Source: a phage
Reading direction: 5' to 3' (one strand)
DNA length: 64,000 nucleotides
Sequence record: PZ583742.1
In this document: one piece after another, positions 1 to 64,000 of the stretch
Layout of the letters: each line of letters begins with the position of its first letter
Numbering within the stretch: position 1 is the stretch's first letter
Position numbers and translations under genes: made by a program
Notes under the pieces: generated by a model
The model's input: the letters and a program-made list of their open reading frames with translations, nothing else
Databases searched by the model: none
What the model was told of the DNA's origin: nothing

Positions 1-2
1 AA

Positions 3-86
3 CCCGTTACGGAAGACCTGATTAAGTTGATGTGGGATTCTACTCGCAAACAAATTTGGGAAATCGTAAATGGCATTAGTAAATAA
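3..86 (+). CDS. 3' end of a gene that begins upstream of the window (partial)
   Basis: Open frame from window edge to TAA at 84-86; only 27 codons visible. Confidence 0.25.
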   Translation, partial: PVTEDLIKLMWDSTRKQIWEIVNGISK

Positions 87-270
87 ACCCTTTAAACGGC
101 TTCTTATTGGAGCCGCTTTCAGACTTCGCTCATATGGTAATATCTGTATCAAACAGACCGAAACCGAATACAAAATGATGGGCCAATATTCTGATGGTAT
201 TTTTAAGATTGAGCCTGTAGCCAAGGTTTGGGTCGATTCTCATCAACTTAAGAAATGGTGGCAACGATGA
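70..270 (+). CDS. hypothetical protein (66 aa)
   Basis: ATG ORF upstream of gene 47; no recognisable motif. Confidence 0.3.
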   Translation: MALVNKPFKRLLIGAAFRLRSYGNICIKQTETEYKMMGQYSDGIFKIEPVAKVWVDSHQLKKWWQR

Positions 271-328
271 TAACATGGACAGGTGGCTAATGAACGACGA
301 ACATCCAGATTTTTAAGAGGCTATATGA

Positions 329-502
329 ATGACGAATTCGACGGATTTTGATAAGATTAAATCTGACAAAAATGAGATGATACTTCAATTTGAAGCCGCT
401 CGCATTAAAGCAGAAAATGAAGGTACTATTACCTATAAGCCTATCAAGTTCAGGTCTTCTCATGAACCTCTGTATGGTGTATTAATTGAAAAGGAAGCCT
501 AG
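329..502 (+). CDS. hypothetical small protein (57 aa)
   Basis: ATG 329 with AAGAGG 8 nt upstream; stop sits inside a stem-loop terminator. Confidence 0.4.
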   Translation: MTNSTDFDKIKSDKNEMILQFEAARIKAENEGTITYKPIKFRSSHEPLYGVLIEKEA

Positions 503-515
503 TGCTTCCTTTTTT
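493..515 (+). terminator. intrinsic terminator
   Basis: Stem GGAAGC 493-498 / GCTTCC 504-509 followed by a T run. Confidence 0.55.
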
Positions 516-539
516 GCTTTATATTCGGGATGATAAAAT
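515..539 (+). promoter_or_regulatory. MotA-box middle promoter candidate
   Basis: TGCTTTA at 515-521 and TAAAAT at 534-539, 19 nt between TGCTT and -10 start. Confidence 0.45.
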
Positions 540-559
540 GAACCAACTGAGGAGAGTAT

Positions 560-703
560 ATGGAATTATTTTTAGGATATGTCGTGCTATTCATGGCATT
601 CTACACATTCACAAGAGCTTGTTGGATAGGATTCTTTTCTACTCCTGACGGGTTCATTTCAGTAATTTTATTTTGCATTGCGATAACGGTGCTTGGCTTA
701 TGA
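560..703 (+). CDS. small hydrophobic peptide (47 aa), predicted membrane
   Basis: GAGGAG SD upstream; stop overlaps gene 47 ATG (ATGA). Confidence 0.35.
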   Translation: MELFLGYVVLFMAFYTFTRACWIGFFSTPDGFISVILFCIAITVLGL

Positions 704-1719
704 AAATTTTAAATTTAGGTGATTGGCACTTAGGTGTCAAAGCTGACGACCCATGGGCTCAAAACATTCAACGCGATGGTATTTTACAGGCGATTGCATA
801 TTCCAAAGCGAATGGGATTAAAGTCTGGATTCAATATGGGGATATTTTTGACGTCCGTAAGGCCGTAACGCATAAGACGATGGAATTCAGCCGTGAGATT
901 ATGGAACTCCTTCGTGAAGCAGGAATTACTATGCACACGATAGTCGGGAACCATGACATGAATCTGAAGAATAAGATTCATCCTAATGCTATCACTGAAC
1001 TCCTGAATAAGTATGACCATGTTAAAATCTACGATAAGCCAACGACTGTTGATTTTGACGGTTGTCAGATTGATATGATTCCATGGATGTGTGACGAGAA
1101 CGCAACTGACATTCACCAACATATCAAAACTTCTGGGGCTGAATATTGCATCGGTCACTGGGAATTAACCGGGTTTTATTTCTATAAAGGATTGAAATCC
1201 CACGGACTTGAGCCTGATTTCCTTAAGAAGTACAAGCAAGTTTGGTCTGGTCACTTCCACACAATTTCAGAAGCTGCAAACGTTAAGTACATCGGGACAC
1301 CATGGACATTAACAGCAGGTGACGAGAACGACCCACGCGGGTTCTGGGAATTTGATACCGAAACCGAAGAGATGAAATTTATTCCGAATGAAACCACCTG
1401 GCATCGGAAGATTTTCTATCCAAACGAAACTATTAACTACGACGACTTCAAAGACTTATCAGTCCGTGTTATTGTAGAAAAAGTCGATAAAGACCTGACC
1501 AAGTTCGAATCTGAATTAGAAAAGCGTGTGCATGAATTGCGTGTTGTCAATAAGGTTGATAACAGTGTTGACACATCAGACTCTGATGAAGAGTTAGACA
1601 TAAAACGCTTAACAGATATGATGGCAGAATATATCGATGCATTACCTGACGCTAATGAGAAAGAATCAAAAGCTCTCAAAGCATTGGCCAATAAATTATA
1701 TCTTGAGGTGCAACCGTGA
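700..1719 (+). CDS. 47: recombination endonuclease subunit gp47 (Mre11/SbcD-like)
   Basis: N-terminal MKILNLGDWHLG and GNHD phosphoesterase motifs; 339 aa; followed by gp46. Confidence 0.95.
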   Translation: MKILNLGDWHLGVKADDPWAQNIQRDGILQAIAYSKANGIKVWIQYGDIFDVRKAVTHKTMEFSREIMELLREAGITMHTIVGNHDMNLKNKIHPNAITELLNKYDHVKIYDKPTTVDFDGCQIDMIPWMCDENATDIHQHIKTSGAEYCIGHWELTGFYFYKGLKSHGLEPDFLKKYKQVWSGHFHTISEAANVKYIGTPWTLTAGDENDPRGFWEFDTETEEMKFIPNETTWHRKIFYPNETINYDDFKDLSVRVIVEKVDKDLTKFESELEKRVHELRVVNKVDNSVDTSDSDEELDIKRLTDMMAEYIDALPDANEKESKALKALANKLYLEVQP

Positions 1720-1979
1720 GACTTTATGATTTTAATGAAGCGGGTCTTGAACATATCCGCGAATGTGCTGTGGTTGACGACGATAATCAACCGAATACTA
1801 TTAAGTATTGGTTTGAAGCTATCACTGACCGGGAAACTGGTCAACTTATCAAAGTCTATGTAGTCACCGATTGGGCCGTGGAATTTAGCTTTAATGTAAT
1901 GGAAGATGATACTCCAGAGACATTAATTCATATGGCTGAATCATGCATCAAGGATGCTTATTATGATGAAGACTTTTGA
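1716..1979 (+). CDS. hypothetical acidic protein (87 aa)
   Basis: GTG start overlapping gp47 stop; fills gap between 47 and 46. Confidence 0.35.
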   Translation: MRLYDFNEAGLEHIRECAVVDDDNQPNTIKYWFEAITDRETGQLIKVYVVTDWAVEFSFNVMEDDTPETLIHMAESCIKDAYYDEDF

Positions 1980-2172
1980 ATTTAATCTTGATGATGAATT
2001 TGTAGCAAATATTGATTATACCGAAGAAGATTCTAGATATGTCGGAATAATTTATATCACATCAAAAACGGCGCAGGGAGTGGTTTGCATGGCTGAATTT
2101 GATGAATGCTTTTTAGATTATGATGATATGATAGAATGGTCTAAAAGATACATTAAAAGGAATCTTTTGTGA
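1963..2172 (+). CDS. hypothetical acidic protein (69 aa)
   Basis: ATG with AAGGA upstream; stop overlaps gp46 start. Confidence 0.35.
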   Translation: MMKTFEFNLDDEFVANIDYTEEDSRYVGIIYITSKTAQGVVCMAEFDECFLDYDDMIEWSKRYIKRNLL

Positions 2173-3851
2173 AGACTTTTAAGCTTAAGAAAGTTATCTA
2201 TAAAAATATTATGTCGGTTGGTGCTCAACCGATTACTGTTGAACTGGATAAAGTCCAAAAAACTCTGGTCACCGGCAAGAATGGTGCGGGTAAATCTACG
2301 TTCCTTGAAGCGGTTACCTTTGCTATGTTCGGTAAGCCTTTCCGTGATGTAAAGAAAGGCCAGTTGATTAACTCGAGCAACAAAAAAGATATGCTCGTTG
2401 AATTGTGGATGGAATATGATGGAAAAGAATACTATATCAAACGCGGGCAAAAACCCAATGTTTTTGAAATCTCTTGTGGCGGTAAACGTCTTGATGAATC
2501 TGCCAGCAGTAAAGACTTCCAAGCGGAATTTGAACAGCTCATCGGAATGTCCTATGCAAGCTTCAAACAGATTGTCGTACTCGGCACAGCTGGATATACC
2601 CCTTTTATGGGCCTATCCACTCCTGCAAGAAGAAAACTTGTCGAAGACCTTTTAGAGGTTTCTGTACTGGCCGATATGGATAAGCTGAACAAATCTCTTA
2701 TCCGCGAAGTCAATAGTCAAATCCAGGTGATGGATGTGCAGCATGACGGGATTGTTCAACAGATTAAAATCTATCAGGACAACGAAGACCGTCAAAGAAA
2801 ATTATCAGGTGATAATCTGTTGCGGCTGCAAACGATGTATGATGAACTTGCCACAGAAGCACGTGGAATCAAGACAACTATCGAAGAAGCAACAACAAGA
2901 CTGACCGAGATAATCTTGGGAGAAGACCCTGAGCATGAACTCACGAAGCTAAAGCAGGAATCATTTCTGATTAAGTCGAAGATAGACGATTACCGAAAGG
3001 TTGTTGGTCTGTACGAGAAAGGTGGTTGTTGTCAGACTTGTGCCAGTCAGTTGCATCCAGGAGACCCTATTGTCGCCAGGATTGAGTCAAAGATTGAAGA
3101 ATGTAATGCATCAGCTGATAAGCATAAAGCTCGCCAGAATGCTGTTCAAGAGCAATTTGATACGTATTCTGCTGCAAGACAAAACCAGCGTACAATAGCC
3201 CAAGACATTCAAACTAAGAAACAAACCTTAATCCAGACTGTTGAAAAGGCTAAAAAGGTTAAAGCATTAATCGAGCAAGCTAAGTCAGAATTCATTGACC
3301 ATGCAGCAGACATTAAAATGCTTCAAGACCAGCTTGATAAAATAGTCAAACAGAAATCTGACCTTGTGATGGAAAAATATCAACGTGGCATCCTAACGGA
3401 TATGTTGAAAGATTCCGGTATCAAAGGCGCGATTATTAAGAAATATATTCCTATCTTTAATAAGCAGATAAACGCTTACCTTAAAGTTATGGAAGCTGAT
3501 TATAGCTTTACGTTAGATGAAGAGTTCAACGAAACTATTAAATCTCGTGGACGTGAAGACTTCAGCTATGCATCATTTAGCCAGGGTGAAAAAGCTCGTA
3601 TCGATATTGCATTGCTGTTTACATGGCGTGATATTGCTGCGAAAGTATCTGGTGTTAATATTAACACCTTGATTCTGGATGAAGTTTTTGACTCGGCCAC
3701 TGATGTAGAGGGTGTTAAAGCAATTGCTACCATCCTGAACAAATTGGAAGACACCAACATCTTTATTATCAGTCACCGAGACCATGACCCGGAAGCATAC
3801 GGGCAACATCTCCAGATGAAAAAAGTTGGTCGATTCACTGTTATGGAATAA
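2169..3851 (+). CDS. 46: recombination endonuclease subunit gp46 (Rad50/SbcC-like ATPase)
   Basis: Walker A GKNGAGKST, central coiled coil with CxxC zinc hook, Walker B LILDEVFD; 560 aa; GTG start. Confidence 0.95.
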   Translation: MKTFKLKKVIYKNIMSVGAQPITVELDKVQKTLVTGKNGAGKSTFLEAVTFAMFGKPFRDVKKGQLINSSNKKDMLVELWMEYDGKEYYIKRGQKPNVFEISCGGKRLDESASSKDFQAEFEQLIGMSYASFKQIVVLGTAGYTPFMGLSTPARRKLVEDLLEVSVLADMDKLNKSLIREVNSQIQVMDVQHDGIVQQIKIYQDNEDRQRKLSGDNLLRLQTMYDELATEARGIKTTIEEATTRLTEIILGEDPEHELTKLKQESFLIKSKIDDYRKVVGLYEKGGCCQTCASQLHPGDPIVARIESKIEECNASADKHKARQNAVQEQFDTYSAARQNQRTIAQDIQTKKQTLIQTVEKAKKVKALIEQAKSEFIDHAADIKMLQDQLDKIVKQKSDLVMEKYQRGILTDMLKDSGIKGAIIKKYIPIFNKQINAYLKVMEADYSFTLDEEFNETIKSRGREDFSYASFSQGEKARIDIALLFTWRDIAAKVSGVNINTLILDEVFDSATDVEGVKAIATILNKLEDTNIFIISHRDHDPEAYGQHLQMKKVGRFTVME

Positions 3852-3875
3852 TGCTTTAAACAAGGATGTTATAAT
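3852..3875 (+). promoter_or_regulatory. MotA-box middle promoter candidate
   Basis: TGCTTTA 3852-3858, TATAAT 3870-3875. Confidence 0.45.
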
Positions 3876-3885
3876 AGAGGCTATT

Positions 3886-4077
3886 ATGGCTGACTTCTTA
3901 ACCGGGCAGCATTTACTGGCTGTCCCTGAAATTAAACGGTATGTGTTAGTTAATACCTTTTCGAAAGATGAACACCTTGTTACTGAACGTGACTTACAAA
4001 ACGCTTTCGGTGAAGAATATGTTAAAATAATCGCGAACAGACACAATGCCTGGTTTGCATATGAATACTTTGATTAA
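3886..4077 (+). CDS. hypothetical protein (63 aa)
   Basis: ATG 3886 with AGAGG upstream, just after the middle promoter. Confidence 0.4.
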   Translation: MADFLTGQHLLAVPEIKRYVLVNTFSKDEHLVTERDLQNAFGEEYVKIIANRHNAWFAYEYFD

Positions 4078-4101
4078 TTGATAATGAATAGAGAGAATAT
4101 T

Positions 4102-4509
4102 ATGAACAACGTAACTGCTAAAGATATCCAAGTTAAAACCATCCGCACCGACGCTAACCCACACAACCAAAACCGCATCCGCAAATCCTGGGTCCTGGCA
4201 TGTGATGAAGCATCTGCTGCCCGTCTGCAGTCTCTGCCGCAAGAAATTAAATTCATGCTGTACGGTGTGATTGATACTGATGTATCTGATAAGTGGATTG
4301 AACTGATGCGTAATCACTACAACGATTCACTGGCTGCTGGTGCTAAACTGGTTATCGACCGTGACGGTTCCGAACGTCTCGAAGATGATTACTGTGTTGA
4401 CTTCGACGACCACCTGGTCCAAGCTGGTTCTATTATTGCTGCGCAACTTCCAGAGTATATTGAATCTCTTCCGGAAGCTATCCGCAAACAAATGGCAGTT
4501 GTTGCGTGA
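4102..4509 (+). CDS. RpbA-like protein (by position between 46 and 45 and by size)
   Basis: 135-aa ORF with strongly biased codon use; start choice (4084 vs 4102) uncertain. Confidence 0.4.
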   Translation: MNNVTAKDIQVKTIRTDANPHNQNRIRKSWVLACDEASAARLQSLPQEIKFMLYGVIDTDVSDKWIELMRNHYNDSLAAGAKLVIDRDGSERLEDDYCVDFDDHLVQAGSIIAAQLPEYIESLPEAIRKQMAVVA

Positions 4510-5393
4510 ATTTGATTTATAAAATAACCTTTATAACAAGGGAACAAAATAATGAATTCCCTTGTTATTATATTGGTTCAAAGGTTGATACGACATTTAA
4601 TGGCCAAAATATTCTCGATAAAAATAATAAAATTTATACAGGTTCTCCGAATTCAAAATATACTACGCTGTATAATGAATTAATTGATAGCGGTGACTAT
4701 ATTGTTACTATCATTGGGGAAACAAAACAGGACCCAAGGAAAATAGAAAATATTTTTCAAATGTCAGTTAAAGCTGTAACCAATGAGAAATACTTTAATA
4801 AAACGTATGCACACGACAAAAGCCGCTATGATGCTCCTGGATATGCTCCATACCGAAACTTGAAAACGGGTAAAGTTGTTAAATTACATCCATCTGAACT
4901 TACATCTGATTATGTTGGTGTTCGTAAAGATTGTTCAATTTCAGATAAGCACATTCAAGCAATTAAAGACTTCCAAAAAGAATATTGGACTGACGAAGCT
5001 CGACAAGCAAGGTCTGTTGAAGTCAAAAATCGTTATAAAGATGTTGAGTATGCTTTAAAATTCAAAGCTATAATGAATACATCTGAAGTATATGAAAAAT
5101 ATTTAAAATCAATTACTGAATATTGGAATAATTCAGATAATAGAATAAAGGCTTCAAAACGAGCAACCGAACGAAATGCCAACCCTGAATTTAAAGAAAA
5201 ATTTAGGAAATCTAAAGCAAGAGGAACCTGGTTACAGTATGAAGATGAACTTAAAGCATTGTGGAATGCTTTAGGCCAACCAGGGTATATTAAGTTTAGA
5301 AAACACGCCATTGAACATGGGTTTAATGATGAAAACTATCAGGGTGCAATCCGGTCCTGGTCAAATTATTATGTTAATAGGAAAATGAAATGA
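4506..5393 (+). CDS. GIY-YIG-like homing endonuclease (Seg-like), free-standing
   Basis: N-terminal LIYKITF...CYYIGSK motif pair; AT-rich ORF wedged between conserved genes; GTG start. Confidence 0.5.
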   Translation: MNLIYKITFITREQNNEFPCYYIGSKVDTTFNGQNILDKNNKIYTGSPNSKYTTLYNELIDSGDYIVTIIGETKQDPRKIENIFQMSVKAVTNEKYFNKTYAHDKSRYDAPGYAPYRNLKTGKVVKLHPSELTSDYVGVRKDCSISDKHIQAIKDFQKEYWTDEARQARSVEVKNRYKDVEYALKFKAIMNTSEVYEKYLKSITEYWNNSDNRIKASKRATERNANPEFKEKFRKSKARGTWLQYEDELKALWNALGQPGYIKFRKHAIEHGFNDENYQGAIRSWSNYYVNRKMK

Positions 5394-6085
5394 AATTTAG
5401 TCGTGACACCATCGCAGTTTTGAAAAACTTCACCTCCATCTACTCTGGCATTATGCTTAAACCAGGCAATACCATCCTAACTCGTTCTGTAACTGGAGCG
5501 TCATATGGTGAATCTGAAATCAATGATACAATCGACTTTGAAGCGGCAATTTATGACCTGAACGGCTTCTTAAGTATCCTGGGCCTGGTAACTGACCAAG
5601 CTGAAGTATCTCTGTCTGAAGATGCATCGAATATCATTATCAAAGACCAACGTTCAACGATTCACTGGCCTGCAGCTGACCCGAGCACTATCGTGTTCCC
5701 TGCTAAGAAGATTCCTTTCCCGGTAGCTAAGGTTATCTTCGACCTGAAAGGCAGTGACCTGCAGCAGCTTCTGCGTGTGGCTGGTGGTTTGTCTCTGGAC
5801 ACTTTTGCAATCACCAACAAAGACGGTAAGATTGTTATCCATGGTTATAACCAGCTCGAAGATAAAGAATTAGCGCGTCCATTGTATTCCCTGGTGTGTG
5901 GCGATTACGAAGGCGATGCAGCGTTTAAATTTATCATTAACAAACTGAATATGAAAATGATTCCGGCTGATTACCGTGTTATGCTTTGGGCGAAAGATGA
6001 TAAATTTGCTACGAAGTTTGAAGGCACACAAGCAAGCTATGTGATTGCAATGGAACAAGGCTCTAGCCACGAATTCCAAGATTAA
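5390..6085 (+). CDS. 45: sliding clamp gp45
   Basis: 231 aa, similar to T4 gp45 along its length (e.g. FPAKKIPFPVA, LWAKD). Confidence 0.95.
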   Translation: MKFSRDTIAVLKNFTSIYSGIMLKPGNTILTRSVTGASYGESEINDTIDFEAAIYDLNGFLSILGLVTDQAEVSLSEDASNIIIKDQRSTIHWPAADPSTIVFPAKKIPFPVAKVIFDLKGSDLQQLLRVAGGLSLDTFAITNKDGKIVIHGYNQLEDKELARPLYSLVCGDYEGDAAFKFIINKLNMKMIPADYRVMLWAKDDKFATKFEGTQASYVIAMEQGSSHEFQD

Positions 6086-6088
6086 TAA

Positions 6089-6106
6089 ATGGGGCTTCGG
6101 CCCCAT
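6089..6106 (+). other. UUCG-tetraloop hairpin (no T run)
   Basis: ATGGGGC-TTCG-GCCCCAT between genes 45 and 44. Confidence 0.5.
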
Positions 6107-6143
6107 GGAGTACAAAGTAGAAACTAATATGAGGAAAATAATA

Positions 6144-7121
6144 ATGGCAACAGTAATTAACGGTTTGACAGTCAATGAATCCGACTTCATGTGGGAACAA
6201 AAATATCGCCCAGGTACATTATCAGAGTGTATTCTCCCGGCCCATGATAAAGAAACATTAGAGGCGATTGTTAAAAAAGGTTTGATTCCTAACTTGATTC
6301 TGGTCAGTAGTTCCCCTGGTACTGGTAAGACAACAGTTGCAAAAGCTATGTGTGCAGATACGAATTCTGATATGCTGTTTGTTAACGGCTCCGATTGCCG
6401 AATTGACTTTGTGCGTAATGAATTGACTCGCTTTGCATCATCCAAATCAATCGAAGGTCGCCGCAAGGTAATCGTTATCGATGAGTTCGACCGTGCAGGT
6501 CTGGCTGAATCACAACGGCACCTCCGTAGCTTTATGGAAGCTTATTCGAGTAACTGTTCAATCATTATGACCGCGAACAATATCGATGGTATCATCACTC
6601 CGTTGCAGTCTCGTTGTCGCGTCATTAAATTCGGTGAAGCAACTCCGGCTGACCAGACTACCATGATGAAAGAGATGATTCATCGTGCAGTCGCGGTATG
6701 TAAAAACGAAGGCGTTGAAATCGAAGACCTGAAAGTTGTTGCTGCTCTGGTTAAGCATAACTTCCCGGACCTGCGTAAGACAATTAACGAGCTTGACCGT
6801 TACTCTGCAAAGGGTGTTATCGATTCTGGTATTCTGAGTATCGTGACAAACAATCGCACACCAATTGATGATGTGATTGATGCCCTTAAGGACCGTAACT
6901 TTAAAGTTCTCCGTGGCTTGGCTCCTAAGCATGCAAATGATTATTCAAGCTTCATTGCAAAGCTGGCTGATGAAATGTATGGCAAACTGACTGGTGCAAG
7001 TATCATCCGCATGTATGAGATTGTAGGTGAGAATAATCAGTATCATGGCATTGCGGCCAATACCGAAGTACACTTGACTTATCTGTTTGCTCAACTGGCT
7101 GGGGAAATGAAATGGCTGTAA
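6144..7121 (+). CDS. 44: clamp loader large subunit gp44 (AAA+)
   Basis: Walker A SPGTGKTT, Walker B VIVIDEFD, SRC motif; start at 6144 after AGGA SD (upstream extension of the ORF-track frame rejected). Confidence 0.95.
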   Translation: MATVINGLTVNESDFMWEQKYRPGTLSECILPAHDKETLEAIVKKGLIPNLILVSSSPGTGKTTVAKAMCADTNSDMLFVNGSDCRIDFVRNELTRFASSKSIEGRRKVIVIDEFDRAGLAESQRHLRSFMEAYSSNCSIIMTANNIDGIITPLQSRCRVIKFGEATPADQTTMMKEMIHRAVAVCKNEGVEIEDLKVVAALVKHNFPDLRKTINELDRYSAKGVIDSGILSIVTNNRTPIDDVIDALKDRNFKVLRGLAPKHANDYSSFIAKLADEMYGKLTGASIIRMYEIVGENNQYHGIAANTEVHLTYLFAQLAGEMKWL

Positions 7122-7690
7122 GTCTCTTTGATGATGACGTTCAATTAAACGAACATGAGGTTGCGTGGAAATCACGCGACTTTAACAAAATTCAGGAATT
7201 GTCCGATTCATACAAAGAGAAAGCAGAAAATGAATTGTTCGCGATTCTTAACGACATAACCGTTAGCAAAAAACCACGGAACCTTATTCAATCAGAAAAC
7301 TACAATAAATTCTGGCTGGATAACGCATTGAGTCAACATGTTGATTGCATCATGCAGGTGAACGTGATGAACTTAATCGGTTCCGGGTTAACAGACCAGC
7401 AGCATTATAATTATTTGTTGCATGCAGTTCCACAAGGCAAGCGTTATGGCAAATGGGCCAAGGCTGAACCGGATGTAGTCAACGTCCAGCTTGTGTTAAA
7501 GCTTTTGATGAAATATTATACAATTAATGCAGATGATGCTTTGATGTATATGGAAACATTGAAAGTCAAAGGTAGTCTTAAAGATGTTTTGAAAAAGACA
7601 AAAGGTCTGGTAACGGATGAATTCTTAAAGACCGTTACCAGTAATGTGAAAGAACAAAAAGAAATTAAAAAACAAATATTGGAATGGTAA
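7112..7690 (+). CDS. 62: clamp loader small subunit gp62
   Basis: 192 aa, start overlaps gp44 end; matches T4 gp62 (GKRYGKWAK). Confidence 0.9.
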   Translation: MAVSLFDDDVQLNEHEVAWKSRDFNKIQELSDSYKEKAENELFAILNDITVSKKPRNLIQSENYNKFWLDNALSQHVDCIMQVNVMNLIGSGLTDQQHYNYLLHAVPQGKRYGKWAKAEPDVVNVQLVLKLLMKYYTINADDALMYMETLKVKGSLKDVLKKTKGLVTDEFLKTVTSNVKEQKEIKKQILEW

Positions 7691-7691
7691 A

Positions 7692-8060
7692 ATGATTGAA
7701 ATTACATTAAAGCAACCTGAAGACTTCCTGAAAGTTAAAGAAACTCTGACCCGTATGGGCATCGCAAATAATAAAGACCGTGTACTGTACCAGAGCTGCC
7801 ACATCCTCCAAAAGCAAGGTCGTTACTATATTGTTCACTTCAAAGAAATGCTGCGCATGGATGGTCGTCAGGTGGATATTGACGGCGAAGACTATCAGCG
7901 CCGTGATTCCATTGCTCAACTGCTCGAAGACTGGGGCTTAATTGCTATCAAAGAAGAAGAGCATAATGAATTGTTCGCAGTAACAAACAACTTCCGTGTT
8001 ATCTCATTCAAACAAAAAGACGACTGGAAGCTCGTAGCCAAATATACAATTGGTAATTGA
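7692..8060 (+). CDS. regA: translational repressor RegA
   Basis: 122 aa; MIEITLK...FRVISFKQK close to T4 RegA. Confidence 0.95.
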   Translation: MIEITLKQPEDFLKVKETLTRMGIANNKDRVLYQSCHILQKQGRYYIVHFKEMLRMDGRQVDIDGEDYQRRDSIAQLLEDWGLIAIKEEEHNELFAVTNNFRVISFKQKDDWKLVAKYTIGN

Positions 8061-8061
8061 T

Positions 8062-8277
8062 ATGAAGCATGAAATTGAAACATGTGAACGCCTTAAAGAA
8101 GTATACGGACTTTCCCCAACTCAAACTATTTTTGACCTTTCCGAAGAACTTCAAATAGAATTTCAAAAGGAACTCAATAAATTATTGCATCCTGGTCAGA
8201 GAGTCTTCCAGGCTATGGTTAGAACTAAAGATGAAAATGGTAATCCGACTATCGAACGTCGTACAATAGAAATTTAA
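8062..8277 (+). CDS. hypothetical protein (71 aa)
   Basis: ORF between regA and gene 43, ends at terminator hairpin. Confidence 0.4.
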   Translation: MKHEIETCERLKEVYGLSPTQTIFDLSEELQIEFQKELNKLLHPGQRVFQAMVRTKDENGNPTIERRTIEI

Positions 8278-8282
8278 AGCAA

Positions 8283-8301
8283 AGGGACTTCGGTCCCTTT
8301 T
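8283..8301 (+). terminator. intrinsic terminator (UUCG tetraloop)
   Basis: AGGGAC-TTCG-GTCCCT then TTTT. Confidence 0.55.
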
Positions 8302-8362
8302 GTAGTATAATAGCGTCAAGTCATAAAACAAAAGTCAATCACTCGACTATAAAGGAAACCAA

Positions 8363-11077
8363 ATGCAAGAATTTTATTTAACTATCGAACAAATCGGTGA
8401 CAATCTGCTTGAACGATACATTGACAAGAACGGTCATGAACGTGTTCGTGAAATCCCTTATGCTCCATGCTTGTTTATGCACGCCCGGGAAGGCCAGGCT
8501 GCAAAGTATACAGACATCTATAATAAAGGTTGTGTGAAAAAAGAATTCGATTCCATGCGTGATGCATCCCAGTGGATGAAGCGAATGAATGACATGGGCC
8601 TCGAAGTTATGGGTATGGATGACTTTAAACTCGCATACTTGTCCGACCGTTACCCACACGAAATCAAATATGATTCAAGTAAAATCCGTGTTGCTAACTT
8701 CGATATCGAGGTGACATCTCCTGATGGGTTCCCTGAACCGTCTGAAGCACGTCACCCTATTGATGCCCTGACGCACTATGATTCGGTAGACGATAAATTC
8801 TATGTCTTTGACCTTTTGGGCTCACCATACGCCACTGTGGAGCAATGGTCTATTGATATTGCTGCTAAGCTGCAGGAAGACGGTGGTGATGAAGTCCCTG
8901 AAGAAATCCTGGAAAAAATTGTTTATATGGCTTTCGATTCAGAAGAAGAAATGCTCCAGCAGTATTTGGTATTCTGGAACGAGAAAACTCCGGTTATGTT
9001 AACCGGTTGGAACATCGAGAAGTTTGATATTCCATATATCTACAACCGTCTTAAAAATGTATTTGGTGAAGCTACGGCAAAACGTCTGAGCCCACATCGT
9101 CGTACAAAAGTTAAGGTCATTAACAACGGCTTTGGTGAAGAACAAGAAATCATTCAGATTCTGGGTATCTCTGTTCTGGATTATCTGGACCTGTATAAAA
9201 AGTTCAGCTTCACAAACCAACCGTCTTATTCGTTGGATTATGTTGCGGAATCTGAACTGGGTGTTGGTAAACTCCCGTATGATGGTCCGATTTCTAAACT
9301 GCGTGAATCAAATCACCAGCGGTATATTTCTTATAACATCATCGACGTTTATCGTGTTGTGCAGATTGACCGTAAGCGGCAGTTTATTAACCTGAGTCAG
9401 TCAATGGGTTATTACGCAAAAATGCAGATTCAGTCTGTATTCAGCCCAATCAAAACTTGGGATGCGATTATCTTTAACAGCCTGAAGACTCAAAACAAAG
9501 TCATTCCGGAAACCAAATCGCATGTTCGTCAATCGTTCCCTGGTGCATTTGTTAAGGAACCTATTCCGAACGCGTACAAATATGTGATGAGCTGTGACTT
9601 AACATCTCTGTATCCAAGCATCATCCGACAGATTAATATCAGTCCAGAAACGATTGCCGGTTCATTTGCCCCAGCGCCGATGTATGAATACATCGCAGGA
9701 ACTGCTGACCGTCCATCTGATACATTTAGTTGTGCTCCAAATGGTATGATGTATTTTAAAGATGTTGCGGGTATTATTCCGACAGAAGTCACCAAGGTGT
9801 TTAATCAGCGTAAAGAGCACAAAGGCTATATGCTTGCGGCTCAACGTAATGGTGAACTGATTAAGGAAGCTCTGCGTAATCCAGGAACTGGCACAACCGA
9901 ACCAGAAGTTGATTATCGTCATGACTTTGATGACAATATGAAAACGGCCCTGCATGGTCTGAATCAAACAGTCCTGAATGGTATGTTGTACAAAGCGCAG
10001 ATGGAAGAAGTTGCAGGCATGACCGCACAGATTAACCGTAAACTGCTTATCAACAGTTGTTATGGCGCTCTGGGCAATATCTGGTTCCGTTACTTTGACC
10101 TGCGAAATGCAACCGCGATTACATCTTTCGGACAACTTGCATTGCAGTGGATTGAGCGTAAAGTTAACGAATACTTCGATAGTGTCTGTGGGACAAGCGG
10201 CGAAACTTATGTGTTCTATGGCGATACTGACTCCATTTATATCCAGTGCGATAACCTGATTAAAAAGGTTGGTGGCGAATCTAAATTCCGTGATACAAAC
10301 CACCTGGTTGACTTCATGGACAAGTTTGCGAAAGACCGTCTGGAACCGGCAATCGATAAAGCTTTCCGTGAGCTGGCTGAATACATGAACAACAAACAGC
10401 ACCTTATGTTTATGGACCGTGAAGCGATTGCATGTCCTCCGCTGGGTTCTAAGGGTGTGGGTGGATTCTGGACGGCGAAGAAGCGTTATGCACTGAACGT
10501 GTACGATATGGAAGGCACACGATATGCTGTTCCGAAATTGAAAATCATGGGTCTGGAAACTCAAAAGTCGAGTACTCCAAAGGCATGTCAGAAAGCTCTG
10601 AAAGAATGTATCCGCCGTATGCTGCAAGAAGGTGAAGAATCTCTGCAGACATACTTCAAGGAATTCAATAAGGAATTTAATGAGCTTAACTACATGACCA
10701 TCGCAGGTGTATCATCGGTTAACAACATCCAGAAATATAATGAAGGCGGTTTCCCTGGATTTAAGTGCCCGGCTCATATCAAAGGTGTGCTTGCATATAT
10801 GCGTGCAACTAAAGGTCTGAAGACTGTTCCACAAATCATGGAAGGGGAAAAGGTGTATGTACTTCCTCTTAAAGTCGGTAACCCGTTTGGTGAAACCGTG
10901 ATTGCATGGCCATCTGGGATTGAACTCCCGATTGAAATCCGTGACCAGGTTCTGCAGTGGATGGACTACAACATACTGTTCCAGAAGACTTTTGTTAAGC
11001 CATTAACAGGTTTCTCTGAAGCTGCAAAGGTTGATTACGAAAAGAAAGCAACTCTTTTTGATATGTTTGACTTTTAA
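8363..11077 (+). CDS. 43: DNA polymerase gp43 (family B)
   Basis: Exo motif FDIE, motif A DLTSLYPSII, motif C YGDTDS; 904 aa. Confidence 0.97.
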   Translation: MQEFYLTIEQIGDNLLERYIDKNGHERVREIPYAPCLFMHAREGQAAKYTDIYNKGCVKKEFDSMRDASQWMKRMNDMGLEVMGMDDFKLAYLSDRYPHEIKYDSSKIRVANFDIEVTSPDGFPEPSEARHPIDALTHYDSVDDKFYVFDLLGSPYATVEQWSIDIAAKLQEDGGDEVPEEILEKIVYMAFDSEEEMLQQYLVFWNEKTPVMLTGWNIEKFDIPYIYNRLKNVFGEATAKRLSPHRRTKVKVINNGFGEEQEIIQILGISVLDYLDLYKKFSFTNQPSYSLDYVAESELGVGKLPYDGPISKLRESNHQRYISYNIIDVYRVVQIDRKRQFINLSQSMGYYAKMQIQSVFSPIKTWDAIIFNSLKTQNKVIPETKSHVRQSFPGAFVKEPIPNAYKYVMSCDLTSLYPSIIRQINISPETIAGSFAPAPMYEYIAGTADRPSDTFSCAPNGMMYFKDVAGIIPTEVTKVFNQRKEHKGYMLAAQRNGELIKEALRNPGTGTTEPEVDYRHDFDDNMKTALHGLNQTVLNGMLYKAQMEEVAGMTAQINRKLLINSCYGALGNIWFRYFDLRNATAITSFGQLALQWIERKVNEYFDSVCGTSGETYVFYGDTDSIYIQCDNLIKKVGGESKFRDTNHLVDFMDKFAKDRLEPAIDKAFRELAEYMNNKQHLMFMDREAIACPPLGSKGVGGFWTAKKRYALNVYDMEGTRYAVPKLKIMGLETQKSSTPKACQKALKECIRRMLQEGEESLQTYFKEFNKEFNELNYMTIAGVSSVNNIQKYNEGGFPGFKCPAHIKGVLAYMRATKGLKTVPQIMEGEKVYVLPLKVGNPFGETVIAWPSGIELPIEIRDQVLQWMDYNILFQKTFVKPLTGFSEAAKVDYEKKATLFDMFDF

Positions 11078-11080
11078 GTG

Positions 11081-11109
11081 TTTACAACGGCAATGGATTG
11101 CCGTATGAT
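11081..11109 (+). promoter_or_regulatory. early sigma70 promoter with stem-loop in spacer
   Basis: TTTACA 11081-11086, 17-nt spacer holding CGGCAAT/ATTGCCG hairpin, TATGAT 11104-11109. Confidence 0.55.
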
Positions 11110-11146
11110 TACCTCATCAACTGATGAATAACTTAAGGATATTAAA

Positions 11147-11389
11147 ATGGAAACATTAATTGCGGGTACTGTTGTTCTTGGTGCGGGTTCTTTCTTCCTG
11201 GCTGCACTGGCATATTTTCTGCCGTGGATTATCGCGCTGCTGCGTGGTACCAAAAGTAATTGTGGAATCTTCTTTGTTAACCTCCTGTTAGGTTGGACAA
11301 TGGTCGGATGGTTTATTGCATTTATCTGGGCACTCGTTGCTGAACGTAAATCAAACGCACAAGTAATTATCATCAAGGAAGCAAAATGA
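11147..11389 (+). CDS. imm: superinfection immunity protein Imm
   Basis: 80-aa two-TM protein with LPWIIALLRG...LLGWTMVGW motifs; position after gene 43. Confidence 0.7.
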   Translation: METLIAGTVVLGAGSFFLAALAYFLPWIIALLRGTKSNCGIFFVNLLLGWTMVGWFIAFIWALVAERKSNAQVIIIKEAK

Positions 11390-11529
11390 AGATAATTACA
11401 ATTATTGTACTGATTGCATTTTTTAGTATGTCAATCTATTGGGCAATAATGACTCCGCATATGATTCCAACTTTAATTTTGGGTTGGGTATTTTTGGGGC
11501 TCCAAGCCCGCTATGAATGTTTTAATTGA
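11386..11529 (+). CDS. small hydrophobic peptide (47 aa)
   Basis: ATGA overlap with imm stop; single predicted TM segment. Confidence 0.3.
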   Translation: MKIITIIVLIAFFSMSIYWAIMTPHMIPTLILGWVFLGLQARYECFN

Positions 11530-11539
11530 GGAAAATACA

Positions 11540-12043
11540 ATGAAAAAGTTAGCTATCGCAGCTGTTATGCTGCTATCTGGTTGTGCTTACCAGGGTGATG
11601 TTGTTAATGCCAACGAGATTGGTAAAGCGCGAATTGCTGCAGACCGTCAGGTGCATAATGGTTCCTTTGATTTCAAAGGCGGTACTGGACTTATCTACAA
11701 ACGCGACAACAATCAATGTGGAAACAACTGCGCGAAATATGCTCAACAAGAAATTGAGTACAAACGCGAGCAAGCTGCGAAGCATGACGAAATCATTGCC
11801 AAGCTGGAAGCAGAAACTAAGCGACAAAATGACCTGGATACTGTTAACCAGATTTCACAGGTCTGCATGTCATATATCAATATGCAGATAAACATCATGC
11901 GCGCAGAAGCTTATCAGGCAGCGGAGACGGGTTCTCCAAAAGCTAATGAGTACCGCGATATGTATCAGCGTTCTGCTCAAAACCGTCTGAGCTATATTAA
12001 TAAATGTGTGGCTAAAGAGAAAGCACGCCAAGGTATTAACTGA
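11540..12043 (+). CDS. predicted lipoprotein (167 aa)
   Basis: Signal peptide MKKLAIAAVMLLSGC with lipobox LSGC; GAGGA SD upstream. Confidence 0.5.
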   Translation: MKKLAIAAVMLLSGCAYQGDVVNANEIGKARIAADRQVHNGSFDFKGGTGLIYKRDNNQCGNNCAKYAQQEIEYKREQAAKHDEIIAKLEAETKRQNDLDTVNQISQVCMSYINMQINIMRAEAYQAAETGSPKANEYRDMYQRSAQNRLSYINKCVAKEKARQGIN

Positions 12044-12150
12044 TGTTATTATTACTTCTGATTGTTGTAACAGTAATTGGTTTGTTGCTATTAGAAAAGC
12101 GTAATAAGCATTTGAATGAAGAAAACTGGAAACGTGGTAACGTTTACTAA
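12043..12150 (+). CDS. small hydrophobic peptide (35 aa)
   Basis: TGATG overlap with lipoprotein stop; Leu-rich TM segment. Confidence 0.3.
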   Translation: MLLLLLIVVTVIGLLLLEKRNKHLNEENWKRGNVY

Positions 12151-12177
12151 ATTGCTCTGAACTGCGAGAAGAATATT

Positions 12178-12306
12178 ATGATTGGTATGTTATTGATTAG
12201 CCTATGGCTGTTGTCTGCATTTGGTATTGGGTTTATGTACTGGTGGGACAAACGTCAGACCCGGAAGATTGTTGAACGTGCAATTAATCGTGGATTCAAT
12301 CGTTAA
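12178..12306 (+). CDS. small hydrophobic peptide (42 aa)
   Basis: ATG after AGAAGAA purine run; TM segment then basic tail. Confidence 0.3.
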   Translation: MIGMLLISLWLLSAFGIGFMYWWDKRQTRKIVERAINRGFNR

Positions 12307-12307
12307 T

Positions 12308-12332
12308 TGCTCTAAAAATACAGTGATATAAT
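12308..12332 (+). promoter_or_regulatory. MotA-box-like middle promoter candidate for uvsX
   Basis: TGCTCTA 12308-12314 (one mismatch) and TATAAT 12327-12332. Confidence 0.35.
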
Positions 12333-12385
12333 TATCCTATCTTAAACCTGTGAGAAAAATATAATGGTGCCTATGGAAAAAATGA

Positions 12386-13564
12386 ATGTCTATTGCAGAT
12401 TTGAAATCCCGTTTGATTAAAGCTTCTACATCCAAAATGACCGCGACTCTTACCAAGTCCAAGTTTTTTAATGATAAAGATGTAGTTCGTACAAAAATCC
12501 CGATGCTGAACATTGCAATCAGCGGTGCACTAGATGGTGGTATGCAGTCAGGTTTGACTATTTTTGCTGGTCCGTCAAAACACTTTAAATCCAATATGGG
12601 TTTAACGATGGTCTCTGCATATATGAACAAATACCCCGATGCAATCTGTTTGTTCTATGATTCAGAATTTGGTATCACAGAAGCCTATCTTCGTGCAATG
12701 AAAGTTGACCCGGAACGTGTTATCCACACACCAATCCAGTCGGTTGAACAATTGAAAGTTGATATGGTTAACCAGCTTGAAGCAATTGAGCGTGGTGAAA
12801 AAGTCATTATCTTTATTGACTCAATCGGTAACATGGCATCGAAAAAAGAAACAGAAGATGCGATGAACGAAAAAGTCGTTGGCGATATGACTCGTGCTAA
12901 ATCCCTGAAATCTCTGTTCCGTATTGTTACCCCGTATTTTAGTATCAAGGATATTCCTTGTGTCGCGGTTAACCATACAATCGAGACGATTGAGATGTAT
13001 AGCAAAACCGTTATGACCGGTGGCACAGGTGTTATGTATTCCGCGGACACCGTATTCATTATCGGCAAACGTCAGATTAAAGAAACTGGTAAAGAACTTG
13101 AAGGCTTCCAATTTGTTCTGAACGCCGAAAAATCTCGTATGGTCAAAGAGAAAAGTAAATTCTTCATTGATGTAAAATTCGATGGCGGTATTGACCCGTA
13201 TTCTGGCCTGCTTGATATGGCAATGGAAATCGGATTTGTGGTGAAACCAAAAGTTGGTTGGTATAACCGTGAATATCTTGATGTTGAGACCGGTGAAATG
13301 GTCCGCGAAGAAAAATCATGGCGCGCAAAAGATACTAACTGCACCGAATTCTGGGGCCCATTGTTCAAACACGAACCTTTCCGTGACGCAATCAAACGCC
13401 ATTACCAACTGGGTGCAATCGATAGCAATGCTGTTGTTGATGCCGAAGTTGATGCGCTTATTGCCTCCAAGGTTGAAAAATACACTGCTCCTGAAGGTAA
13501 GACAAAACCGTCTGCTGCAGATATTGAAAACGATTTAGATATGATGGAAGACCTTGATGAATGA
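12386..13564 (+). CDS. uvsX: recombinase UvsX (RecA-like)
   Basis: Walker A GPSKHFKS; 392 aa; close to T4 UvsX throughout. Confidence 0.95.
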   Translation: MSIADLKSRLIKASTSKMTATLTKSKFFNDKDVVRTKIPMLNIAISGALDGGMQSGLTIFAGPSKHFKSNMGLTMVSAYMNKYPDAICLFYDSEFGITEAYLRAMKVDPERVIHTPIQSVEQLKVDMVNQLEAIERGEKVIIFIDSIGNMASKKETEDAMNEKVVGDMTRAKSLKSLFRIVTPYFSIKDIPCVAVNHTIETIEMYSKTVMTGGTGVMYSADTVFIIGKRQIKETGKELEGFQFVLNAEKSRMVKEKSKFFIDVKFDGGIDPYSGLLDMAMEIGFVVKPKVGWYNREYLDVETGEMVREEKSWRAKDTNCTEFWGPLFKHEPFRDAIKRHYQLGAIDSNAVVDAEVDALIASKVEKYTAPEGKTKPSAADIENDLDMMEDLDE

Positions 13565-13898
13565 TATCGATTTATCTGATTTAGATAATTTCGAGAAAGA
13601 TGCGGAGGGAGCTAAGGCTCCTTCTGTACCTTACTACGAAAAAAGTTTGGAGATTATCCGGCAATCCATGGGAACTGTACGACAGGAAATTCTGTTATCA
13701 CTCCCTGATGGGTCCAGTCACATTGTGTACGTAACCGGAATTAAAATTGAACCATCTGGAAAAGTTTCAGTTGATTTCGGCACCCCTTCTGAAGACCGCA
13801 AAGCGGAGCTTGCAGTGCATGTAGAAAAGTGTGTTACAATGCAAATACAAGATGAAATTGATAAGATTAAAATGAAAAAGAGGTGGTGGAAGTGGTAG
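13557..13898 (+). CDS. 40: gp40-like head vertex assembly chaperone
   Basis: 113-aa ORF between uvsX and gene 41, size and position as T4 gene 40. Confidence 0.55.
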   Translation: MNDIDLSDLDNFEKDAEGAKAPSVPYYEKSLEIIRQSMGTVRQEILLSLPDGSSHIVYVTGIKIEPSGKVSVDFGTPSEDRKAELAVHVEKCVTMQIQDEIDKIKMKKRWWKW

Positions 13899-15322
13899 AA
13901 ACTATTTTATCCCAGCTACTCTTTAACAAGGAATATTTTGTTAAAGTCTGGCCATATCTGAATAATACATATTTTGAAAAGGGTCCTGCAAAGACCCTTT
14001 TTAATACGATTAACGAACACGTAAAAGAATATCAAGCGGTACCAACTAAGACTGCACTTGATATCGCGCTCGACAGTTCTGACCTTTCTGAAGTCGAATA
14101 TGAAGGCACAAAGAAACTCTTAGGAGTCCTGGCCGATACTCCAGAAGACCAGGAATGGTTGGTTAAAGAAACCGAGAAGTATGTACAGAAGTCTGCGATG
14201 TTCAATGCCACATCCAGGATTATCGAAATCCAGAGTAATGCCGAACTTCCGAAAGATAAACGTGATAAACGAATCCCGGATATTGGTGCTATCACCGACA
14301 TCATGCGCGATGCATTGTCTATCTGTTTTGACTCTGCTCTGGGCCATGACTGGTTAAACGATTACGAAGCTCGATTCCAGACTTATCTGAACAAATCGAA
14401 GAAGGTTCCGTTCCGTATTAACATCCTGAATAAAATCACAAAGGGTGGGGTTGAGTACGGTACAGAGAACGTTTTACTGGCTGGGACAAACGTCGGCAAA
14501 TCCCTTGGACTTTGTTCGTTAGCGGCTGACTATCTTCAGACTGGTCATAACGTGCTTTATATAAGCATGGAAATGGCTGAAGAAGTATGTGCCAAACGTA
14601 TTGATGCCAACTTGCTGGATGTATCTCTGGATGATATTGATGAAGGTCATGTGTCATGGGCAGAATACAAAAGTAAGATGGAAAAATGGCGCGCAGCCGG
14701 GACTCTTGGGACTCTGAAGATAAAACAATATCCAACTGGTGGTGCTCATGCGGATACCTTCCGTGCATTATTGAATGAATACAAACTGAAACAAGGGTTT
14801 GTGCCGGATGTGATTATTGTTGACTACCTGGCAATCTGTGCAAGCTCAAGATTGAAAACGTTTACCGAAAACAGTTACGGCCTGATTAAAATGGTTGCAG
14901 AAGAACTTCGTGGCCTGGCGGTCGAGAAAAATGTGGTCCTGTGGACTGCAGCACAGACAACCAGGGGCGCGAACGTTGCAGCTGAGATTGATATGGCTGA
15001 CATTGCAGAATCCTTTGGTATTGCTCACACGGCCGATTTTATGTTGGGTGTTGTTGAGACTGAAGAATTCGCTCAAATGGGTCTGCAGTTAATCAAACAG
15101 CTTAAGTCTCGTTATGGTGATAAGAACTACTATAATAAATTCAAGATGGGTGTTAAGAAAGGTAATCAGCGCTGGTATGAGGTTGATGATGATTCGGCTC
15201 CTAAACAAGGCCCTACGGTTAAAGAAGCCACTGGTGAGATGAATCGCCAGGCTGAAATGAATAGACAAACCAGGGTCAACAGGAGCGACCTGGACGACCT
15301 TGCTGCTCAAATGAAATTCTAA
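13892..15322 (+). CDS. 41: replicative DNA helicase gp41 (DnaB-like)
   Basis: Walker A GTNVGKS; MVETILSQLLF aligns with the T4 gp41 N-terminus; GTG start 6 nt after GAGGTGG. Confidence 0.95.
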   Translation: MVETILSQLLFNKEYFVKVWPYLNNTYFEKGPAKTLFNTINEHVKEYQAVPTKTALDIALDSSDLSEVEYEGTKKLLGVLADTPEDQEWLVKETEKYVQKSAMFNATSRIIEIQSNAELPKDKRDKRIPDIGAITDIMRDALSICFDSALGHDWLNDYEARFQTYLNKSKKVPFRINILNKITKGGVEYGTENVLLAGTNVGKSLGLCSLAADYLQTGHNVLYISMEMAEEVCAKRIDANLLDVSLDDIDEGHVSWAEYKSKMEKWRAAGTLGTLKIKQYPTGGAHADTFRALLNEYKLKQGFVPDVIIVDYLAICASSRLKTFTENSYGLIKMVAEELRGLAVEKNVVLWTAAQTTRGANVAAEIDMADIAESFGIAHTADFMLGVVETEEFAQMGLQLIKQLKSRYGDKNYYNKFKMGVKKGNQRWYEVDDDSAPKQGPTVKEATGEMNRQAEMNRQTRVNRSDLDDLAAQMKF

Positions 15323-15340
15323 AGACCTTCGGGTCTTTTT
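15322..15340 (+). terminator. intrinsic terminator (UUCG tetraloop)
   Basis: AAGACC-TTCG-GGTCTT then TTTT, overlapping gp41 stop. Confidence 0.6.
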
Positions 15341-15350
15341 CATTTAGAGG

Positions 15351-15379
15351 TTTACAACACCATAAAAGGGGTGTACCAT
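15351..15379 (+). promoter_or_regulatory. early sigma70 promoter
   Basis: TTTACA, 17-nt spacer, TACCAT. Confidence 0.5.
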
Positions 15380-15380
15380 T

Positions 15381-15413
15381 ATCCCATCAACTACTGATGA
15401 GGATAATAAAATG
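15381..15413 (+). repeat. conserved 5' leader cassette, copy 1 of 3
   Basis: ATCCCATCAACTACTGATGAGGATAATAAAATG; near-identical copies at 24432-24463 and 28551-28583. Confidence 0.8.
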
Positions 15414-15659
15414 TTATTAGTTAATGTGCATTACCAGTTCAAATCTGAAGAAGCTCTCCAAAAGTATGCTGATATTTGTGAGCATAATAAAAGAACAGCT
15501 GCCATTGTTGGTCTGAAGCCTTTTAAAATTTTGGATTGCACCTTGAACAGAGCAAGGCGCTGGTGTAGTGTTGCCTGTCATGCTTCAGTTGAAGGGAATG
15601 ATTATTTTTTCATTACTTTCAATGCACAAGATTTTCATTTAATTAATGAATTAAAATAG
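15411..15659 (+). CDS. hypothetical protein (82 aa)
   Basis: ORF behind early promoter and conserved leader. Confidence 0.4.
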   Translation: MLLVNVHYQFKSEEALQKYADICEHNKRTAAIVGLKPFKILDCTLNRARRWCSVACHASVEGNDYFFITFNAQDFHLINELK

Positions 15660-15688
15660 TGTACAAGCCCCTTGACTTAGGACATAAT
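15660..15688 (+). promoter_or_regulatory. early sigma70 promoter
   Basis: TGTACA, 17-nt spacer, CATAAT; followed by CCACACTGAGTTAC leader. Confidence 0.55.
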
Positions 15689-15738
15689 GATTCCACACTG
15701 AGTTACACAATAAACCAACTGTTAAAAAGGAAAACCAT

Positions 15739-16041
15739 ATGTTTAATCAAACCGACATGAATCGTTACTATTTTGGACAATTCGCTCGCCGTGATGAAAA
15801 CTGTGCCGCTCTTATCGCATCAGGCATTCAAACTGGTAAATTAATAAAGCTCAAAAGCGATGTTCAACCTTCATCTGTTCGCAGCTCTCTTCGTGAGTAT
15901 CTGCTTGCAGGCGGTGAAGTGTACGTCATCGCCGAACCTTTTGTTAACGTGTGTGATGATTACACAATTAGTGTGACTGTTATGCACCCAACTACCGGGA
16001 AAATTCGTTGTCTGACTATGCGCAACTATGAGTTGGTGTAA
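15739..16041 (+). CDS. hypothetical protein (100 aa)
   Basis: ATG with AAAGGAAAACC upstream; ends at terminator. Confidence 0.4.
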   Translation: MFNQTDMNRYYFGQFARRDENCAALIASGIQTGKLIKLKSDVQPSSVRSSLREYLLAGGEVYVIAEPFVNVCDDYTISVTVMHPTTGKIRCLTMRNYELV

Positions 16042-16049
16042 GTGAATAA

Positions 16050-16071
16050 AGGGGCTTACAGCCCCTTTTTC
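16050..16071 (+). terminator. intrinsic terminator
   Basis: GGGGC-TTACA-GCCCC then TTTTT. Confidence 0.55.
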
Positions 16072-16109
16072 TTATGTTATAATGACTCTATCAACTACTG
16101 GAGAATAAA

Positions 16110-16427
16110 ATGAAAACCATTGATTGCAAGGCAGAATACAAAGTTTATTATCATGGGTCAAGCTCTAATGCTGGAATCCAAAATATGCTTTGCCCTCCTG
16201 ATGCAACTGGTGTTCTGTCAGAAGTTGGACGTAAGAAAAACCTGAATCGTGTGTTCTTTACTGAAGATATCGGTTTGGCTAAGATTTATGCTGGACGTGC
16301 AGCTCGTTCAGTGGGAGGAGAACCTCGTCTTTATCGTGTAATTGCTCCGGTAGATGTGGTTTGTTTAAATGATACTAAAGGCGCCACGGTTTATCATGCT
16401 GAATGGGCCTTCTGCGAGGAAATCTAA
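16110..16427 (+). CDS. hypothetical protein (105 aa)
   Basis: ORF preceded by TGTTATAAT extended -10 and ATCAACTACTGGAG leader; no confident domain. Confidence 0.4.
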   Translation: MKTIDCKAEYKVYYHGSSSNAGIQNMLCPPDATGVLSEVGRKKNLNRVFFTEDIGLAKIYAGRAARSVGGEPRLYRVIAPVDVVCLNDTKGATVYHAEWAFCEEI

Positions 16428-16430
16428 ATG
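16416..16430 (+). repeat. repeated gene-junction cassette GAGGAAATCTAAATG (copy 1)
   Basis: Identical 15-mer at 16626-16640; each encodes a C-terminal EEI, the stop, and the next start. Confidence 0.7.
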
Positions 16431-16637
16431 GAAGAGTTTGCTAAAGTAGTTTTTATCGGTTGGTTTGAAAATGATAGCATGTTTACCAAAGAAATCCGCA
16501 TGGATATATCAGACAAAGAGCATATCATGTGGGCGACCATGAGTTTTGCTGAAGTAAATAAAGCATTGGTAAAAGCCTTTGTCAACGATGTGAAAGTGTT
16601 TGAATGTGATTGGCGCAACAAGCCTGAGGAAATCTAA
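16428..16637 (+). CDS. dmd: Dmd-like antitoxin (discriminator of mRNA degradation)
   Basis: KVVFIGWFENDSMFTKEI...AEVNKALVKAF matches T4 Dmd as I recall it; lies next to gene 41 as T4 gene 61.5 does. Confidence 0.55.
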   Translation: MEEFAKVVFIGWFENDSMFTKEIRMDISDKEHIMWATMSFAEVNKALVKAFVNDVKVFECDWRNKPEEI

Positions 16638-16877
16638 ATGAATATTACCTTAATGAAACCAACTCCCGGTTCTTTTTGGAACAAATCTTTTGGTAAGCAT
16701 AATATGTTTATCCAACGCACTGTAAGCAACTGGGAACTAGTTCTTTCAGTCGGCCACAACGATTATGAACAAGAATACGTAGAGTTCTTCGATTTTCCTG
16801 TGAAGCCTACTAAGCGTCAGATTCGTCAGACAAAACGTAAATTCCGTAAAATTTATTTGGAAGACGCATTAAAATAG
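16638..16877 (+). CDS. hypothetical basic protein (79 aa)
   Basis: C-terminal PTKRQIRQTKRKFRK motif shared with ORF 18021-18242. Confidence 0.4.
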   Translation: MNITLMKPTPGSFWNKSFGKHNMFIQRTVSNWELVLSVGHNDYEQEYVEFFDFPVKPTKRQIRQTKRKFRKIYLEDALK

Positions 16878-16906
16878 TGTACAACAAAGGGATAATGCAG
16901 TATATT
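16878..16906 (+). promoter_or_regulatory. early promoter with stem-loop
   Basis: TGTACA, 17-nt spacer, TATATT; hairpin GGGATAAT/ATTATCCC spans the -10. Confidence 0.5.
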
Positions 16907-16934
16907 ATCCCTATCAACTACTGAGGAGATTGAA

Positions 16935-17228
16935 ATGAAAAAGTTATTAATCGCAGCAATTCTTACCGTAGCATCATGTGGTACAGCTCCAGTTACTGCT
17001 GGACTTGATAAAGACCTTTGTGAGTGGTCTATGACTGCGGACCAGACTGATGTTGAACATCAGATTTATGCCGATATCATGAATATTACTAAACGTGACC
17101 GCCCAGATATGGTTAAAGAAGTATCTGACCAATTGACTTCTGGTGACGTTATGCAGTATAACTATGTTCTGTATTGCGATGCTTCATTTGACAACAGCAA
17201 GATTGTTCAATGGGTTACAGGTGAATAA
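16935..17228 (+). CDS. secreted/lipoprotein-like protein, spackle-like by position and size
   Basis: 97 aa with signal peptide MKKLLIAAILTVASC; position corresponds to T4 sp (61.3). Confidence 0.4.
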   Translation: MKKLLIAAILTVASCGTAPVTAGLDKDLCEWSMTADQTDVEHQIYADIMNITKRDRPDMVKEVSDQLTSGDVMQYNYVLYCDASFDNSKIVQWVTGE

Positions 17229-17229
17229 A

Positions 17230-17667
17230 ATGATTAACAGAAATTTAGTTATCAAAAAACTTCGTTGTAAAAATCCAAATGCACAAGCATACAGGGCGTT
17301 TTGGAGCGACGACCATCAATACCTGGGTTATTTTCTTGTTGATAGTGATGATAGAATTACGTTTGCTCATAAACTTCTTAACAAAGAATTAAACCATTGG
17401 AAAGAACTTATTGCGGTCAAGTCCAAATTATTTTCTTGCAATACAATGCACCAATTGGTTTATTTTTTCGCTGATGGTATTCCTGACAAGGTTGAGTTTG
17501 ACGGGTTTGAATTTAAAGACATCAACCCTGATAATGAATTGAATGACAGTATTGTTAATATGGGTATCCCTGGCAAGTACATCAAAAACAGTCTTTTGAA
17601 AATTCTGGAAACCCCTGTTTATTCAGTTGACGACCAGATTTTTAATGCTTTCATGAAGCGAGATTAA
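17230..17667 (+). CDS. hypothetical protein (145 aa)
   Basis: ATG with GGTGA upstream; C-terminus SVDDQIFNAFMKRD shared with next ORF. Confidence 0.4.
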   Translation: MINRNLVIKKLRCKNPNAQAYRAFWSDDHQYLGYFLVDSDDRITFAHKLLNKELNHWKELIAVKSKLFSCNTMHQLVYFFADGIPDKVEFDGFEFKDINPDNELNDSIVNMGIPGKYIKNSLLKILETPVYSVDDQIFNAFMKRD

Positions 17668-17671
17668 TATG
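17626..17671 (+). repeat. 46-bp direct repeat, copy 1
   Basis: Matches 17978-18023 with 3 mismatches; spans a gene end, stop and next ATG. Confidence 0.8.
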
Positions 17672-18019
17672 AATGATTACAATTTTCTGAATTTTGAACT
17701 GGCGAGCAATAATGATGGTAATGCTCATTATGAATTCCGCGACCCTCGGTTTAATCAGGCGATTGGTTATATTATCGTTAAAGATGATATTATCATAAAG
17801 GCTCGCTCATTCCTGGTAATGAAAGGACCTTATGAAGATACTCGCGGTTATCCGTTTGATAAAAAGAATGTGCGTGATTGCGCCGCCTGGATAACGGGAA
17901 ATCCCAAAATTGGAGTCATGTTATCTGATGAAGCGAACGACATTTTGAATGGGGTAGGCAAAGCTCAAGAACAGTCTGTCGACGACCAGATTTTTAATGC
18001 CTTCATGAAGCGAGGTTAA
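17669..18019 (+). CDS. hypothetical protein (116 aa)
   Basis: Ends with SVDDQIFNAFMKRG, encoded by the second repeat copy. Confidence 0.4.
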   Translation: MNDYNFLNFELASNNDGNAHYEFRDPRFNQAIGYIIVKDDIIIKARSFLVMKGPYEDTRGYPFDKKNVRDCAAWITGNPKIGVMLSDEANDILNGVGKAQEQSVDDQIFNAFMKRG

Positions 18020-18023
18020 TATG
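17978..18023 (+). repeat. 46-bp direct repeat, copy 2
   Basis: See 17626-17671. Confidence 0.8.
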
Positions 18024-18242
18024 TTTGTTTTGACCCAATTCTCTAAAGCAATATATAGTTACTCTTGTCAATGGGAAGTCTTTATTGACACTCCGTCTCC
18101 CAAGTACGGAGTTTTTGGACGAGTAACTACTCAAGCTTACGTTGCTCGACCAACTAAACGCCAGATTCGTAAACTTAAAAAGGCACATCGTCAACTGATT
18201 AAAAGAAGGGAACAATATGAGTGCAATGTGTACGGGCTCTAA
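18021..18242 (+). CDS. hypothetical basic protein (73 aa)
   Basis: PTKRQIRKLKK motif paralogous to ORF 16638-16877. Confidence 0.4.
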   Translation: MFVLTQFSKAIYSYSCQWEVFIDTPSPKYGVFGRVTTQAYVARPTKRQIRKLKKAHRQLIKRREQYECNVYGL

Positions 18243-18408
18243 GATTTCTGTCTTCCAGATTTTTGAAGAATATGAAATCGTATCGCAAGACCAAGAAGCA
18301 ATCCATGTTATCGCTGATGATGGTGTTACCTGGATTATTCCGTTGTATCATGAAGACACTTATGAAGTGACTGATGCAAATGGTGATAAAGCTATCTTCG
18401 TTGTATAA
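18217..18408 (+). CDS. hypothetical acidic protein (63 aa)
   Basis: ATG with AAGGG upstream. Confidence 0.35.
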   Translation: MSAMCTGSKISVFQIFEEYEIVSQDQEAIHVIADDGVTWIIPLYHEDTYEVTDANGDKAIFVV

Positions 18409-18411
18409 ATA
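18404..18411 (+). promoter_or_regulatory. late promoter motif TATAAATA
   Basis: Exact TATAAATA, 17 nt upstream of ATG 18428. Confidence 0.4.
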
Positions 18412-18427
18412 GCGGAAAGGGGGTGTT

Positions 18428-18595
18428 ATGAAAACATTCAAAGATTTTATCAACGAAAATATGGTTGCCGGTGATGCGGGTGGAAACCCAACTAATATCG
18501 CAACAGGTACCACTTCCGGGGCAGTTGTCAATAAAGGCCCTGAACAAATCCCATCAAAAAAGCGTAAGAACAAAGACGATAAACCTACAGTATAA
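18428..18595 (+). CDS. small Gly/Thr-rich protein (55 aa) with basic tail
   Basis: ATG after AAAGGGGG; below the 60-aa ORF-track cutoff. Confidence 0.35.
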   Translation: MKTFKDFINENMVAGDAGGNPTNIATGTTSGAVVNKGPEQIPSKKRKNKDDKPTV

Positions 18596-18613
18596 TGGTC
18601 CTTCGGGGCCATT
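18594..18613 (+). other. UUCG-tetraloop hairpin before gene 61 SD (no T run)
   Basis: AATGGTCC-TTCG-GGGCCATT, 8-bp stem with one G-U pair. Confidence 0.45.
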
Positions 18614-18627
18614 GAAATGAGGAAACT

Positions 18628-19656
18628 ATGTCATATATTGATAAAGAATTTGCAGTCAGAGCTTTATCGTATCAACCACGTTATAGAGAAGTCACCGGGA
18701 GCACATTTAAAGCAAACTGTCGTTGCAAGGTTTGTGGGGACTCCCAGAAAGATTCACACAAGGCTCGATTCTGGGCGTATACTAATCCGACTGATGGCGC
18801 GGTTTACGTGAAATGTTTTAACTGTGACTACTCCACGCATATAAGCAAATACATAAAAGAGTTTGAGCCGGATTTACACCGGGAATATATGGTTGAGAAG
18901 TATAAGGAGAATGCATTTGGGCGACAACGCACTGAAGTTGCAGAAGCTCCGAAAGAACCAGAAAAAACTCCGGTTATTGAGCAGCTTGCTTTTTGTGAAA
19001 GACTCGATACTTTACCAGAAGCACATCCGATAATTAAGTATGTAAAAAGTCGGTGTATTCCGAGCAATGTTTGGAACCGGTTATGGTTTACAAACAAATG
19101 GCCTGCATTAGTTAACTCCGTTAATCCTGGGACGTATAAGAATGAAACGAATGAACCACGCTTGGTTATTCCTATCTTCAACGGCAAAAAAGAAATCGAA
19201 TCTTTCCAAGGACGAGCTCTTCGCAAAGATGCACCACAAAAATATATCACAATCAAAGCTCACCCAGAAGCTTCCAAAGTCTATGGCGTAGACAAGATTG
19301 ATGAGCGTAAACGCGTATGGGTAATGGAAGGTCCAATTGATAGTTTGTTTATCCCTAACAGCATTGCGATAACCGGTGGAACATTAGCATTGGAAGCTGT
19401 TCCTTACCCAGAAACCAGAGTATGGGTGATGGATTCAGAAGCAAGACATCCTGATACGATTAAACGTATGAAGAAATTAGTCGATGCAGGAGAAGCTGTT
19501 ATGTTCTGGGACAACGCACCGTGGCATACGAAAGATATAAATGAAATGATTAAATCGGAAGGAGCAACGCCTGAGCAAATTGAAGCCTATATGAATGATA
19601 ATATTGCACAAGGTTTAATGGCAAAACTTCGATTATCCAAATATGCAAAAATATGA
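18628..19656 (+). CDS. 61: DNA primase gp61
   Basis: Zinc ribbon CRCKVCGDS...CFNCDY; 342 aa; C-terminal LMAKLRLSKYAKI as in T4 gp61. Confidence 0.95.
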   Translation: MSYIDKEFAVRALSYQPRYREVTGSTFKANCRCKVCGDSQKDSHKARFWAYTNPTDGAVYVKCFNCDYSTHISKYIKEFEPDLHREYMVEKYKENAFGRQRTEVAEAPKEPEKTPVIEQLAFCERLDTLPEAHPIIKYVKSRCIPSNVWNRLWFTNKWPALVNSVNPGTYKNETNEPRLVIPIFNGKKEIESFQGRALRKDAPQKYITIKAHPEASKVYGVDKIDERKRVWVMEGPIDSLFIPNSIAITGGTLALEAVPYPETRVWVMDSEARHPDTIKRMKKLVDAGEAVMFWDNAPWHTKDINEMIKSEGATPEQIEAYMNDNIAQGLMAKLRLSKYAKI

Positions 19657-20420
19657 ATTATCTAAAATTATATAATAAATTAATAGACAAAGGCCTCGCA
19701 AGGGGCCTAAACAAAAAGAATATCCCATTTTATACGGAGTCCCATCATATACTACCAAGGTGTTTGGGTGGACCTGACACCGAAGATAATTTGGTATTGT
19801 TATCAGCAAGAGAACATTTTATTGCACATTTGTTACTTTTTAAAATTTATCGACTTTCTAAATTAATGTTTGCTATACACCGGATGTGCGGTGACAAATT
19901 TGATAGCGCAAAATATGAATGGATGCGAAAAGAACATAGTAAAGCCGTTAGTGAACATATGTCAAACTTATGGAGTCAATCCGAGTTTAAAGACAAAATG
20001 TTAATTGCTTTACACAAGCGACATAACGACCACCCTGTGTCTGATAAAACCAAAAGTAAAATAGCTAACTCATTAAAATTGTATTATCAAAATAATCCAG
20101 TTACTGATGAACAACGGCAAAAGAATCGCGATGCACAAATGAGAAGATTTAAAGAAAATCCGCAAACCGAAGAAACGAAAAAGTTGCGGCGAGAAGCATG
20201 CCGAAAGGCAACTGGAACACCGGTTTGTAGATGCGATGAATTTGGTAATATACTTGAAAAGTATAATTCGGGAGCTGAGGCAAAGGAATTATTACAATTG
20301 GCGGGCAATACTCAAAATATATACACAGCTTGTAAAAGAAATAAAAAGACAGGCCGAATGTATAGGTCAAACGGCCATTTTTGGAAGTATCAAGACGAGG
20401 AAGGGATTCCGGTAAAGTAA
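19653..20420 (+). CDS. HNH homing endonuclease with NUMOD-like DNA-binding repeats
   Basis: HNH core ESHHILPRCLGGPDTEDNLVLLSAREHFIAH; basic repeated C-terminal half; ATGA overlap with gene 61 stop. Confidence 0.7.
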   Translation: MNYLKLYNKLIDKGLARGLNKKNIPFYTESHHILPRCLGGPDTEDNLVLLSAREHFIAHLLLFKIYRLSKLMFAIHRMCGDKFDSAKYEWMRKEHSKAVSEHMSNLWSQSEFKDKMLIALHKRHNDHPVSDKTKSKIANSLKLYYQNNPVTDEQRQKNRDAQMRRFKENPQTEETKKLRREACRKATGTPVCRCDEFGNILEKYNSGAEAKELLQLAGNTQNIYTACKRNKKTGRMYRSNGHFWKYQDEEGIPVK

Positions 20421-20596
20421 CCGATGATGGAATGGATATGTTCCATTGTGACCTGGGGTAAGTGTACCCCTTGTGTTGCAGCGATAGGCACAACCAGTAA
20501 GTTCCACAGGAAAACATCAAGAGCTAAAAAGCCCATGATGAGCTTCTTGTCTTTCTTACTGGTTAATTTCCAAATCTGATAGAATAATGTTCCCAT
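20390..20596 (-). CDS. small single-pass membrane protein (68 aa), paralog A
   Basis: Minus-strand ORF; AGGTGG SD overlaps stop of upstream paralog; TM core FLWNLLVVPIAATQGV. Confidence 0.45.
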   Translation of the reverse strand: MGTLFYQIWKLTSKKDKKLIMGFLALDVFLWNLLVVPIAATQGVHLPQVTMEHIHSIIGYFTGIPSSS

Positions 20597-20604
20597 AGTT
20601 CCAC

Positions 20605-20802
20605 CTATATAAGGCCGATTAATGCCAGTGAAACATCTACAACTGATTCGAGCGCGACGACTGGTAATATAACACCATGTGCCATTGCAACTGGAGCAAC
20701 AATGAAGTTCCAGAGTAGAACTAAACAGAGTACCGAAAGGACCAGAATCGTTCGCTTACGACTGCCTTTGATGGCTTGAATTAGACTAGATAGTTTTAGC
20801 AT
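20605..20802 (-). CDS. small single-pass membrane protein (65 aa), paralog B
   Basis: Minus-strand ORF with GGGGGA SD; TM core LLWNFIVAPVAMAHGV paralogous to 20390-20596. Confidence 0.45.
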   Translation of the reverse strand: MLKLSSLIQAIKGSRKRTILVLSVLCLVLLWNFIVAPVAMAHGVILPVVALESVVDVSLALIGLI

Positions 20803-20824
20803 ACATCCCCCTTTCTTGTATTTA

Positions 20825-20848
20825 TGCTTTAAACCAATACGATATAAT
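20825..20848 (+). promoter_or_regulatory. MotA-box middle promoter candidate for gene 56
   Basis: TGCTTTA 20825-20831, TATAAT 20843-20848. Confidence 0.45.
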
Positions 20849-20886
20849 TAACATACAAACAACATGAATTGATAAGGAAAAATATA

Positions 20887-21405
20887 ATGGCTCATTTTAA
20901 TGAATGTTCTCAACTGATTGCTGGTGTTGATAAAGCTCAGGGCGCTTATGATAATGCAATTTTTGAAGGCACTGACCCACTGCAAGTTATGCTTGATATG
21001 CAGAAATCATTGCAGGTTCGTCTGGCTAAAGAAAAACCAGAATATAACGAACATCCTGATAACCTGGCGACTGCTGGTGAAGTTGTTACCTGGCTCCGCA
21101 ACCAGAAAGATTATATTGATGATGAATTCCGTGAACTGATTACTGCATTAGGTGGCATGTCCAATGGCGAGAAAGCTGCCTCGGCCGTATGGAAACCATG
21201 GAAAGCACAACATGGCGAAATGCAGCAAACCCTGATTAATGATTTATCTCCTGAAGACCAGCTCGAAATTAAATTTGAGATGATTGATATCCTGCACTTT
21301 GTCCTGAACATGTTCCACGGTCTTGGACTGACTGCAGAAGAAATCTTTAAATTGTATTATCTGAAAAATGCCGAAAACTTTGCTCGTCAAGACCGAGGTT
21401 ATTAA
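20887..21405 (+). CDS. 56: dCTP pyrophosphatase gp56 (all-alpha NTP-PPase)
   Basis: MAHFNEC...DPLQVMLDMQ...FKLYYLKNAENFARQDRGY close to T4 gp56; start at 20887 after AAGGA. Confidence 0.85.
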   Translation: MAHFNECSQLIAGVDKAQGAYDNAIFEGTDPLQVMLDMQKSLQVRLAKEKPEYNEHPDNLATAGEVVTWLRNQKDYIDDEFRELITALGGMSNGEKAASAVWKPWKAQHGEMQQTLINDLSPEDQLEIKFEMIDILHFVLNMFHGLGLTAEEIFKLYYLKNAENFARQDRGY

Positions 21406-21686
21406 TGGCTCGATTAAATAAACGTCAGCTTAAGAAAGCTCGCAAGAAATATATTAACGATATAATTGAAAATGTTAATACCGAAATCTTCGTAGAACTC
21501 TTATCTAATCAACTAAAACATTTATCTAAACATGAAATTGATACGAATACTGAAAATGCTAAAAATGTAATTGAAACTCATAATGCTTTTGCTAATGCAA
21601 CAGCAGAATGGATGGCGAATCCTACTGCTGAAAATCTAGCTAAAATGACTGAAGCCAATAAAGCAGTTCAAGCCATCAAATTGTAA
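21405..21686 (+). CDS. hypothetical protein (93 aa)
   Basis: ATGG overlap with gp56 stop; basic N-terminus. Confidence 0.4.
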   Translation: MARLNKRQLKKARKKYINDIIENVNTEIFVELLSNQLKHLSKHEIDTNTENAKNVIETHNAFANATAEWMANPTAENLAKMTEANKAVQAIKL

Positions 21687-21688
21687 GT

Positions 21689-21696
21689 TATAAATA
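21689..21696 (+). promoter_or_regulatory. late promoter TATAAATA for soc
   Basis: Exact TATAAATA 32 nt upstream of soc ATG. Confidence 0.55.
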
Positions 21697-21727
21697 CGCC
21701 TGTAATTAAACAACAAAGGAGTTAATT

Positions 21728-21961
21728 ATGGGTGGTTTCGTTAATATCAAAACCTTCACGCATCCAGCTGGTGAAGGTAAAGAAGTTAAAGGTGTTGAAG
21801 TATCTGTTCCGTTTGAAATCTATTCGAACGAGCACCGTATTGCTAATGCACACTATCAGACTTTTCCTTCCGAAAAGGCCGCTTATGTCACCGTAGCGTC
21901 TAGTGCAGCTGATTGGCGAACTAAGAACGCGGCGATGTTTACGCCTACCCCAGTAGTTTAA
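21728..21961 (+). CDS. soc: small outer capsid protein Soc
   Basis: 77 aa; VNIKTF...AHYQTFPSEKAAY matches T4 Soc; AGGAG SD. Confidence 0.85.
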   Translation: MGGFVNIKTFTHPAGEGKEVKGVEVSVPFEIYSNEHRIANAHYQTFPSEKAAYVTVASSAADWRTKNAAMFTPTPVV

Positions 21962-21966
21962 TTATA

Positions 21967-21989
21967 GGGAACCTTCGGGTTCCCTTTTT
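21967..21989 (+). terminator. intrinsic terminator (UUCG tetraloop)
   Basis: GGGAACC-TTCG-GGTTCCC then TTTTT. Confidence 0.6.
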
Positions 21990-22012
21990 GCTTTTAATAG
22001 AAGCGGTATAAT
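21989..22012 (+). promoter_or_regulatory. MotA-box middle promoter candidate
   Basis: TGCTTTT 21989-21995 and TATAAT 22007-22012. Confidence 0.4.
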
Positions 22013-22037
22013 TATTTCAATTACAGAGGAGAATACT

Positions 22038-22235
22038 ATGTTAAACCGTTGGATTAAACCGAACAAAGTTTTAGATGAAGTTATTGCTCATGATGTCCAT
22101 TTTAAGTATGGATTGGGTGTGTTTGATGAGGTTATCGTACATTCATTCATGATGCATGACGATGACTCTTTAGAATTCAATATTGAAATCCGTTGTGATG
22201 ATGGTAAAGTTGAATTTAAACGAGGTTTCCTATGA
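22038..22235 (+). CDS. hypothetical protein (65 aa)
   Basis: ATG with GAGGAG upstream. Confidence 0.4.
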   Translation: MLNRWIKPNKVLDEVIAHDVHFKYGLGVFDEVIVHSFMMHDDDSLEFNIEIRCDDGKVEFKRGFL

Positions 22236-22570
22236 TTAGTTGGCTCAAGAATTTATTCAAGACTAAACCGGGTGAAGGTGTGGTTCCTGTTAGCCTACCA
22301 GATGTTAAACTAAGAGAATATGTTTACATGGGTGATGGTATGATGGAAGAAGTTCGTCGACGACCAGAAAAAGCCGGTAATGTCGGACCAGGCGCATTAC
22401 CATTGAATTCGAAACAGTTAAAAGAGCATCTGGATTCAAGACGTTCTACAAGCCATGTCGATATGACTCCGATTGTAGTCGCTGCTGCCGTCAGTTCGTG
22501 GACTGGTGATTCGTCTTATTCCTCCTATGATTCAGGAAGCTGCGATTCGTCTTCCAGCTCGTGTGATTAA
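22232..22570 (+). CDS. hypothetical protein (112 aa) with Ser/Cys-rich tail
   Basis: N-terminus MISWLKNLF; C-terminal SSYSSYDSGSCDSSSSSCD. Confidence 0.4.
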   Translation: MISWLKNLFKTKPGEGVVPVSLPDVKLREYVYMGDGMMEEVRRRPEKAGNVGPGALPLNSKQLKEHLDSRRSTSHVDMTPIVVAAAVSSWTGDSSYSSYDSGSCDSSSSSCD

Positions 22571-22765
22571 ATGAGAATTACAAGTTGGCTTAAAGATTGG
22601 TTGGTTACCCCAGGGATTGATGATTCCTGGGTGGCCAGAGCCGAGGAAGAAATGCAGCGCGAAGCTGAAGAATGGGCTGCTACAGGGCTTAAAGCCATGC
22701 AGGAAAAGAAGACCGAACGAGCTGCGCTTAAACTGCTGCGTGATATCTACGGGGATAAATCATGA
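22571..22765 (+). CDS. hypothetical protein (64 aa)
   Basis: N-terminus [11 protein letters not shown] paralogous to preceding ORF. Confidence 0.4.
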
Positions 22766-22911
22766 CACAAGAAGAAGCCGAACGCCAGGCAAAAGAAGCA
22801 CTGGATTTGCTTTTGAAAATTGGCAGTAAAATGATGGAAGAAAATGAAAAGTACATCAAGGAAAATAAAGTTCCTGATGGTCCATTAGTTGGTAAGAGGA
22901 AATCATTATGA
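22762..22911 (+). CDS. hypothetical small protein (49 aa)
   Basis: ATGA overlaps on both sides; below ORF-track cutoff. Confidence 0.3.
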
Positions 22912-23390
22912 AAGTATACGAATTAGAATTCTATGTCCGTGATTCGGCTGGGCAAACACGACCTTACTATGCAACAGCCTGTCTTATCTTTGCATATAAT
23001 GGCATGGATTCGGTTACTGAGTTGGAAACAAAATTAATGAACCTGACGATGCCAGAAAACGTTATGCTGAAGGTATTTCATAGAAAAAACGTTAATGTGG
23101 CTGAAGGGTGTCCATTTACTGTTTCCGAAGCTCTGCATATCAAAGGCTATCGCCACCCGGACCTTTATGGCGAAGATACCATTTTCTATAAAGATAGAGA
23201 TAAAATGGCCACTGAACGTCTTCAAGGTCGCACATATCTGATTTCCACTACCGACGACCTTGCTGAAGTTGAACGTCAGATTTGGAAGCACTTTGATATC
23301 GGCTTGCGCTTTACTTTAACAGAAGAAGCTATTCAAGATACTAAAATGCGTGCTCGTATGTATGGTTACGGTCCTATCGGTGGCTACTAA
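22908..23390 (+). CDS. hypothetical protein (160 aa), Mrh-like by position and size only
   Basis: Lies between soc and the ADP-ribosyltransferase pair as T4 mrh does. Confidence 0.35.
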
Positions 23391-23569
23391 TGGATTTATT
23401 TGAACTTTTTGAAGAGCCTAAAGCTCCTACGGAAGCCCGTGTGGACCTAGTTGACGAACTTGATGCGATTATACAGAAGCATGGTTTTAGTCTCCCAATA
23501 GAAGTTCTGCGCGACCTGGCCTCATATTACGACGACCCACCTCCATGGGCACCATGGGTGAAACGATGA
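23390..23569 (+). CDS. hypothetical acidic protein (59 aa)
   Basis: Translationally coupled small ORF. Confidence 0.3.
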   Translation: MDLFELFEEPKAPTEARVDLVDELDAIIQKHGFSLPIEVLRDLASYYDDPPPWAPWVKR

Positions 23570-23799
23570 ACTGGTTAACAAATATTCCCACATCGGCGCT
23601 GGATATCGACCGTAAACAGGCTCATAAGGAAATTGAGCAACAAAAAATTAATCGCTTACAAAGGCTTAAGACTGAATCCGAGACAATTAAAGTCAAACGC
23701 CCGACAGAATCGAAAAGTTCTTACTCATCATATCAATCTCCGATTGGCATGGCCGTAGACATTGCAGTCTTTGGCGTCCCACTTGGAGTATTTAAGTAG
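23566..23799 (+). CDS. hypothetical protein (77 aa) with hydrophobic C-terminus
   Basis: ATGA overlap; C-terminal IGMAVDIAVFGVPLGVF. Confidence 0.35.
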   Translation: MNWLTNIPTSALDIDRKQAHKEIEQQKINRLQRLKTESETIKVKRPTESKSSYSSYQSPIGMAVDIAVFGVPLGVFK

Positions 23800-23855
23800 T
23801 TTACTTACTCCCCTCCTAATGACATAATGGCCTTTCTTACAACAGAGAGGCCATT

Positions 23856-24416
23856 ATGAACATCATCAAATCTGATACCGAACCCAACCAGTTAAAATTT
23901 AGTGAAATGGAGATAGCTTCATTATTTGAGTGTCGCACATCAAAGGTTGATAAGACCTTGCATTCAAACGTTAACTCAATCATCAAGTCAAGGTTATCTG
24001 TACCTGATACAGTCTTGTATCGTGGGGTTACCCAGCAAGAGATTGATTTGTTAGATGAAGCAAAAGAATCAATGCAACCTTTTGAATTTGGAAGGATAAC
24101 CTCCTTTACAGAAGACTATGGTATTGCCAGGGATTTTGCTGCAATGGAATATGTGTCAAGGACTATCATCAGATTGAATCATACAAAAGCTTTTTGTTAC
24201 CATGATGCGATGCGCAAAATCGCGCTTGACGTTCCACTGGAATTCTTCAATACTGCTTCTGGTTCCGAACAGGCAGCAACGTTAAGACGTGAAGAATACA
24301 TGGACATGATTGATTCTGAGCTTGAATGGTTTGTTCCAGTTGACCAGAAATTCGTGGTGGTTGATGCTGGATTTGTTGGTGATTATTATGTTCTTGACTG
24401 TGTACAAGAGCAATAA
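23856..24416 (+). CDS. ADP-ribosyltransferase (R-S-EXE type; ModB-like by position)
   Basis: LYRG Arg, SFT motif and ELE in SELEWFVPV; 186 aa. Confidence 0.55.
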   Translation: MNIIKSDTEPNQLKFSEMEIASLFECRTSKVDKTLHSNVNSIIKSRLSVPDTVLYRGVTQQEIDLLDEAKESMQPFEFGRITSFTEDYGIARDFAAMEYVSRTIIRLNHTKAFCYHDAMRKIALDVPLEFFNTASGSEQAATLRREEYMDMIDSELEWFVPVDQKFVVVDAGFVGDYYVLDCVQEQ

Positions 24417-24431
24417 GACACGTTAAGATGT

Positions 24432-24463
24432 TCCTATCAACTACTGATGAGGATAATAAAATG
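24432..24463 (+). repeat. conserved 5' leader cassette, copy 2 of 3
   Basis: See 15381-15413. Confidence 0.8.
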
Positions 24464-25075
24464 CTGTACACAAGTCACCAATTAGCAGAGTACATCAATG
24501 CAGTTAAATGTGAATATTTTCGTGAAAATACCCAGATTGAAATTGATGAAATTTACTCTGAGTTGGAACAGAGTACACTCTGGCAGTGTATGGAAAATAA
24601 GCCAGACACTATCCAGGAAACTTTGAACAAAATTATTCGTAAGAATTTGACTTCTGCTGTGCCTGGTAAGTTATATCGCGGGATTTCTAAGAAAACTTTG
24701 GCATATCTTGAAACCGTAGGATGTGTTGGTGCTACGATTGAGTTTGACCGTGTAATGAGTTTCTCCAAAGATTTCAGTGTTGCGCGTAACTTTGCTTCCT
24801 TTAGCTTCTATGGAACCAAAAATATTTTCTGTATTAATGATGCACCATTCGCATTTGATTATCAGGAAGCGATTTTTAAAATGATTTGTGCGGCACCTCC
24901 TGAAGAGTTCAACGGACTATATCCTGAAATAACTCGTTCTTCAAACTTGCAATTAGTAAATGATGAAGATGAGATGATGTTCCCTGCGGGAACTACGCTA
25001 CGCGTGGACTCTATTGAGAGCATTTATAGATGGGAAGACTATAAATTATGGAATCTTTCTGTTCTTTCTTACTGA
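24461..25075 (+). CDS. ADP-ribosyltransferase (R-S-EXE type; ModA-like by position)
   Basis: LYRG, SFS motif and EDE in DEDEMMFPAG; start at 24461 after the leader (ORF-track start 24428 lies inside the leader). Confidence 0.55.
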   Translation: MLYTSHQLAEYINAVKCEYFRENTQIEIDEIYSELEQSTLWQCMENKPDTIQETLNKIIRKNLTSAVPGKLYRGISKKTLAYLETVGCVGATIEFDRVMSFSKDFSVARNFASFSFYGTKNIFCINDAPFAFDYQEAIFKMICAAPPEEFNGLYPEITRSSNLQLVNDEDEMMFPAGTTLRVDSIESIYRWEDYKLWNLSVLSY

Positions 25076-25157
25076 AGTATTCTGGGTTAACAAAAGGCCA
25101 AAAACCTTAGAACCATTATACACAGTAAAAATAAAAGCGTTAAAGGTGAAAAAGTAG

Positions 25158-25185
25158 TGTACATAAAAGATGAATAGTGTATAAT
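25158..25185 (+). promoter_or_regulatory. early sigma70 promoter
   Basis: TGTACA, 16-nt spacer, TATAAT; TCATACTGAGTT leader. Confidence 0.55.
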
Positions 25186-25231
25186 GATTTCATACTGAGT
25201 TTTCAATCGTCCGTAAGATGAGAAAAATATC

Positions 25232-25978
25232 ATGACTTTATCAAAAACCAAAACGCTGAAAGTTAAACGTCGTCTGGAACACACTCAAGCTTCCGCTAAA
25301 CGTCGCGGTAAAGACTTTAACCTGGATTTTAATTATCTGGTTAACATTCTTGACCAAAAAGTTTGTGCTTATTCTGGTGAAGCATTTAACAACTCTATTG
25401 AAGGTGAGAAGTTATCATTAGAGCGTTTTAACAATGATATTGGTTATATCAAGGGTAATGTTATTCCTGTTAAAAAGAAATACAATACCATGCGTTCTGA
25501 TTGGTCCCTGGATGAGCTTAAACAACGTCGCGATGATGTTGCTGTAAAAATTGCTCGCCCGTCCGTCAAGAAGATTGAAAAGTTAAATCTGACAGCAGAG
25601 AAATGGGAACAGATTAAAAAGTCGTATACCCATATTAAGAACATCCAACACAAACGTGATAATCGCGTTAAGCATTATGCTCAAATGAGTAAATCAGAGC
25701 AGTCCAAAGAAAACCAATTAAAAATGATTGCTCTGAAGGCTCGCATTGATGGTTCCCGTGTTGCAGAAGGTCATGAGCTTACTAAATTGAATGTCCTGCT
25801 CAAAGGTAATGACTGGAAGGTTACCAAGAAATTAACTAATGCTGAAACGCTTTTTGATTGCTATGATAAAATCATTCAAGGTCTTGAGCGTTTTGAGAAG
25901 ATTGGTTTTATTGGTAAATTAAAACTGAAACGTGGTCTACCTTTGAACGCGTCAATTTTTAAACTGATTAGAGGTTAA
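25232..25978 (+). CDS. hypothetical basic protein (248 aa), Srd-like by position and size only
   Basis: Lies between the transferase pair and dda as T4 srd does. Confidence 0.3.
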   Translation: MTLSKTKTLKVKRRLEHTQASAKRRGKDFNLDFNYLVNILDQKVCAYSGEAFNNSIEGEKLSLERFNNDIGYIKGNVIPVKKKYNTMRSDWSLDELKQRRDDVAVKIARPSVKKIEKLNLTAEKWEQIKKSYTHIKNIQHKRDNRVKHYAQMSKSEQSKENQLKMIALKARIDGSRVAEGHELTKLNVLLKGNDWKVTKKLTNAETLFDCYDKIIQGLERFEKIGFIGKLKLKRGLPLNASIFKLIRG

Positions 25979-25982
25979 TGTG

Positions 25983-26279
25983 ATGTACTACGCATATGTG
26001 CTGGTTCACAAAGATAAAGATGGTTTTGAACGCCCATTGGAATACAATGGAAAGGTTACCTTATACACCACAAAAGCGGGTGCAGAATATGAACTTGCCA
26101 ACTATTCATATACCACAAACCGATATTTAAGTATGGGGCGTATTGAAACCATTTACATTCCTAGGAAGTGGTGGTTTGATAAGCGTGAAACAAAAACAGT
26201 TTTTCCTACTGAAGAACACGCACGAGAATTGAAACAGGTTTTATATACTTTATATGTTAAGCGAGTAAAATTGGCATGA
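25983..26279 (+). CDS. hypothetical protein (98 aa)
   Basis: ATG after GAGG; stop overlaps dda start. Confidence 0.4.
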   Translation: MYYAYVLVHKDKDGFERPLEYNGKVTLYTTKAGAEYELANYSYTTNRYLSMGRIETIYIPRKWWFDKRETKTVFPTEEHARELKQVLYTLYVKRVKLA

Positions 26280-27604
26280 TTAAATTTGAAGACTTGAACA
26301 CAGGACAAAAAGAAGCTTTTGATTATATCACCGAAGCTATTCAACGACGTTCAGGGGAATGTATTACTCTGAATGGTCCAGCTGGTACAGGTAAAACTAC
26401 TCTGACAAAATTTGTCATTGACCATCTGGTGCGTAATGGAGTTATGGGAATTGTGCTTGCCGCACCAACTCACCAGGCAAAAAAAGTTCTATCTAAATTG
26501 TCTGGTCAAACGGCGAATACAATCCATAGTATTCTGAAGATTAACCCGACCACATATGAAGACCAAAACGTTTTTGAACAGCGCGAAATGCCTGACATGT
26601 CAAAATGTAATGTTCTGGTTTGTGATGAAGCAAGTATGTATGACGGGTCTCTGTTTAAGATTATTCTTAACTCTGTTCCTGAATGGTGTACTATTCTTGG
26701 GATTGGTGATATGCACCAGCTGCAGCCAGTTGACCCAGGAAGCACACAACAAAAGATAAGCCCATTCTTTACGCATCCTAAGTTCAAACAGATTCATCTG
26801 ACTGAGGTTATGCGAAGCAATGCTCCTATCATTGAAGTAGCGACAGAAATTCGTAACGGGGGTTGGTTCCGCGACTGTATGTATGATGGTCATGGTGTAC
26901 AGGGTTTCACCTCACAAACCGCTTTAAAGGATTTCATGATAAACTATTTTGGTATTGTAAAAGATGCTGATATGTTGATGGAAAACAGGATGTATGCGTA
27001 CACGAATAAATCAGTTGAAAAACTGAACAATATTATTCGTCGCAAGCTCTATGAAACGGATAAAGCATTTTTACCGTATGAAGTCCTAGTTATGCAAGAG
27101 CCACACATGAAAGAGCTGGAATTTGAAGGCAAGAAATTCAGCGAAACCATTTTTAATAATGGTCAGTTGGTTCGCATCAAGGATTGCAAATACACTTCCA
27201 CAATTCTCCGTTGTAAAGGTGAATCACACCAGTTAGTGATTAATTACTGGGACCTGGAAGTTGAGTCAATTGATGAAGATGAAGAATATCAGGTTGACCG
27301 CATCAAAGTTTTACCTGAAGACCAGCAACCAAAATTCCAGGCATATCTGGCTAAAGTTGCTGACACATACAAACAGATGAAAGCCGCTGGTAAACGTCCA
27401 GAGTGGAAAGACTTCTGGAAAGCCCGCCGGACCTTCTTGAAAGTTCGTGCTCTTCCGGTTAGTACAATCCACAAGGCCCAGGGCGTTTCAGTAGACAAGG
27501 CATTCATCTATACTCCATGCATCCATATGGCCGAAGCTTCATTAGCGAGCCAGTTGGCTTATGTAGGAATCACACGAGCGAGGTACGACGCATATTATGT
27601 ATAA
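26276..27604 (+). CDS. dda: Dda DNA helicase (SF1B)
   Basis: Walker A GPAGTGKTT, Walker B VLVCDEASM; 442 aa. Confidence 0.95.
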   Translation: MIKFEDLNTGQKEAFDYITEAIQRRSGECITLNGPAGTGKTTLTKFVIDHLVRNGVMGIVLAAPTHQAKKVLSKLSGQTANTIHSILKINPTTYEDQNVFEQREMPDMSKCNVLVCDEASMYDGSLFKIILNSVPEWCTILGIGDMHQLQPVDPGSTQQKISPFFTHPKFKQIHLTEVMRSNAPIIEVATEIRNGGWFRDCMYDGHGVQGFTSQTALKDFMINYFGIVKDADMLMENRMYAYTNKSVEKLNNIIRRKLYETDKAFLPYEVLVMQEPHMKELEFEGKKFSETIFNNGQLVRIKDCKYTSTILRCKGESHQLVINYWDLEVESIDEDEEYQVDRIKVLPEDQQPKFQAYLAKVADTYKQMKAAGKRPEWKDFWKARRTFLKVRALPVSTIHKAQGVSVDKAFIYTPCIHMAEASLASQLAYVGITRARYDAYYV

Positions 27605-27836
27605 AGTACATAAAGAAGATTTAGATACTCTTATCTATGGTATTCAGGACGCGGTTGAATTTTTCGAAGATAATCCGACTATCGTCCAACAGGGTAATTA
27701 CGTTTTACTGGAACTGAGTCTTATTCAGAAACGTATGGCCGCGATTGAATATTTTAACAATGAAGAGCCAGGAATTTTTATCTCCGACTATGTTGCTGGT
27801 GAAATTCAGAAATTAAAAGAGATGTGCGATGATTGA
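27597..27836 (+). CDS. hypothetical acidic protein (79 aa)
   Basis: Overlaps dda stop; between dda and dexA. Confidence 0.4.
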   Translation: MYKVHKEDLDTLIYGIQDAVEFFEDNPTIVQQGNYVLLELSLIQKRMAAIEYFNNEEPGIFISDYVAGEIQKLKEMCDD

Positions 27837-28548
27837 TGCTATTATTGACTTTGAAACTCTGGGAAACGGCTCGAAGGGAGCCGTTATTGACTTGGCCCTG
27901 ATTACATTCGAATCTGACCCTGCTATTGTGGAATCATTCGAAACCCTGGTTAATCGCGGCAAACGTATTAAGTTCAGTCTCGAATACCAAAAAGGAAAAC
28001 GTCTGTTTGACACAACAACCATGGGTTGGTGGAAAAAACAATCAGCAGAAGCACGTGTTAACCTGGCCCCTTCTGCACATGATGTTGATACTCTGACCGG
28101 TATCCAACAGGCGATTGACTATCTGAATGGCAATGGAATTAACAAATACGAAAGCCTTATGTGGTGCCGTGGAATGTCTTTTGACTTCCCGTTGTTTGTT
28201 GACCTTATCCGTGACCTGCAGCGCAATGAGGGTATCCCTGAGCGTGAATTGAATACCTATGACCTGGAGCCGGTTGTATTCTGGAACCAGCGAGATATCA
28301 GGACGGCAATCGAAGCCTTGTCACTCGTCCGTAAGATGTGTGAAACCCCATTACCGAAAGGGACTTTAGATGGATTTGTGGCGCACGATTCAGTGCATGA
28401 CTGCGCGAAAGATATTCTTATGCTGAAGTATGCCCAGCGCTATGCTCTTGGTTTAGATGAAGTTCCTTCCGAAGAAGATGCAGACCCGTTATCTTTACCA
28501 AAAAAAAACGATAAAAGTAGTGTACAAGGCCAATGGAAAGAGACATAA
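27829..28548 (+). CDS. dexA: exonuclease A DexA (DnaQ-like 3'-5' exonuclease)
   Basis: Exo I motif IDFETLG near N-terminus; 239 aa; position after dda. Confidence 0.7.
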   Translation: MIDAIIDFETLGNGSKGAVIDLALITFESDPAIVESFETLVNRGKRIKFSLEYQKGKRLFDTTTMGWWKKQSAEARVNLAPSAHDVDTLTGIQQAIDYLNGNGINKYESLMWCRGMSFDFPLFVDLIRDLQRNEGIPERELNTYDLEPVVFWNQRDIRTAIEALSLVRKMCETPLPKGTLDGFVAHDSVHDCAKDILMLKYAQRYALGLDEVPSEEDADPLSLPKKNDKSSVQGQWKET

Positions 28549-28549
28549 T
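28521..28549 (+). promoter_or_regulatory. early sigma70 promoter (inside the dexA 3' end)
   Basis: TGTACA, 17-nt spacer, CATAAT. Confidence 0.55.
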
Positions 28550-28550
28550 T

Positions 28551-28583
28551 ATCTCATCAACTACTGATGAGGATAACAAAATG
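28551..28583 (+). repeat. conserved 5' leader cassette, copy 3 of 3
   Basis: See 15381-15413; one substitution. Confidence 0.8.
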
Positions 28584-28838
28584 ATTACTTCTTTTGAAAT
28601 TGGCCAACAATATGAAATGTCCGCTCTTCAAGCTGCTGAAGCAGGTCTGACCGAAGCGTTTGAATGTGCATTTACAAATATTCGTGGTAAAATCTTTACT
28701 GTCAATAAAATTGCGGTATATGATAAAGAAACAGACATGAACAAAGGCATCTACTTGAACGTGTCAAACGCAAAAGGTCGTCGTGAAATTATGGTTGTAC
28801 AACCTAATCAACTGGCGATGTTCAATAAGGTTGCATAA
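28581..28838 (+). CDS. hypothetical protein (85 aa)
   Basis: Start after the leader (ORF-track start 28533 rejected). Confidence 0.4.
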   Translation: MITSFEIGQQYEMSALQAAEAGLTEAFECAFTNIRGKIFTVNKIAVYDKETDMNKGIYLNVSNAKGRREIMVVQPNQLAMFNKVA

Positions 28839-29590
28839 TGAAACCAGAATTTATTGACTTTGATGTTGTAAGTATGTATGTTCGCCCAATTAAACCATTA
28901 AAACTTGAGAAACAAAATATGACTATTGAAATTAACAAAACTTATCAACTGATTGAACCTATTATTCAAAACGCAGCTATGGTTTCTGGGTATAATACTC
29001 TGACTGATGCTTTAGGTGAAGGTGAATTTATTGTTGAAACTTTTGTAAAAAGTAACTGGTTTGATAAAGCATATATTCTACATGCACGTCGCCTTGATAC
29101 AAATAAAGTAGAAAAAATTATGGTTTATGAAGCTGAGATTGAACTCTTCAAAGAAGTTGAAGAAACTCCTATCAAAGTTGACAAAACCTATCAACTTGTT
29201 GGATATGGTGATTTTGATAATACTAATGCATTGAATGCCGGTTGGCGGGTGCTGAAAGGTATTTTTGGATTTGCTCCATTTACCGTTAAAACAGTTAAGT
29301 ACCACAATCACCAAAGCATCTTTGAATTTACTGCGGTCAATGAATCAGGTGACAATCTTGAAGCTATCCTTTATCCACGTGAATCTGTACTGCTGGAAGA
29401 AGTTAGCGAACTGGGTGACCCTATTGACTTGCTGTGTAAACCAGTTCAAATCAAACGCCCATTTAACAGTTCCATTTGTGGTTGGGTAACAGACCAGTGG
29501 ATTGAAGAGAGTGTTGAACTCCTGAACGTTGTCCATGCTGGTGAATTTACTGTTGTACCACGTTCCATGGTTGTTGAAATTTTTAATTAA
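28838..29590 (+). CDS. hypothetical protein (250 aa) with internal duplication and a C-terminal module shared with 29670-30230
   Basis: Repeated KTYQL segments; C-terminal WVTDQWIEESVELLNVVHAGEFTVVP. Confidence 0.45.
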   Translation: MKPEFIDFDVVSMYVRPIKPLKLEKQNMTIEINKTYQLIEPIIQNAAMVSGYNTLTDALGEGEFIVETFVKSNWFDKAYILHARRLDTNKVEKIMVYEAEIELFKEVEETPIKVDKTYQLVGYGDFDNTNALNAGWRVLKGIFGFAPFTVKTVKYHNHQSIFEFTAVNESGDNLEAILYPRESVLLEEVSELGDPIDLLCKPVQIKRPFNSSICGWVTDQWIEESVELLNVVHAGEFTVVPRSMVVEIFN

Positions 29591-29596
29591 ATTTAA

Positions 29597-29640
29597 AGTG
29601 TACAAACTCTTGGGGTCAGAGTATAATGACCCCACTGGAG
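29597..29640 (+). repeat. 44-bp promoter/stem-loop cassette, copy 1
   Basis: Matches 40846-40889 with one mismatch; includes TGTACA, GGGGTCA/TGACCCC hairpin and TATAAT. Confidence 0.85.
29599..29627 (+). promoter_or_regulatory. early promoter with stem-loop across the -10
   Basis: TGTACA 29599-29604, TATAAT 29622-29627, stem 29612-29618/29627-29633. Confidence 0.55.
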
Positions 29641-29669
29641 AATAAACTTATTAACCAAGAGAGAAAATT

Positions 29670-30230
29670 ATGAAAGTTGAAGCTGGCGAAATCGTTCGCG
29701 TATCCAAAAAATCTCGTTCAAGAGCCGCTGGACGTTTTGTTGAGGTTGTCAGTATTCGTGCTGATATTTTTGTTGACCATCCTGATAATGAAGTAAAGGT
29801 GCGTATCATTCCCAAAAATGGTCAGACTGAAACTCAATTCGCTTATGTTCGTGCTAAATTCCTGGAATCAACTGCTATTACTGCCGCCAACCTCCCTGTG
29901 GTTGAAGAAGTTGAATCCCATGATGGATATGTGTGCGAAAGCAATGATATCCGTGGCGTAATTGCTCAAGACGTTGAAACCATTGACCAGTCTCATGTTG
30001 GGGTTGATTTTAAATGGAAATTGGGCAAAGGTGTCTTTTTTGTTTCACCTAAACCGTTTGAATATGTTGACGAACCTTTTGGTACTTATGAAACCACTAG
30101 CATGTCTGGTTACATCACAGACCAGTGGGTTGAAGAAGGCGTTAAGCTCTATAACATCGTGTTCCTTGGAACCTTTAAGGTGGTTCCTGAAAGCTTTATC
30201 GTTGAGTATGCTGATATTCATCGTGCCTAA
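29670..30230 (+). CDS. hypothetical protein (186 aa) sharing a C-terminal module with 28838-29590
   Basis: C-terminal YITDQWVEEGVKLYNIVFLGTFKVVP. Confidence 0.45.
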   Translation: MKVEAGEIVRVSKKSRSRAAGRFVEVVSIRADIFVDHPDNEVKVRIIPKNGQTETQFAYVRAKFLESTAITAANLPVVEEVESHDGYVCESNDIRGVIAQDVETIDQSHVGVDFKWKLGKGVFFVSPKPFEYVDEPFGTYETTSMSGYITDQWVEEGVKLYNIVFLGTFKVVPESFIVEYADIHRA

Positions 30231-30278
30231 ATTATAAAAATGATAGGGTAAAATTACCCTATCAATGAGGAGAATATT

Positions 30279-30509
30279 ATGTTTAATGAAAATTGTGTGA
30301 CCACTTCCCTGACTGCTGAAGAGTTCTGGGACACTGCTGAAAGTGATAAAGTGATTGTGAAGAAAAACATCAATGAATTTCTTTGTACCACTGACATCAT
30401 TTATGTGTACGCAGATAAAGATGCAGAACTACCTAGCTATGCGCTGTTCCGCGAAGAATCAGAAGATGGCACAGATTTTTGGAAGGAGACTTATCATGTT
30501 GAAATTTGA
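30279..30509 (+). CDS. hypothetical acidic protein (76 aa)
   Basis: ATG with GAGGAG upstream. Confidence 0.35.
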   Translation: MFNENCVTTSLTAEEFWDTAESDKVIVKKNINEFLCTTDIIYVYADKDAELPSYALFREESEDGTDFWKETYHVEI

Positions 30510-30870
30510 AACTGATAAATGGTATTATTTTAAAGATAATGTTGCTGAAAGCAGATTTCGTTTGTTATGCTCTGATAATGATAATATAGCTGATGCTATA
30601 ATCAATGGTGAAGGATTTAGACCAGTCGGAATTGAAGGTGGTGATGTATATCGGATAGAATTTTCGACCGGTGGAATAGAGAGAATATTCATAAAGGAAG
30701 ATGAGCGTCGTTTCTTTGAAGAAGAAAAAGATGACGATACTGAAGATGAATGCGAAGACGCTGATGAAGCATTTGAACCAAGCGAATTCCCTTTGACTAA
30801 AATCACCATTTCTAATAACTCTGAAGCCTGGACCGTTTACCAGATGTTGAAAGCACACTTTAAGGAATAA
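30496..30870 (+). CDS. hypothetical protein (124 aa) with acidic tract
   Basis: AAGGAG SD then ATG 30496; EEEKDDDTEDECEDADE run. Confidence 0.4.
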   Translation: MLKFETDKWYYFKDNVAESRFRLLCSDNDNIADAIINGEGFRPVGIEGGDVYRIEFSTGGIERIFIKEDERRFFEEEKDDDTEDECEDADEAFEPSEFPLTKITISNNSEAWTVYQMLKAHFKE

Positions 30871-30871
30871 C

Positions 30872-31045
30872 ATGCCACTTTATGATTACAAATGTCAATC
30901 CAATGACTGCGCGAAAGAATACGAAAAAATCAAGAAAATCTCTGAAAGAGATAATGATGTTTGTCCTGATTGCCATCGGCTGGCTGTTCGGTTAGTCTCG
31001 GCTCCTAAACATGTTAATGGCGGTTTTTACGACCTTTTGAAGTGA
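30872..31045 (+). CDS. zinc-ribbon protein (FmdB-like), 57 aa
   Basis: MPLYDYKC...C...CPDC layout; AAGGA SD; below ORF-track cutoff. Confidence 0.45.
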   Translation: MPLYDYKCQSNDCAKEYEKIKKISERDNDVCPDCHRLAVRLVSAPKHVNGGFYDLLK

Positions 31046-31051
31046 GGATAT

Positions 31052-31312
31052 ATGAAATACATTAATCGTTCTATTGCAGCACTGGTACTGGCGGTTTCAT
31101 TGGCTAGTTGTACTGATGCAGATAATGCCATTCGTGTATTAGATGCAAACGGCTATGAACAAATCCAAATCACCGGTTATAACTGGTTGGGTTGCTCTGA
31201 AGATGATTTCCAACACACAGGCTTTACGGCCGTAGGGCCAACTGGTAAGAAAGTTAAAGGAACTGTTTGTTCTGGATTGCTGTTTAAGAATTCAACCATT
31301 CGATTTGAATAA
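31052..31312 (+). CDS. predicted lipoprotein (86 aa)
   Basis: Signal peptide with lipobox LASC; GAGGA SD. Confidence 0.5.
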   Translation: MKYINRSIAALVLAVSLASCTDADNAIRVLDANGYEQIQITGYNWLGCSEDDFQHTGFTAVGPTGKKVKGTVCSGLLFKNSTIRFE

Positions 31313-31329
31313 GGCCTTCGGGCCTTTTT
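31312..31329 (+). terminator. intrinsic terminator (UUCG tetraloop)
   Basis: AGGCC-TTCG-GGCCT then TTTT. Confidence 0.55.
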
Positions 31330-31353
31330 GCTTTAAAATATGTGACTTATAAT
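31329..31353 (+). promoter_or_regulatory. MotA-box middle promoter candidate
   Basis: TGCTTTA 31329-31335, TATAAT 31348-31353. Confidence 0.45.
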
Positions 31354-31359
31354 ACCTCC

Positions 31360-32067
31360 ATGAACTTAAAACAATTTATTGAAGAAAATCTTTTAACTAA
31401 GAACCCGAATCGTCTTAACGGTAATTTGTTCAAAAATGATTTAGAATTTGCCAAGAAATTCTGGGAAAAATATCCAGAAGAAGCAAATGTCTTTAGAACA
31501 GAAGCACTGCATTGTCAAGGAGGTAAAAGAGACCAACATCCGTACAATGAGGTCTGCTACCGTATTTTACATGATATAAAAGGAAAAGTCTTATGTAAGT
31601 GTGGTAAACCTGTTAACTATCATACATTTGCTACTGGCTACCATGAATTTTGTTCCGTTAAATGTCAGGGTGGTGGTATATTTGAAGAAGAGCGTATTTG
31701 TCCTGTTTGCGATACTAAGTATATGGCTACGAATAGGACTCAAAAATATTGTTCAGATTCCTGTGGTAAAGAAGCAAGAGATACTCAATCACTGGACTTG
31801 CCATATAGTCATTCCATAAAGATGAAAAAGCGCGACGTTTTGAAGTTAATTGAGGATACTCCGTATTGTGAAATTTGTAAAATAAAACTAACAAACAATT
31901 CGACTTCTTTATCAAAAAGCACTTGGTTCAATGTAGACCATTGCCACTCGACTGGTAAAGTCCGAGGTATTTTATGTTCAAAATGCAACATAGGCCTAGG
32001 AATGTTTAAAGACAATATTGCTTCATTAGAAACTGCGATAGAATACTTGAAACAAAGCAAGGAATAA
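31360..32067 (+). CDS. endonuclease VII-like His-Me finger nuclease with N-terminal zinc fingers (putative homing endonuclease)
   Basis: C-terminal DHCHSTGKVRGILCSKCNIGLG; several Cys pairs; first ATG (31360) near the predicted transcript start, so start uncertain. Confidence 0.55.
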   Translation: MNLKQFIEENLLTKNPNRLNGNLFKNDLEFAKKFWEKYPEEANVFRTEALHCQGGKRDQHPYNEVCYRILHDIKGKVLCKCGKPVNYHTFATGYHEFCSVKCQGGGIFEEERICPVCDTKYMATNRTQKYCSDSCGKEARDTQSLDLPYSHSIKMKKRDVLKLIEDTPYCEICKIKLTNNSTSLSKSTWFNVDHCHSTGKVRGILCSKCNIGLGMFKDNIASLETAIEYLKQSKE

Positions 32068-32073
32068 TTGATT

Positions 32074-33906
32074 ATGATTGAAAATAAAATTGAAATGCTT
32101 TCAGATAAAGACCATTGTTTGAAACGTCCGGGAATGTACATCGGAAGTGTTTCATATGAAGAATACGAAAGATTTTTATTTGGTGAGTATACTAAAGTAT
32201 CTTATGTGGCGGGTGTATTAAAACTAGTTGATGAGATTATCGACAACTCGGTTGATGAAGCTATACGTACAAATTTCAAATTTGCCAATAAAATTTCCGT
32301 TGATATCTCTTTGACTGATAACAAAGTTACTGTTGAAGATAATGGTCGTGGTATTCCGCAGGCTGTTGTCATAACTCCAGAAGGTGAAGAATTACCTGGC
32401 CCTGTAGCGGCCTGGACGAAAACCAAAGCGGGTGGGAATTTCGGTGATGATAAAGAACGTGTAACCGGCGGCCAGAATGGTGTTGGTTCAAGTCTTACCA
32501 ATATTTTTTCAATCCTTTTTACTGGGACCACATCTGACGGTAAAAATGAGCTTCGTGTAAGTTGTTCAAATAATGCCGATAATGTATCATGGAAAACCAA
32601 ACCAACCAAATCCAATGGTACCAAGGTTGAGTTTATTCCAGACTTTAGTCATTTTGAAATGAACAGTTTTGATAAAATTTATCTGGATATTACACTTGAC
32701 CGTCTGCAGACTCTTGCTGTTGTTTATCCTGATATTGAATTCAAATTCAATGGTAAAAAGGTACAAGGTCAGTTTAAAAAGTTTGCTAAACAATATGATG
32801 ATGAAATCATTATCCAGGAACAAGATAATTGCTCAATTGCAATCGGTCGGTCACCTGACGGATTCAGACATCTGACATATGTCAACAACATCCACACAAA
32901 AAATGGTGGACACCATATTGAATGCGTTATGGATGAAATGTGTGATGTGTTAATCCCGGCGATTAAACGCAAGTATAAAATTGAAGTAACCAAAGCACGC
33001 GTTAAAGAATGTATTACATTGTTGATGTTTATTCGCAATATGAAGAACATGCGATTTGATTCCCAGACCAAGGAGCGATTGACTTCCACTGCCGGTGAAA
33101 TTAAATCACATATCCAGGTCAATGGCAAAAAGTTAGCTGGTTCGTTGTTAAAATCAGAAGCTATTCTGACGCCTATCATTGAAGCTGCATTGGCTCGTAA
33201 ATTGGCTGCAGAGAAAGCAGCAGAGACTAAAGCAAATAAGAAAGCTTCAAAGGCCAAGGTACAAAAGCATATCAAAGCCAACGAATGGGGTAATGATAAG
33301 CTGGAAACGACTCTATTCCTGACCGAAGGAGATTCTGCAACGGGTCCGTTTATCAAGGTTCGTGACCGTGAATTGCAAGGTGCTTATCCGTTACGTGGTA
33401 AGTTTAAAAACACATGGGGTCTGAAAGCTGTTGAAGTTATGAAGAACGCTGAAGCCTTTGATGTGTGTGCGATTACTGGTTTAACGATTGGACAACCGGC
33501 CGAGAATATGAATTACCGAAACATTGCTATCATGACAGATGCGGATGTGGATGGTGTTGGTAGTATCTATCCATCGTTATTGGCGTTTTTCAGTAACTGG
33601 CCAGAGCTGTTCCATGAAGGACGAATTCGCTTTGTGAAAACTCCTGTTATTATTGCACAGCTCAAAGATAAACAAGAATGGTTCTATTCTCTTCCTGATT
33701 ACGAAGAAGCTAAGGATAAACTTCCGAAGCATACCATTCGATATATCAAGGGGCTTGGTTCTCTGGAAGATTCAGAGTACAAACGCGTATTGCTCGAGCC
33801 AGTATTCGAAGTTGTTCAATTGCCCGACAATTGGAAAGAACTGTTCGAAATGCTATTCGGTAAAGATTCCCAGCAGCGTAAAGACTGGATGAATGCGACG
33901 CTATAA
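32074..33906 (+). CDS. 39: DNA topoisomerase II large subunit (gp39 with the gene-60 part contiguous)
   Basis: GyrB-like ATPase N-terminus, TOPRIM LTEGDSATGP; single 610-aa frame. Confidence 0.9.
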   Translation: MIENKIEMLSDKDHCLKRPGMYIGSVSYEEYERFLFGEYTKVSYVAGVLKLVDEIIDNSVDEAIRTNFKFANKISVDISLTDNKVTVEDNGRGIPQAVVITPEGEELPGPVAAWTKTKAGGNFGDDKERVTGGQNGVGSSLTNIFSILFTGTTSDGKNELRVSCSNNADNVSWKTKPTKSNGTKVEFIPDFSHFEMNSFDKIYLDITLDRLQTLAVVYPDIEFKFNGKKVQGQFKKFAKQYDDEIIIQEQDNCSIAIGRSPDGFRHLTYVNNIHTKNGGHHIECVMDEMCDVLIPAIKRKYKIEVTKARVKECITLLMFIRNMKNMRFDSQTKERLTSTAGEIKSHIQVNGKKLAGSLLKSEAILTPIIEAALARKLAAEKAAETKANKKASKAKVQKHIKANEWGNDKLETTLFLTEGDSATGPFIKVRDRELQGAYPLRGKFKNTWGLKAVEVMKNAEAFDVCAITGLTIGQPAENMNYRNIAIMTDADVDGVGSIYPSLLAFFSNWPELFHEGRIRFVKTPVIIAQLKDKQEWFYSLPDYEEAKDKLPKHTIRYIKGLGSLEDSEYKRVLLEPVFEVVQLPDNWKELFEMLFGKDSQQRKDWMNATL

Positions 33907-33909
33907 ATA
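33902..33909 (+). promoter_or_regulatory. late promoter motif TATAAATA
   Basis: Exact TATAAATA overlapping the gene 39 stop. Confidence 0.35.
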
Positions 33910-33912
33910 GAT

Positions 33913-33932
33913 ACGGGAGAATATTCTCCCGT
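33913..33932 (+). other. 20-bp perfect palindrome
   Basis: ACGGGAGAAT|ATTCTCCCGT, no T run. Confidence 0.6.
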
Positions 33933-33948
33933 CTTATAGGAGAAGTCC

Positions 33949-34101
33949 ATGAAAAAGTGGTGGGTTACGTTGTCAAATGGCGAATACGGTTATCTGTGGG
34001 CCGAGACTAAACCTCTGTTTGCATCCTTTGTCACCATTATGTGCGAGACCTGGGATGGTGAATACTATACCGCATATGGGCAAGTCTATAAAGTTGAGTA
34101 G
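33949..34101 (+). CDS. hypothetical small protein (50 aa)
   Basis: AGGAG SD then ATG; Trp/Tyr-rich. Confidence 0.35.
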   Translation: MKKWWVTLSNGEYGYLWAETKPLFASFVTIMCETWDGEYYTAYGQVYKVE

Positions 34102-34106
34102 CCAAA

Positions 34107-34128
34107 AGGACCTTCGGGTCCTTTTTTA
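34107..34128 (+). terminator. intrinsic terminator (UUCG tetraloop)
   Basis: AGGACC-TTCG-GGTCCT then TTTTTT. Confidence 0.6.
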
Positions 34129-34131
34129 TTA

Positions 34132-34160
34132 TGTACAAGCCACAAAAAGTGTGTTAATAT
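34132..34160 (+). promoter_or_regulatory. early sigma70 promoter
   Basis: TGTACA, 17-nt spacer, TAATAT with TG upstream. Confidence 0.5.
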
Positions 34161-34177
34161 GTCTTTGAGGTGAAAAT

Positions 34178-34462
34178 ATGATTATGTCTGACGGAAGTTT
34201 AGTTAATCTGCAAAATGTCGCACGGTGTATTATGGAAGCAGGCCTGAGGAAGGTGCAGGGGCTCCCAGATAACGACAGGAAGCGAAGTTACTTGTTAGCG
34301 GTAAGAACAACAGCCATGAGCATTAAGGCTGGCCAGAAGGTCCCTGAGGAGCGAATTGAAGCACTCCTTGCATTGATATACCATGGCCAAGAACATAAAG
34401 CTACCATGCGTAGTATGAGAAAAATATTGCAGGAGATTGGAAATGACGAACTTCAAAGTTAA
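34178..34462 (+). CDS. hypothetical protein (94 aa)
   Basis: GAGGTG SD then ATG. Confidence 0.4.
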   Translation: MIMSDGSLVNLQNVARCIMEAGLRKVQGLPDNDRKRSYLLAVRTTAMSIKAGQKVPEERIEALLALIYHGQEHKATMRSMRKILQEIGNDELQS

Positions 34463-34646
34463 TATGGAACTGTTTGATAAGGCTATCCATAAAGAATACC
34501 GTGTTATCCAACGATTTTTTGATATAAGAGAAGCTGAAGAGTTTAAAGAACGCTTCAAAGAAATCCGTATTAAAATAGCTTCAGACACCGCAACAAAGGA
34601 TGAACTTCTTGAAGTTGCAGAATTAATCAAACGTAACATAAAGTGA
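34443..34646 (+). CDS. hypothetical protein (67 aa)
   Basis: AGGAG SD then ATG 34443 (ORF-track TTG start 34437 less likely). Confidence 0.4.
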   Translation: MTNFKVNMELFDKAIHKEYRVIQRFFDIREAEEFKERFKEIRIKIASDTATKDELLEVAELIKRNIK

Positions 34647-34653
34647 GAAAAAC

Positions 34654-36888
34654 ATGATTTTAGAAACTGAAAAAGAAACAATCCTTGGTAATGGTGCCAA
34701 AGCATCAGCATTCACAATCCAGGCATCTCCAAAGGTGTTTAAGATTCTGACCAGCGACCTTTATACAAACAAGGTGCGCGCGGTTGTTCGTGAGCTGATT
34801 ACCAATATGATTGATGCTCATATGCTCAATGGCTGTCAGGATAAATTCATTGTTCAAGCTCCTGGCGAACTGGACCCACGTTTTGTATGTCGTGACTTTG
34901 GTCCAGGTATGAGTGATTTCCAGATTCGTGGTGATGAAAATACCCCAGGTCTGTATAACAGTTTCTTTGCATCATCCAAGGCTGAATCCAACGATTTTAT
35001 TGGTGGCTTTGGTCTGGGTTCTAAATCTCCGTTCAGTTATACAGAGACGTTTAGCCTGATTTCATATCATGATGGTCAAGTTAATGGTTATGTCGCTTAT
35101 ATGGACGGCGATGGTCCACAGATTAAGCCAACCTTTAGCGAACCAATGAAACCTGGCGACCGCACAGGGATTGAAGTTGTTGTCCCGGTTGATAGTAATG
35201 ATTTTGGTAAGTTCCGCCACGAGATTGCATATATCATGCGCCCATTTGCTGGACTGGCTGAAGTACAAGGCGTAGGCGAAATTAATTATTTCCCGGAATT
35301 TGATGATTATTATGCTCCAGAGCGTATTGATTATAGCAGCCCAGAACGTTATGGACTTTATGCAATTTATGGCGGAATTGTTTATCCGATTGATGGCGGG
35401 TATACAAAGAAAACCTGGATGACTGCCAAAAATGATGTTGTCTTTATTAAGTTCCCGATGGGTTCGCTGGATATCGCACCTTCTCGTGAAGCATTATCGC
35501 TGGACAAACGTACGGTCGCAAATATCGTTGAACGTATTGAAACCCTTGATAAGAAAGTCATGGAAGACGATTGTAAGAAATGGCAGGAATCAGAATGTCT
35601 CCGCCATACATATCGCGAATTGCAGAATCTGAATTATGAAGCTCGTAATTTTCTGAAAGCTCGTAATGCTGAAACGAAATTTACGAAATCACAATTGACC
35701 TTTAACCAGATGTACGAAATGTTCGAGCTGGACAAAGACCTTATTAATGCCGGGGTTGTTTATGATATCTATCGTGACACTCGTCTGAAACGTCTGCGCA
35801 ACTCAAGCTCAAACTCGAACACAGCAAGTCTGACGAGCATGTTTGGTATTCAGAATGATACCTTGAACATTGTTATTGATGATGTTAAAGGGCGAATTGC
35901 GATGATTCGCGGTATCAGTTCAATGTTGTATGATACCAGTGCAAAAGCCAAAAAGCTTATTGCATCTGGTAAAGTCCCGACTCGTCAGGGTAGTAGTTTA
36001 CTGTTTGTTGACCCGACCAGCGAAATTCAAACACGGTTGATGGTTCAACTCCAGGAACGATTTAAAGGCGATACAGTTAATATCTATCGTACGTCTGAAC
36101 TGACTGCCCTTGTAAAAGACTGGATTCCGGTTGCGGACCCGAAAGAGCGTGTTAAGTCAAAGACTCCATCGGTGATTCGTTGGACTAAAACTAATGGCAA
36201 ATGGCAGTCTGTTGAAGAATTTACATGTGCAGCTGATGCAGAGGAAATCGATGGTTATGCTGTATTCATTAACCGCAGTAGCATTTCCCCGTTGAATCAG
36301 GAATATGGCACCACGACCTTCGGGACCCAGACATTGTGTAAACTGGCAAACCTGTTGGAAATCAATGAATTCTGTGTTATTCGTCCACAGCTTCAGAAAA
36401 AGGTTACCAAGCTGGCGCAGTGTGATTGTCTGATTGAAGCTGCGGTCAATCGTTATGTAGAATTGATTGATGCGGTTGATGTGGACCAGTACATTGCCGC
36501 TTCAAGCCGTTCGCGTTATTATATTCCTATCCTGTCTGAATATGCAGAACTGAATTTTATGTTCAAGTATTTTTATGCAAAAGATGTTCAGAAAGATGTG
36601 AATACTGACTATGCCGAACTAATGCAGTTCAATAAGTTCTTTGCTTATAACGCATATAACAGTGGAACGGTTGATAAAACCATGCAGGAAACACTGGTCC
36701 TTTGTAATAAGATTTATTACGACCTGACCAAAAACGCTTCAGTAACAAGCGATAAAATGGTTTTTGAATTTGAAAAGAATCACCCGATTGTTTCACACTT
36801 TTTATATAACCGTAACGCTATGTCAACTGAACAAGTACAGAACGTTGCTCAAATCATGAAGGCCGTGGAAGCGGCCAATAAGGAATAA
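34654..36888 (+). CDS. rIIA: rIIA protein (GHKL-type ATPase fold)
   Basis: N-terminus MILETEKETILGNG and N-box VRELITNMIDA match T4 rIIA; 744 aa. Confidence 0.9.
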   Translation: MILETEKETILGNGAKASAFTIQASPKVFKILTSDLYTNKVRAVVRELITNMIDAHMLNGCQDKFIVQAPGELDPRFVCRDFGPGMSDFQIRGDENTPGLYNSFFASSKAESNDFIGGFGLGSKSPFSYTETFSLISYHDGQVNGYVAYMDGDGPQIKPTFSEPMKPGDRTGIEVVVPVDSNDFGKFRHEIAYIMRPFAGLAEVQGVGEINYFPEFDDYYAPERIDYSSPERYGLYAIYGGIVYPIDGGYTKKTWMTAKNDVVFIKFPMGSLDIAPSREALSLDKRTVANIVERIETLDKKVMEDDCKKWQESECLRHTYRELQNLNYEARNFLKARNAETKFTKSQLTFNQMYEMFELDKDLINAGVVYDIYRDTRLKRLRNSSSNSNTASLTSMFGIQNDTLNIVIDDVKGRIAMIRGISSMLYDTSAKAKKLIASGKVPTRQGSSLLFVDPTSEIQTRLMVQLQERFKGDTVNIYRTSELTALVKDWIPVADPKERVKSKTPSVIRWTKTNGKWQSVEEFTCAADAEEIDGYAVFINRSSISPLNQEYGTTTFGTQTLCKLANLLEINEFCVIRPQLQKKVTKLAQCDCLIEAAVNRYVELIDAVDVDQYIAASSRSRYYIPILSEYAELNFMFKYFYAKDVQKDVNTDYAELMQFNKFFAYNAYNSGTVDKTMQETLVLCNKIYYDLTKNASVTSDKMVFEFEKNHPIVSHFLYNRNAMSTEQVQNVAQIMKAVEAANKE

Positions 36889-36889
36889 T

Positions 36890-37861
36890 ATGTTTAATAT
36901 CAAATGTATGTCTAAAGCCGAACAAGCTGATGTGGTCCAGATGTATTCAACAGGCAATTATACCCAGCCTGAATTGGCAGAATATTTTGCCGTGTCCGTC
37001 GACACCATTCGCCGCGTTTTGAAAAATGATAAAGAATCAAAATTAGCTAAAACCATTTCTGCATCACTGAAAGCAGCTGTTGGCGTGGCGATTAATGCTC
37101 CGGTGACAGTAACGGTTGAAGTCCCGGTTACTGATACAATCGGTGGAAGCCGCCCGGAAATCGTATGGAACGCATCGAGTAAATTCGTTTCCATCACTGA
37201 AGGCCGTACAGTCTGGAACGCAACAAAAGACCATAAACACTTTGATGATATTATTCAGGCATTGATTGAATTCCGTTATGAAGATGCTATCGAGTTTATC
37301 TCAATCAAAGCTGCAGTACAAAAATATGTGAAAGGTGATGTGCGTATTGAAGGTGGTAGTTTGTTCTATCAGGGAATTGAACTGCGCTCTGGCCTGGTTA
37401 CTCGTATCATTGATTCAATGCAAAATGGTGAAGACTTTGAATTCTATCTGCCGTTCCTTGAGAATCTCCTTGAGAATCCGAGTGAGAAAGCTGTACAGCG
37501 TTTGTTTGACTTCCTGGTTGCAAACGATATCGAAATCACCGAAGACGGTCATTTCATCGCATGGAAAATGGTTCGTGCAACTTACAAAGATTGTCACTCA
37601 AACACATTCGACAACAGCCCTGGTCAATATGTTAAAATGCCGCGCTCTCGTGTGAATGACAATGACGAACAGACCTGTTCAACCGGGTTGCATGTTTGCT
37701 CTAAAGGCTATATCGGAAGTGGTTTTGGTCATGGTGATGGACGCATCGTATCCTGTAAAGTTCACCCGCGTGATGTTGTAAGTATCCCGGTGGATTATGG
37801 GGATAGTAAGATGAGGGTCTGTGGTTACCTGGTCCTTGATGATGTAACTGAACAATTTTAA
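36890..37861 (+). CDS. rIIB: rIIB protein
   Basis: MFNIKCMSKAEQ...VSVDTIRRVLKN and C-terminal HVCSK...VHPRDVVSIP match T4 rIIB. Confidence 0.9.
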   Translation: MFNIKCMSKAEQADVVQMYSTGNYTQPELAEYFAVSVDTIRRVLKNDKESKLAKTISASLKAAVGVAINAPVTVTVEVPVTDTIGGSRPEIVWNASSKFVSITEGRTVWNATKDHKHFDDIIQALIEFRYEDAIEFISIKAAVQKYVKGDVRIEGGSLFYQGIELRSGLVTRIIDSMQNGEDFEFYLPFLENLLENPSEKAVQRLFDFLVANDIEITEDGHFIAWKMVRATYKDCHSNTFDNSPGQYVKMPRSRVNDNDEQTCSTGLHVCSKGYIGSGFGHGDGRIVSCKVHPRDVVSIPVDYGDSKMRVCGYLVLDDVTEQF

Positions 37862-37868
37862 ATTAATC

Positions 37869-37882
37869 GGGGCTTCGGCCCC
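37869..37882 (+). other. UUCG-tetraloop hairpin (no T run) before next SD
   Basis: GGGGC-TTCG-GCCCC, same element as 6091-6104. Confidence 0.5.
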
Positions 37883-37894
37883 TAATGAGGCTTT

Positions 37895-38092
37895 ATGTTA
37901 GGTTTCCAAGCACGTGTAGTTGAAGAATACGACCAGCTGGTTTTGAAAATCAATGCTCTTGAAGAATTTATTAAGGGCGGTGTTTTTGAAACTCTTGACA
38001 TCCGTCAACAAGGTCTTTTGATTGCACAACTCGACGCGATGGGCGCTTATGCTCATATACTGGCAGTTCGTATCTCTTATTTTGGTGAATAA
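37895..38092 (+). CDS. hypothetical protein (65 aa)
   Basis: GAGG SD then ATG. Confidence 0.4.
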   Translation: MLGFQARVVEEYDQLVLKINALEEFIKGGVFETLDIRQQGLLIAQLDAMGAYAHILAVRISYFGE

Positions 38093-38095
38093 ATT

Positions 38096-38416
38096 ATGAT
38101 TAACTATATGAACGTTGGTGATGAATCTATTAACGAAATTCGGTTGCATGGTAATCATGTTGCGGATATTGTTTATTGTGTTGATTGCCATTATGCTTCT
38201 ACAAAGTCAACTGGCCGGTTATATGCGAGAGACATCATTCTTGCAACGAAAGAAGAACTTCGTAGTCTGGACCATTCCACTCTAGCCGAAAGTGCCAGAA
38301 TTTATTATGGCGTCGTTCATGTAGACAAAGTTTATATTGGCAGTGATTATCAAGAGCAAGCTGAGCAAAATTCTTTGGATATTGTCGAAAAATCCGATAT
38401 GTATTTTAAAGGATGA
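38096..38416 (+). CDS. hypothetical protein (106 aa)
   Basis: ATG 3 nt after preceding stop. Confidence 0.4.
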   Translation: MINYMNVGDESINEIRLHGNHVADIVYCVDCHYASTKSTGRLYARDIILATKEELRSLDHSTLAESARIYYGVVHVDKVYIGSDYQEQAEQNSLDIVEKSDMYFKG

Positions 38417-38420
38417 GCTG

Positions 38421-39014
38421 ATGATTCAGAAGAGTAAAACATGGGAGCATCTGAAAAAGATGCCCTCCTTTCTTTATACAAAGGAAGACTTAACCCCTGA
38501 ATCCCTGCAAAAGATTGTAGACACGGCTAGGTATTCATTGCGTAAAGACCCAGGTCAGGACCGTGAGCAAGTCATGCAAAGATGTATGGTGGCCACAATG
38601 GCTGAACAAGCTATTGCTAAATGGACCTCCGGTTTTTTATGTGGCGGTGATGAAGATTACGATAATCCTTATTCCTTTGCATTTGATGTAGTTTCGAAGG
38701 AAGGGGTAAGAATCGAAGTCAAGACTCATCAGTCTGGTTCCAAATGGATATCCGTGCATACTGGTCACCAGGGTGATTATCCGCATGGTTACGGGGTCAA
38801 TCTTGGTCCTTTTATGCAACACAAGCTTGCTGACCTTATGATTATGTTTAATGTAAAAGAGACTCTCAAAGGTTATAGATTTAAACCAAAATTCCTTGCT
38901 GGACCTGGTGCTTTCGTTCCTGAGTCTGGTCTTGTGCAGAAGTCACAAGGGGATGGTTGGTACCTCCGTTCTTGTTCAGAAGAAAAATTTCCCTATCACC
39001 GGTTTACAAGCTGA
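38421..39014 (+). CDS. hypothetical protein (197 aa), possible PD-(D/E)xK nuclease
   Basis: FAFDVV...RIEVKT resembles a D...E-x-K core; lies where T4 denB sits, but I cannot confirm similarity. Confidence 0.35.
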   Translation: MIQKSKTWEHLKKMPSFLYTKEDLTPESLQKIVDTARYSLRKDPGQDREQVMQRCMVATMAEQAIAKWTSGFLCGGDEDYDNPYSFAFDVVSKEGVRIEVKTHQSGSKWISVHTGHQGDYPHGYGVNLGPFMQHKLADLMIMFNVKETLKGYRFKPKFLAGPGAFVPESGLVQKSQGDGWYLRSCSEEKFPYHRFTS

Positions 39015-39026
39015 ACCAACTGTGTA

Positions 39027-39060
39027 ATAATGTCCTCATACCAACAAATGAGGACATTAT
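39027..39060 (+). promoter_or_regulatory. SD-sequestering hairpin (translational control element)
   Basis: 13-bp perfect stem ATAATGTCCTCAT/ATGAGGACATTAT; 3' arm contains GAGGA SD and ends 2 nt before ATG 39062. Confidence 0.5.
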
Positions 39061-39061
39061 C

Positions 39062-39337
39062 ATGGAACACGTTACTACTCACAACATCAAACAAATCCTT
39101 ATCCAAGCACTCAAAAACAACAACATCAATTTTCCAACCCATGAAATTTTTGATGTGGCATTCAACGAAGTCCAGGGTCAAGTTGCATATTATGACGTTA
39201 TCATTTATCTTTCAGAATTTGAAGTATACCACCTGACTGAAATTGCTTTCTATCTATATCGTGGGACTGCAGATTTTACTGGGGTCGTGAATGCAGTTGG
39301 CGCATATAAAGAAGTTAAAGAACAAATGCACAATTAA
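39062..39337 (+). CDS. hypothetical protein (91 aa)
   Basis: ATG directly after the hairpin. Confidence 0.4.
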   Translation: MEHVTTHNIKQILIQALKNNNINFPTHEIFDVAFNEVQGQVAYYDVIIYLSEFEVYHLTEIAFYLYRGTADFTGVVNAVGAYKEVKEQMHN

Positions 39338-39348
39338 TTAAAAAGTAG

Positions 39349-39378
39349 TGTACATCAGTATGGAGTCTATTGTATAAT
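39349..39378 (+). promoter_or_regulatory. early sigma70 promoter
   Basis: TGTACA, 18-nt spacer, TATAAT; CCATACTGAGTTAC leader. Confidence 0.55.
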
Positions 39379-39416
39379 GATTCCATACTGAGTTACCAAA
39401 CAGACTGGAGAATAAA

Positions 39417-39572
39417 ATGAAACCTGCTCAATATGCAATGACTTTATACCTTGAAGTTAATGGCGATATTACTGAATTTTTTAAATTAATGCAACAGCGC
39501 GGAAAAAGTTTTGCAGTTACTGAGCGTCAATTTTACGCGTGTCGCAAAAATACATACAATCGTTATGCATGA
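39417..39572 (+). CDS. hypothetical small protein (51 aa)
   Basis: GGAGAATAAA SD region then ATG. Confidence 0.35.
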   Translation: MKPAQYAMTLYLEVNGDITEFFKLMQQRGKSFAVTERQFYACRKNTYNRYA

Positions 39573-39582
39573 GGAAAACAAA

Positions 39583-39780
39583 ATGGATATCAAATTATAT
39601 TACGCCAAGCACAAAGTTACAGGTATGGTTGTTGCTGCCATGTATGATGCGTCAGGTGATGGTGATGATATTACTACAGAATTGTCTCTTTCTGAATGTA
39701 AATTTCTTCGCCCGCTAGTTGCATCAAAGCGTGATTTAAAAAGCTTATTGATGGAAAACTGGATAATGTTGATGGCATAG
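39583..39780 (+). CDS. hypothetical protein (65 aa)
   Basis: GAGGA SD then ATG. Confidence 0.35.
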   Translation: MDIKLYYAKHKVTGMVVAAMYDASGDGDDITTELSLSECKFLRPLVASKRDLKSLLMENWIMLMA

Positions 39781-39940
39781 ATATTCTTTATGACCTTCGC
39801 ACCGCATTGCACAGGGGTCTGATTGAAATAAAAGAGGTGATATTTTGAGCAGCAAAACCTGGTGTCTTATCTGGATGTTGTGTATCCCAGTAATTTGCGT
39901 TTGTTTTAGTTTATTATTAATGAAACTTGCATAAAAGAGT

Positions 39941-39968
39941 TGTACATCTCCGGTGGTTGTAGTATAAT
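39941..39968 (+). promoter_or_regulatory. early sigma70 promoter
   Basis: TGTACA, 16-nt spacer, TATAAT. Confidence 0.5.
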
Positions 39969-39994
39969 GAACCTATCAACTGCTGGAGATGATT

Positions 39995-40105
39995 ATGAAA
40001 AAGTTACTTAAAGTCATTTGGAACATGTTTGTGTTGTTAATGGTATTGAGCATTTTCCCAATCGTTTTTATGATTGACCATGTACGTGTATTCTTTAACT
40101 TCTGA
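39995..40105 (+). CDS. small hydrophobic peptide (36 aa)
   Basis: GGAGA SD then ATG; single TM segment. Confidence 0.3.
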   Translation: MKKLLKVIWNMFVLLMVLSIFPIVFMIDHVRVFFNF

Positions 40106-40115
40106 GGAAAATATT

Positions 40116-40262
40116 ATGGGTAATCGAATTTATAAAGTAAAGCTGCACGGTAAAGTGATTGCAACCCTTAGCTTTAATGCTTATATCAGTGCTGATTGTG
40201 CTCGTGATATCCTCATTGAGGAAGGTTATAGCAAATACATCCAAATTGAAGAAATTCTTTAA
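40116..40262 (+). CDS. hypothetical small protein (48 aa)
   Basis: Leader AACTTCTGAGGAAAATATTATG, repeated before 40280. Confidence 0.35.
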   Translation: MGNRIYKVKLHGKVIATLSFNAYISADCARDILIEEGYSKYIQIEEIL

Positions 40263-40279
40263 CTTCTGAGGAAAACATT

Positions 40280-40492
40280 ATGAAACTTTTTAAAGATGTG
40301 GTAGTCGGCGAGAGCTTTGTATTACATAATGGCCAACAACTGATTCGCATTTCTCCTTTGCAAGTTGGGACCGAATTACAACCTGTTAATGCTACGGACC
40401 TTTATGATTCAACTAAGCGTTTTTGTGTAGGCCCTAGTGTACAGTGCCTTACCGTTGATGAACTGATGGCTATTTCTGTTGACGCTGAATAA
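40280..40492 (+). CDS. hypothetical protein (70 aa)
   Basis: Same leader as previous ORF. Confidence 0.4.
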   Translation: MKLFKDVVVGESFVLHNGQQLIRISPLQVGTELQPVNATDLYDSTKRFCVGPSVQCLTVDELMAISVDAE

Positions 40493-40502
40493 GGAAAATA
40501 TT

Positions 40503-40847
40503 ATGTCTAAAGTATTTTTTGGTAATCGCAACATTATGTTCTTTAAACAGATTAGCGTATCAGAAGCATTTGATTTAAGTTATTCAGGTGGTACAAAGGC
40601 TGTTAACCTTAAAAATTTGATGTCTGCAGAATTTGCATTCTATCAGGACCCTGAAACTGGTTTCTACAAATTTATTAAGTTCCGCATGACTATGGACCGC
40701 GATTATCGCGATGTTTATTATACAAGTTATGAAAGTGTTATCAATGCAATTCGTGAAGCTTATGGATTGGATTCGTTATCTCTTGACCGCCTGTATAATG
40801 CAAGCCTTTACACCAGCGGATTTATTTTAGAACAACTTCAAAAATAG
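40503..40847 (+). CDS. hypothetical protein (114 aa)
   Basis: AAGGA SD then ATG 40503. Confidence 0.4.
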   Translation: MSKVFFGNRNIMFFKQISVSEAFDLSYSGGTKAVNLKNLMSAEFAFYQDPETGFYKFIKFRMTMDRDYRDVYYTSYESVINAIREAYGLDSLSLDRLYNASLYTSGFILEQLQK

Positions 40848-40889
40848 TGTACAAACTCATGGGGTCAGAGTATAATGACCCCACTGGAG
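40846..40889 (+). repeat. 44-bp promoter/stem-loop cassette, copy 2
   Basis: See 29597-29640. Confidence 0.85.
40848..40876 (+). promoter_or_regulatory. early promoter with stem-loop across the -10
   Basis: TGTACA, TATAAT 40871-40876, GGGGTCA/TGACCCC stem. Confidence 0.55.
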
Positions 40890-40920
40890 CACAAAACTTT
40901 AACTTACTGAGGAAATTAAT

Positions 40921-41370
40921 ATGACTACTTACATGACCCGTCGTGACGTACTGAATGCTGGCGCTACCACTGTTGCTTACATCCATAATGGCAATTATGT
41001 TGCAGGGCGTCCAACTAAAGAAGCTATCACTCAACCAGGTTTTTATTTCGTGGTTAAAGGTGAAGGTGAATCACGTATTGTTGCCGCACGTTTTTATGTT
41101 GGTAACCAACGTTCACAACAAGGGTTTGACACTGTATTAAGTCACATCCGCAAACAGCGTTCTCAACTGTCTCGCACAATGGCGAACAATGGGGTTATCT
41201 ATGAAGTCCTGTTTGTCCCAGTTTCTAAAATGAAACCTCTGACAACTGGTTACGGTAAAGGTCAAATTGCGATGGCGTTCACTCGCTCACATAATTCTGA
41301 TTGTCAGACCCTTTCAGAAATGAATCGCATGCTTGCTGATAACTTTAAATTCATTCTGCAGAGCTATTAA
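40921..41370 (+). CDS. hypothetical protein (149 aa); Ndd-like by position and size only
   Basis: GAGGAAA SD then ATG; no motif I can verify. Confidence 0.35.
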
Positions 41371-41431
41371 TATGAGTAATTTCCATAATGAGCACGTGAT
41401 GCAATGGCATCGTCATAATCTGAAATTAACT

Positions 41432-41447
41432 GGCGTCTTTGGACGCC
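41432..41447 (+). other. hairpin immediately upstream of an SD
   Basis: GGCGTC-TTTG-GACGCC followed by CCTGAGGAAAACATG. Confidence 0.4.
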
Positions 41448-41459
41448 CCTGAGGAAAAC

Positions 41460-41624
41460 ATGCAATCAGTTTTTACTTTTATCTGGCTCGTAGCTGTTAT
41501 CGTTGCTGTGACTCTTTTTGCTACAGGTGTATGGGTCCCAAGTACTCTTTTTGCAGGATTTATTTGCACATGGTTTGTACTGGATGCCTTAGTTAAATTT
41601 CTTGAATCGGCTATTAATAAATGA
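41460..41624 (+). CDS. small membrane protein (54 aa)
   Basis: TM segment FIWLVAVIVAVTLFATGVW. Confidence 0.35.
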   Translation: MQSVFTFIWLVAVIVAVTLFATGVWVPSTLFAGFICTWFVLDALVKFLESAINK

Positions 41625-41761
41625 TTAAGAAAATCCTGGGCTACTCGTTAGCCCTTGCTGCCTTATTGGTAGCGCTGTATTATGGAGTTGTATTTGCATT
41701 AGTGCAGGTTGTGCTTTTTATTTCTGATGCTATAATGGCAGTACATTCGTTAATCTGGTAA
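41621..41761 (+). CDS. small membrane protein (46 aa)
   Basis: ATGA overlap; hydrophobic throughout. Confidence 0.3.
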   Translation: MIKKILGYSLALAALLVALYYGVVFALVQVVLFISDAIMAVHSLIW

Positions 41762-41769
41762 GGTGATAT

Positions 41770-43149
41770 ATGTCTGACGTTTTAAGTATGATGTCCAAAC
41801 AGTTCAGTGATTCCGTGGGGACCCTTAACCCACGCAGTCTAAAAGACATTATTGATGTGGAAGCATTGTCATATGCTATCTACACTGTGGAAGGTCGTGC
41901 CATCCCAAACATGATTGATGGTTTTAAACCAGTTCACAGATTTGTTATGGCGAGAGCATTAGACCTGGCTCGTGGTGATAAGAATAAATTCCATAAGGTT
42001 GCATCCATCGCAGGTGGCGTAGCTGATTATGGTTATCACCATGGCGAAGCATCAGCGGAAGAAGCAACTTCTGGTCTGGTCGCAACATATAAAAATGAAT
42101 ACCCCATGTTTGATGGACAAGGCAACTTTGGTTCCAGAATGGTGCCAGAAGCATCATCAGCTCGTTATGTATTCGCAAGGGTTTCAAAGAACTTTTATAA
42201 CTTGTTTAAGGATACAGAATATGCTCCGGTCCATCCTGATGAAGAACATAAGCCTCCTGCTTTTTATCTTCCTGTTATTCCTACTGTATTACTTAACGCC
42301 ACTTCTGGGATTGCTGTTGGCTTCGCTACTGATATACTTCCTCATTCGTTCCAGGACGTCAAGGAAGCTGTTAAAGCTATCGTGGAAGGTCGTGAGCCGG
42401 TTGCTCCGAAAGTAAAATATCCAGAATTCCGCGGTGAAGTTGTTGAGCTGGAAGAGCCTGGTAAGTATGAGCTTCATGGCACATACAAAATGACTTCCCG
42501 GACTCAAATGGAAATTACTGAAATCCCGGTCCAATGGAACCTGGAAAAATATACAAGTAAAATACTTGACCCGCTGGAAGAGAAAGGTTTTATCACCTGG
42601 AAAGATAACTGCGGTGAACATGGTTTTGGGTTTAAGATTAAATTCCGCAAAGAATACAAGTTGGATGGCACTGAAGAAGAGAATCATGAGAAAATCATGA
42701 AAGACTTTGGTCTGATTGAGAAACTCTCCCAGAACTTAACTGTGCTTAATCACAAAGGCAAATTAGCTGAATACACCAACACGCTTGACCTGATTCGCGA
42801 TTTCGTGGATGTCCGTAAGACCTATGTTCAAGTGCGAATTGACAGCAAGATTAAAGAAACTGAAGCGGCATTTAAACTGGCCCGTGCGAAAGTCTTCTTT
42901 ATTAAAGAAGTGATTGATGGTAAGGTTATTATCCAGGGGAAACCTCGTAAGAAGTTGATTGAGGAACTCCAGGCGAGTGAAATATATGGCGATTATGCAG
43001 AGAAGTTAGTGGCGATGAACATCTACCATATGACCTCTGATGAAGCCAAGAAGCTTGCAGACGAAGCAAAGGCTAAGAAAGCTGAGCATGAGTACTGGAA
43101 GACAACTGATGTTAAAACTGAATACCTTAATGATTTGGAGGCTCTATGA
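41770..43149 (+). CDS. 52: DNA topoisomerase II medium subunit gp52 (GyrA-like)
   Basis: AIPNMIDGFKPVHRFVMARALDL and C-terminal EYWKTTDV match T4 gp52; 459 aa. Confidence 0.92.
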   Translation: MSDVLSMMSKQFSDSVGTLNPRSLKDIIDVEALSYAIYTVEGRAIPNMIDGFKPVHRFVMARALDLARGDKNKFHKVASIAGGVADYGYHHGEASAEEATSGLVATYKNEYPMFDGQGNFGSRMVPEASSARYVFARVSKNFYNLFKDTEYAPVHPDEEHKPPAFYLPVIPTVLLNATSGIAVGFATDILPHSFQDVKEAVKAIVEGREPVAPKVKYPEFRGEVVELEEPGKYELHGTYKMTSRTQMEITEIPVQWNLEKYTSKILDPLEEKGFITWKDNCGEHGFGFKIKFRKEYKLDGTEEENHEKIMKDFGLIEKLSQNLTVLNHKGKLAEYTNTLDLIRDFVDVRKTYVQVRIDSKIKETEAAFKLARAKVFFIKEVIDGKVIIQGKPRKKLIEELQASEIYGDYAEKLVAMNIYHMTSDEAKKLADEAKAKKAEHEYWKTTDVKTEYLNDLEAL

Positions 43150-43244
43150 GTTTTGGAGTTGAGTTTGCATTGCTTTGTATTTTCGCGGCAATCGCAGGTG
43201 TGATTGTTGGTATGTTTATTGGTAATAAGATAGATAAAGACTAG
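43146..43244 (+). CDS. small hydrophobic peptide (32 aa)
   Basis: ATGA overlap with gp52 stop. Confidence 0.3.
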   Translation: MSFGVEFALLCIFAAIAGVIVGMFIGNKIDKD

Positions 43245-43265
43245 GACCCTTCGGGGTCCTTTTTT
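43243..43265 (+). terminator. intrinsic terminator (UUCG tetraloop)
   Basis: AGGACCC-TTCG-GGGTCCT then TTTTT. Confidence 0.6.
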
Positions 43266-43281
43266 ATTTTAAAAAAAGTAG

Positions 43282-43310
43282 TGTACAATCCCCTTGACCC
43301 GCTGCATAAT
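43282..43310 (+). promoter_or_regulatory. early sigma70 promoter
   Basis: TGTACA 43282-43287, 17-nt spacer, CATAAT 43305-43310. Confidence 0.55.
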
Positions 43311-43359
43311 GATTCCATACTGAGTTACACAATGAATCACAAAAACTTTGGAGAATAAA

Positions 43360-43575
43360 ATGTTTACTGCACAACAGAATGAAGGTCAAGAATACATTAA
43401 CGCTAAATTCAAATCTAATAAAGAAGCTTGTTATTACTACTTTGACATGTTCAAACTGGCAAACTCTAAAGAAGAACGTAAACAAGCGATTGATGTGATT
43501 GTTTCTACTTCCCATATGAAACGTACTGTGGTACAATCATATGCATCAAATTATATGAAATCTATTAAGGGATAA
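43360..43575 (+). CDS. hypothetical protein (71 aa)
   Basis: GGAGAATAAA then ATG. Confidence 0.4.
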   Translation: MFTAQQNEGQEYINAKFKSNKEACYYYFDMFKLANSKEERKQAIDVIVSTSHMKRTVVQSYASNYMKSIKG

Positions 43576-43577
43576 TT

Positions 43578-44186
43578 GTGAACAAGTTAAATTATATCGT
43601 TAAATGCTCCCAGAACGCTCTACATGAGACTGATGTTAATGCTCTGGTGTTTGTATACAAAAACAACTTTGTGAGTCCAGAAGTTGTTTTAGACCAGCAG
43701 AACACATCAATTGATAGTGTACAGACATTGTTGAATAACAACTATGTTGAAGCTTCCGGTGATGGTTTGATGGTTACAGAAAAAGGTGTTGACCTTATTC
43801 TGGATGCAGCAGAATTGTGGGCGAATGAAAATAATCCCGACCTTCTGGAAGTGAAGAAGACAAGAACAAAACGCGGTGTGACTGATGAAATGGAAGCGAC
43901 TGCAGAATATATCAAAGAGCAATTATTGTCTATTGGTATTGACTTTAAGAGCATTTCAGAAGACCGCAGCAATCTGATTGTGAAGTTCAAGCGTATCAAG
44001 ACATTAAAACAGATTGATGTACGTCGTGATGGTCAGATTCGTGTGCATGCGTATAATACTGAACAAAAGATAGTAAAACAGTTTACAGACGTGGGATTTA
44101 GCGTTAAAGTAGGTGGATTGAATACCTACATTGACAATCATATGTCAACTGAAAACATTCAACATGTTATTAACATCTTAAAGTGA
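43578..44186 (+). CDS. motA: middle-transcription activator MotA
   Basis: ASGDGLMVTEKG and C-terminal VKQFTDVGFSVKV...TENIQHVINIL match T4 MotA; GTG start. Confidence 0.8.
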   Translation: MNKLNYIVKCSQNALHETDVNALVFVYKNNFVSPEVVLDQQNTSIDSVQTLLNNNYVEASGDGLMVTEKGVDLILDAAELWANENNPDLLEVKKTRTKRGVTDEMEATAEYIKEQLLSIGIDFKSISEDRSNLIVKFKRIKTLKQIDVRRDGQIRVHAYNTEQKIVKQFTDVGFSVKVGGLNTYIDNHMSTENIQHVINILK

Positions 44187-44193
44187 GGAAATT

Positions 44194-44526
44194 ATGAATA
44201 AGCTGAATATTGTTAATGAATTGCGTGCTTGTGCGGAACCTACTCAAGAGGGTTGGGATGTTTGGTATCATGGCGCTTACCTTGGAACTATTGTCAAGGT
44301 CAAAGCTGGTCAGTATCTTATTCATCGTCAGGATGATGCGACAGCACCGTTTGGCGTCCGCAAGAACTTCATGGCAGCGATTGGTGCTTTTGTTCCAGCA
44401 GCATATGAAGTATATAAAGCTGACTATAAAGAATACCAGGAATCACAACCAGTTATTCGCTCAATTGGTGTTAATAAAGCTCAACAGAAAAGTCTGTGGC
44501 AACGTGTTAAAGGTTGGTTCAAATGA
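44194..44526 (+). CDS. hypothetical protein (110 aa)
   Basis: GAGGAAATT SD then ATG. Confidence 0.4.
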
Positions 44527-45011
44527 ATCCATTAAAAGGTAAAGAATTATCCTTTAAAGACCGTATGGCTTTATTAGATAAAGCTCTTTCTCGTGAAACT
44601 CCAGAAAGTCTAGCAGCTAAATTACAGGCCTATGGTGACTACACCGAATATACGGAAGAGGATGTTTTAGAAGAAGTTCCTGAAATCTGTTGGCAGATTG
44701 CTCATTGGAACAATAATGAAAAATATCAGCGACGGATTGTATGTGCAGCCAACCGCTTTAAGTTAAAAGATGGTGGGACTCTGGTTATTCCTGGTGCCAG
44801 ACATTATTCCAAGGATATGGCAGAAGTGCTTGACCAGGTAAGTGATAAACTTGTGTCGGACCATGTTTGTGGTGACGACCAAGGATTCATTGACCAATAC
44901 AGCAATTACTGGACCCGCGAAGAAGCAATGATTATTGCGACTTATGCAAATCAGGTGCGTATTGAACGTGGCGGTAGCGAAAAAGAACTTTATTCAGAGG
45001 ACCTTTACTAA
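44523..45011 (+). CDS. hypothetical protein (162 aa)
   Basis: ATGA overlap; contains [15 protein letters not shown] and HVCGDDQGF. Confidence 0.4.
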
Positions 45012-45292
45012 TGAACCTTAAACAACTCCAGATTGATGCAATCGAAACCCATATCAATCATATCAAACGTCTGAACACTATGATGGAAGACAACTGGGGA
45101 ACTTATGTTAACCAACCTGCATGGATAGCCTTAGACCATGAATATATAAAGGATATTAGTTCTAAGACATTTCATGAAAGCATGGTAGGATTGAAGCCTT
45201 TCCTGCGTGATATGTATATAGCAACCAATAAAGAAATTATTAGTTCTCTTGAATATCAATTAAGGAAATTGCATGAACAATCTGGTAGCTAA
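45011..45292 (+). CDS. hypothetical protein (93 aa)
   Basis: Position and size recall T4 arn, but the sequence is not obviously acidic. Confidence 0.35.
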   Translation: MNLKQLQIDAIETHINHIKRLNTMMEDNWGTYVNQPAWIALDHEYIKDISSKTFHESMVGLKPFLRDMYIATNKEIISSLEYQLRKLHEQSGS

Positions 45293-45381
45293 GCACGATT
45301 TCAATAAGGCGTCTGTCCATAAGGACAAGAAGAAAACCAAAATGCAGTCCAAACGTAAGCAGAAGCACAAAGGGAATCATT

Positions 45382-45546
45382 ATGAGTCATAACTTAGAGA
45401 ACACCATCACCGGTCAACGTACACGCGAGCTGGCTTGCTTTGAGGAATTCCTTGGAGCTGATTTTAAGTTCCAGGAACCAGTTGAACAGATGTATCAGGA
45501 ATATGTTGTACACATGGAAAATCATGTGTACAACCCAGAGGAATAA
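45382..45546 (+). CDS. hypothetical small protein (54 aa)
   Basis: AAGGG SD then ATG; 3' end overlaps the asiA promoter. Confidence 0.3.
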   Translation: MSHNLENTITGQRTRELACFEEFLGADFKFQEPVEQMYQEYVVHMENHVYNPEE

Positions 45547-45555
45547 TAGTATAAT
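45527..45555 (+). promoter_or_regulatory. early sigma70 promoter for asiA
   Basis: TGTACA, 17-nt spacer, TATAAT. Confidence 0.55.
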
Positions 45556-45604
45556 ACCCTTACTGAATAATTGAATGTCTTATTGAATACTTGAGTAAAT
45601 TAAA

Positions 45605-45880
45605 ATGACTAAATTTGAAATCGTTTCTGAAATTGTTACTATAACTTCAATTTTGATTAAAACCGACCGGGAAGATATTACGATGAAGCGTGATGTGTTT
45701 ATCGCGTTTTTGAATGAGTTGGGATTGAGAAATGAGAATGGGAATGAGTTAAACAATGTATCGTTTAACAAGTTGTTTAAAAGTTTATCTGAAGATGAAA
45801 TTGAACAAATCATTGAACAATTTAACGAAGGATTCGAAGATATACACCGTTATCTTATGATGTATACCTCCGGATTCTAA
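45605..45880 (+). CDS. asiA: anti-sigma70 factor AsiA
   Basis: SEIVTITSILIKTDREDI...FIAFLNELG...FNEGFEDIHRYLMMYT matches T4 AsiA. Confidence 0.85.
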   Translation: MTKFEIVSEIVTITSILIKTDREDITMKRDVFIAFLNELGLRNENGNELNNVSFNKLFKSLSEDEIEQIIEQFNEGFEDIHRYLMMYTSGF

Positions 45881-46530
45881 CGTGTACGCCCAAGCGTACG
45901 ACCTGCTTGTCCACACATAGCAGAAAGCCTATCAAAACCAAGGTTAGGTTTTTGCTTATACCAGTACAGTGAGACTGTACCTGCATAAACGTTTTCCAAA
46001 TTAAAGAATGGGCAGCTGAACATATATGAGAAGCTGCTTTTTTTCTTTGTTGGTAAGAATACAGATTCCGTACTGGATTCAAAATAATTACCATTAACCC
46101 CCGCCAAATATTCCGCCGAAGTTTTATCTATTGGAAACCCACCTAAATTTTTTTCGTCGACTGTATCAGGCAATATCCCCTCGTATCCCACCATATCCAC
46201 AAAGTAGTTAAGGTTAGTTGGTCTAAAAGAATATATTGCTGTAAAGTCTGCCCCACTTGACGAGTGGACTATCTGGATTTGCTCGATAGCTGCAATTTTA
46301 AATCTGTTGTCCTGGTCTTGCCTTATCATTTCTGTGTATGAGGCATATGAAGCATCCCTGTACGCATCTAAAAGTGCATCACCTTTATACCAGATTACCG
46401 CCATTAAAAATAATAGAACAATAACTAGTACCCGGGAAAAAACAACTTTCCCGGTCGCATTATCTTTAAAAATTCTATCAAGAAGTCCAAAAAGTAGGTC
46501 GGGTATTGATATTCCTACTTTTGGTTCCAT
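45877..46530 (-). CDS. t: holin T
   Basis: LLDRIFKDNATGKV and FSCPFFNLENVYAGT match T4 holin; 217 aa. Confidence 0.9.
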   Translation of the reverse strand: MEPKVGISIPDLLFGLLDRIFKDNATGKVVFSRVLVIVLLFLMAVIWYKGDALLDAYRDASYASYTEMIRQDQDNRFKIAAIEQIQIVHSSSGADFTAIYSFRPTNLNYFVDMVGYEGILPDTVDEKNLGGFPIDKTSAEYLAGVNGNYFESSTESVFLPTKKKSSFSYMFSCPFFNLENVYAGTVSLYWYKQKPNLGFDRLSAMCGQAGRTLGRTR

Positions 46531-46548
46531 ACTTTTCTCCTTTAAAGA

Positions 46549-46556
46549 TATTTATA
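46549..46556 (-). promoter_or_regulatory. late promoter TATAAATA for t
   Basis: Plus strand reads TATTTATA; about 20 nt upstream of GGAG SD. Confidence 0.5.
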
Positions 46557-46567
46557 GCGCTTATGTA

Positions 46568-47350
46568 CTATAGCCAGGAGCCGTAGATAGTGCCTGTAGC
46601 GCCCCATGAAGGAGAACTTCCGAATACAGCTCGTCCAGCTCCGCCTTGTGAGCCGTATGTAACGCGTCGTCCGTAAGCGCCGCCACCAGCCCCACCCGCG
46701 TCGCCGCCATTACCACCACCCCACTGTCCACCAAAGCTACCACCGCCACCTGGTCCGGTATAACTAGCGTTGCCGCCTGGGTTTACGGCGCCATTAGTAC
46801 CACCTAATCCATATGGTCTACCGCCACCGCCACCAGCTGTACCCGCCACAAGCCAAGAGTTATTTGAAGCACATCCGGCACCGCCGCCGCCCCCTGAAGC
46901 TATAACGCCATAGTTCCAGATACGGAGTCTGCCACCAATGTCGTTTTGAATTACATCACCACCATTTGTACCCGCTACCCAAACACGGGTCCCACCGTTA
47001 CCACCACGGCCCCACATATGGACCCCGCCGTGAATATTCAAAGTAACGTATTCATTAGGGGTATCGCCATACATAAAGAACAACGGAACATCTTTAGTAT
47101 AAGATACTAAATCACCTGTGATATTAAACACAATAGGGGCAGCACCGGCTTCAAAACAACGGTCTCTAAACCATTGCCCGTTAAAGTTATGGTCGGCTCC
47201 AAGTGTGTGAATTATTTCAACAGACCGACCTACCATATTACTCATCCAAAACGGAATACCCATTCTCAATCGTTGGGCAGCGCCGCCCATCCAAGGGTCC
47301 CCAGTTTGTACCCTCGCAGACCACCCTACCCACGGTCCTACTACTGCCAT
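46568..47350 (-). CDS. 38: gp38 receptor-binding adhesin (T2-type, glycine-rich motifs)
   Basis: C-terminal half has poly-Gly blocks separated by short variable segments; GGAGG SD before ATG at 47350. Confidence 0.8.
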
Positions 47351-47361
47351 ATAAACCTCCA

Positions 47362-47377
47362 AGGGGCCGAAGCCCCT
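47362..47377 (-). other. UUCG-tetraloop hairpin between genes 37 and 38
   Basis: Minus-strand RNA AGGGGC-UUCG-GCCCCU just upstream of gene 38 SD. Confidence 0.5.
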
Positions 47378-47381
47378 CTTA

Positions 47382-50300
47382 TTATTTTAACAATGATTTA
47401 ATTAATGCTTTAAGTTCTTCAATCTCTGACTTAAGTTCTGCAATTTCTGCAGTATGCTCATTGATTGCAGCTGTATTTAAACCAATTACACCGTTATAGT
47501 TTAAACGAAGTAAAGCTTCACCATCAGGGTCGCCTTCAACCAATTCAGGTAAAATAGATTGAACTTCTTGAGCAATTAAACCAGCGTTAGGTTCCCATTT
47601 CTGATTACCTTCTTCATCCAGGCCACGTTTCTGCATATAAGTGTAACCGTTAATTTTAGAAAGCTTCTGAGAAGCATTTTCAAATTTAACAAGGTCTTTT
47701 TTAACACGAATATCAGAACGGACATAAACATCTCGAACATATGTAGAATAGCTGTCGTTTGCCTGAACAAGATGACCATAAGACATAATAGCTCTTCCTT
47801 GCTCAGTCCACAAAGCACCATTGGTATCCCAAAGACCTTCATGGATATGATAAGCGCTAGACCAAGATGCAATATGCATACCATTGGCAACCATATTGAT
47901 TCGGCCGTCACCACCATGAACTAATCCTGTATCATTATCACCAATAACAAGACACGGGCCGGTCCATACAGGGTCACCACCACCAGCTGATAATCTTGCT
48001 CCAGTTTTAACCATGTTAGGAACATACAGAACTCCATTGTGGTGGAATTCATAGATAGCTTGTGGGTCAGAACCGTTTTCCTGGTTACCTACACGAATAA
48101 TACCTTGCGCCCAGTTATTAGTGATACGACGCATACCGAAATCTACACCTGATATGAATCCTTCGTTAGTAATACCAGATTTTCCTTTGATAATCGGATA
48201 ATAACTATCATTACCAACATTACCAAAATCAACAAATACCGGTGCTTCTTGCTTCCATTGGTTTCCCCAATCGCCGGCCTGGTGGGATGCCCAGACAGAG
48301 CCATTAATAAAAAGACGGTCCCTATTAAAATTAAAAGTGGCTGAACCTTGTGGGTTTAAAGCAATATCGCCGTCTGCATTAATATTTACGCCTGAATTAG
48401 TTTGAAAACTATAAATTGATACAGCATTATCGGCACCGCCGTTACCTACATACCAGTTATCAATACCAGCTTTTTGTCCTTTCATATAACCAGATTCGGT
48501 TGCAGCACTGTTAATAACAATAGCATCCGAGTTTGCATTAAGAGTTAAACGCCCGGTCATTGTGTCACCACTTTTACCGACACGAGTATTCACTGCTGCA
48601 TCAAGGTTAGTAGCACCGCTATACTTTTTCCAAATAGAACCTGCAATATTACCATCGGTATTCATATAAGCTGTACCGGCATATAAGCGGTTCTGAGCCA
48701 TGAAGTTACCTTCTTTGGTAAAGCGCCAATATTTTAATCCTGTAGCATCACCATCACCAAGCAAATCGCCTTGAGCAACAATTCGGTATTCGCTTGTAGC
48801 GCGGTCCATACCTTGAGTAATAGTTACATTAGAAACTGTATTTTTCTGCTTGGTAATTGGATAGAATGCTTGGGTTGCTGCACCAAGTGTTTGATACAAC
48901 GGAGCTTTAGTCGTATTCTGGTTGGCATAAGATGCACCATTACCAGCAGGGAATTCTAATACGCTGTTAGCAATAAAAGAAACTTGGTCAGCCGCTAAAT
49001 TAGGGATTTTAACTTGACCAGTGTCTAACGTAATACTTAATGGGCGTAATGGGCCTAATCCGCCACTTTCGCCGGCATTAACATTGGTCGGGATAATATG
49101 CAGCTGGTCTTCCGAATTTCGAAAAATAACACCGTACTTATCGTTCCAAATACGAAGACCACTAGCAGCGCGAACTTTAATTTCATTGGAAACATACAGA
49201 TTGCGTTTTAAGGATGTATCTTGATTGACAGTCAATCCTTCAATTACATTCATGGTACCATTTAAATAGGATTCGACTTTACCTGCTGTAGTTCGTTGAA
49301 TATAATGCATCCAGCCGGTAGCATCAGATGTTTCCATTACGTTTTTACGAGAACCATCTACCGTATTAAAAGTGTCACCCCAAACTTTGAGCTCTATATT
49401 ATCAACTGAACTACTTCCTGTTGTATTTCCTTTAAAAAGCACTGTCGAAGCATTACTGAGACCATCAATATTAACCGAACCACCACGGACTTCAACGTTA
49501 CCAGGAGTAACCAACAACCCACCATCGGTGTTAACGTTTGTTACACCTTTGCCACGAAAATAATGGTGATATTTGCCACTTTGGTGATATCCTAAAAGAG
49601 TTTGACCGTCACCGAAGCCGTTTTTATCATTAGTAGTATTAACAATAACTAATGGATAGTTTTGGGTTGTAGGGAGAATTAAATCAGAACCGTTGGTTGA
49701 ATAACCCGCAACTAACTGTTTAAGGCTTGTAACTTCAGTCGGAGTTGTAAGTAAAGTATAAGCTCCATTATTAACTATATGGAACTGGCCGTCTTGTCTC
49801 CATTTCAAACCTGTGTTATTGTCGCCAAGTGCGATAGCAGACGGACCTAATGTTGAGTATCCTGAGCTATCCCCAGGTAGGCCAACGGAAAGAGAATTTG
49901 ATGTTTTGACATCTCCATCTGCATTAAATGACCAAAGATACTTAGCTGTTCCGGCTGTAGAAATAGAATGCCATGAAATACCATTTACATTATTAAGTTC
50001 ACGATACCTAATTCCATCGACAGCGTGTCTACTTATTCTAAGATAGTTAATAGCTGTTGCACTTGAACTTGCAGGATTATTATTTGCCAATGAAGATATA
50101 TCATAATCAAGAGCTGATTTATTACCGGTATCAACGGTATTAGTATAAATTACCGGAGATTTTATTGATGTTCCACCGGAAATAGATGGAGCATAAAATA
50201 AACCGTCGCCGTTGAATGCAAAAATATTAGATGTTGAATTAGTATAATCCTGGACACGAACGTTCAAGATTTGCTTGGTATCCCCAGTACGGTTTTGAGA

Positions 50301-50711
50301 ATAAATTATACCTCTTTCGCGAGCATCAGCCAAATCCTGGAATCGAACATGAGTGGTTCCTGTACCTCGTACAAGAACTTCACCGTTATCTGTCATTAAA
50401 CGGGCTTTTGCAGTAATATCACCATTTGCTGTTATATTACCAGTAGTAGTAAAATGTCCAGACGTTTGTGAAATATCTCCGGCTATAGTATAGGCGCCGG
50501 TTTGATTGTAATTTCCTTTATGAATAACGTTACCGTCAATATTACCACCTTTAGCAAAGCCAAGGTCGATGATGGCGCCGGTGTCATCTTTAGTAAAAAG
50601 TAAGCGGTCTTTCAGGTTGATAGCCAGTTCACCTTCAGCAAGAACTGTTGGCGCCGGACGAACGCCGGCAACCTTACTTCTTTTAAATTGTATTTGTTTT
50701 AAAGTAGCCAT
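47382..50711 (-). CDS. 37: long tail fibre distal subunit gp37 with C-terminal autoproteolytic chaperone domain
   Basis: N-terminus [13 protein letters not shown] as T4 gp37; C-terminal SDIRVKKDL...[15 protein letters not shown] plus coiled coil. Confidence 0.9.
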
Positions 50712-50719
50712 AATGCCTC

Positions 50720-51367
50720 TTAATAATATCCAAAATCTTGTACGGAGTCTTTAAGAACGATTTGGTCAAAACGGGGCACGTGAGCCGGGTCTGATGCTGG
50801 GTTCCTAGAGAAGAAATTAGGTGCTGACAAGTTACCTGTCATTGTTTGCAATGTACTATTATTTAGTTCCACCTGTTGCTGGTTAGTTACATTACCAAGA
50901 CCAACTTGAGCTTTTGACGGAGTATTCCCTGGAGAAAATACACGCCCTGTTTCATCATAAATCTGTCGAGCTAACGTATCACCCATAACAATAAGACGTT
51001 TTACTCCCGTCGTAGTGTCAGGGTCAAAAATAACGAATGGTGTTCCCGTTTCAGTCTCAAATCCAAACGGCCCTTTAATACGGAAAGATGCAGTAAATGG
51101 TGCACCACCTGTTCTCGCTCCCAACTTAATCCCGTAACCATTTGAATCGTTAAATGTCAGGCCTTGTTCGAAATATACGTTTGCTTTATAATTACCACCA
51201 AGAGCTTTAGAAACGAAATCGTTATCGACTGCTTGTGGCTTGTTATATTCGGAATAAATTTTATAAGTTTTGAAATATAAGTCATTACTGACTGGTGTTA
51301 ATGGGAAATTACCCTGGTGCCAGAGGACCGAACCTCCGGCTGTTGAGCCTAGTTTTAAATCTGCCAT
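50720..51367 (-). CDS. 36: long tail fibre distal connector gp36
   Basis: 215 aa; position between 35 and 37. Confidence 0.85.
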   Translation of the reverse strand: MADLKLGSTAGGSVLWHQGNFPLTPVSNDLYFKTYKIYSEYNKPQAVDNDFVSKALGGNYKANVYFEQGLTFNDSNGYGIKLGARTGGAPFTASFRIKGPFGFETETGTPFVIFDPDTTTGVKRLIVMGDTLARQIYDETGRVFSPGNTPSKAQVGLGNVTNQQQVELNNSTLQTMTGNLSAPNFFSRNPASDPAHVPRFDQIVLKDSVQDFGYY

Positions 51368-51402
51368 TTATAAGTCCTCTTCAACCGGCATATGATATTT
51401 TG

Positions 51403-51410
51403 TATTTATA
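51403..51410 (-). promoter_or_regulatory. late promoter TATAAATA for gene 36
   Basis: Plus strand reads TATTTATA, about 36 nt upstream of the gene 36 start. Confidence 0.5.
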
Positions 51411-51418
51411 ACGAAAAA

Positions 51419-51436
51419 AGGACTCCGAAGAGTCCT
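51419..51436 (-). terminator. intrinsic terminator after gene 35
   Basis: AGGACTC-loop-GAGTCCT with T run downstream on the minus strand; overlaps gene 35 stop. Confidence 0.5.
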
Positions 51437-52565
51437 ATTGTTTTTCTCGTAGTTCGGCTGCGTATATCTTGCCGGCTCTCGGAGCTTGTGCATCTGGTAA
51501 TGTTACAATTGTATTGCCTGTATTTGTTGCATCGTTTGCATATGACATCCTTATGCCGTTGACACCAAATTCAGCTGGTTTGAATGCCGAGTCACCTCTG
51601 GTTATCTCACCAATAACAATATTACGTATTGACCCAGTTCCCACAGCTACAGTCCTTGATGTTACTACTGTAAAGCCATCGGCTCCCGCTGGAATCTCAA
51701 CATATCTTTCGAAACTTACCCATGCACCAGCTGGAACGTTTGCTGCAATATCGATGTTTGTATTTGATATCGGAGAAGTGCTAGGACTTTTAAAGAATCG
51801 AACCGAAGTCCTTACAGTCCCGGCGGCTTTCAGTTCAGCGTCAAATGACATCTGAAACTTCAGGTAAAGCACATCCAAAGGTAAAAGGTTATATGTGCTC
51901 ATAGGAGTCACCAGGTCCTCTGTGGGGAACCTTCTAATTGAGGTTGATGTTCCATCACCTGTTGATGAATACGTGCTCTCGTCTTCCGTTATGCGCACAG
52001 GATAGCCTGTTGCTCCTATATCACTAAAGGTATCATAAACGACTTCAAGCGGAGTCGAAACATCCTCAACTAACTTCCCGTCATTATACTTAACATGCTC
52101 CGAAACAATTACGTTCCGGCCGGTTATGTAAAAAGCCGAGTACGATGTATCAACTTTATCAATCAGCCATTTCTCGGGGAATGCTCTTGAGCCACATTTA
52201 CGAAGCCAGTCAATTAATGTTTGCGAGGCATTTAGTTTCCCAGAAGAAATAAAAGCAATCAATCTTCCAGCTGGAACAGATTCCACAAAGGTGATTAATG
52301 CCTGACTGATTACATCATGTGTGCTGGTCAATGAATAGTTTTTCGTGTTAACAATTTTATTCGTAGTTGTATCAATTTCTAATAGAGTCAAACCATTGCC
52401 AAAAGTAGTTGGTCCGATTTGTTCATCCTGAAATTTGATATACGATTTCACCGTGGAAAGAGTACAGCTCCCTGCTATACTCATTTTAAATTTAACGGCA
52501 TTATTTTCTGATATAACTGGCGTTTGGACGTATCCTTGTCCAAACTCTGCCATAAATTTTTCCAT
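51435..52565 (-). CDS. 35: long tail fibre proximal connector (hinge) gp35
   Basis: 376 aa; position between 34 and 36. Confidence 0.85.
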   Translation of the reverse strand: MEKFMAEFGQGYVQTPVISENNAVKFKMSIAGSCTLSTVKSYIKFQDEQIGPTTFGNGLTLLEIDTTTNKIVNTKNYSLTSTHDVISQALITFVESVPAGRLIAFISSGKLNASQTLIDWLRKCGSRAFPEKWLIDKVDTSYSAFYITGRNVIVSEHVKYNDGKLVEDVSTPLEVVYDTFSDIGATGYPVRITEDESTYSSTGDGTSTSIRRFPTEDLVTPMSTYNLLPLDVLYLKFQMSFDAELKAAGTVRTSVRFFKSPSTSPISNTNIDIAANVPAGAWVSFERYVEIPAGADGFTVVTSRTVAVGTGSIRNIVIGEITRGDSAFKPAEFGVNGIRMSYANDATNTGNTIVTLPDAQAPRAGKIYAAELREKQ

Positions 52566-52573
52566 ATTACCTC

Positions 52574-55500
52574 TTATTCAACCCATTCAAACTTAACGGA
52601 TTTAGTGGTCGGGTCTGGGATGATGCGCACGTTACCGATACGCAACCAATCGAGAATGGTTAAGTTCCCCATTGTTGTGTTGTCGGCCGGTAATGCACCA
52701 ACATCCTCTGCAGACGGAGGGTTATCCGCGGTGTAAACCATTGCAAAAGTCGTCCATGCAGATTTATTTTTCTGCCATGTACGAGTATAACGAATAGTAC
52801 CACCGTTCAATCCAGTTGGATAACACACCCAATCCTGATAACATGAATCCAATGTATTACCAAACTGAGTTAACGTACCAGGGTATTTAACTTCCTTATC
52901 ACGAACCGAATAGTCAAACCAGGTTCCGCGCAGTTTTTGGCCAGAGCTACCTAATACTTCATCACCGAGTGTACCATCGTCATTACGATAACGAATAACA
53001 GGCGAGGCGAAAGTTCCATTTTCAGTTAACCAACCAGAAGCATTCCAAACTTCATCAGTTACCCCAGCAGGTTTAGTTTGAACTGTATCAATGTTTACCT
53101 GACGTTTTAACTTCATTGTCCAATAACCAGGGAACTGACTATAAGTCGGTTCATCATTGATATCGACAGACCAGAAGCCAACAGTATCTGCAGTCGGAGC
53201 TTGTGCGATAAGACTTGGTTTCGTACCGAATACACGGACCGGAGCATTCACATGGAGCACACCAGACATTGTATCACCGCCTTGGTTAACAAAGTTTCTA
53301 TCTACAATCTCAACAGCGTTTTTCTCGGTCAGGACTTTAAATGCACCGCCACCATTTGCTATGATATTACCAGCATCAAGAGTTTTAAGCACTAAATTCT
53401 GCGAGTTATCACCCAGAGCCAGAGTTGCACCAGAAGCTTCACCCGTTGTGGTTGCGATAGTACGACCATTTAGAACGTAATTATTTTTGGCTTGAACATC
53501 ATTTCCGGCGCTAAGGTTGTTCAGTACAGCAGCATTACCCGAGGCGGTGTTTAATGTCAATACGTTAGTCGTATCGCCAATAGTCATTGTCGTTCCGGTG
53601 GAAGGAGCGGTGATTTTCCACTTGTTAGTTCCGTTAACAACGTTCACAGTTCCGAACGTCGAAGTGCCAGCCGTTACATCAGTAAACACTGCAGTGCTCG
53701 TCGATACAACCGGAGCAGATATATTTGTCTGTTTGGTAAGAGTTAACACACCTTCAACAGTCTGAGCAATATCACGACGAATAAACTGGGTCGAATCAAG
53801 GTTATCCAGTTTTTCAGCATTAACAGCCATCGCATTTATCGGTAGGAAGTTTTGCAATACGCGGTTTAATTCGTAAGGTGAAACTGCATATCCAGATTTT
53901 GCGTAGCTAACCAGTTTACTTGGGTCCGGAGTATACACGCCATTTGCATATGTAAATCCTGCACCAGTCGTTGTAGTTGCGGCCGAAGTAGCTGTACCAG
54001 AAGATAAACGAACAAATCCACGTAGGGTTTCAGATGCTTCCCAGGTTGTTTCCGTTTGTGCAATATATTTCAGCGCTGACGGACTGATGGCCAAGACTTT
54101 TGATGTACCTGCTGTTGCTTCTGCGTTTGTCGCGATGCGAACAATACCTTCGGCATTTTCAGTGGCTTTTTTCGACATCAATTTAAGCGGGGTAACGATT
54201 GTTTTATCGTCAGTGCCGGTATTGACTTCACCCTGAGTTGCTAATCTTGCCGTACCACGCTGAGTCTCATTTGCTTCAAGAATATTCAGGCTATAATGGT
54301 CCCAGAGCGTCCCTGTTTCTACTAAACCACTTAATGCATTAACAGAAGTACGAGCAGTATTATTAAATCTATTTTTAATTTTTAATGGAGTTGAGATACG
54401 AGTATCATCAGTTCCAGTATCAAATTCTGATTGCGTAGCAATCTCGGCTATGCCGGTTAACGTTTCTGATGCTTTACGGTCATTTAACGTTTTAGGAGTC
54501 ACAGCTCTGGTATAATCGGTTCCTGCATCTGTTTCCACTTGAGTTGCAATCTCGATTAAACCGATACGGGAATCAAGAGCAGTTTTGCGATGTAACATTT
54601 CTGGAGTAACGACTGCGTTTGCCCATCCAGATTGAGAAGTACCAGCAATTACTTCACTTTCAACCGCAAGAATAACCGCACCTTGTTGGGTGTAAGTAGC
54701 TTTGTACTGGTCAAGAGCTTTCGGAGAAACAACCAGATTAACCGTATTTTTATTATAAACGTTTGTACCATTTAATTCACGCGAAGCAGCAGGAGTTGCA
54801 CCGGTTGTTGAAACGTAAGTTACAATACCAGATAGCGATTCTGAGCCCTGGCGCGCTTGTAGTTTCTTCGGAGTGATAATTGTGGTATCATCTACACCTG
54901 CATCGGTTTCTTGCTGTGTGGCGAGTTCTGCGAGCCCACGTCTCGTTTCTGTTGCCGTACGTTCATTGAGTTTTTTCGGAGAAATAATTACATCATCAAC
55001 AAATGCAAAATCGCTGTTCTGATTTACTTGAGCAGTCGTTGCGATTCTGGCAATACCTCGTTGGTTCTCTTTAGCAACACGGTTGGCCAAAGTCTGAGGG
55101 GTAATTGCAAGTTCTTTCTCTGGGTTATTTTCATGGTCAACGTTTGCCTGAGTCTGGTTTGCCAGAGCAATAACACCAAGACGTGCGCGCGTGGAATCAT
55201 TTAATGAGTCAACTCGTTCGACAGTCGGGACGTTCTGAGCGACAACCCAATAACTTGTTCCAGACACTGTATCTTCTGCATATGATAATTCAATAACCGG
55301 AGTATAACTGATGTTGCCATTAAAGGTCAATGAATCAACCAACACCCAAGTTGTATCTGGTGGATACTCGGAACGTTTAGGGAATTGCAGCAATTTAATG
55401 TCAGATGCAATCTTATCGCCAACAGCAGCTCTTATATTAACAGTCTGCGATTTACGGAGATAGTTCAATGCAATTTTAACAATGTCACCTTGTAAAACAT

Positions 55501-56530
55501 CAGTCGGTAAATCGATATTAATCGTTGCCGGAGTTGAGTTATCTTCGCCAAATACAATGACGCTTTCGTTTGGTAAAAGTTTAACGCTGTCACGAATAAC
55601 GCGCAGACGAGTTTTAAAATCACCGTCCCAAACATGCCAGAGTTTTTCGGCAGCATCATAAACGAAGAAACCATCACCTGTGGTACGGAATTCCATTTGA
55701 TGCTGACCAGCTTTATCAAGACTGGAACTAGTGTCAAAGGTTTCAACCATCAGGTGGAACGTTGGTCCCATACCATCGATATCAACAGATTTGACAATAT
55801 CACCCTGGTTTGCATACTTAGGAAGAATGAAAGTAATCGGTGCACCAGTTGTATAACGACGCATAATAAAGTCGCCAGCTTGTGCATGGAAACGTCCGGT
55901 CGACGGTTCTACTCTGATACCACGTTCTTCGTTACCTGCTTCCCAAAATTGCCATAAGCGGTTTGAAAAGATAAGCATGTTATAAGAGAATGGTTTGGTA
56001 ATTAAAACTTCTGAATACTGATTACCAAAGCGAACAATCTTTTGGTTACCTTGACCAGGCACATTGCTCGATTGAACTTTAATTTCATTATAACCGGTAT
56101 TACCGCCGATATCTTTAATAACGATGGTATCACCATCAGTCGGGTTCGGAGGCAATGTAAATGTGGTAAAGCTTGCAGCTGAGTCGACTGCGATAAATTC
56201 CCCGGAGCTAAGCTGACGAGTTGGAGATGCAACAGTTTCCCATTTAGGGTCAGTACGAGTTGCTAACCAATACTGAGGGGTAAATGCTCCAGCTGGTGCC
56301 GGAATATCACGTTGAGCAACCCAAATACGGTTATCATTAATAACCGCAAAGTTCTTTTTGTATCCGCGCGTCGCATCATATTGTTGAATTGTGTTTTCTT
56401 CTATAAAGAAACCTACGTTAACGCCGTCTGATAAAACTGAGTAATCAGCTTTTGCGACATTAATGACTTTCTCACCAGCAGCATCGAGACCGGATGTTGC
56501 TCTGAATGCTGGTTTTAAAATATCGGCCAT
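52574..56530 (-). CDS. 34: long tail fibre proximal subunit gp34
   Basis: 1318 aa; start of the late fibre block. Confidence 0.9.
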   Translation of the reverse strand: MADILKPAFRATSGLDAAGEKVINVAKADYSVLSDGVNVGFFIEENTIQQYDATRGYKKNFAVINDNRIWVAQRDIPAPAGAFTPQYWLATRTDPKWETVASPTRQLSSGEFIAVDSAASFTTFTLPPNPTDGDTIVIKDIGGNTGYNEIKVQSSNVPGQGNQKIVRFGNQYSEVLITKPFSYNMLIFSNRLWQFWEAGNEERGIRVEPSTGRFHAQAGDFIMRRYTTGAPITFILPKYANQGDIVKSVDIDGMGPTFHLMVETFDTSSSLDKAGQHQMEFRTTGDGFFVYDAAEKLWHVWDGDFKTRLRVIRDSVKLLPNESVIVFGEDNSTPATINIDLPTDVLQGDIVKIALNYLRKSQTVNIRAAVGDKIASDIKLLQFPKRSEYPPDTTWVLVDSLTFNGNISYTPVIELSYAEDTVSGTSYWVVAQNVPTVERVDSLNDSTRARLGVIALANQTQANVDHENNPEKELAITPQTLANRVAKENQRGIARIATTAQVNQNSDFAFVDDVIISPKKLNERTATETRRGLAELATQQETDAGVDDTTIITPKKLQARQGSESLSGIVTYVSTTGATPAASRELNGTNVYNKNTVNLVVSPKALDQYKATYTQQGAVILAVESEVIAGTSQSGWANAVVTPEMLHRKTALDSRIGLIEIATQVETDAGTDYTRAVTPKTLNDRKASETLTGIAEIATQSEFDTGTDDTRISTPLKIKNRFNNTARTSVNALSGLVETGTLWDHYSLNILEANETQRGTARLATQGEVNTGTDDKTIVTPLKLMSKKATENAEGIVRIATNAEATAGTSKVLAISPSALKYIAQTETTWEASETLRGFVRLSSGTATSAATTTTGAGFTYANGVYTPDPSKLVSYAKSGYAVSPYELNRVLQNFLPINAMAVNAEKLDNLDSTQFIRRDIAQTVEGVLTLTKQTNISAPVVSTSTAVFTDVTAGTSTFGTVNVVNGTNKWKITAPSTGTTMTIGDTTNVLTLNTASGNAAVLNNLSAGNDVQAKNNYVLNGRTIATTTGEASGATLALGDNSQNLVLKTLDAGNIIANGGGAFKVLTEKNAVEIVDRNFVNQGGDTMSGVLHVNAPVRVFGTKPSLIAQAPTADTVGFWSVDINDEPTYSQFPGYWTMKLKRQVNIDTVQTKPAGVTDEVWNASGWLTENGTFASPVIRYRNDDGTLGDEVLGSSGQKLRGTWFDYSVRDKEVKYPGTLTQFGNTLDSCYQDWVCYPTGLNGGTIRYTRTWQKNKSAWTTFAMVYTADNPPSAEDVGALPADNTTMGNLTILDWLRIGNVRIIPDPTTKSVKFEWVE

Positions 56531-56560
56531 GTGCTTTATCCTTATTGATTGGTATATGTG

Positions 56561-56568
56561 TATTTATA
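56561..56568 (-). promoter_or_regulatory. late promoter TATAAATA for gene 34
   Basis: Plus strand reads TATTTATA, about 31 nt upstream of gene 34 ATG. Confidence 0.55.
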
Positions 56569-56569
56569 T

Positions 56570-56597
56570 TGCTTTAAAAATTTTATGCTAATATAAT
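56570..56597 (+). promoter_or_regulatory. MotA-box middle promoter candidate for rnh
   Basis: TGCTTTA 56570-56576, TAATAT/TATAAT 56589-56597. Confidence 0.45.
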
Positions 56598-56625
56598 CGA
56601 GTCAACTAATTGAACAGAGGTTCAT

Positions 56626-57570
56626 ATGAATTTAGATTTTTTACTCCCTGAAGAAGACCGTCAAAAAGAAGGTTTTCAGTTACTCGATTTTAGTCAGCTC
56701 ATCATGGCTGCAGCCTTTCAGGAATTCGGCAAAGACGCAGGCTTTCCGAAAGTAACAACTGCAATGACCAGACACTTGGTTCTGAACTCTATCCGAAAAA
56801 ATATCGTACAGTTCAAAAAGCTTGGTTATACAATTCCAATTATTTGTGTTGATAACTCGAAGAATGGCTATTGGCGCCGGACTAAATCTTATTATTATAA
56901 GAAAAACCGTGCAAAGGCTCGTGAAGAGTCTCAATTCGATTGGGAAGGTCTACATGCTGCCATGCACATCATCATCGATGAAATGGAAAAATACATGCCT
57001 TACATCGTGATGAATATGGATAAAGTCGAGGCTGATGACCATATTGCAGTATTAACGAAGTTGCTCACTAGTCTAGGACATCCGGTTATGATTGTTTCTT
57101 CGGATGGTGACTTTACACAGTTGCATAAATTCCCTGGGGTGAAACAATGGTCCCCGATGCAGAAAAAATATGTCAAAACTAAATCAGGCGATGCCCTTAT
57201 GGATTGCGTGACAAAGGTTGTTAAAGGTGACAAAAAAGATAACGTGTCAAGCATCAAGGTTCGTGGTGATTTTTATTATACTCATGAAGAAGGTGAACGT
57301 ACTCCACCAACCCGTGCAGCCGAGCTTGAACAAATTGCTCTCAACTATTACGACCATGACGTGCTGAAAACGCTTTTAACAGAAGAGCAATATAATAGAT
57401 TCTGTGAAAACCAATTGTTGATTGATATGGACTTTATCCCAACGGAAATATCCGCTTCAATCTTAGAACGATATAATAATTACGTTATCCCAGCCAAAAG
57501 TAAAGTTTATCCTTACTTTGTTAAGTCTGGTTTGTCTAAACTAACTGCAAACATTGCTGAATTTTATTAA
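56626..57570 (+). CDS. rnh: RNase H (5'-3' exonuclease, FEN family)
   Basis: GYWRR...YYYKKNR, EADDHIAV, SSDGDFTQLH match T4 RNase H. Confidence 0.9.
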   Translation: MNLDFLLPEEDRQKEGFQLLDFSQLIMAAAFQEFGKDAGFPKVTTAMTRHLVLNSIRKNIVQFKKLGYTIPIICVDNSKNGYWRRTKSYYYKKNRAKAREESQFDWEGLHAAMHIIIDEMEKYMPYIVMNMDKVEADDHIAVLTKLLTSLGHPVMIVSSDGDFTQLHKFPGVKQWSPMQKKYVKTKSGDALMDCVTKVVKGDKKDNVSSIKVRGDFYYTHEEGERTPPTRAAELEQIALNYYDHDVLKTLLTEEQYNRFCENQLLIDMDFIPTEISASILERYNNYVIPAKSKVYPYFVKSGLSKLTANIAEFY

Positions 57571-57578
57571 GGTATATT

Positions 57579-57848
57579 ATGAAAGAGAAAAAAGTGAAAG
57601 TTGAATTTTGTCCTGATACTCATGGTGCTGAACTGGCCAAGCTGATTAAAGCTGCTTCCGATACCAAATTAAAAATGGAAGCATATGCAGACGAAATTAA
57701 AGACCTTAAAGACAAGGCAAAAACCGAATTAGGCGTTGACGGTAAGATGTTCAATACACAGCTCGGCCTGTATCATAAAGGCACTCGTGAGCGTTTTGAA
57801 GATGAAAAAACCGAAGCTGTGGAGCTCTATGATGTCCTCTTTAGTTAA
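57579..57848 (+). CDS. dsbA: DsbA-like dsDNA-binding protein
   Basis: 89 aa, the size of T4 DsbA, between rnh and gene 33. Confidence 0.55.
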   Translation: MKEKKVKVEFCPDTHGAELAKLIKAASDTKLKMEAYADEIKDLKDKAKTELGVDGKMFNTQLGLYHKGTRERFEDEKTEAVELYDVLFS

Positions 57849-58122
57849 TTTTGATACACAGAAAACTGAATCGCCTTCCGGGGCGATTAGTAAGCAGCAA
57901 AACGGGCTTGATATTGAAGCCATGGTCGAGTCAACTGAAATGTCTTATCTGGAAGCTGCGACTGCCTGGTTGGAAGAACGTGGAATTCCTGAAGGTAATT
58001 TTGCGCGATATATCCCTGCGGGAATCGTCGATAAGATTATGAATGAAGCATATGATGATAACTTGCTTCGTCCTAGTATGTCTCGTACACAGAAAACTAA
58101 TACGCTGGACTTTTTGTTATGA
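57829..58122 (+). CDS. 33: late transcription co-activator gp33
   Basis: C-terminal LRPSMSRTQKTNTLDFLL and NGLDIEAMVESTEMSYLEA match T4 gp33. Confidence 0.8.
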   Translation: MMSSLVNFDTQKTESPSGAISKQQNGLDIEAMVESTEMSYLEAATAWLEERGIPEGNFARYIPAGIVDKIMNEAYDDNLLRPSMSRTQKTNTLDFLL

Positions 58123-58787
58123 TTACGATTCGCATGCCTCCAAATAACAACCGATATATAAATGGTAAATCAGTATACCAACTGTACTTATCCATCAAAC
58201 AGCATTTTTCGGGTCGTTATGATATTATCAAATATAACTGGACCATGCGAATCTCCGATAGTGCTTATCAAAAACGTCGCGATAAGTATTTTTTCGAAAA
58301 GCTTAGCGATAAGTACACTCTTAAAGAATTAACGTTAATATTCATGTCAAACCTGGTTGCAAACCAGGATGCATGGATAGGCGATATAAGTGATGCCGAT
58401 GCTCTGATATTTTATAGAGAATACATTGGCCGACTTAAAAGAATTAGACAAGTATACGAAGATGATATAAAGAACATCTATTACTTCAGTAAGAAAGTCG
58501 AAGTCAAATCGCTCCAAGAGATTTTCGAGTATAATACTAAAGTGAATACAAGTTATATTTTCAAACTTCTCCAATCGAATGTTATCTCATTTGAAACGTT
58601 TTGTTTGCTTGATTCATTTTTAGGTATTATAAATAAACATGATGAACAGACTAACGACTTGGTTTGGGAAAAGTATTCAACCAAACTAAATGCCTATAAG
58701 AAAATCTTAAATATAGATTCTCTTGAAGCTCGTAAATTGTTCATCGAGACCGTTAAAAACTGTCAAATAACGCTTCAATCACTTTGA
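58119..58787 (+). CDS. 59: helicase loader gp59
   Basis: RYINGKSVYQLYL...ANQDAWIGDISDADAL match T4 gp59; 222 aa. Confidence 0.92.
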   Translation: MITIRMPPNNNRYINGKSVYQLYLSIKQHFSGRYDIIKYNWTMRISDSAYQKRRDKYFFEKLSDKYTLKELTLIFMSNLVANQDAWIGDISDADALIFYREYIGRLKRIRQVYEDDIKNIYYFSKKVEVKSLQEIFEYNTKVNTSYIFKLLQSNVISFETFCLLDSFLGIINKHDEQTNDLVWEKYSTKLNAYKKILNIDSLEARKLFIETVKNCQITLQSL

Positions 58788-58847
58788 AGTATAATTAATA
58801 CGTAATCAAAACAACTGCTAAAAATCAAATAATCTAAGGAAAATCAT

Positions 58848-59759
58848 ATGTCTATGTTTAAACGTAAAAACCCTGCTGACCTGGCTGCTTCCCTTAACGC
58901 TCTGAAAGGTGGTGCTGGTTTCTCTTCTGACGATAAAAAAGAATGGAAACTGAAAGATACTGATGGCGTCGGCTCTGCGGTTATTCGTTTCCTACCTTCT
59001 AAGAATGAAGAAAATCCATCTCCATTCATCAAGCTCGTTAACCACGGCTTTAAAAATGCTGGTCAATGGTATATTGAAAACTGTACTTCTACTCACGGTG
59101 ATTATGAAAACTGCCCTGTGTGTGCGTACATGAATAAGAATGACCTGTACAATACAAACGAATCCGAATATCGTAAACTGAAGCGTAATACTTCTTACTG
59201 GGCTAACATCCTGGTCATTAAAGACCCTGCAGTTCCGTCTAACGAAGGTCAAGTATTCAAATATCGCTTCGGCAAGAAAATCATGGACAAAATCAACCAG
59301 ATGGTTGAAGTTGATGTTGACATGGGCGAAACAGCTATTGATGTAACTTGTCCGTTTGAAGGTGCGAACTTCGTACTGAAATCTAAAATGGTTTCCGGTT
59401 ATAAAAATTACGATGATTCCAAATTCATGAACCAGTCTGAAATCGCTGGTATCAATGATGAAGCATTCCAGAAAAAACTTTGGGACGAAATGTCTGACCT
59501 GAATGAATTGCTGACATTTAAATCCCTTGAAGAGAATCAGAAGAAATTCTCTAAAGTAATGGGTACAGCTGCTCTCGGTGGTGCTGCTTCTAAAGCTGCT
59601 GCGCAAGCCGATAAACTGGGCGCTGACCTGGACGATTTTGATAAAGATATGGAAGACTTCACTTCCAGCAAACCTGCTAAGTCTGAACGCACTGCGACCG
59701 CTCCAAGCACTCCAGAGCCTTCTGATGATGGTCTTGACGACCTTCTGGCTGGCCTTTAA
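58848..59759 (+). CDS. 32: ssDNA-binding protein gp32
   Basis: Zn-site [26 protein letters not shown], acidic C-terminus; 303 aa. Confidence 0.95.
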
Positions 59760-59765
59760 TATAAG

Positions 59766-59788
59766 GGGACCTTCGGGTCCCTTTTTTA
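59766..59788 (+). terminator. intrinsic terminator (UUCG tetraloop)
   Basis: GGGACC-TTCG-GGTCCC then TTTTTT. Confidence 0.6.
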
Positions 59789-59802
59789 TTTTCAAAAAGT
59801 AG

Positions 59803-59831
59803 TGTACAAGTCCTTTGAGCTAAGGCATAAT
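59803..59831 (+). promoter_or_regulatory. early sigma70 promoter
   Basis: TGTACA, 17-nt spacer, CATAAT. Confidence 0.55.
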
Positions 59832-59869
59832 GATTCCATCAACTACTGATAACAACTGAGGAAATAAAA

Positions 59870-60232
59870 ATGGAAATCGGCAAAAAATATGAGTTCAATC
59901 CACATCGTATTAAATCTTTCATTGATATTAGTTCATCGAATGCTAGTATGGTCGACATCATCCAAGAAAATGGCGGTTGGTTTGAAGTTAAATCAATATC
60001 AAGTGCAGACGGCTATGATTATGTAACCGAAATCATTTGTGCTAATGGTGCAATCTATAATGATGATGGCATGGGTGATGATTATTTTGAACTTAGTGAA
60101 GAAGAGTTTTATTGCTTCCGTGAATACTCCAATTATACGAAAACACCTTCGGGGGCGGTTTCTATTAATTGTGTTGTAGATGCTAATAACGTCGACCAAA
60201 TCATTGAACTTCTACAAAAAGCTTTCAAATAG
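59870..60232 (+). CDS. hypothetical acidic protein (120 aa), paralog of 60581-60955
   Basis: Shares MEIGKKYEF, DDYFELSEEEF and C-terminal IIELLQKAF with the paralog. Confidence 0.45.
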   Translation: MEIGKKYEFNPHRIKSFIDISSSNASMVDIIQENGGWFEVKSISSADGYDYVTEIICANGAIYNDDGMGDDYFELSEEEFYCFREYSNYTKTPSGAVSINCVVDANNVDQIIELLQKAFK

Positions 60233-60235
60233 CAG

Positions 60236-60265
60236 TTTACAACGGGTCTATGATTATGTTATTAT
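60236..60265 (+). promoter_or_regulatory. early promoter with stem-loop
   Basis: TTTACA; GGTCTAT/ATAGACC hairpin; TATTAT. Confidence 0.45.
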
Positions 60266-60294
60266 AGACCTATCAACTACATGAGGAAAATAAA

Positions 60295-60522
60295 ATGGCT
60301 AAGGTTAATATTGATATCGTTGATTTTGAATACACTTACGAAGTTATCCGTAATCGCTATCCTTCTTTGAGTATGACTTACATTAAAGATACGCAATTCT
60401 TTAGTATTCAAATTGAAGTTCAAGGTCCTCTTGAAGACCTTACTCGCTTTATGGCTGATGAGTATTGTGACGGTATGCATGCTGAAGACGCTGAATTTTA
60501 TATGGGCTTAATTCAAGCGTAG
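60295..60522 (+). CDS. hypothetical acidic protein (75 aa)
   Basis: ATG after CATGAGGAAAATAAA leader. Confidence 0.4.
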
Positions 60523-60551
60523 TATACAAACCAATGGGAACATATTATCAT
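60523..60551 (+). promoter_or_regulatory. early promoter with stem-loop
   Basis: TATACA; GGGAACAT/ATGTTCCC hairpin; TATCAT. Confidence 0.45.
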
Positions 60552-60580
60552 GTTCCCTCAACAAAAATGAGGAAATTAAA

Positions 60581-60955
60581 ATGGAAACCGGTAAATTTTA
60601 CGTATTGGACCCTGCTGCTAAAAAACAATTCATCACTTCTGCCATTGCTGATGATAATTATAATTCATGCATGGTCAAGTTGATGGAACAACACGGCAAT
60701 TCCTTCAAAGTCCTGGATATGAGTTATATTGAAGGTGATTATTTTGTTGAAAAAGTTGAAATGAAAGATGGCACTATCCTGAATAGTATGGGTGGGCCTG
60801 ATGAGTACTTTGAACTCGCTGAATGGGAATTCCGTCACTTCCTGGAAGTTGATGGCGATGCTCCTGATGTTGATACCCAAACCATTCATGTGCAAGTCAA
60901 TCACAAAAATGCCGCAGAAGTCATTGCGCTGATTAAAGCAACTTTTGGGGTCTAA
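60581..60955 (+). CDS. hypothetical acidic protein (124 aa), paralog of 59870-60232
   Basis: See 59870-60232. Confidence 0.45.
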   Translation: METGKFYVLDPAAKKQFITSAIADDNYNSCMVKLMEQHGNSFKVLDMSYIEGDYFVEKVEMKDGTILNSMGGPDEYFELAEWEFRHFLEVDGDAPDVDTQTIHVQVNHKNAAEVIALIKATFGV

Positions 60956-60956
60956 C

Positions 60957-61211
60957 ATGACTAAAGATGATTTCCTGGATGCAGTAGAAAAAGCAAGCGA
61001 TCAATTTGAAGTAATGGGTGTACGAGTTCATAAAGACAGAAATTATGGTCTGGATGTTCAAACATACTCATTATGGCTTGTTGGTGAACACAGTCTTGCA
61101 ACCAATCTTGTTATGGGGGTTGATACTCATCCTTTATTAGTTAAGTTCAGAAGTATGGAAAAAGCCACCAAGGAAATGATTAAACTTGGCAAATGGCTTG
61201 ATAAAATTTAA
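60957..61211 (+). CDS. hypothetical protein (84 aa)
   Basis: ATG 60957 after GGGG (ORF-track TTG start 60945 less likely). Confidence 0.4.
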   Translation: MTKDDFLDAVEKASDQFEVMGVRVHKDRNYGLDVQTYSLWLVGEHSLATNLVMGVDTHPLLVKFRSMEKATKEMIKLGKWLDKI

Positions 61212-61218
61212 AAAGTAG

Positions 61219-61247
61219 TGTACAACCAAATGGGGCTATGACATAAT
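61219..61247 (+). promoter_or_regulatory. early sigma70 promoter
   Basis: TGTACA, 17-nt spacer, CATAAT; CCATACTGAGTTAAC leader. Confidence 0.55.
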
Positions 61248-61288
61248 GGTCCCATACTGAGTTAACAACTAAAACACTGGAGAATAAA

Positions 61289-61528
61289 ATGAAATTACAA
61301 CGTGAGAGCATCAAAGATTCAGAAGTTAAAGGCAAATGGTACTTTACAATCCAGGGTAACAATCCAGAAGCCCTGGAAAAAGCTGAAGAAACTTTATGTG
61401 CGATGGGTTGGAAAGATGAGTGTGATGGTTGTCCTCTTTATGAAGATGGTAGCTCATCTGGTTTCTGGATTCACCACTCTGATGTTGACCAATTTAAAGC
61501 TGACTGGAAAGTCGCTAAGAAAGCGTGA
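61289..61528 (+). CDS. hypothetical protein (79 aa)
   Basis: GGAGAATAAA then ATG. Confidence 0.4.
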   Translation: MKLQRESIKDSEVKGKWYFTIQGNNPEALEKAEETLCAMGWKDECDGCPLYEDGSSSGFWIHHSDVDQFKADWKVAKKA

Positions 61529-61538
61529 GGAAAATATA

Positions 61539-63314
<1,776 letters not shown>

Positions 63315-63315
<1 letters not shown>

Positions 63316-63512
63316 TGAATATTCGTATAGTAAACAATAGATACGGCGCCAATGAGGTGCTGTTTGAAAAAATGAACATAAGTCTCGATGAACTGCCTAA
63401 AGAGAAAACAACGATTTTTGTCCAGGGTAAAGAACTTTATGTTATGCGTGTAATTAAATCGTATGAATATGATGATTTCAATCGGTCTATCTGGTTTATT
63501 GTCGAGGTCTAA
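63315..63512 (+). CDS. hypothetical protein (65 aa)
   Basis: ATG overlapping td stop. Confidence 0.4.
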
Positions 63513-63573
63513 TGAAAATTCAAATTGTCGGTATTTTATTTCTGGCCGTAATGGTCGGGCTTAACTTCCTATT

Positions 63574-63873
63574 ATGAAAGCCTGTCGGGTTGTTAACAAA
63601 TATCAATCCGACTTTGATGTGAATATTCAACGGGGTACCATGTGGGGAAACCCATATAAAGATGGTACCCGAGAAGAAAACATAAAGAACTTTAAAGAAT
63701 ATTTCATAGCAAAGATTAAATCGGGTGAAATCAAAAGAGAACACCTTGAAACCCTTCGTGGAATGCGATTAGCCTGCACATGCAAACCGAAGTCATGTCA
63801 TGGCGACGTTATCGCTCTGGTCGTTAACAAACTTTTCAAAGACACCTTTTCGCTCGAGGATTTGGGTACATAA
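63574..63873 (+). CDS. DUF4326-like protein (99 aa)
   Basis: WGNPYKDG ... LACTCKPKSCHGDV signature. Confidence 0.4.
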   Translation: MKACRVVNKYQSDFDVNIQRGTMWGNPYKDGTREENIKNFKEYFIAKIKSGEIKREHLETLRGMRLACTCKPKSCHGDVIALVVNKLFKDTFSLEDLGT

Positions 63874-63932
63874 ATACGATTCCGCTTCAGGGCACTGTGA
63901 TATAATTATTTAAAATTTAATGAGAGGAAATT

Positions 63933-64000
63933 ATGAATTTACGATTTAAACGCCAGTCAGGCGAAGTCATTTTTGAAATGCCACAATTTACCGAACAGGA
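63933..64000 (+). CDS. 5' end of a gene continuing past the window (partial)
   Basis: GAGAGGAAATT SD then ATG 63933; runs to window end. Confidence 0.3.
   Translation, partial: MNLRFKRQSGEVIFEMPQFTEQ

Follow-up and report, generated by a model that had tools for sequence, protein, structure and literature searches.

A conserved late-promoter motif upstream of gene 61.1, a small gp23-related ORF with a capsid-targeting-like leader, in a VR7-like phage

In the window, as we call the whole stretch of 64,000 nucleotides of phage DNA analysed here, the plus strand corresponds to the strand that carries genes 41, dmd, sp, 61.2, 61.1, 61, 56 and soc. Between 17600 and 19700 the window shares 96.6% identity with Escherichia phage DK-13 and about 92-94% with VR20, SP18 and VR7 (Tevenvirinae, genus Gaprivervirus), and judged by sequence its source is a VR7-like T4-type phage of the genus Gaprivervirus. 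Gene 61.1 sits in the 41-61 interval amid the counter-defence genes dmd and spackle and an AdfA-like ORF. The following features were identified at the locus.

18217-18408, plus strand: 63-aa ORF (RB69 ORF033c-like, phrog_3249) upstream of 61.1, from profile and sequence match.
18404-18411, plus strand: exact T4-type late promoter motif TATAAATA (-13 to -6) with a predicted start at about 18417, from the sequence and the conservation of its core.
18417-18423, plus strand: predicted 5' end of the late transcript and Shine-Dalgarno sequence AAGGGGG, from the sequence.
18428-18595, plus strand: gene 61.1 ortholog, 55 aa plus stop, from phrog_1823, annotated relatives and pN/pS.
18428-18457, plus strand: codons 1-10 (MKTFKDFINE), a leader resembling a capsid targeting sequence, with a putative gp21 site I-N-E/N (the slash marks the cut).
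18458-18541, plus strand: codons 11-38, NMVAGDAGGNPTNIATGTTSGAVVNKGP, a homolog of the mature gp23* N-terminus (residues 66-93 in T4), from BLASTP, profile and hhalign comparisons.
18554-18583, plus strand: codons 43-52 (SKKRKNKDDK), a Lys/Arg-rich tail, from the sequence and the family alignment.
18591-18596, plus strand: TATAAT over the 61.1 stop, a speculative candidate -10 element for gene 61.
18593-18614, plus strand: 9-bp stem with a c(UUCG)g tetraloop, from the sequence and folding.
18619-18630, plus strand: Shine-Dalgarno sequence GAGG (18619-18622) and ATG (18628) of gene 61 (primase).

The original prediction had described an exact TATAAATA ahead of a 55-aa Gly/Thr-rich ORF with a basic tail, and a UUCG hairpin at the end of this ORF beside the Shine-Dalgarno sequence of gene 61. 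All of these elements are present where it placed them. The ORF begins with the ATG at 18428, ends with the TAA at 18593-18595 and encodes MKTFKDFINENMVAGDAGGNPTNIATGTTSGAVVNKGPEQIPSKKRKNKDDKPTV. Its product matches phrog_1823 over residues 1-52 (E 6.6e-32), the corresponding ORF is annotated as 61.1 in VR7, SP18, IME08, RB69 and RB43, and on these matches the 55-aa ORF is an ortholog of T4 gene 61.1. The T4 product (NP_049649, 54 aa, a conserved ORF) is 70% identical and also has an MKTFKEF start, a MVAGDxGGNP...GTTSGAVVNKGPEQIP core and a basic or charged tail, and its gene likewise lies directly upstream of gene 61. The upstream neighbour in T4, in contrast to the 63-aa ORF found here, is 61.2, whose stop falls 1 nt ahead of the 61.1 start. 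Homologs of 61.1 were detected by tblastn in 1459 phage records from Escherichia, Klebsiella, Shigella, Aeromonas, Acinetobacter and other hosts, and pN/pS values of 0.11-0.24 (against Dhakavirus, T4-like and one other lineage) indicate purifying selection. The conservation of homologs together with pN/pS rules out a spurious ORF. An antisense 137-aa ORF (18199-18612) was set aside as a mechanical by-product, as conservation and pN/pS track the plus frame. Searches of Pfam and NCBIfam returned no match for either the short or the long form of the family, and the matching PHROG families are all listed as 'unknown function'. Directly 3' of 61.1, in the window and in most lineages examined, lies the primase gene; here it encodes a 342-aa product (phrog_47, E 1.6e-93).

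The late promoter motif is separated from the 61.1 ATG by 16 nt and contains the TAA (18406-18408) that ends the upstream 63-aa ORF. The predicted late leader would be 11 nt long, with the Shine-Dalgarno sequence at its very 5' end. Such a short leader counts against the explanation favoured below; the holin t-like gene of the window is equally compact, with TATAAATA 18 nt 5' of its start. The octamer occurs seven times in the window against 4.9 copies expected, and at least seven copies were obtained in 16 of 100 shuffles, which amounts to no enrichment. This chance-level count is one of several observations in line with an alternative that we regard as unlikely, namely that the motif is a nonfunctional by-product of the upstream stop codon and the A/T-rich sequence preceding the ribosome-binding site, and that 61.1, like its T4 counterpart, relies only on early or middle promoters further upstream. 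The same alternative draws on the stop codon inside the octamer, on the copy at 58628, which precedes no ORF, and on T4, which has TATGAATA in place of TATAAATA and whose 61.1 RNA was classed early, with the protein undetected (Wolfram-Schauerte 2022, Table S2). It also draws on early-type promoters upstream at about 16.06 and 18.03 kb; no terminator separates them from 61.1, so early read-through is to be expected in any case. However, six of the seven copies lie 16-39 nt 5' of an ORF start, and four of these are placed 18-35 nt 5' of classical late genes (soc-, holin t-, gp36- and gp34/37-like), the remaining three being those at 61.1, at a 50-aa ORF and at 58628. Although the number of octamers is at chance level, their placement and the conservation of the core across genera show that the position of the motif is not random.

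This conservation was assessed in 66 loci encoding 61.1 relatives together with annotated records, which were dereplicated to 33 upstream lineages; a TAAATA core was scored between -45 and -9 of the 61.1 start. Such a core, within TATAAATA, within the known variants (A/T)ATAAATA or CTAAATA, or by itself, lies 18-33 nt 5' of the start in 20 of the 33 diverged lineages, versus 2 of 88 upstream regions of other genes preceded by a Shine-Dalgarno sequence in the same loci, and one of these two control matches was itself a 61.1 gene that had slipped the filter, giving a corrected control of about 1 in 87. The lineages bearing the core have unrelated flanks and different upstream genes. At least five lineages keep the full TATAAATA, which is found at -24 in Gaprivervirus, at -21 in Dhakavirus, at -21 in Klebsiella/Enterobacter-type contigs of about 175 kb, and at -32 and -35 in two more lineages. 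The variants AATAAATA, CATAAATA and GATAAATA occur upstream of 61.1 in Klebsiella, Erwinia-type, Acinetobacter and other lineages, and CTAAATA, the Aeh1-type late consensus, in three further ones; both the poor conservation of position -13 of the late promoter and the CTAAATA form have been described (Nolan 2006, PMC1524935). The TTAAATA of RB69-like lineages does not fit the late consensus at -12 and counts against the explanation favoured below. Among the lineages compared, the late motif is absent upstream of 61.1 in T4-like and RB43-like phages. In nearly all lineages the predicted +1, taken as 6 nt past the motif, falls 0-3 nt ahead of the Shine-Dalgarno sequence. An accidental motif is difficult to reconcile with a core found so much more often than at control starts that also carry a Shine-Dalgarno sequence, and with this constant spacing; moreover, work on T4 in vitro and in vivo indicates that the octamer is essentially sufficient (summarised in PMC1524935). 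We infer from the conservation that the late promoter of 61.1 is ancestral and widely retained, and it is probably active in this phage. The late promoter of the original prediction is thus strengthened by the comparative evidence, while the altered octamer of T4 and its early-class RNA still weigh against it.

The same prediction had called a late gene among early genes unusual, which is overstated, as soc, 3 kb downstream in the window, has the same architecture. The soc unit consists of TATAAATA (21689), a 77-aa ORF and a hairpin with a UUCG loop (21966-21985), and lies within the early 61-56-soc region. Soc is a proven outer-capsid decoration protein, and genes of T-even internal proteins are also found in early regions. 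The soc unit differs from that of 61.1 in its 31-nt leader and in a U-run after the hairpin, which makes it a true terminator.

The hairpin after 61.1 is formed by the arms UAAUGGUCC-UUCG-GGGCCAUUG, with the stop codon in the 5' arm, and its 9 bp include one internal and one terminal U.G pair. Its core, GGUCC-UUCG-GGGCC, fits a UNCG tetraloop hairpin, and it ends 4 nt ahead of the GAGG of gene 61. The minimum free energy of the fold in a 56-nt context was -13.7 kcal/mol (z = -2.2), a stability reached by 6 of 200 shuffles. No U-run follows the stem, the next sequence being AAAUGAGG, and the terminator scan that called the soc terminator left this hairpin uncalled. Lacking the U-run, it is not a canonical terminator, and a rho-independent terminator at 18593-18614 was accordingly rejected. 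The TATAAT that overlaps the 61.1 stop reads TGATATAATGG, an extended -10-like form, in many genera; neither a -35 element nor a MotA box was found by the TATAAT at 18591-18596, and a full promoter at this place is unsupported by the sigma-70 scan.

The UUCG loop is peculiar to the window; the same stem carries UCCG in VR7, VR20 and VR25 and UCUG in another relative. A stem-loop nevertheless lies just past the 61.1 stop in most lineages except the T4-like and RB43-like ones (in T4 there is no hairpin and the 61.1 stop is 2 nt ahead of the gene 61 ATG), and its stem sequences vary widely (GGUCC/GGGCC, GGCUCUA/UAGAGCC, GGCCUUA/UAAGGCC, AUGGAACC/GGUUCCAU and others). Such a range of stem sequences at a single position suggests that the structure, not the sequence, is conserved. 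The 61.1 hairpin resembles, in its c(UUCG)g loop, its G+C-rich stem and its intercistronic site, the C(UUCG)G tetraloop hairpins that Tuerk and colleagues reportedly described in T4 mRNAs in 1988, and differs from them in that the loop varies (UCCG, UCUG or unrelated) while the position of the stem is kept. It is probably a 3' stabiliser, a pause site or a barrier between cistrons rather than a strong terminator.

Since no U-run stops them, late transcripts of the window would run into gene 61, and one could suppose that the promoter mainly keeps the primase expressed late, with 61.1 as a leader ORF whose translational coupling opens the hairpin and the Shine-Dalgarno sequence. Such an arrangement would agree with the location of 61.1, which in most of the lineages examined immediately precedes the primase gene, and with the potential of CCUAC (18585-18589) to base-pair, around the hairpin, with UGAGG in the Shine-Dalgarno sequence of gene 61. 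We nevertheless consider this role highly improbable. A hairpin with a U-run, hence a full terminator, stands between 61.1 and 61 in several lineages (L022, L027, L072 and L075-L077), where the unit of promoter, ORF and terminator can be monocistronic, and T4 has no hairpin at all. Strong conservation of the peptide sequence, which extends from coliphages through Acinetobacter and Aeromonas phages to those of KVP40 size, would moreover be needless in a mere leader, and so would the purifying selection on it.

The first ten residues of gp61.1 resemble the leaders of the T-even internal proteins (IPI, IPII and IPIII; Ip6, Ip7, Ip9 and Ip10 of VR7), with which they share a MKT[YF]x[ED]F[IL]xE decapeptide. 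In T4 these leaders read MKTYQEFIAE/A in IPII and IPIII and MKTFKEF... in IPI, and the first 22 nt of T4 61.1 and ipI are identical; in VR7 they read MKTYQEFINE (ip6, ORF153c), MKTYQEFITE (ip10, ORF127c) and MKTFNELFNE (ip9). IPIII is made as a precursor from which residues -10 to -1 are removed (GenBank X04567), and residues 4 and 7 of its leader serve targeting whereas residues 8 and 10 serve processing (PMC9026906, a review of Black's work). All four determinants are matched by F4, F7, I8 and E10 of gp61.1. A regular expression for the leader matched gp61.1 and nothing else in the 64-kb window; in 50 kb of VR7 its matches were confined to IP-cluster genes. As with the internal proteins, the 61.1 product is small and its gene lies in an early region, and VR7 ip9, like 61.1, has TATAAATA directly upstream. 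The two groups also differ in several respects. Gene 61.1 lies between 41 and 61, while the ip clusters are near denV/e or 57B (in VR7, at 56.7-57.6 kb and 67.9-69.5 kb), so that 61.1 is found outside the ip loci. The P1' residue is Asn, Asp or Glu in the gp61.1 family and Ala, Ser or Thr in the internal proteins. The gp61.1 family is conserved over the T4 superfamily whereas the internal proteins are hypervariable, and the cargo behind the leader is a copy of the gp23 N-arm in gp61.1 and a globular anti-restriction domain in the internal proteins.

The relationship to gp23 was found by several comparisons. Residues 2-46 of gp61.1 align to residues 57-101 of T4 gp23 (BLASTP, 44% identity, E 2e-10), and a comparable alignment was obtained with residues 55-99 of VR7 gp23 (E 1e-9). 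When all PDB sequences were searched with a profile built from 30 family members, only gp23 chains matched significantly (E 1.6e-8, gp23 residues 41-100), and hhalign of the gp61.1 family against gp23 returned a probability of 96.8%; the same program gave no significant match of the family to T4 gp68 or gp22. Identity to gp23 is 42-46% over 37-45 residues, with the core [ED]x[VI][AG]GDxG..NI[AS]xGxT[ST]GAV...GP. The alignment places Glu10/Asn11 of gp61.1 on the maturation site Glu65/Ala66 of gp23, and this Glu is nearly invariant in the family. Residues F59, F62, L63 and E65 of gp23 fall at the positions equivalent to the leader determinants, which indicates that the leaders of gp61.1, the internal proteins and gp23 share one pattern. 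Residues 66-105 of gp23* are flexible and face the scaffold in the unexpanded head, and form the external N-arm and N-fist after expansion (PMC9546572). The similarity stops at about gp23 residue 95-101 and is followed by the Lys/Arg-rich C-terminal tail, which is present in every member of the gp61.1 family. A capsid protein proper was rejected as an identity for gp61.1, which at 55 aa aligns with gp23 41-101 alone and is without the A, P and I domains. With no HK97-fold body, gp61.1 is misdescribed by misleading automated database names such as 'major capsid domain-containing protein', although these do reflect its homology to gp23.

Taking the leader and the gp23 homology together, we favour, as a proposal that stands evenly balanced between right and wrong, that gp61.1 is a small head peptide made late (and early), targeted to the prohead and processed by gp21. 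In this proposal the unit would comprise a gp55-type late promoter, a minimal leader starting at the Shine-Dalgarno sequence, the 55-codon ORF and a stem-loop before the primase gene, and early promoters probably also read through into it, as for internal-protein genes. The protein would be made during head assembly, and its residues 1-10 would bring it into the scaffolding core of the prohead. There gp21 would cut I-N-E/N after Glu10 and free a 45-residue peptide with the new N-terminus NMVAGDAGGNPTNIATGTTSGAVVNK (the T4 equivalent being DMVAGDSGGNPENISIGTTSGAVVNK). The trimmed peptide would stay in the head, with the gp23-like arm occupying sites that bind gp23 N-arms or the scaffold and the basic tail resting on DNA; like other internal proteins, it could then be injected. 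The original prediction had suggested a virion or packaging-associated peptide. The leader with its gp21 site and the homology to the gp23 N-terminus speak for that suggestion; packaging itself, like cleavage and a role inside the head, is what we infer from them.

Several observations weigh against a head peptide. In the available part of the text and supplements of the T4 head-protein mass-spectrometry paper (PMC5694885), gp61.1 does not appear, and a search for virion or infection proteomics of 61.1 homologs found nothing for T4, for SPN3US/T4 heads or for DLP phages. The acidic or amide P1' residue, the location of the gene outside the ip cluster, and the degenerate motif and early RNA of T4 point in the same direction, as do the long forms of the family and the replication-module context of their relatives.

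Tequatro-, Gapriver- and Dhakavirus, along with some Klebsiella/Enterobacter phages, have the short form of gp61.1 (52-56 aa, phrog_1823). The family is represented in most other genera by a long form (phrog_2086; about 155 aa, range 123-187), which the RB69 RefSeq record splits into two ORFs although it is intact in RB69-like contigs. The C-terminus of the long form is the short-form module, preceded by L/I/M-x-E, and there is no N-terminal targeting leader. AlphaFold predicts its N-terminus with confidence as a helical domain of about 100 residues, and its gp23-homologous part as disordered. With the long-form model (mean pLDDT 66.8), Foldseek gave no match in the PDB (best E-value 2.8), and no alignment was obtained between the N-domain and gp23 residues 1-53. 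The N-domain was found in 1982 clusters at E <= 0.001. Distant phages carry it with other C-terminal cargo, such as ParB-like domains and extremely basic tails, and there its genes adjoin a DUF7207 gene in replication or nucleotide-metabolism modules. These observations would fit a DNA- or replication-related role just as well.

The leaderless long forms and the predicted disorder of the gp23-like segment speak for another explanation, which we consider possible but doubtful: the late promoter would be real, and gp61.1 would stay unpackaged in the cytoplasm as a soluble mimic of gp23 at its N-terminus and cleavage site, produced at the same time as gp23 and gp21. There it could compete for a partner of this segment, which might be gp21, the scaffold, a chaperone, a translation factor or a host immune sensor that responds to capsid protein or to protease activity. 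That the homology to gp23 covers the cleavage site favours such a mimic, and so do the counter-defence neighbours dmd, spackle and the AdfA-like ORF. Prohead protease activity, through protease-sensing CBASS (PMC12991175), and capsid protein, through Lit/Gol (PMC3014915), are known immune triggers. On the other hand, the short-form leader fits the four packaging determinants and shares 22 nt with ipI in T4, neither of which a pure decoy needs, and no defence phenotype is known; Gol, besides, would lie roughly one quarter into gene 23, downstream of the segment homologous to gp61.1. A bolder version, which we judge improbable, would make gp61.1 a superfamily-wide mimic of the gp23 maturation site and N-arm that acts late as a decoy or competitor for gp21 or for a host sensor. 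Competition for gp21 would limit off-target cleavage in the cytoplasm, which is what protease-sensing systems such as CBASS detect; the alternative target would be a host sensor of the gp23 N-terminus. If this were true, gp61.1 would define a new anti-defence class of 'capsid decoy' among dmd, spackle and adfA.

Gene 61.1 has already been catalogued as a conserved ORF without function (PMC1524935), and in the available literature 61.1 or gp61.1 appears only in lists of conserved ORFs. That literature contains no mention of a conserved 61.1 late promoter outside T4, and nowhere in it is the leader recognised as a capsid targeting sequence (CTS) or the body as homologous to the maturation site and N-arm of gp23. 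The late promoter would belong to a known type, and the protein to the kind of CTS-type head-targeted proteins. The analysis also corrects the misleading database name 'major capsid protein' for the gp61.1 family, one of the few small ORFs conserved over T4-type phages of enterobacteria, Acinetobacter and Aeromonas and over KVP40-size contigs. The head-peptide proposal predicts late transcription from one defined start, entry into the prohead by an IP-type leader, a gp21 cut after Glu10 and a 45-residue copy of the capsid arm. If these predictions hold, the targeting leader and the end of the gp23 propeptide would be one recognition motif, and either the T4 head would have an unlisted component or the phage would have a capsid-mimicking decoy.

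Several features lie at the junction between 61.1, the short ORF upstream of the primase gene, and primase gene 61. One of them coincides with the end of 61.1:

18591-18596, plus strand: TATAAT, over the 61.1 stop codon and the hairpin 5' arm

Just past the stop in many genera (loci L016-L076), the extended -10-like sequence TGATATAATGG lies over the 61.1 stop and the hairpin 5' arm. TATAAT/TGATATAATGG might serve gene 61 as its -10 element; neither a -35 nor a MotA box to go with TATAAT 18591-18596 was seen in the window. In the predicted fold of 18585-18622, the UGAGG Shine-Dalgarno of gene 61 can pair with CCUAC upstream of the hairpin, which suggests that primase translation may hinge on ribosomes completing 61.1.

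The opposite strand contains an overlapping frame:

18199-18612, minus strand: antisense ORF of 137 aa, spanning the entire 61.1 unit

This frame is without support as a gene; most probably it arises only as a by-product of coding on the plus strand. In the RB69 RefSeq (L006 305-771, 467 nt), two frames, ORF032c and a 92-aa gp61.1, are annotated where RB69-like contigs have a single intact 155-aa ORF (468 nt), and the split probably stems from a frameshift or a sequencing error in that record. The helical domain at the N-terminus of long-form gp61.1 (phrog_2086/18642) defines a very large phage family with variable C-terminal cargo, whose genes usually sit beside one for a DUF7207 protein, within modules for replication and nucleotide metabolism (P0136-P0284; L081-L087).

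T4 61.1 and the internal protein gene ipI are identical over nucleotides 1-22 (ATGAAAACATTTAAAGAATTTA), at these positions:

T4 locus L002, 3110-3131, minus strand
T4 ipI locus L012, 858-879, minus strand

This identity suggests a leader cassette swapped between the two genes by recombination.

A second late unit of the window (21689-21985) has the same architecture as the 61.1 unit, and a 50-aa ORF further downstream is a candidate small late gene:

21689: late motif TATAAATA, opening the soc-like unit
21728: start of the 77-aa soc-like ORF
21966-21985: UUCG-loop hairpin with U-run, 3' of this ORF
33902-34100: TATAAATA, next a perfect hairpin (GGGAGAATATTCTCCC), and after it the 50-aa ORF (start 33949)

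The regions flanking 61.1 and gene 61 contain the following ORFs:

16428-16637: dmd
16935-17228: spackle
17230-17667 and 17669-18019: neighboring ORFs sharing the C-terminal end VDDQIFNAFMKR[DG]
19653-20420: HNH-type homing-endonuclease-like ORF (255 aa), between genes 61 and 56

The HNH-type ORF looks like a mobile insertion, because it is missing at this position in VR7 but is annotated in DK-13 and RZ. The downstream member of the ORF pair weakly matches Pfam AdfA (anti-DarT factor; T4 61.2). With this pair, dmd and spackle, the 41-61 interval forms a counter-defence cluster.

Follow-up and report, generated by a model that had tools for sequence, protein, structure and literature searches.

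Mob endonucleases and related systems

T4-like phages are known to be full of selfish endonuclease genes. The known targets of the Mob enzymes make up a short list, most members of the family being uncharacterised. Mob genes encode an HNH domain joined to a distinct C-terminal region, many of them are promoterless, and the enzymes cut away from the insertion site of their own gene; MobA and MobE nick their targets (PMC2988022, PMC2790892). MobB of T4 lies between alpha-gt and alpha-gt.2, possesses its own upstream promoter (PMC2988022) and has an activity entry reading 'ND, target unknown' (PMC2988022). [quoted passage not shown] Further afield, I-HmuI of the Bacillus phage SPO1 is an intron-encoded HNH nicking enzyme.

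We analysed a 64,000-nt stretch of phage DNA (PZ583742.1; hereafter the window), the host genome being that of a Gaprivervirus-type T4-like coliphage. A preceding sequence-only reading had placed an HNH homing endonuclease immediately downstream of gene 61, and our results lend support to that proposal through an intact HNH core, homology to Mob proteins, sporadic presence, purifying selection and a linked flank. We conclude, with a probability of roughly 0.85, that the ORF encodes a free-standing HNH homing endonuclease of the Mob family and was inserted at the gene 61 3′ end. As mobile genes go it is ordinary, a new member of a known family, though clear signs that it has moved emerge when related phages are compared.

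Organisation of the gene 61 junction

The junction comprises the following features:

18628–19656, + strand: gene 61, encoding DNA primase (342 aa); lies upstream and is the presumed target gene (annotated homologues, alignment with T4 gp61)
19653–20420, + strand: probable Mob-family free-standing HNH homing endonuclease gene, 255 aa (ORF list, PHROG, tblastn, BFVD)
20390–20596, − strand: convergent small membrane-protein ORF, 68 aa, PHROG 2024, the right border of the insertion
20394–20420, + strand: eight-codon C-terminal extension (DEEGIPVK) plus stop codon (junction alignments)

Gene 61 is complete with its own stop codon, and the endonuclease ORF is positioned between it and the convergent ORF. 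Location within an intron or intein was ruled out, as alignment with T4 gp61 revealed an uninterrupted gene 61 with its own stop. The ORF occupies 19653–20420 as originally described, and its start does overlap the gene 61 stop, with the endonuclease ATG (19653–19655) and the gene 61 TGA (19654–19656) sharing the sequence ATGA.

Where the endonuclease gene is missing, the convergent ORF abuts the gene 61 stop, as at the empty site of UPEC01 (gene 61 end at 3158, convergent ORF at 3155–3355). In these carrier-less phages, translation in the frame of the endonuclease extension gives ...SKYAKV*EGIPVK; the last six codons of the extension (EGIPVK) are the sequence found just past their gene 61 stop. 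The extension and the 3′ end of the convergent ORF share 31 nt.

Searches for expression signals returned nothing. The late promoter motif (TATAAATA) was absent from the + strand between 18405 and 21500, and we detected neither a MotA box upstream of the endonuclease gene nor a Shine-Dalgarno sequence upstream of its ATG. Matches resembling sigma-70 promoters and terminators were not above shuffled expectation, and folding of 19615–19735 revealed no RNA structure at the start (z = −1.3). The gene may be co-transcribed with gene 61, apparently having no promoter or Shine-Dalgarno sequence of its own, and its translation would be coupled to that of gene 61 via the ATGA overlap, giving low expression. 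In this respect it differs from MobB, which has its own promoter, and is reminiscent of MobE, which is likewise promoterless and relies on upstream transcription; however, MobE contains an internal terminator, whereas the present gene has none above shuffled expectation.

Protein family and domain architecture

The protein falls into PHROG 655 'homing endonuclease' (E 6e-45). tblastn analysis revealed similarity to T4 MobB (48 % identity over 129 aa, E 3e-32) and MobD (41 % over 165 aa, E 4e-25), and the BFVD fold matches included MobB (P13329, E 1.9e-15) and MobC (E 2e-9). By these comparisons, the ORF is homologous to T4 MobB, MobC and MobD, with MobB as its nearest named relative.

MobB is also the best named fold match. 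The N-terminal ~80 aa of the two proteins are about 65 % identical as judged by eye; both begin MNY and carry the same HNH residues, and the C-terminal module of each ends G-x-x-W-K/A-Y. Both genes are free-standing and lie in an early-gene region, although MobB sits between alpha-gt and alpha-gt.2 and the present gene at the gene 61 junction. The proteins also differ in their C-terminal halves, as MobB possesses two beta/helix modules, each ending G[FY]xW[KA]Y, and is without helical repeats, whereas the present protein has three repeats and one beta/helix module. Its recognisable parts are as follows:

19734–19850, + strand: HNH (beta-beta-alpha-metal) catalytic core, residues 28–66, with H31/H32, N46, H55 and H59
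20034–20222, + strand: three tandem basic helical repeats of ~21 aa, residues 128–190, NUMOD3-like, presumed DNA-contacting linkers
20223–20393, + strand: C-terminal beta-beta-helix-helix-beta-beta module, residues 191–247, ending ...GHFWKYQ (AF2 secondary structure)

The HNH core (...YTESHHILPRCLGGPDTEDNLVLLSAREHFIAH...) had been called clear from the letters alone, and this is borne out, its catalytic residues being complete and invariant. Across 57 homologues, E29, H31, H32, I33, P35, G39, G40, N46, H55, H59 and L62 do not vary, and in alignments H31–H32, N46, H55 and H59 fall on the HNH motif of Cas8-HNH and on that of a group II intron maturase. The AF2 model of the 255-aa protein (pLDDT 88.9) predicts the beta-beta-alpha arrangement (strands 28–32 and 47–51, helix 52–66), with pLDDT values of 95–98 in this part. 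Pfam HNH (PF01844) returned 19.9 bits (E 8e-4), just under the curated cutoff of 21.4 bits, and was matched by 23/39 homologues at E ≤ 0.01. The family profile matched solved HNH domains in the PDB (E 6e-5); all Foldseek matches to solved structures in the PDB were HNH domains, albeit weak ones (E ≥ 0.19). The catalytic residues are intact, and a nuclease active site is present as far as sequence and predicted fold can indicate.

The C-terminal half, put forward earlier as a basic, repeat-rich DNA-binding half, is indeed basic (29 K+R vs 17 D+E in residues 120–255) and indeed repetitive. Its three repeats take the form P-x-[ST]-[DE]-x-x-[KR]..., and each is a predicted helix (131–147, 152–168 and 173–186 in the AF2 model). 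We presume that the C-terminal module is a sequence-specific DNA-binding domain of the NUMOD1/IENR1 type; in orthologues this module ends WKYQ*, WKYH* or WKYK*. The predicted repeats and module fit a DNA-binding region of NUMOD type, but no Pfam NUMOD model, NUMOD3 and NUMOD1 included, matched the 255-aa protein itself. The Pfam domains carried by its homologues are HNH, NUMOD3 (22/39 homologues), NUMOD1 and the I-HmuI NUMOD-like domain (6/39). An extended HNH domain combined with NUMOD-type modules is the architecture of I-HmuI, but that enzyme is intron-encoded whereas the present gene is free-standing, and the relationship must be remote because neither sequence nor fold searches against solved structures returned I-HmuI.

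Distribution and selection

Among the sequenced Gapriverviruses of the phage collection, the gene is present in 3/28 (vB_EcoM_RZ, DK-13 and Yersinia phage vB_YenM_P8), the full-length DNA matches amounting to 4 records from these 3 phages. The Gaprivervirus gene 61 end without the gene was found in 30 records from 25 phages, and we aligned empty sites in UPEC01, P479 and VR7. Conservation at this site in all relatives, which the sequence-only reading had named as evidence against its own proposal, is thus not what the genomes display, as 25 of the 28 are without the gene. A search of IMG/VR for close relatives using back-translated patterns returned none.

The genes of RZ, DK-13 and P8 share 98–99.6 % aa identity with the window's and occupy the same gene 61 junction. 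Diverged orthologues are found at this junction in other T4-like lineages, namely in the Dhakavirus Bp7 (55 % aa identity) and in the metagenomic genomes L011 (66 %) and L095 (47 %). The RZ, DK-13, P8 and Bp7 copies are already annotated 'homing endonuclease'; our literature search found no papers studying them.

A gene of Mob type need not still be homing. It could be a stranded relic, passed on vertically and often lost, or it could be kept for some other benefit such as marker exclusion or regulation. The same-site orthologues of four lineages (47–66 % aa identity) are about as diverged as gp61 itself (61–71 %), and divergence so close to that of gp61 is compatible with long vertical residence plus loss; defunct endonucleases do occur in T4, I-TevIII being one example (PMC2790892). 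However, the catalytic residues of the present protein are all intact, and synonymous differences exceed non-synonymous ones (6–8 vs 0–2 for the more distant of the four close copies), the substitution pattern being that of a gene under purifying selection. RZ and DK-13 differ in the endonuclease gene by a single substitution.

Divergent gene 61 3′ tract and right junctions

The endonuclease gene is accompanied by an unusual gene 61 end:

19428–19656, + strand: endonuclease-linked divergent gene 61 3′ tract, gene positions 801–1029 (informative-site table)

At gene positions 801–1029, 48 differences are fixed between all four carriers and the three carrier-less Gapriverviruses compared, and in the window the divergence runs upstream to about 19374. 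The foreign-looking stretch makes up the last ~230–300 nt of gene 61 and is always linked to the endonuclease gene. Carriers share 98–99 % identity over the 313-nt gene 61 end, against 85.5 % at best for any other phage record. Mismatches relative to carrier-less phages climb toward the insertion (5, 7, 9, 9 and 16 per 60 nt), and the tract boundaries vary between carriers, that of DK-13 lying at gene position 760–801. Dhakavirus displays the same pattern when Bp7 is compared with dhaeg. A carrier-specific gene 61 3′ haplotype of this kind is as expected if flanking markers were co-converted with the gene, as they are for MobE.

The right flank shows no such linkage, and in the window it is nearly identical to its counterpart in carrier-less phages. 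Two right junctions exist on this side. RZ and DK-13 keep the exact recipient sequence GAAGTACGCAAAAGTTTAG, and their proteins end ...WKYAKV*, using the old gene 61 end that was kept; those of the window and P8 end ...WKYQD[ED]EGIPVK*. The two right junctions indicate that recent recombination has carried the gene into Gaprivervirus backgrounds on more than one occasion.

These flanks bear on the question of a gene that has ceased to home. The window ORF has lost its ancestral stop and gained the eight-codon tail, which speaks for such a gene; against this stand the linked foreign gene 61 tract with boundaries that differ between carriers, the two distinct right junctions (one with recipient sequence kept) and the near identity of the window's right flank to carrier-less phages. 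On balance, we regard the loss of homing as improbable.

General mosaic recombination among T4-like phages offers a different account of the same data, in which the gene 61 divergence and the patchy ORF reflect an accessory gene in a hypervariable spot, with no endonuclease-initiated conversion. The interval from gene 61 to soc is variable, with T4 encoding dam there; segF follows gene 56 in VR7, P479 and T4, an extra 834-nt ORF is found in DK-13 and a MobD-like gene in L022, and gene 61 itself has mosaic patches further upstream. Nevertheless, the divergent tract stops exactly at the ORF and occurs only together with it (4/4 carrier records, 0/30 carrier-less Gaprivervirus records), its divergence grows toward the insertion, and the same picture is seen independently in Dhakavirus. 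Moreover, the ORF has a nuclease active site, and tested members of the family cause exactly such a pattern (PMC2790892). We consider mosaic recombination alone a very unlikely explanation.

As a homing endonuclease gene of the Mob family, the ORF would provide a clean natural example, combining a defined empty site with a flank inside an essential gene that is specific to carriers and has sharp limits, with two versions of the right junction and with four diverged orthologues sharing one site. For phage genomics, the 3′ ends of primase genes in such phages are unreliable as phylogenetic markers.

Two further observations in this region were set aside. The other carriers have deletions in the convergent ORF, of 26 bp (RZ and DK-13) or 97 bp (P8), but the idea that the endonuclease caused them is not supported: the ORF is intact in the window, and VR7, which is without the endonuclease, has a one-base insertion that would break the frame of the convergent ORF. 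An apparent HNH insertion inside gene 61 of L070 was rejected on account of internal duplications and frameshifts typical of poor assembly.

Candidate target and proposed mechanism

Comparison of conserved positions in gene 61 highlighted one short region:

19425–19460, no strand assigned: hypothetical recognition/cleavage region, DNEPRHPD codons in carrier-less alleles (conservation comparison)

In the window, the DNEPRHPD motif reads DSEARHPD, which we presume to be an immune allele. The 41 carrier-less alleles have D[N/H]E[P/A/C]R, the Asn position being His in some lineages, and two carrier-less contigs have DSEQR. The four carrier lineages read DSEAR, DSESR, DSESR and DAEPR, i.e. the Asn codon is changed in all of them (to Ser or Ala) and the Pro codon in three of the four. 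No other strongly conserved positions (≥80 % in the 41 carrier-less alleles) are altered in all carrier lineages (Fisher's exact test on three of the four carrier lineages, p = 7e-4). We hypothesise that the DNEPR codons are the best candidate for the target site. The association is a correlation, and the change could be a passenger because the whole tract is co-inherited; since the cut made by a free-standing endonuclease can lie hundreds to thousands of bp away from its gene, the target could also be elsewhere.

By analogy, the mechanism at gene 61 is best modelled on MobE. The two genes belong to the same family and share a two-part architecture, and conserved codons of a conserved neighbour, polymorphic in carriers, are the target of MobE and the presumed target here. 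Their sequence similarity is limited to the HNH domain, the neighbouring gene differs, and nicking and homing, demonstrated for MobE, are inferred for the present gene. On this model, when a carrier meets a phage without the gene in a mixed infection, the C-terminal modules would bind DNA, and the N-terminal HNH domain would nick or cut the carrier-less gene 61 allele. We infer that the attack falls within the last ~270 nt of that allele, the best candidate cut site being the conserved DNEPR codons, some 215 nt upstream of where the gene is inserted. Recombination-dependent repair would copy donor sequence from the break onward, the endonuclease gene included, spreading the gene plus the donor's gene 61 end, while the allele of the carrier itself, with DSEAR and many silent changes, would escape cutting. 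This gives a concrete target prediction, namely gene 61 around the DNEPR codons, and the primase gene would join the short list of known Mob targets.

A more ambitious combination of these elements is possible, though we think it rather doubtful as a whole. It holds that the DNEPR codons are what the enzyme recognises, that carriers escaped by codon change, that the selfish nuclease drives recurrent replacements within primase and exports chimeric 3′ ends, and that the RZ/DK-13 junction is a repair fossil. If true, a conserved motif of an essential replication enzyme would have undergone recurrent amino-acid replacement driven by a selfish nuclease, chimeric primase 3′ ends would be exported between T4-like genera, and the RZ/DK-13 junction would represent a repair event resolved where the ends of the endonuclease gene and gene 61 share 6 nt of microhomology.

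Other endonuclease genes in the window

The sequence-only reading had counted three endonuclease classes in the window, adding a GIY-YIG and an Endonuclease VII-like gene to the HNH gene. This holds only in part, as no domain model backed the GIY-YIG assignment: the ORF in question (about 4506–5393, upstream of gene 45) matched a PHROG 'homing endonuclease' family only (E 2e-13), and no Pfam model matched it, GIY-YIG included, even at E ≤ 10. The Endonuclease VII-like class is real, being represented by ORF 31309–32067, which contains an Endonuclease VII domain (PF02945, E 5e-18) and abuts ORF 32068–33906, which from its position we take to be gene 39, encoding the topoisomerase large subunit.

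The gene 61 endonuclease and its HNH core

The sequence-only reading placed an HNH homing endonuclease immediately after primase gene 61, with its start on the gene 61 stop codon. Both parts are borne out: the product matches PHROG 655 ('homing endonuclease', E value 6e-45), retains the HNH residues and resembles T4 MobB, while the gene 61 TGA and the ATG of the ORF share bases as ATGA.

18628–19656, + strand: primase gene 61
19653–20420, + strand: endonuclease ORF (255 aa)
20390–20596, − strand: small hydrophobic ORF (68 aa; PHROG 2024, annotated 'function unknown')
20605–20802, − strand: paralogue of the preceding ORF (65 aa; also PHROG 2024)

The product begins MNYLKLYNKLI...YTESHHILPRCLGGPDTEDNLVLLSAREHFIAH. 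Alignments with homologues from a search of 5.8 billion proteins, 38 in one and 56 in the other, show no variation at residues E29, H31, H32, I33, P35, G39, G40, N46, H55, H59 and L62. Its AlphaFold2 model (mean pLDDT 88.9) has strands at 28–32 and 47–51 followed by a helix at 52–66, the beta-beta-alpha-metal layout. The Pfam HNH match (E value 8e-4, 19.9 bits) lies slightly under the 21.4-bit cutoff, and the family profile matches the solved HNH domains of a group II intron maturase (E value 6e-5) and Cas8-HNH (2.5e-4). Among predicted viral structures, T4 MobB is the top named match (E value 1.9e-15), followed by MobC and many 'Mob-like' proteins; tblastn gave 48 % identity to MobB over 129 aa (E value 3e-32) and 41 % to MobD over 165 aa.

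In the C-terminal half, three predicted helices (131–147, 152–168 and 173–186) coincide with three 21-aa repeats beginning P-x-[ST]-[DE], and residues 191–247 are modelled as a beta-beta-helix-helix-beta-beta module. HNH was the sole match in a Pfam scan of the product, with no NUMOD; hence, the assignment of this half to NUMOD-type modules rests on the predicted structure and on the domains of homologues (HNH 23/39, NUMOD3 22/39, I-HmuI NUMOD-like 6/39, NUMOD1 5/39).

We found no T4 late promoter at 18405–21500 (+ strand), no MotA box upstream of the endonuclease gene and no Shine-Dalgarno sequence ahead of its ATG; gene 61, by contrast, has GAGGAAA. Consensus promoter and terminator scans returned background levels only, and the start region showed no unusual structure (z = −1.3). 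From its sequence, the gene appears to be a cassette that has no promoter and whose translation is coupled to that of gene 61, and several mob genes have been described as promoterless cassettes likewise (PMC2988022).

Distribution among relatives

The window comes from a T4-like coliphage in the Gaprivervirus group, and its 18–22 kb region matches RZ, DK-13, Yersinia P8, UPEC01, VR20, SP18 and VR7 at 89–96 %. Not all relatives have the gene at this site. Across the phage collection, it is full length in only four records representing three phages (P8, 99.0 % nucleotide identity; RZ, 97.9 %; DK-13, 97.8 %), while it is missing from a further 30 records (25 phages) that have a gene 61 end of Gaprivervirus type. 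In UPEC01, P479 and VR7, a convergent 66–68-aa ORF directly abuts the gene 61 stop. Diverged orthologues occupy the same location, immediately 3′ of gene 61 and 5′ of gene 56.

Orthologues of the endonuclease
Dhakavirus Bp7: 55 % aa identity, ATGA overlap also present
L011, a metagenomic T4-like contig: 66 % aa identity
L095, a 181-kb metagenomic contig: 47 % aa identity, ATGA overlap

Other dhakaviruses (dhaeg and CLB_P2) have an empty site. The RZ, DK-13, P8 and Bp7 copies are already labelled 'homing endonuclease' in RefSeq/GenBank, and our literature search found no paper on the gene, which is an uncharacterised member of a well-known kind; what we add is confined to comparative traces of movement and a target prediction. 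A single substitution separates the RZ and DK-13 genes; among the four close copies, the more distant ones differ at 6–8 synonymous and 0–2 non-synonymous sites over 246 codons. Judged by these sequences, the gene is being kept functional.

Traces of movement in the flanks

Compared with carrier-less UPEC01, the first 700 nt of the window's gene 61 are 97 % identical and the last 312 nt 84 %, with mismatches per 60 nt rising towards the insertion (5, 7, 9, 9, 16). The four carriers share this divergent end at 98–99 % mutual identity, and none of the other records among 50,697 exceeded 85.5 %. Between gene 61 positions 801 and 1029, 48 sites distinguish 4/4 carriers from the 3/3 carrier-less phages compared. 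How far upstream the tract reaches varies by carrier (boundary within 760–801 in DK-13 and within 708–747 in RZ, P8 and the window), and G+C content is 41.7 % at positions 1–800, 37.1 % at 801–1029 and 35.8 % in the endonuclease ORF. On sequence comparison, Dhakavirus repeats the pattern independently: per 60 nt of gene 61, Bp7 and dhaeg have 1–5 mismatches up to position 660 and 7, 13, 23, 19, 24 and 20 beyond it.

On the other side, the first 600 nt downstream of the window's ORF show one difference from carrier-less P479, against 39 from RZ, 32 from P8 and 23 from DK-13; by these counts, the endonuclease gene shows no linkage to its right flank. Such asymmetry would be expected if conversion begins in gene 61 and proceeds rightwards through the endonuclease gene.

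Gaprivervirus copies that are otherwise ~98 % identical have two types of right-hand junction. Orthologues end ...WKYQ*, ...WKYH* or ...WKYK*, placing the natural C-terminus just past WKY. In RZ and DK-13, the ORF ends TGGAAGTACGCAAAAGTTTAG, identical from GAAGTA onward to the gene 61 end of empty-site phages (TCGAAGTACGCAAAAGTTTAG); the right edge of the insert thus retains the final 19 nt of the former gene 61, and these provide the last codons of the endonuclease (AKV*). We infer that this junction marks the gene's arrival in a genome that had lacked it, when a repair event would have been resolved between the GAAGTA common to the ends of the endonuclease gene and gene 61. At this place, the window has TCAAGACGA and P8 has TCAAGATGA; the stop is lost and the ORF continues through sequence that normally follows the gene 61 stop (...EGIPVK*), overlapping the convergent ORF by 31 nt in the window type. 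Five substitutions and a 3-nt gap, all within 12 nt, separate the two types of patch; neither is therefore a simple mutational derivative of the other.

The convergent ORF (20390–20596) is intact in the window and UPEC01. Its counterpart lacks 26 bp in RZ and DK-13 and ~97 bp in P8, and in VR7 it has gained one base; it therefore seems dispensable. Both PHROG 2024 ORFs converge on gene 61.

A candidate target in gene 61

Free-standing endonucleases are described as cutting within a neighbouring gene that is conserved, often at a distance of hundreds of bp (PMC2988022, PMC2790892). In an alignment, we compared the gene 61 ends of three carrier lineages with those of 41 carrier-less T4-like alleles from IMG/VR and the phage collection. 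Conservation of 80 % or more among carrier-less alleles together with a change in 3/3 carrier lineages is seen at just three positions, two of which fall within codons of the conserved motif V-[ML]-D-N-E-P-R-H-P-D, those for Asn and Pro. The motif is D[N/H]E[P/A/C]R in carrier-less alleles, DSEAR in Gaprivervirus carriers and DSESR in Bp7 and L011; a fourth carrier lineage, L095, found after the alignment, reads DAEPR. For the first three lineages, Fisher's exact test gave p = 7e-4; as the lineages may share the flank by descent, the association is a lead rather than proof of a cut site.

~19425–19460: candidate target site; the insertion lies ~215 nt downstream, and the shortest tract (DK-13) has its inner edge here

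Two carrier-less IMG/VR T4-like genomes (L029 and L032) have DSEQR in place of DNEPR despite having no endonuclease gene after gene 61; these alleles could be naturally resistant or belong to lineages that have lost the gene.

Other ORFs and probable mobile genes

4506–5393, + strand: ORF upstream of gene 45 (PHROG 7504 'homing endonuclease', E value 2e-13)
25217–25978, + strand: Srd anti-sigma factor family ORF (PHROG 1400, E value 3e-98)
31309–32067, + strand: ORF with a C-terminal Endonuclease VII domain (PF02945, E value 5e-18)

For the ORF upstream of gene 45, the GIY-YIG label is unconfirmed: it has the motif YKITFI...YYIGSK and zero Pfam matches, GIY-YIG included, even at E≤10. It occurs at >95 % identity only in VR26 and TH15 and so is, by these matches, sporadic as well. 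The window combines this ORF with the gene 61 endonuclease of P8, RZ and DK-13, and its 56–soc interval resembles that of UPEC01. Over the regions compared, no single phage-collection record has this combination; hence, the window appears to be a distinct mosaic.

The Endonuclease VII-domain ORF is probably another free-standing homing-type endonuclease. It abuts the ORF at 32068–33906, taken from its position to be topoisomerase large-subunit gene 39; T4 carries mobA at that junction.

For mobile endonuclease genes, the interval from gene 61 to soc is a hot spot.

L022 (IMG/VR dhakavirus-like genome), 2787–3443: MobD-like HNH gene just upstream of gene 56
L004 (DK-13), 4717–5550: extra 834-nt ORF after gene 56
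L005, 3150–3806, and L006, 3152–3823: segF, after gene 56 in P479, VR7 and T4

In T4, dam follows gene 61. Gene 61 looks broken in contig L070 (1501–3200), with internal duplications and a Mob-like HNH ORF beginning inside it; we discounted this case, since the repeated segments and frameshifts suggest faulty assembly and not a split primase. Finally, the N-terminal part of the Srd-family ORF has weaker endonuclease, HNH and Endo VII PHROG matches (E values 6e-20 to 2e-8).

Follow-up and report, generated by a model that had tools for sequence, protein, structure and literature searches.

The phage is a T4-like Gaprivervirus, and within the window, that is, the whole 64,000-nt stretch of DNA analysed (PZ583742.1), the interval between genes 61 and 56 holds two small minus-strand open reading frames, ORF-A and ORF-B, at the positions given by an earlier reading made without database searches (hereafter the sequence-only reading). 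Gene 61, an HNH homing endonuclease gene and gene 56 are all located on the plus strand (Table 1). In T4, dam lies between genes 56 and 61, as the same reading had stated, and dam is missing from that slot here.

Table 1. Coordinates of the features discussed, in the window unless another record is named
Feature	Position	Strand	Description
Gene 61	18628-19656	+	Neighbour
Insertion with HNH homing endonuclease gene	19651-20397	+	747 bp; HNH ORF 19653-20420; separate from ORF-A and ORF-B
ORF-B	20390-20596	-	68 aa; Dhakavirus/Marfavirus-type phrog_2024 member
ORF-A stop and spacer	20597-20607	-	TAG at 20605-20607, then 8-nt spacer GTGGAACT before the ORF-B ATG
ORF-A	20605-20802	-	65 aa; Tequatrovirus/Mosigvirus-type phrog_2024 member (VR7ORF033w, 'RB32 ORF030w'); predicted bitopic N-in/C-out membrane microprotein
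Shine-Dalgarno of ORF-A, AAGGGGGA	20806-20813	-	Read from the sequence
Putative variant T4-type late promoter element, CATAAATA	20819-20826	-	Consensus TATAAATA; C at -13; 16 nt 5' of the ORF-A ATG
Gene 56	20869-21405	+	Neighbour
Holin t homologue	45877-46530		Canonical, with a perfect TATAAATA
T4 homologue, dam/61 gap	NC_000866 17738-17938	+	66 aa; no feature in the RefSeq annotation

ORF-A and ORF-B are diverged duplicates of a single gene, PHROG family 2024, that is conserved in Tevenvirinae. Both contain the core LWNxxVxPxAxxxGV, in the forms LWNFIVAPVAMAHGV and LWNLLVVPIAATQGV, and the paralogy proposed on that basis was confirmed by alignment scores and by common PHROG membership: 22 of 69 columns are identical in a global alignment, the local BLOSUM62 score is 83 against 23.4 +/- 4.6 (maximum 55) for 2000 shuffles, and the products match phrog_2024 with E = 2.5e-26 over profile positions 1-65 of 65 (ORF-A) and E = 6.7e-28 over positions 1-64 of 65 (ORF-B). 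The ORF-A product is 100% identical to a protein of phage P479, and that of ORF-B is 75-89% identical to proteins of JS98, Marfa and Potts1. Scanned against Pfam, NCBIfam and PADLOC, neither the two ORFs nor the T4 homologue had a match, a profile search of PDB sequences gave chance matches only (E above 0.4), and Foldseek against viral models recovered family members only, apart from one unrelated 'holin' at E = 1.6, which is not significant. A scan of positions 19500-21500 with Rfam yielded nothing meaningful. The gene is not described in the literature covered on ORF030w/ORF033w, on unannotated small proteins of T4 and on T4 start-site maps.

The two frames do not overlap. The Shine-Dalgarno sequence of ORF-B, AGGTGG, overlaps the stop codon of ORF-A, and the junction between the ORFs, in which the promoter motif described below is absent, is nearly identical in UPEC01, VR7, VR25 and VR26, with one base different in VR26. 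Relatives have AAGGAGGA at the position of the ORF-A Shine-Dalgarno sequence. Judged from this arrangement, translational coupling from ORF-A to ORF-B is plausible, and ORF-B would be translated from its own Shine-Dalgarno sequence over the ORF-A stop codon.

The HNH gene encodes a homing endonuclease of phrog_655 (E = 6e-45), and the last 31 nt of the gene overlap ORF-B. In blastn comparisons with UPEC01, VR7, VR20 and EAWsc9 the flanks were collinear up to position 19650, and the match restarted at 20398 in UPEC01, VR7 and VR20, and at 20494 in EAWsc9, because most of ORF-B is deleted there as well. The insertion changed only the last residues of ORF-B, from GIPS-stop to GIPSSS-stop, a two-residue C-terminal extension. 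The idea that the two ORFs were acquired together with the HNH gene was not borne out, since UPEC01, VR25 and VR26 have both intact ORFs without HNH and the HNH gene is a clean insertion.

Predicted membrane architecture

Each ORF encodes one strong hydrophobic segment, and one transmembrane helix is predicted for each product, in line with the earlier description of both as single-pass membrane proteins. The 19-residue Kyte-Doolittle profile peaks at 2.6 in ORF-A (residues 18-40) and at 2.1 in ORF-B (residues 19-39). ORF-A has a further hydrophobic stretch in its C-terminal tail (about 2.0-2.25 on the same scale), and its C-terminal helix is considered not to span the membrane because AlphaFold2 gives it only 12 residues. 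The AlphaFold2 model of ORF-A (pLDDT 77) has helices at residues 3-13, 15-41 and 51-62, and the same three helices are found in that of ORF-B, at residues 2-11, 14-41 and 51-62. Residues 1-17 of ORF-A carry +5 charges and zero acidic residues, and there is no Lys or Arg in the C-terminal 24-27 residues of the two proteins, where the only acidic residues are E52 and D56 in ORF-A and E52 in ORF-B. In ORF-A, Lys and Arg are missing from residue 18 to residue 65, which makes it likely that standard tryptic mass spectrometry would overlook the product. The core W and N, P37 and P47 are invariant among 18 diverse family members. In the predicted architecture of each protein, a basic N-terminal helix precedes a single transmembrane helix containing the invariant Trp-Asn, and a loop with Pro leads on to a short C-terminal helix. 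As deduced from these features, each product would be an inner-membrane protein whose basic N-terminal helix stays in the cytoplasm, and the conserved G-x-x-L-P-x-V loop and the short acidic helix would be exposed on the periplasmic face.

A candidate late promoter upstream of ORF-A

T4-type late genes, which depend on gp55, gp33 and gp45, have the element TATAAATA around -10, shortly before the gene. The element CATAAATA agrees with this T4 late promoter consensus at seven of eight positions, and its single mismatch falls at the tolerated position -13, where C is not among the commonly listed variants. Position -13 is known to be variable in T4 late promoters, and late transcripts of either polarity occur (PMC2988020, PMC1524935); A(-13) is present in 9 of 50 T4 late promoter sites, and C or G at -13 is rarer than A among the catalogued promoters (PMC2988020). 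The motif NATAAATA was found 12-21 nt before the ATG of the homologue in all T4-like lineages examined but Gelderlandvirus, which has the deviant ATTAAATA instead, and in six metagenomic T4-like loci as well. Its first base is G in T4 and PM2, A in Dhakavirus, and T in Marfavirus and Kanagawavirus, the two named genera with the canonical TATAAATA upstream of the homologue. In the window, VATAAATA is depleted, with 2 sites against 16.4 +/- 3.9 expected, and eight of the nine NATAAATA sites are located 16-39 nt before an ORF start, including those of soc, of tail-fibre genes and of t.

Because the motif is conserved before the start and is otherwise strongly depleted in the window, there is good in silico support for CATAAATA as a putative variant late promoter, which favours the late-promoter interpretation of the sequence-only reading. 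On the basis of motif conservation, both ORFs probably belong to the late class, and gp55-RNA polymerase would transcribe them as one late mRNA from CATAAATA. The sole candidate for a sigma-70-type promoter of the minus-strand ORFs matched 9 of 12 positions and lay inside gene 56; it was set aside because T4 early and middle transcription has a single polarity (PMC2988020). A T4 dRNA-seq study gives 150 T4 start sites, of which 22 are antisense (bioRxiv 10.1101/2024.04.04.588121).

Distribution of the family and turnover of its copies

The conserved unit is a single gene, not the pair. Most enterobacterial T4-like genera have one copy between gene 56 (or dam) and gene 61, oriented opposite to the early genes, and this placement, orientation included, was found in at least seven named T4-like genera. 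This position, on the opposite strand and convergent with the 3' end of gene 61, is occupied in T4, JS98, Marfa, Q7622, SEA1, PM2, VR7 and metagenomic T4-like contigs; in the phage studied here the slot is the same except for the HNH gene inserted between ORF-B and gene 61. Searches with tblastn retrieved 693 phage records for the ORF-A type, 685 of them with at least 80% query coverage, and 116 phage records for the ORF-B type. Clustered at 50% identity, the family makes up only 16 clusters in a set of 1.84 billion representative proteins. PHROG 2024, for which there is no Pfam model, is present as hypothetical proteins in hundreds of Tevenvirinae genomes, with the slot, orientation and upstream NATAAATA seen here. 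Elsewhere it is mostly single-copy, whereas two tandem types that are only about 30% identical are found at this locus.

The T4 homologue is 54% identical to ORF-A over 63 residues and has the same architecture. As at the locus described here, it has a late promoter motif, GATAAATA, 21 nt upstream, and a strong Shine-Dalgarno sequence; its stop codon overlaps that of gene 61. T4 differs in that dam is located between the homologue and gene 56 and in that a second copy is missing. The exact T4 protein sequence is present in the protein collection only through automated calls on raw assemblies.

Both diverged types occur together only in Gapriverviruses, ORF-A being close to the Tequatrovirus type and ORF-B to the Dhakavirus/Marfavirus type. 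Within the genus, dN/dS is 0.14-0.64 for ORF-A and 0-0.08 among intact copies of ORF-B, and between genera synonymous sites are saturated and the protein is conserved, indicating that ORF-A and ORF-B are under purifying selection. The expectation that both frames would be intact in close relatives held for ORF-A, which is intact in all eight Gaprivervirus loci read, and only in part for ORF-B, which is damaged in four of the eight: its N-terminus is missing in RZ, it is mostly deleted in EAWsc9, and it is frameshifted in VR20 and VR7. The two copies may be largely redundant, which would explain the decay of ORF-B in many Gapriverviruses.

Possible functions at the membrane late in infection

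Distant homologues were found in siphophages. In one siphophage, represented by three contigs, the homologue heads a tight operon in which it is followed by genes for proteins of 180 aa and 109 aa and, at the end of the operon, by a T4-type lysozyme gene (Phage_lysozyme). In three further siphophages the tail genes are followed by genes for a TM/coiled-coil protein and endonuclease VII and then by the homologue; DCP80 has a T4-type lysozyme gene about 1.3 kb downstream, L037 has one at a distance of about 3.3 kb, and none is visible in the part of L026 covered. In three contexts outside the tight operon, the lysozyme gene is 1.3-3.5 kb from the homologue. Next to a siphophage homologue there is also a protein whose weak PHROG match is to 'minor tail protein', and soluble companion proteins of 180 aa and 105 aa have no informative Pfam or PHROG match. 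The flanks of the endolysin genes in these siphophages contain no transmembrane protein, and other small transmembrane ORFs are located within a few kb. The TM/coiled-coil genes were considered as i-spanins, with the homologue as the sole holin candidate, and no embedded lipoprotein ORF was found in them. The distant homologue P0121, used as a tblastn query, had no counterpart among the phage records searched. A connection with lysis is circumstantial because of the unexplained companions, the lack of an embedded spanin and the other small transmembrane proteins nearby.

Taken as a whole, we consider a conserved, duplicated gene, expressed from a late mRNA and encoding an inner-membrane product, to be the best description of the locus, with a probability of roughly 0.6. 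As to what the product might do there, a membrane role around lysis is our leading guess, because the distant siphophage homologues belong to late operons, one of which also contains a T4-type lysozyme gene. The buried Asn may drive self-association or binding to another membrane protein, and the protein may act at the membrane late in infection as a dispensable modulator of lysis timing or permeabilisation rather than as the primary holin. Taken together with the redundancy of the copies, these steps form a tentative proposal that we regard as possible but short of probable.

Like holins, such as T4 T and class II or pinholin types exemplified by S21 68, ORF-A and ORF-B are predicted to be small, late, inner-membrane proteins with at least one transmembrane domain. 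They differ from holins in having no sequence similarity or significant fold similarity to any named holin family, and they lack both the charged C-terminal tail and the dual-start motif that many holins have. The absence of such a tail and the presence of a canonical t elsewhere in the window argue against ORF-A or ORF-B being the holin of this phage. T4 t mutants fail to lyse, and the homologue therefore cannot be an autonomous holin in T4. In T4-likes, the gene is not beside e, t, rI or spanin genes. That this putative late microprotein is an unrecognised component of the T4-type lysis or lysis-timing machinery is, as a separate claim, rather unlikely.

Two other membrane functions were weighed against a lysis-related role. 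The protein might be an assembly factor or a regulator of a host membrane protein that binds its target late in infection through the Trp-Asn helix face, in the mode of AcrZ or MgrB; candidate partners would be the membrane-bound prohead initiation complex, a protease or a transporter. Amphipathic-transmembrane-amphipathic helices with a buried Asn are typical of small membrane-protein regulators, and the models of ORF-A and ORF-B have this architecture; late timing would coincide with morphogenesis, and siphophage homologues are found among tail and late genes, one beside the weak 'minor tail protein' match. Yet the limitation of the family to so few clusters places it outside the T4 core morphogenetic set, and the gene duplicates and loses one copy freely, so that we find this role unlikely. 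Envelope protection or superinfection exclusion, by which the DNA entry of later phages or lysis-from-without would be blocked in the manner of T4 Imm and Sp or of the cor/llp-type genes that follow tail genes in siphophages, appears slightly less likely again. It would suit a small protein predicted to reside in the inner membrane, siphophage homologues just downstream of the tail-tip gene, a frequent site of exclusion genes, and an arms race in which two diverged types share a locus and one copy is turning over. Imm and Sp are likewise small envelope proteins of T-even phages, and sp is located a few genes upstream of gene 61 (Pfam T4_Spackle neighbours), but both differ from ORF-A and ORF-B in predicted topology, promoter class and sequence, and PHROG returned only phrog_2024. 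T-even phages establish exclusion through early genes, imm and sp, which are carried on the early strand, and a protein made from a late promoter would arrive too late. The dN/dS of ORF-B, below 0.1, suggests strong purifying selection with no sign of diversifying selection.

The sequence-only reading had proposed a two-part late module, either a holin/antiholin or an exclusion pair, possibly imported with the HNH gene. The tandem, closely spaced ORFs, probably served by one promoter, fit an obligate pair, and the name 'holin' is given to family members, without evidence, in one GenBank record and one UniRef entry. This proposal is largely refuted by the comparative data, and we give it very little credence, since most genera have one copy, ORF-B is degraded in half of the Gaprivervirus loci next to an intact ORF-A, both ORFs occur without HNH, and t is present. 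The least credible of the explanations considered is that the ORFs are incidental and that the function lies in a late antisense transcript reading into HNH and gene 61. In every genus the stop codon of the ORF overlaps that of gene 61 or lies directly beside it, so that a transcript started at the motif would be complementary to the primase mRNA at its 3' end, and some sites in T4 DNA are known to be transcribed on both strands (PMC2988020). Against an RNA product stand the open frames, whose protein sequence is conserved (dN/dS of 0.05-0.6, synonymous change saturated), the conservation of strong Shine-Dalgarno sequences, the homologues in unrelated contexts without a primase gene, and the lack of an Rfam match.

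Phage lysis, late transcription and genome annotation all have T4 as their reference system, and yet its RefSeq annotation lacks a conserved coding gene that is under purifying selection and probably belongs to the late class. The locus also illustrates how homing endonuclease insertion and gene turnover remodel the interval between genes 56 and 61. If the protein had no role in lysis timing or at the envelope, it would be another small T4 accessory gene among many; if it affected either, it would add a component to a pathway held to be essentially complete (T, E, RI, RIII and the spanins). Were the lysis-related interpretation true, the homologues might represent a new holin class in siphophages without a recognisable holin beside their T4-type endolysin, and the tandem types of Gapriverviruses would be alternative alleles with different partners or timing.

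Locus layout and protein family

A 1.85-kb stretch around ORF-A and ORF-B matches the Gapriverviruses, a genus of T4-like Straboviridae, with 92-94% identity over nearly the full query in vB_EcoM_RZ, DK-13 and P8, and with 97% identity over its right-hand 57% in TH41, UPEC01 and VR20. Both minus-strand ORFs were present as the sequence-only reading had described, and the LWNxxVxPxAxxxGV core was found in both.

Features of the locus and related sites (window positions)
Feature	Position	Strand
Perfect TATAAATA, gene 61.1 homologue	18404-18411	+
Gene 61.1 homologue	18428-18595	+
Gene 61 (primase)	18628-19656	+
HNH insertion	19651-20397	
HNH homing endonuclease	19653-20420	+
ORF-B	20390-20596	-
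ORF-A	20605-20802	-
CATAAATA, ORF-A	20826-20819	-
Gene 56 (dCTPase)	20869-21405	+
93-aa ORF	21405-21686	
Putative t homologue	45877-46530	-
Perfect TATAAATA, putative t homologue	46549-46556	
CATAAATA, second site	63869-63876	+

The ORF-A stop codon (TAG, 20607-20605) and the ORF-B start (20596) are separated by 8 nt, and the ORF-B Shine-Dalgarno sequence AGGTGG spans the end of ORF-A and this spacer. No promoter motif of ORF-B's own was found at this junction; the two ORFs are probably read from a single mRNA. They do not overlap, but translational coupling between them is plausible.

ORF-A and ORF-B are identical at 22 of 69 columns of a global alignment, and their local alignment score is 83, versus 23.4 +/- 4.6 (maximum 55) in 2000 shuffles. 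Both match the whole 65-position profile of PHROG family 2024, which has no assigned function (E = 2.5e-26 for ORF-A and 6.7e-28 for ORF-B), and neither was matched by Pfam, NCBIfam or PADLOC models. The family is narrow, since only 16 clusters were recovered when 1.84 billion representative proteins were searched exhaustively with a profile.

Residues 1-17 of ORF-A include five basic and no acidic residues, a strongly hydrophobic stretch spans 18-40 (Kyte-Doolittle 19-residue maximum 2.6), and E52 and D56 lie in the tail. The layout of ORF-B is the same, except that its tail is less hydrophobic. AlphaFold2 models built from family alignments predicted helices 3-13, 15-41 and 51-62 for ORF-A (pLDDT 77) and 2-11, 14-41 and 51-62 for ORF-B (pLDDT 74), with the last two helices joined by a 9-residue loop in both. 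Because the last helix, of 12 residues, is too short to cross the membrane, the best reading of the models is that each protein would make a single pass, with its N-terminus predicted to be cytoplasmic by the positive-inside rule. Both ORFs are almost certainly protein-coding and membrane-inserted. Among 18 diverse family members, M1, W31, N32, P37 and P47 are invariant and A39 is nearly so. A conserved asparagine within a transmembrane helix usually indicates a helix-helix contact, and N32 may mark one in this family.

Probable late promoter

The motif CATAAATA precedes the ORF-A ATG by 16 nt and is closely followed by the Shine-Dalgarno sequence AAGGGGGA. Across the T4-like lineages compared, the late-promoter motif with a variable base at -13, NATAAATA, was located 12-21 nt before the ATG, while the intervening sequence was otherwise different in each. 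The base at -13 is C in Gaprivervirus, G in T4 and in Mosugukvirus PM2, A in Dhakavirus, T in Kanagawavirus and in Marfavirus with two metagenomic relatives, and C or G in six further metagenomic T4-like loci; Gelderlandvirus is the sole deviating lineage (ATTAAATA). T4 late promoters vary chiefly at -13, and T4 late transcripts run in either direction, whereas early and middle transcripts all have one polarity (PMC2988020, PMC1524935), so that a minus-strand gene in the early region is expected to be late. Twenty-two antisense start sites were reported in T4 by dRNA-seq (bioRxiv 10.1101/2024.04.04.588121).

The perfect motif TATAAATA occurs at 7 sites in the window versus 4.9 expected, with no depletion. 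VATAAATA, in which the first base is not T, occurs at 2 sites versus 16.4 +/- 3.9 expected (whole window, both strands), and this strong depletion suggests that near-matches to the late promoter are selected against. Eight of the nine NATAAATA sites in the window lie 16-39 nt ahead of an ORF start, including those of soc, tail-fibre genes and t. On this comparative and compositional evidence, ORF-A and ORF-B are very probably late genes.

The only other VATAAATA site in the window is also CATAAATA, and the 52 nt downstream of it contain no start of an ORF of 40 aa or more. On the early strand, the 55-aa gene 61.1 homologue has a perfect TATAAATA 16 nt upstream, and its leader (gcggaaaggggg) resembles that of ORF-A (caagaaaggggg); this small early-region gene is probably also expressed late.

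One conserved gene and its two-copy state

By tblastn, the ORF-A type was found in 693 phage records (at least 80% query coverage in 685), chiefly Tequatrovirus and Mosigvirus at ~50% identity, and the ORF-B type in 116 records, including Dhakavirus, Marfavirus, Kanagawavirus, Gelderlandvirus, Mosugukvirus and several Klebsiella T4-like phages. A weaker search added ~162-170 kb Klebsiella phages (e.g. KP179 and KP1), Edwardsiella phage PEi20 and Citrobacter phages. In every T4-like case examined, the gene occupies the slot between 56 (or dam) and 61, opposite the strand of the early genes, and its 3' end meets that of gene 61. As judged from these comparisons, the conserved unit is one gene, also in T4.

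The T4 homologue (66 aa, 54% identity to ORF-A by tblastn) lies at NC_000866 17738-17938 (+), within the 310-bp dam/61 gap, and its stop codon overlaps that of gene 61. The motif GATAAATA is located 21 nt upstream, motif and ORF together spanning NC_000866 17709-17938 (2210-2439 of the T4 comparison locus, L006). No feature is annotated at this position in the T4 RefSeq record NC_000866, hundreds of related genomes label the orthologue a hypothetical protein, and the exact T4 protein appears in a 15-billion-protein collection solely as automated calls on raw assemblies. The copy in JS98 (Dhakavirus) is likewise unannotated.

The flanks of the HNH gene are collinear with UPEC01, VR7, VR20 and EAWsc9, stopping at 19650 and restarting at 20398 (at 20494 in EAWsc9, where most of ORF-B is lost too), which identifies the HNH gene as a clean 747-bp insertion, missing from these four phages. 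The start codon of the HNH gene overlaps the stop codon of gene 61 (ATGA), and the far end of the insertion replaced the ORF-B stop (...GIPS* to ...GIPSSS*), adding two serines. Acquisition of ORF-A and ORF-B together with the HNH gene, as had been suggested, is not supported, since both ORFs exist in phages without the insertion. The gene 56/soc interval is another indel hot spot. In the window it holds a 93-aa ORF whose N-terminus partly matches a PHROG 'virion structural protein' family; RZ and EAWsc9 lack 21406-21683, and the segF homing endonuclease gene occupies this spot in T4 and VR7.

On sequence evidence, both ORFs are real genes. The dN/dS ratio is 0.14-0.64 for ORF-A among Gapriverviruses, 0-0.08 for ORF-B among intact Gaprivervirus copies (dN = 0 and dS = 0.21 for the window versus UPEC01) and 0.07-0.15 for the Dhakavirus family copies; between genera, dN is 0.2-0.45 while synonymous sites are saturated.

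Both types occur together in Gapriverviruses only. When eight Gaprivervirus loci were read base by base, the expectation of intact frames in relatives held for ORF-A in all eight and for ORF-B in four (the window, UPEC01, VR25 and VR26); ORF-B has lost its N-terminus in RZ and most of the gene in EAWsc9, is frameshifted in VR20 and has a C-terminal frameshift in VR7. More truncated copies were found by database search in SP18, PSD2001, phage 212, TH55, TH57 and UPEC07. ORF-B therefore appears dispensable alongside ORF-A, and it is, by its substitution ratios, tightly constrained where it survives. The two-copy state could have originated either by an old duplication with reciprocal loss or by acquisition through recombination. 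T4 carries the ORF-A type and JS98 the ORF-B type, yet their 5' untranslated regions match almost exactly, with promoter and leader ATAAATATTAATTTAA.AGGAGGATA (L006 2210-2241 and ~1470-1503 of the JS98 locus, L007), and the proteins are <30% identical, suggesting that coding cassettes were exchanged between conserved flanks.

Distant homologues and possible function

Outside the T4-like phages, one siphophage (three contigs) carries a tight operon of an 82-aa family member, a 180-aa protein, a 109-aa protein and a 161-aa T4-type lysozyme. In two further comparison loci, L026 and L037, and in a siphophage-like block of the DCP80 record, the order is tail genes, a TM/coiled-coil protein (~90-150 aa), endonuclease VII and the family member, followed in L026 and DCP80 by 180-aa and 100-aa proteins; the distance from the family member to lysozyme is ~1.3 kb (downstream) in DCP80 and ~3.3 kb in L037, where the lysozyme gene is on the opposite strand. 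One prophage carries the family member at its end, with a lysozyme gene 1.5 kb away, and in one short contig it adjoins a RelA/SpoT-family gene. Placement in late operons is a second shared trait. The closeness of the distant members to endolysin genes is suggestive but not decisive, because the companion proteins lack explanation, because no embedded spanin gene was found in the TM/coiled-coil protein genes beside the siphophage homologues to fix the identity of that protein, and because other small transmembrane ORFs lie nearby.

A basic ~180-aa protein and a ~105-aa protein accompany the family member in four siphophage or prophage contexts (L026, L028-L030, L031 and L036), in varying gene order, and the only PHROG match of the 180-aa companion is a weak one to a 'minor tail protein'. 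GenBank PQ671644.1 ('Escherichia phage DCP80', 141 kb) is filed as a Gaprivervirus, and its siphophage-like block (L036, record 14620-33129) carries a tail-tip protein, endonuclease VII, an endolysin, a terS-like gene and an unannotated 57-aa family member (L036 8792-8965); the record is therefore probably a chimeric assembly.

A two-component late module, such as a holin/antiholin or an exclusion pair, had been proposed for ORF-A and ORF-B, but it is not supported, as the conserved unit is a single gene and ORF-B appears dispensable beside ORF-A. A role as primary holin was also rejected, since the phage has a putative canonical holin gene, t, assigned by its N-terminus (MEPKVGISIPDLLFGLLDRIFKDNATGKV), which resembles that of T4 T; this 217-aa ORF adjoins tail-fibre genes, likewise on the minus strand, with a perfect TATAAATA 18 nt upstream. 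Typical holins have a charged C-terminal tail, whereas ORF-A and ORF-B do not, and two database entries call family members 'holin' without supporting evidence. The leading functional guess, at roughly three chances in ten, is a non-essential modulator that would act at the inner membrane around lysis; the main alternatives are an exclusion function and assembly or partner regulation.

In conclusion, ORF-A and ORF-B genuinely belong to a Tevenvirinae gene family that is catalogued but uncharacterised, and the two-copy state is specific to their lineage. Among the by-products, the unannotated T4 copy of this gene is the most useful, and T4 permits direct tests of it.
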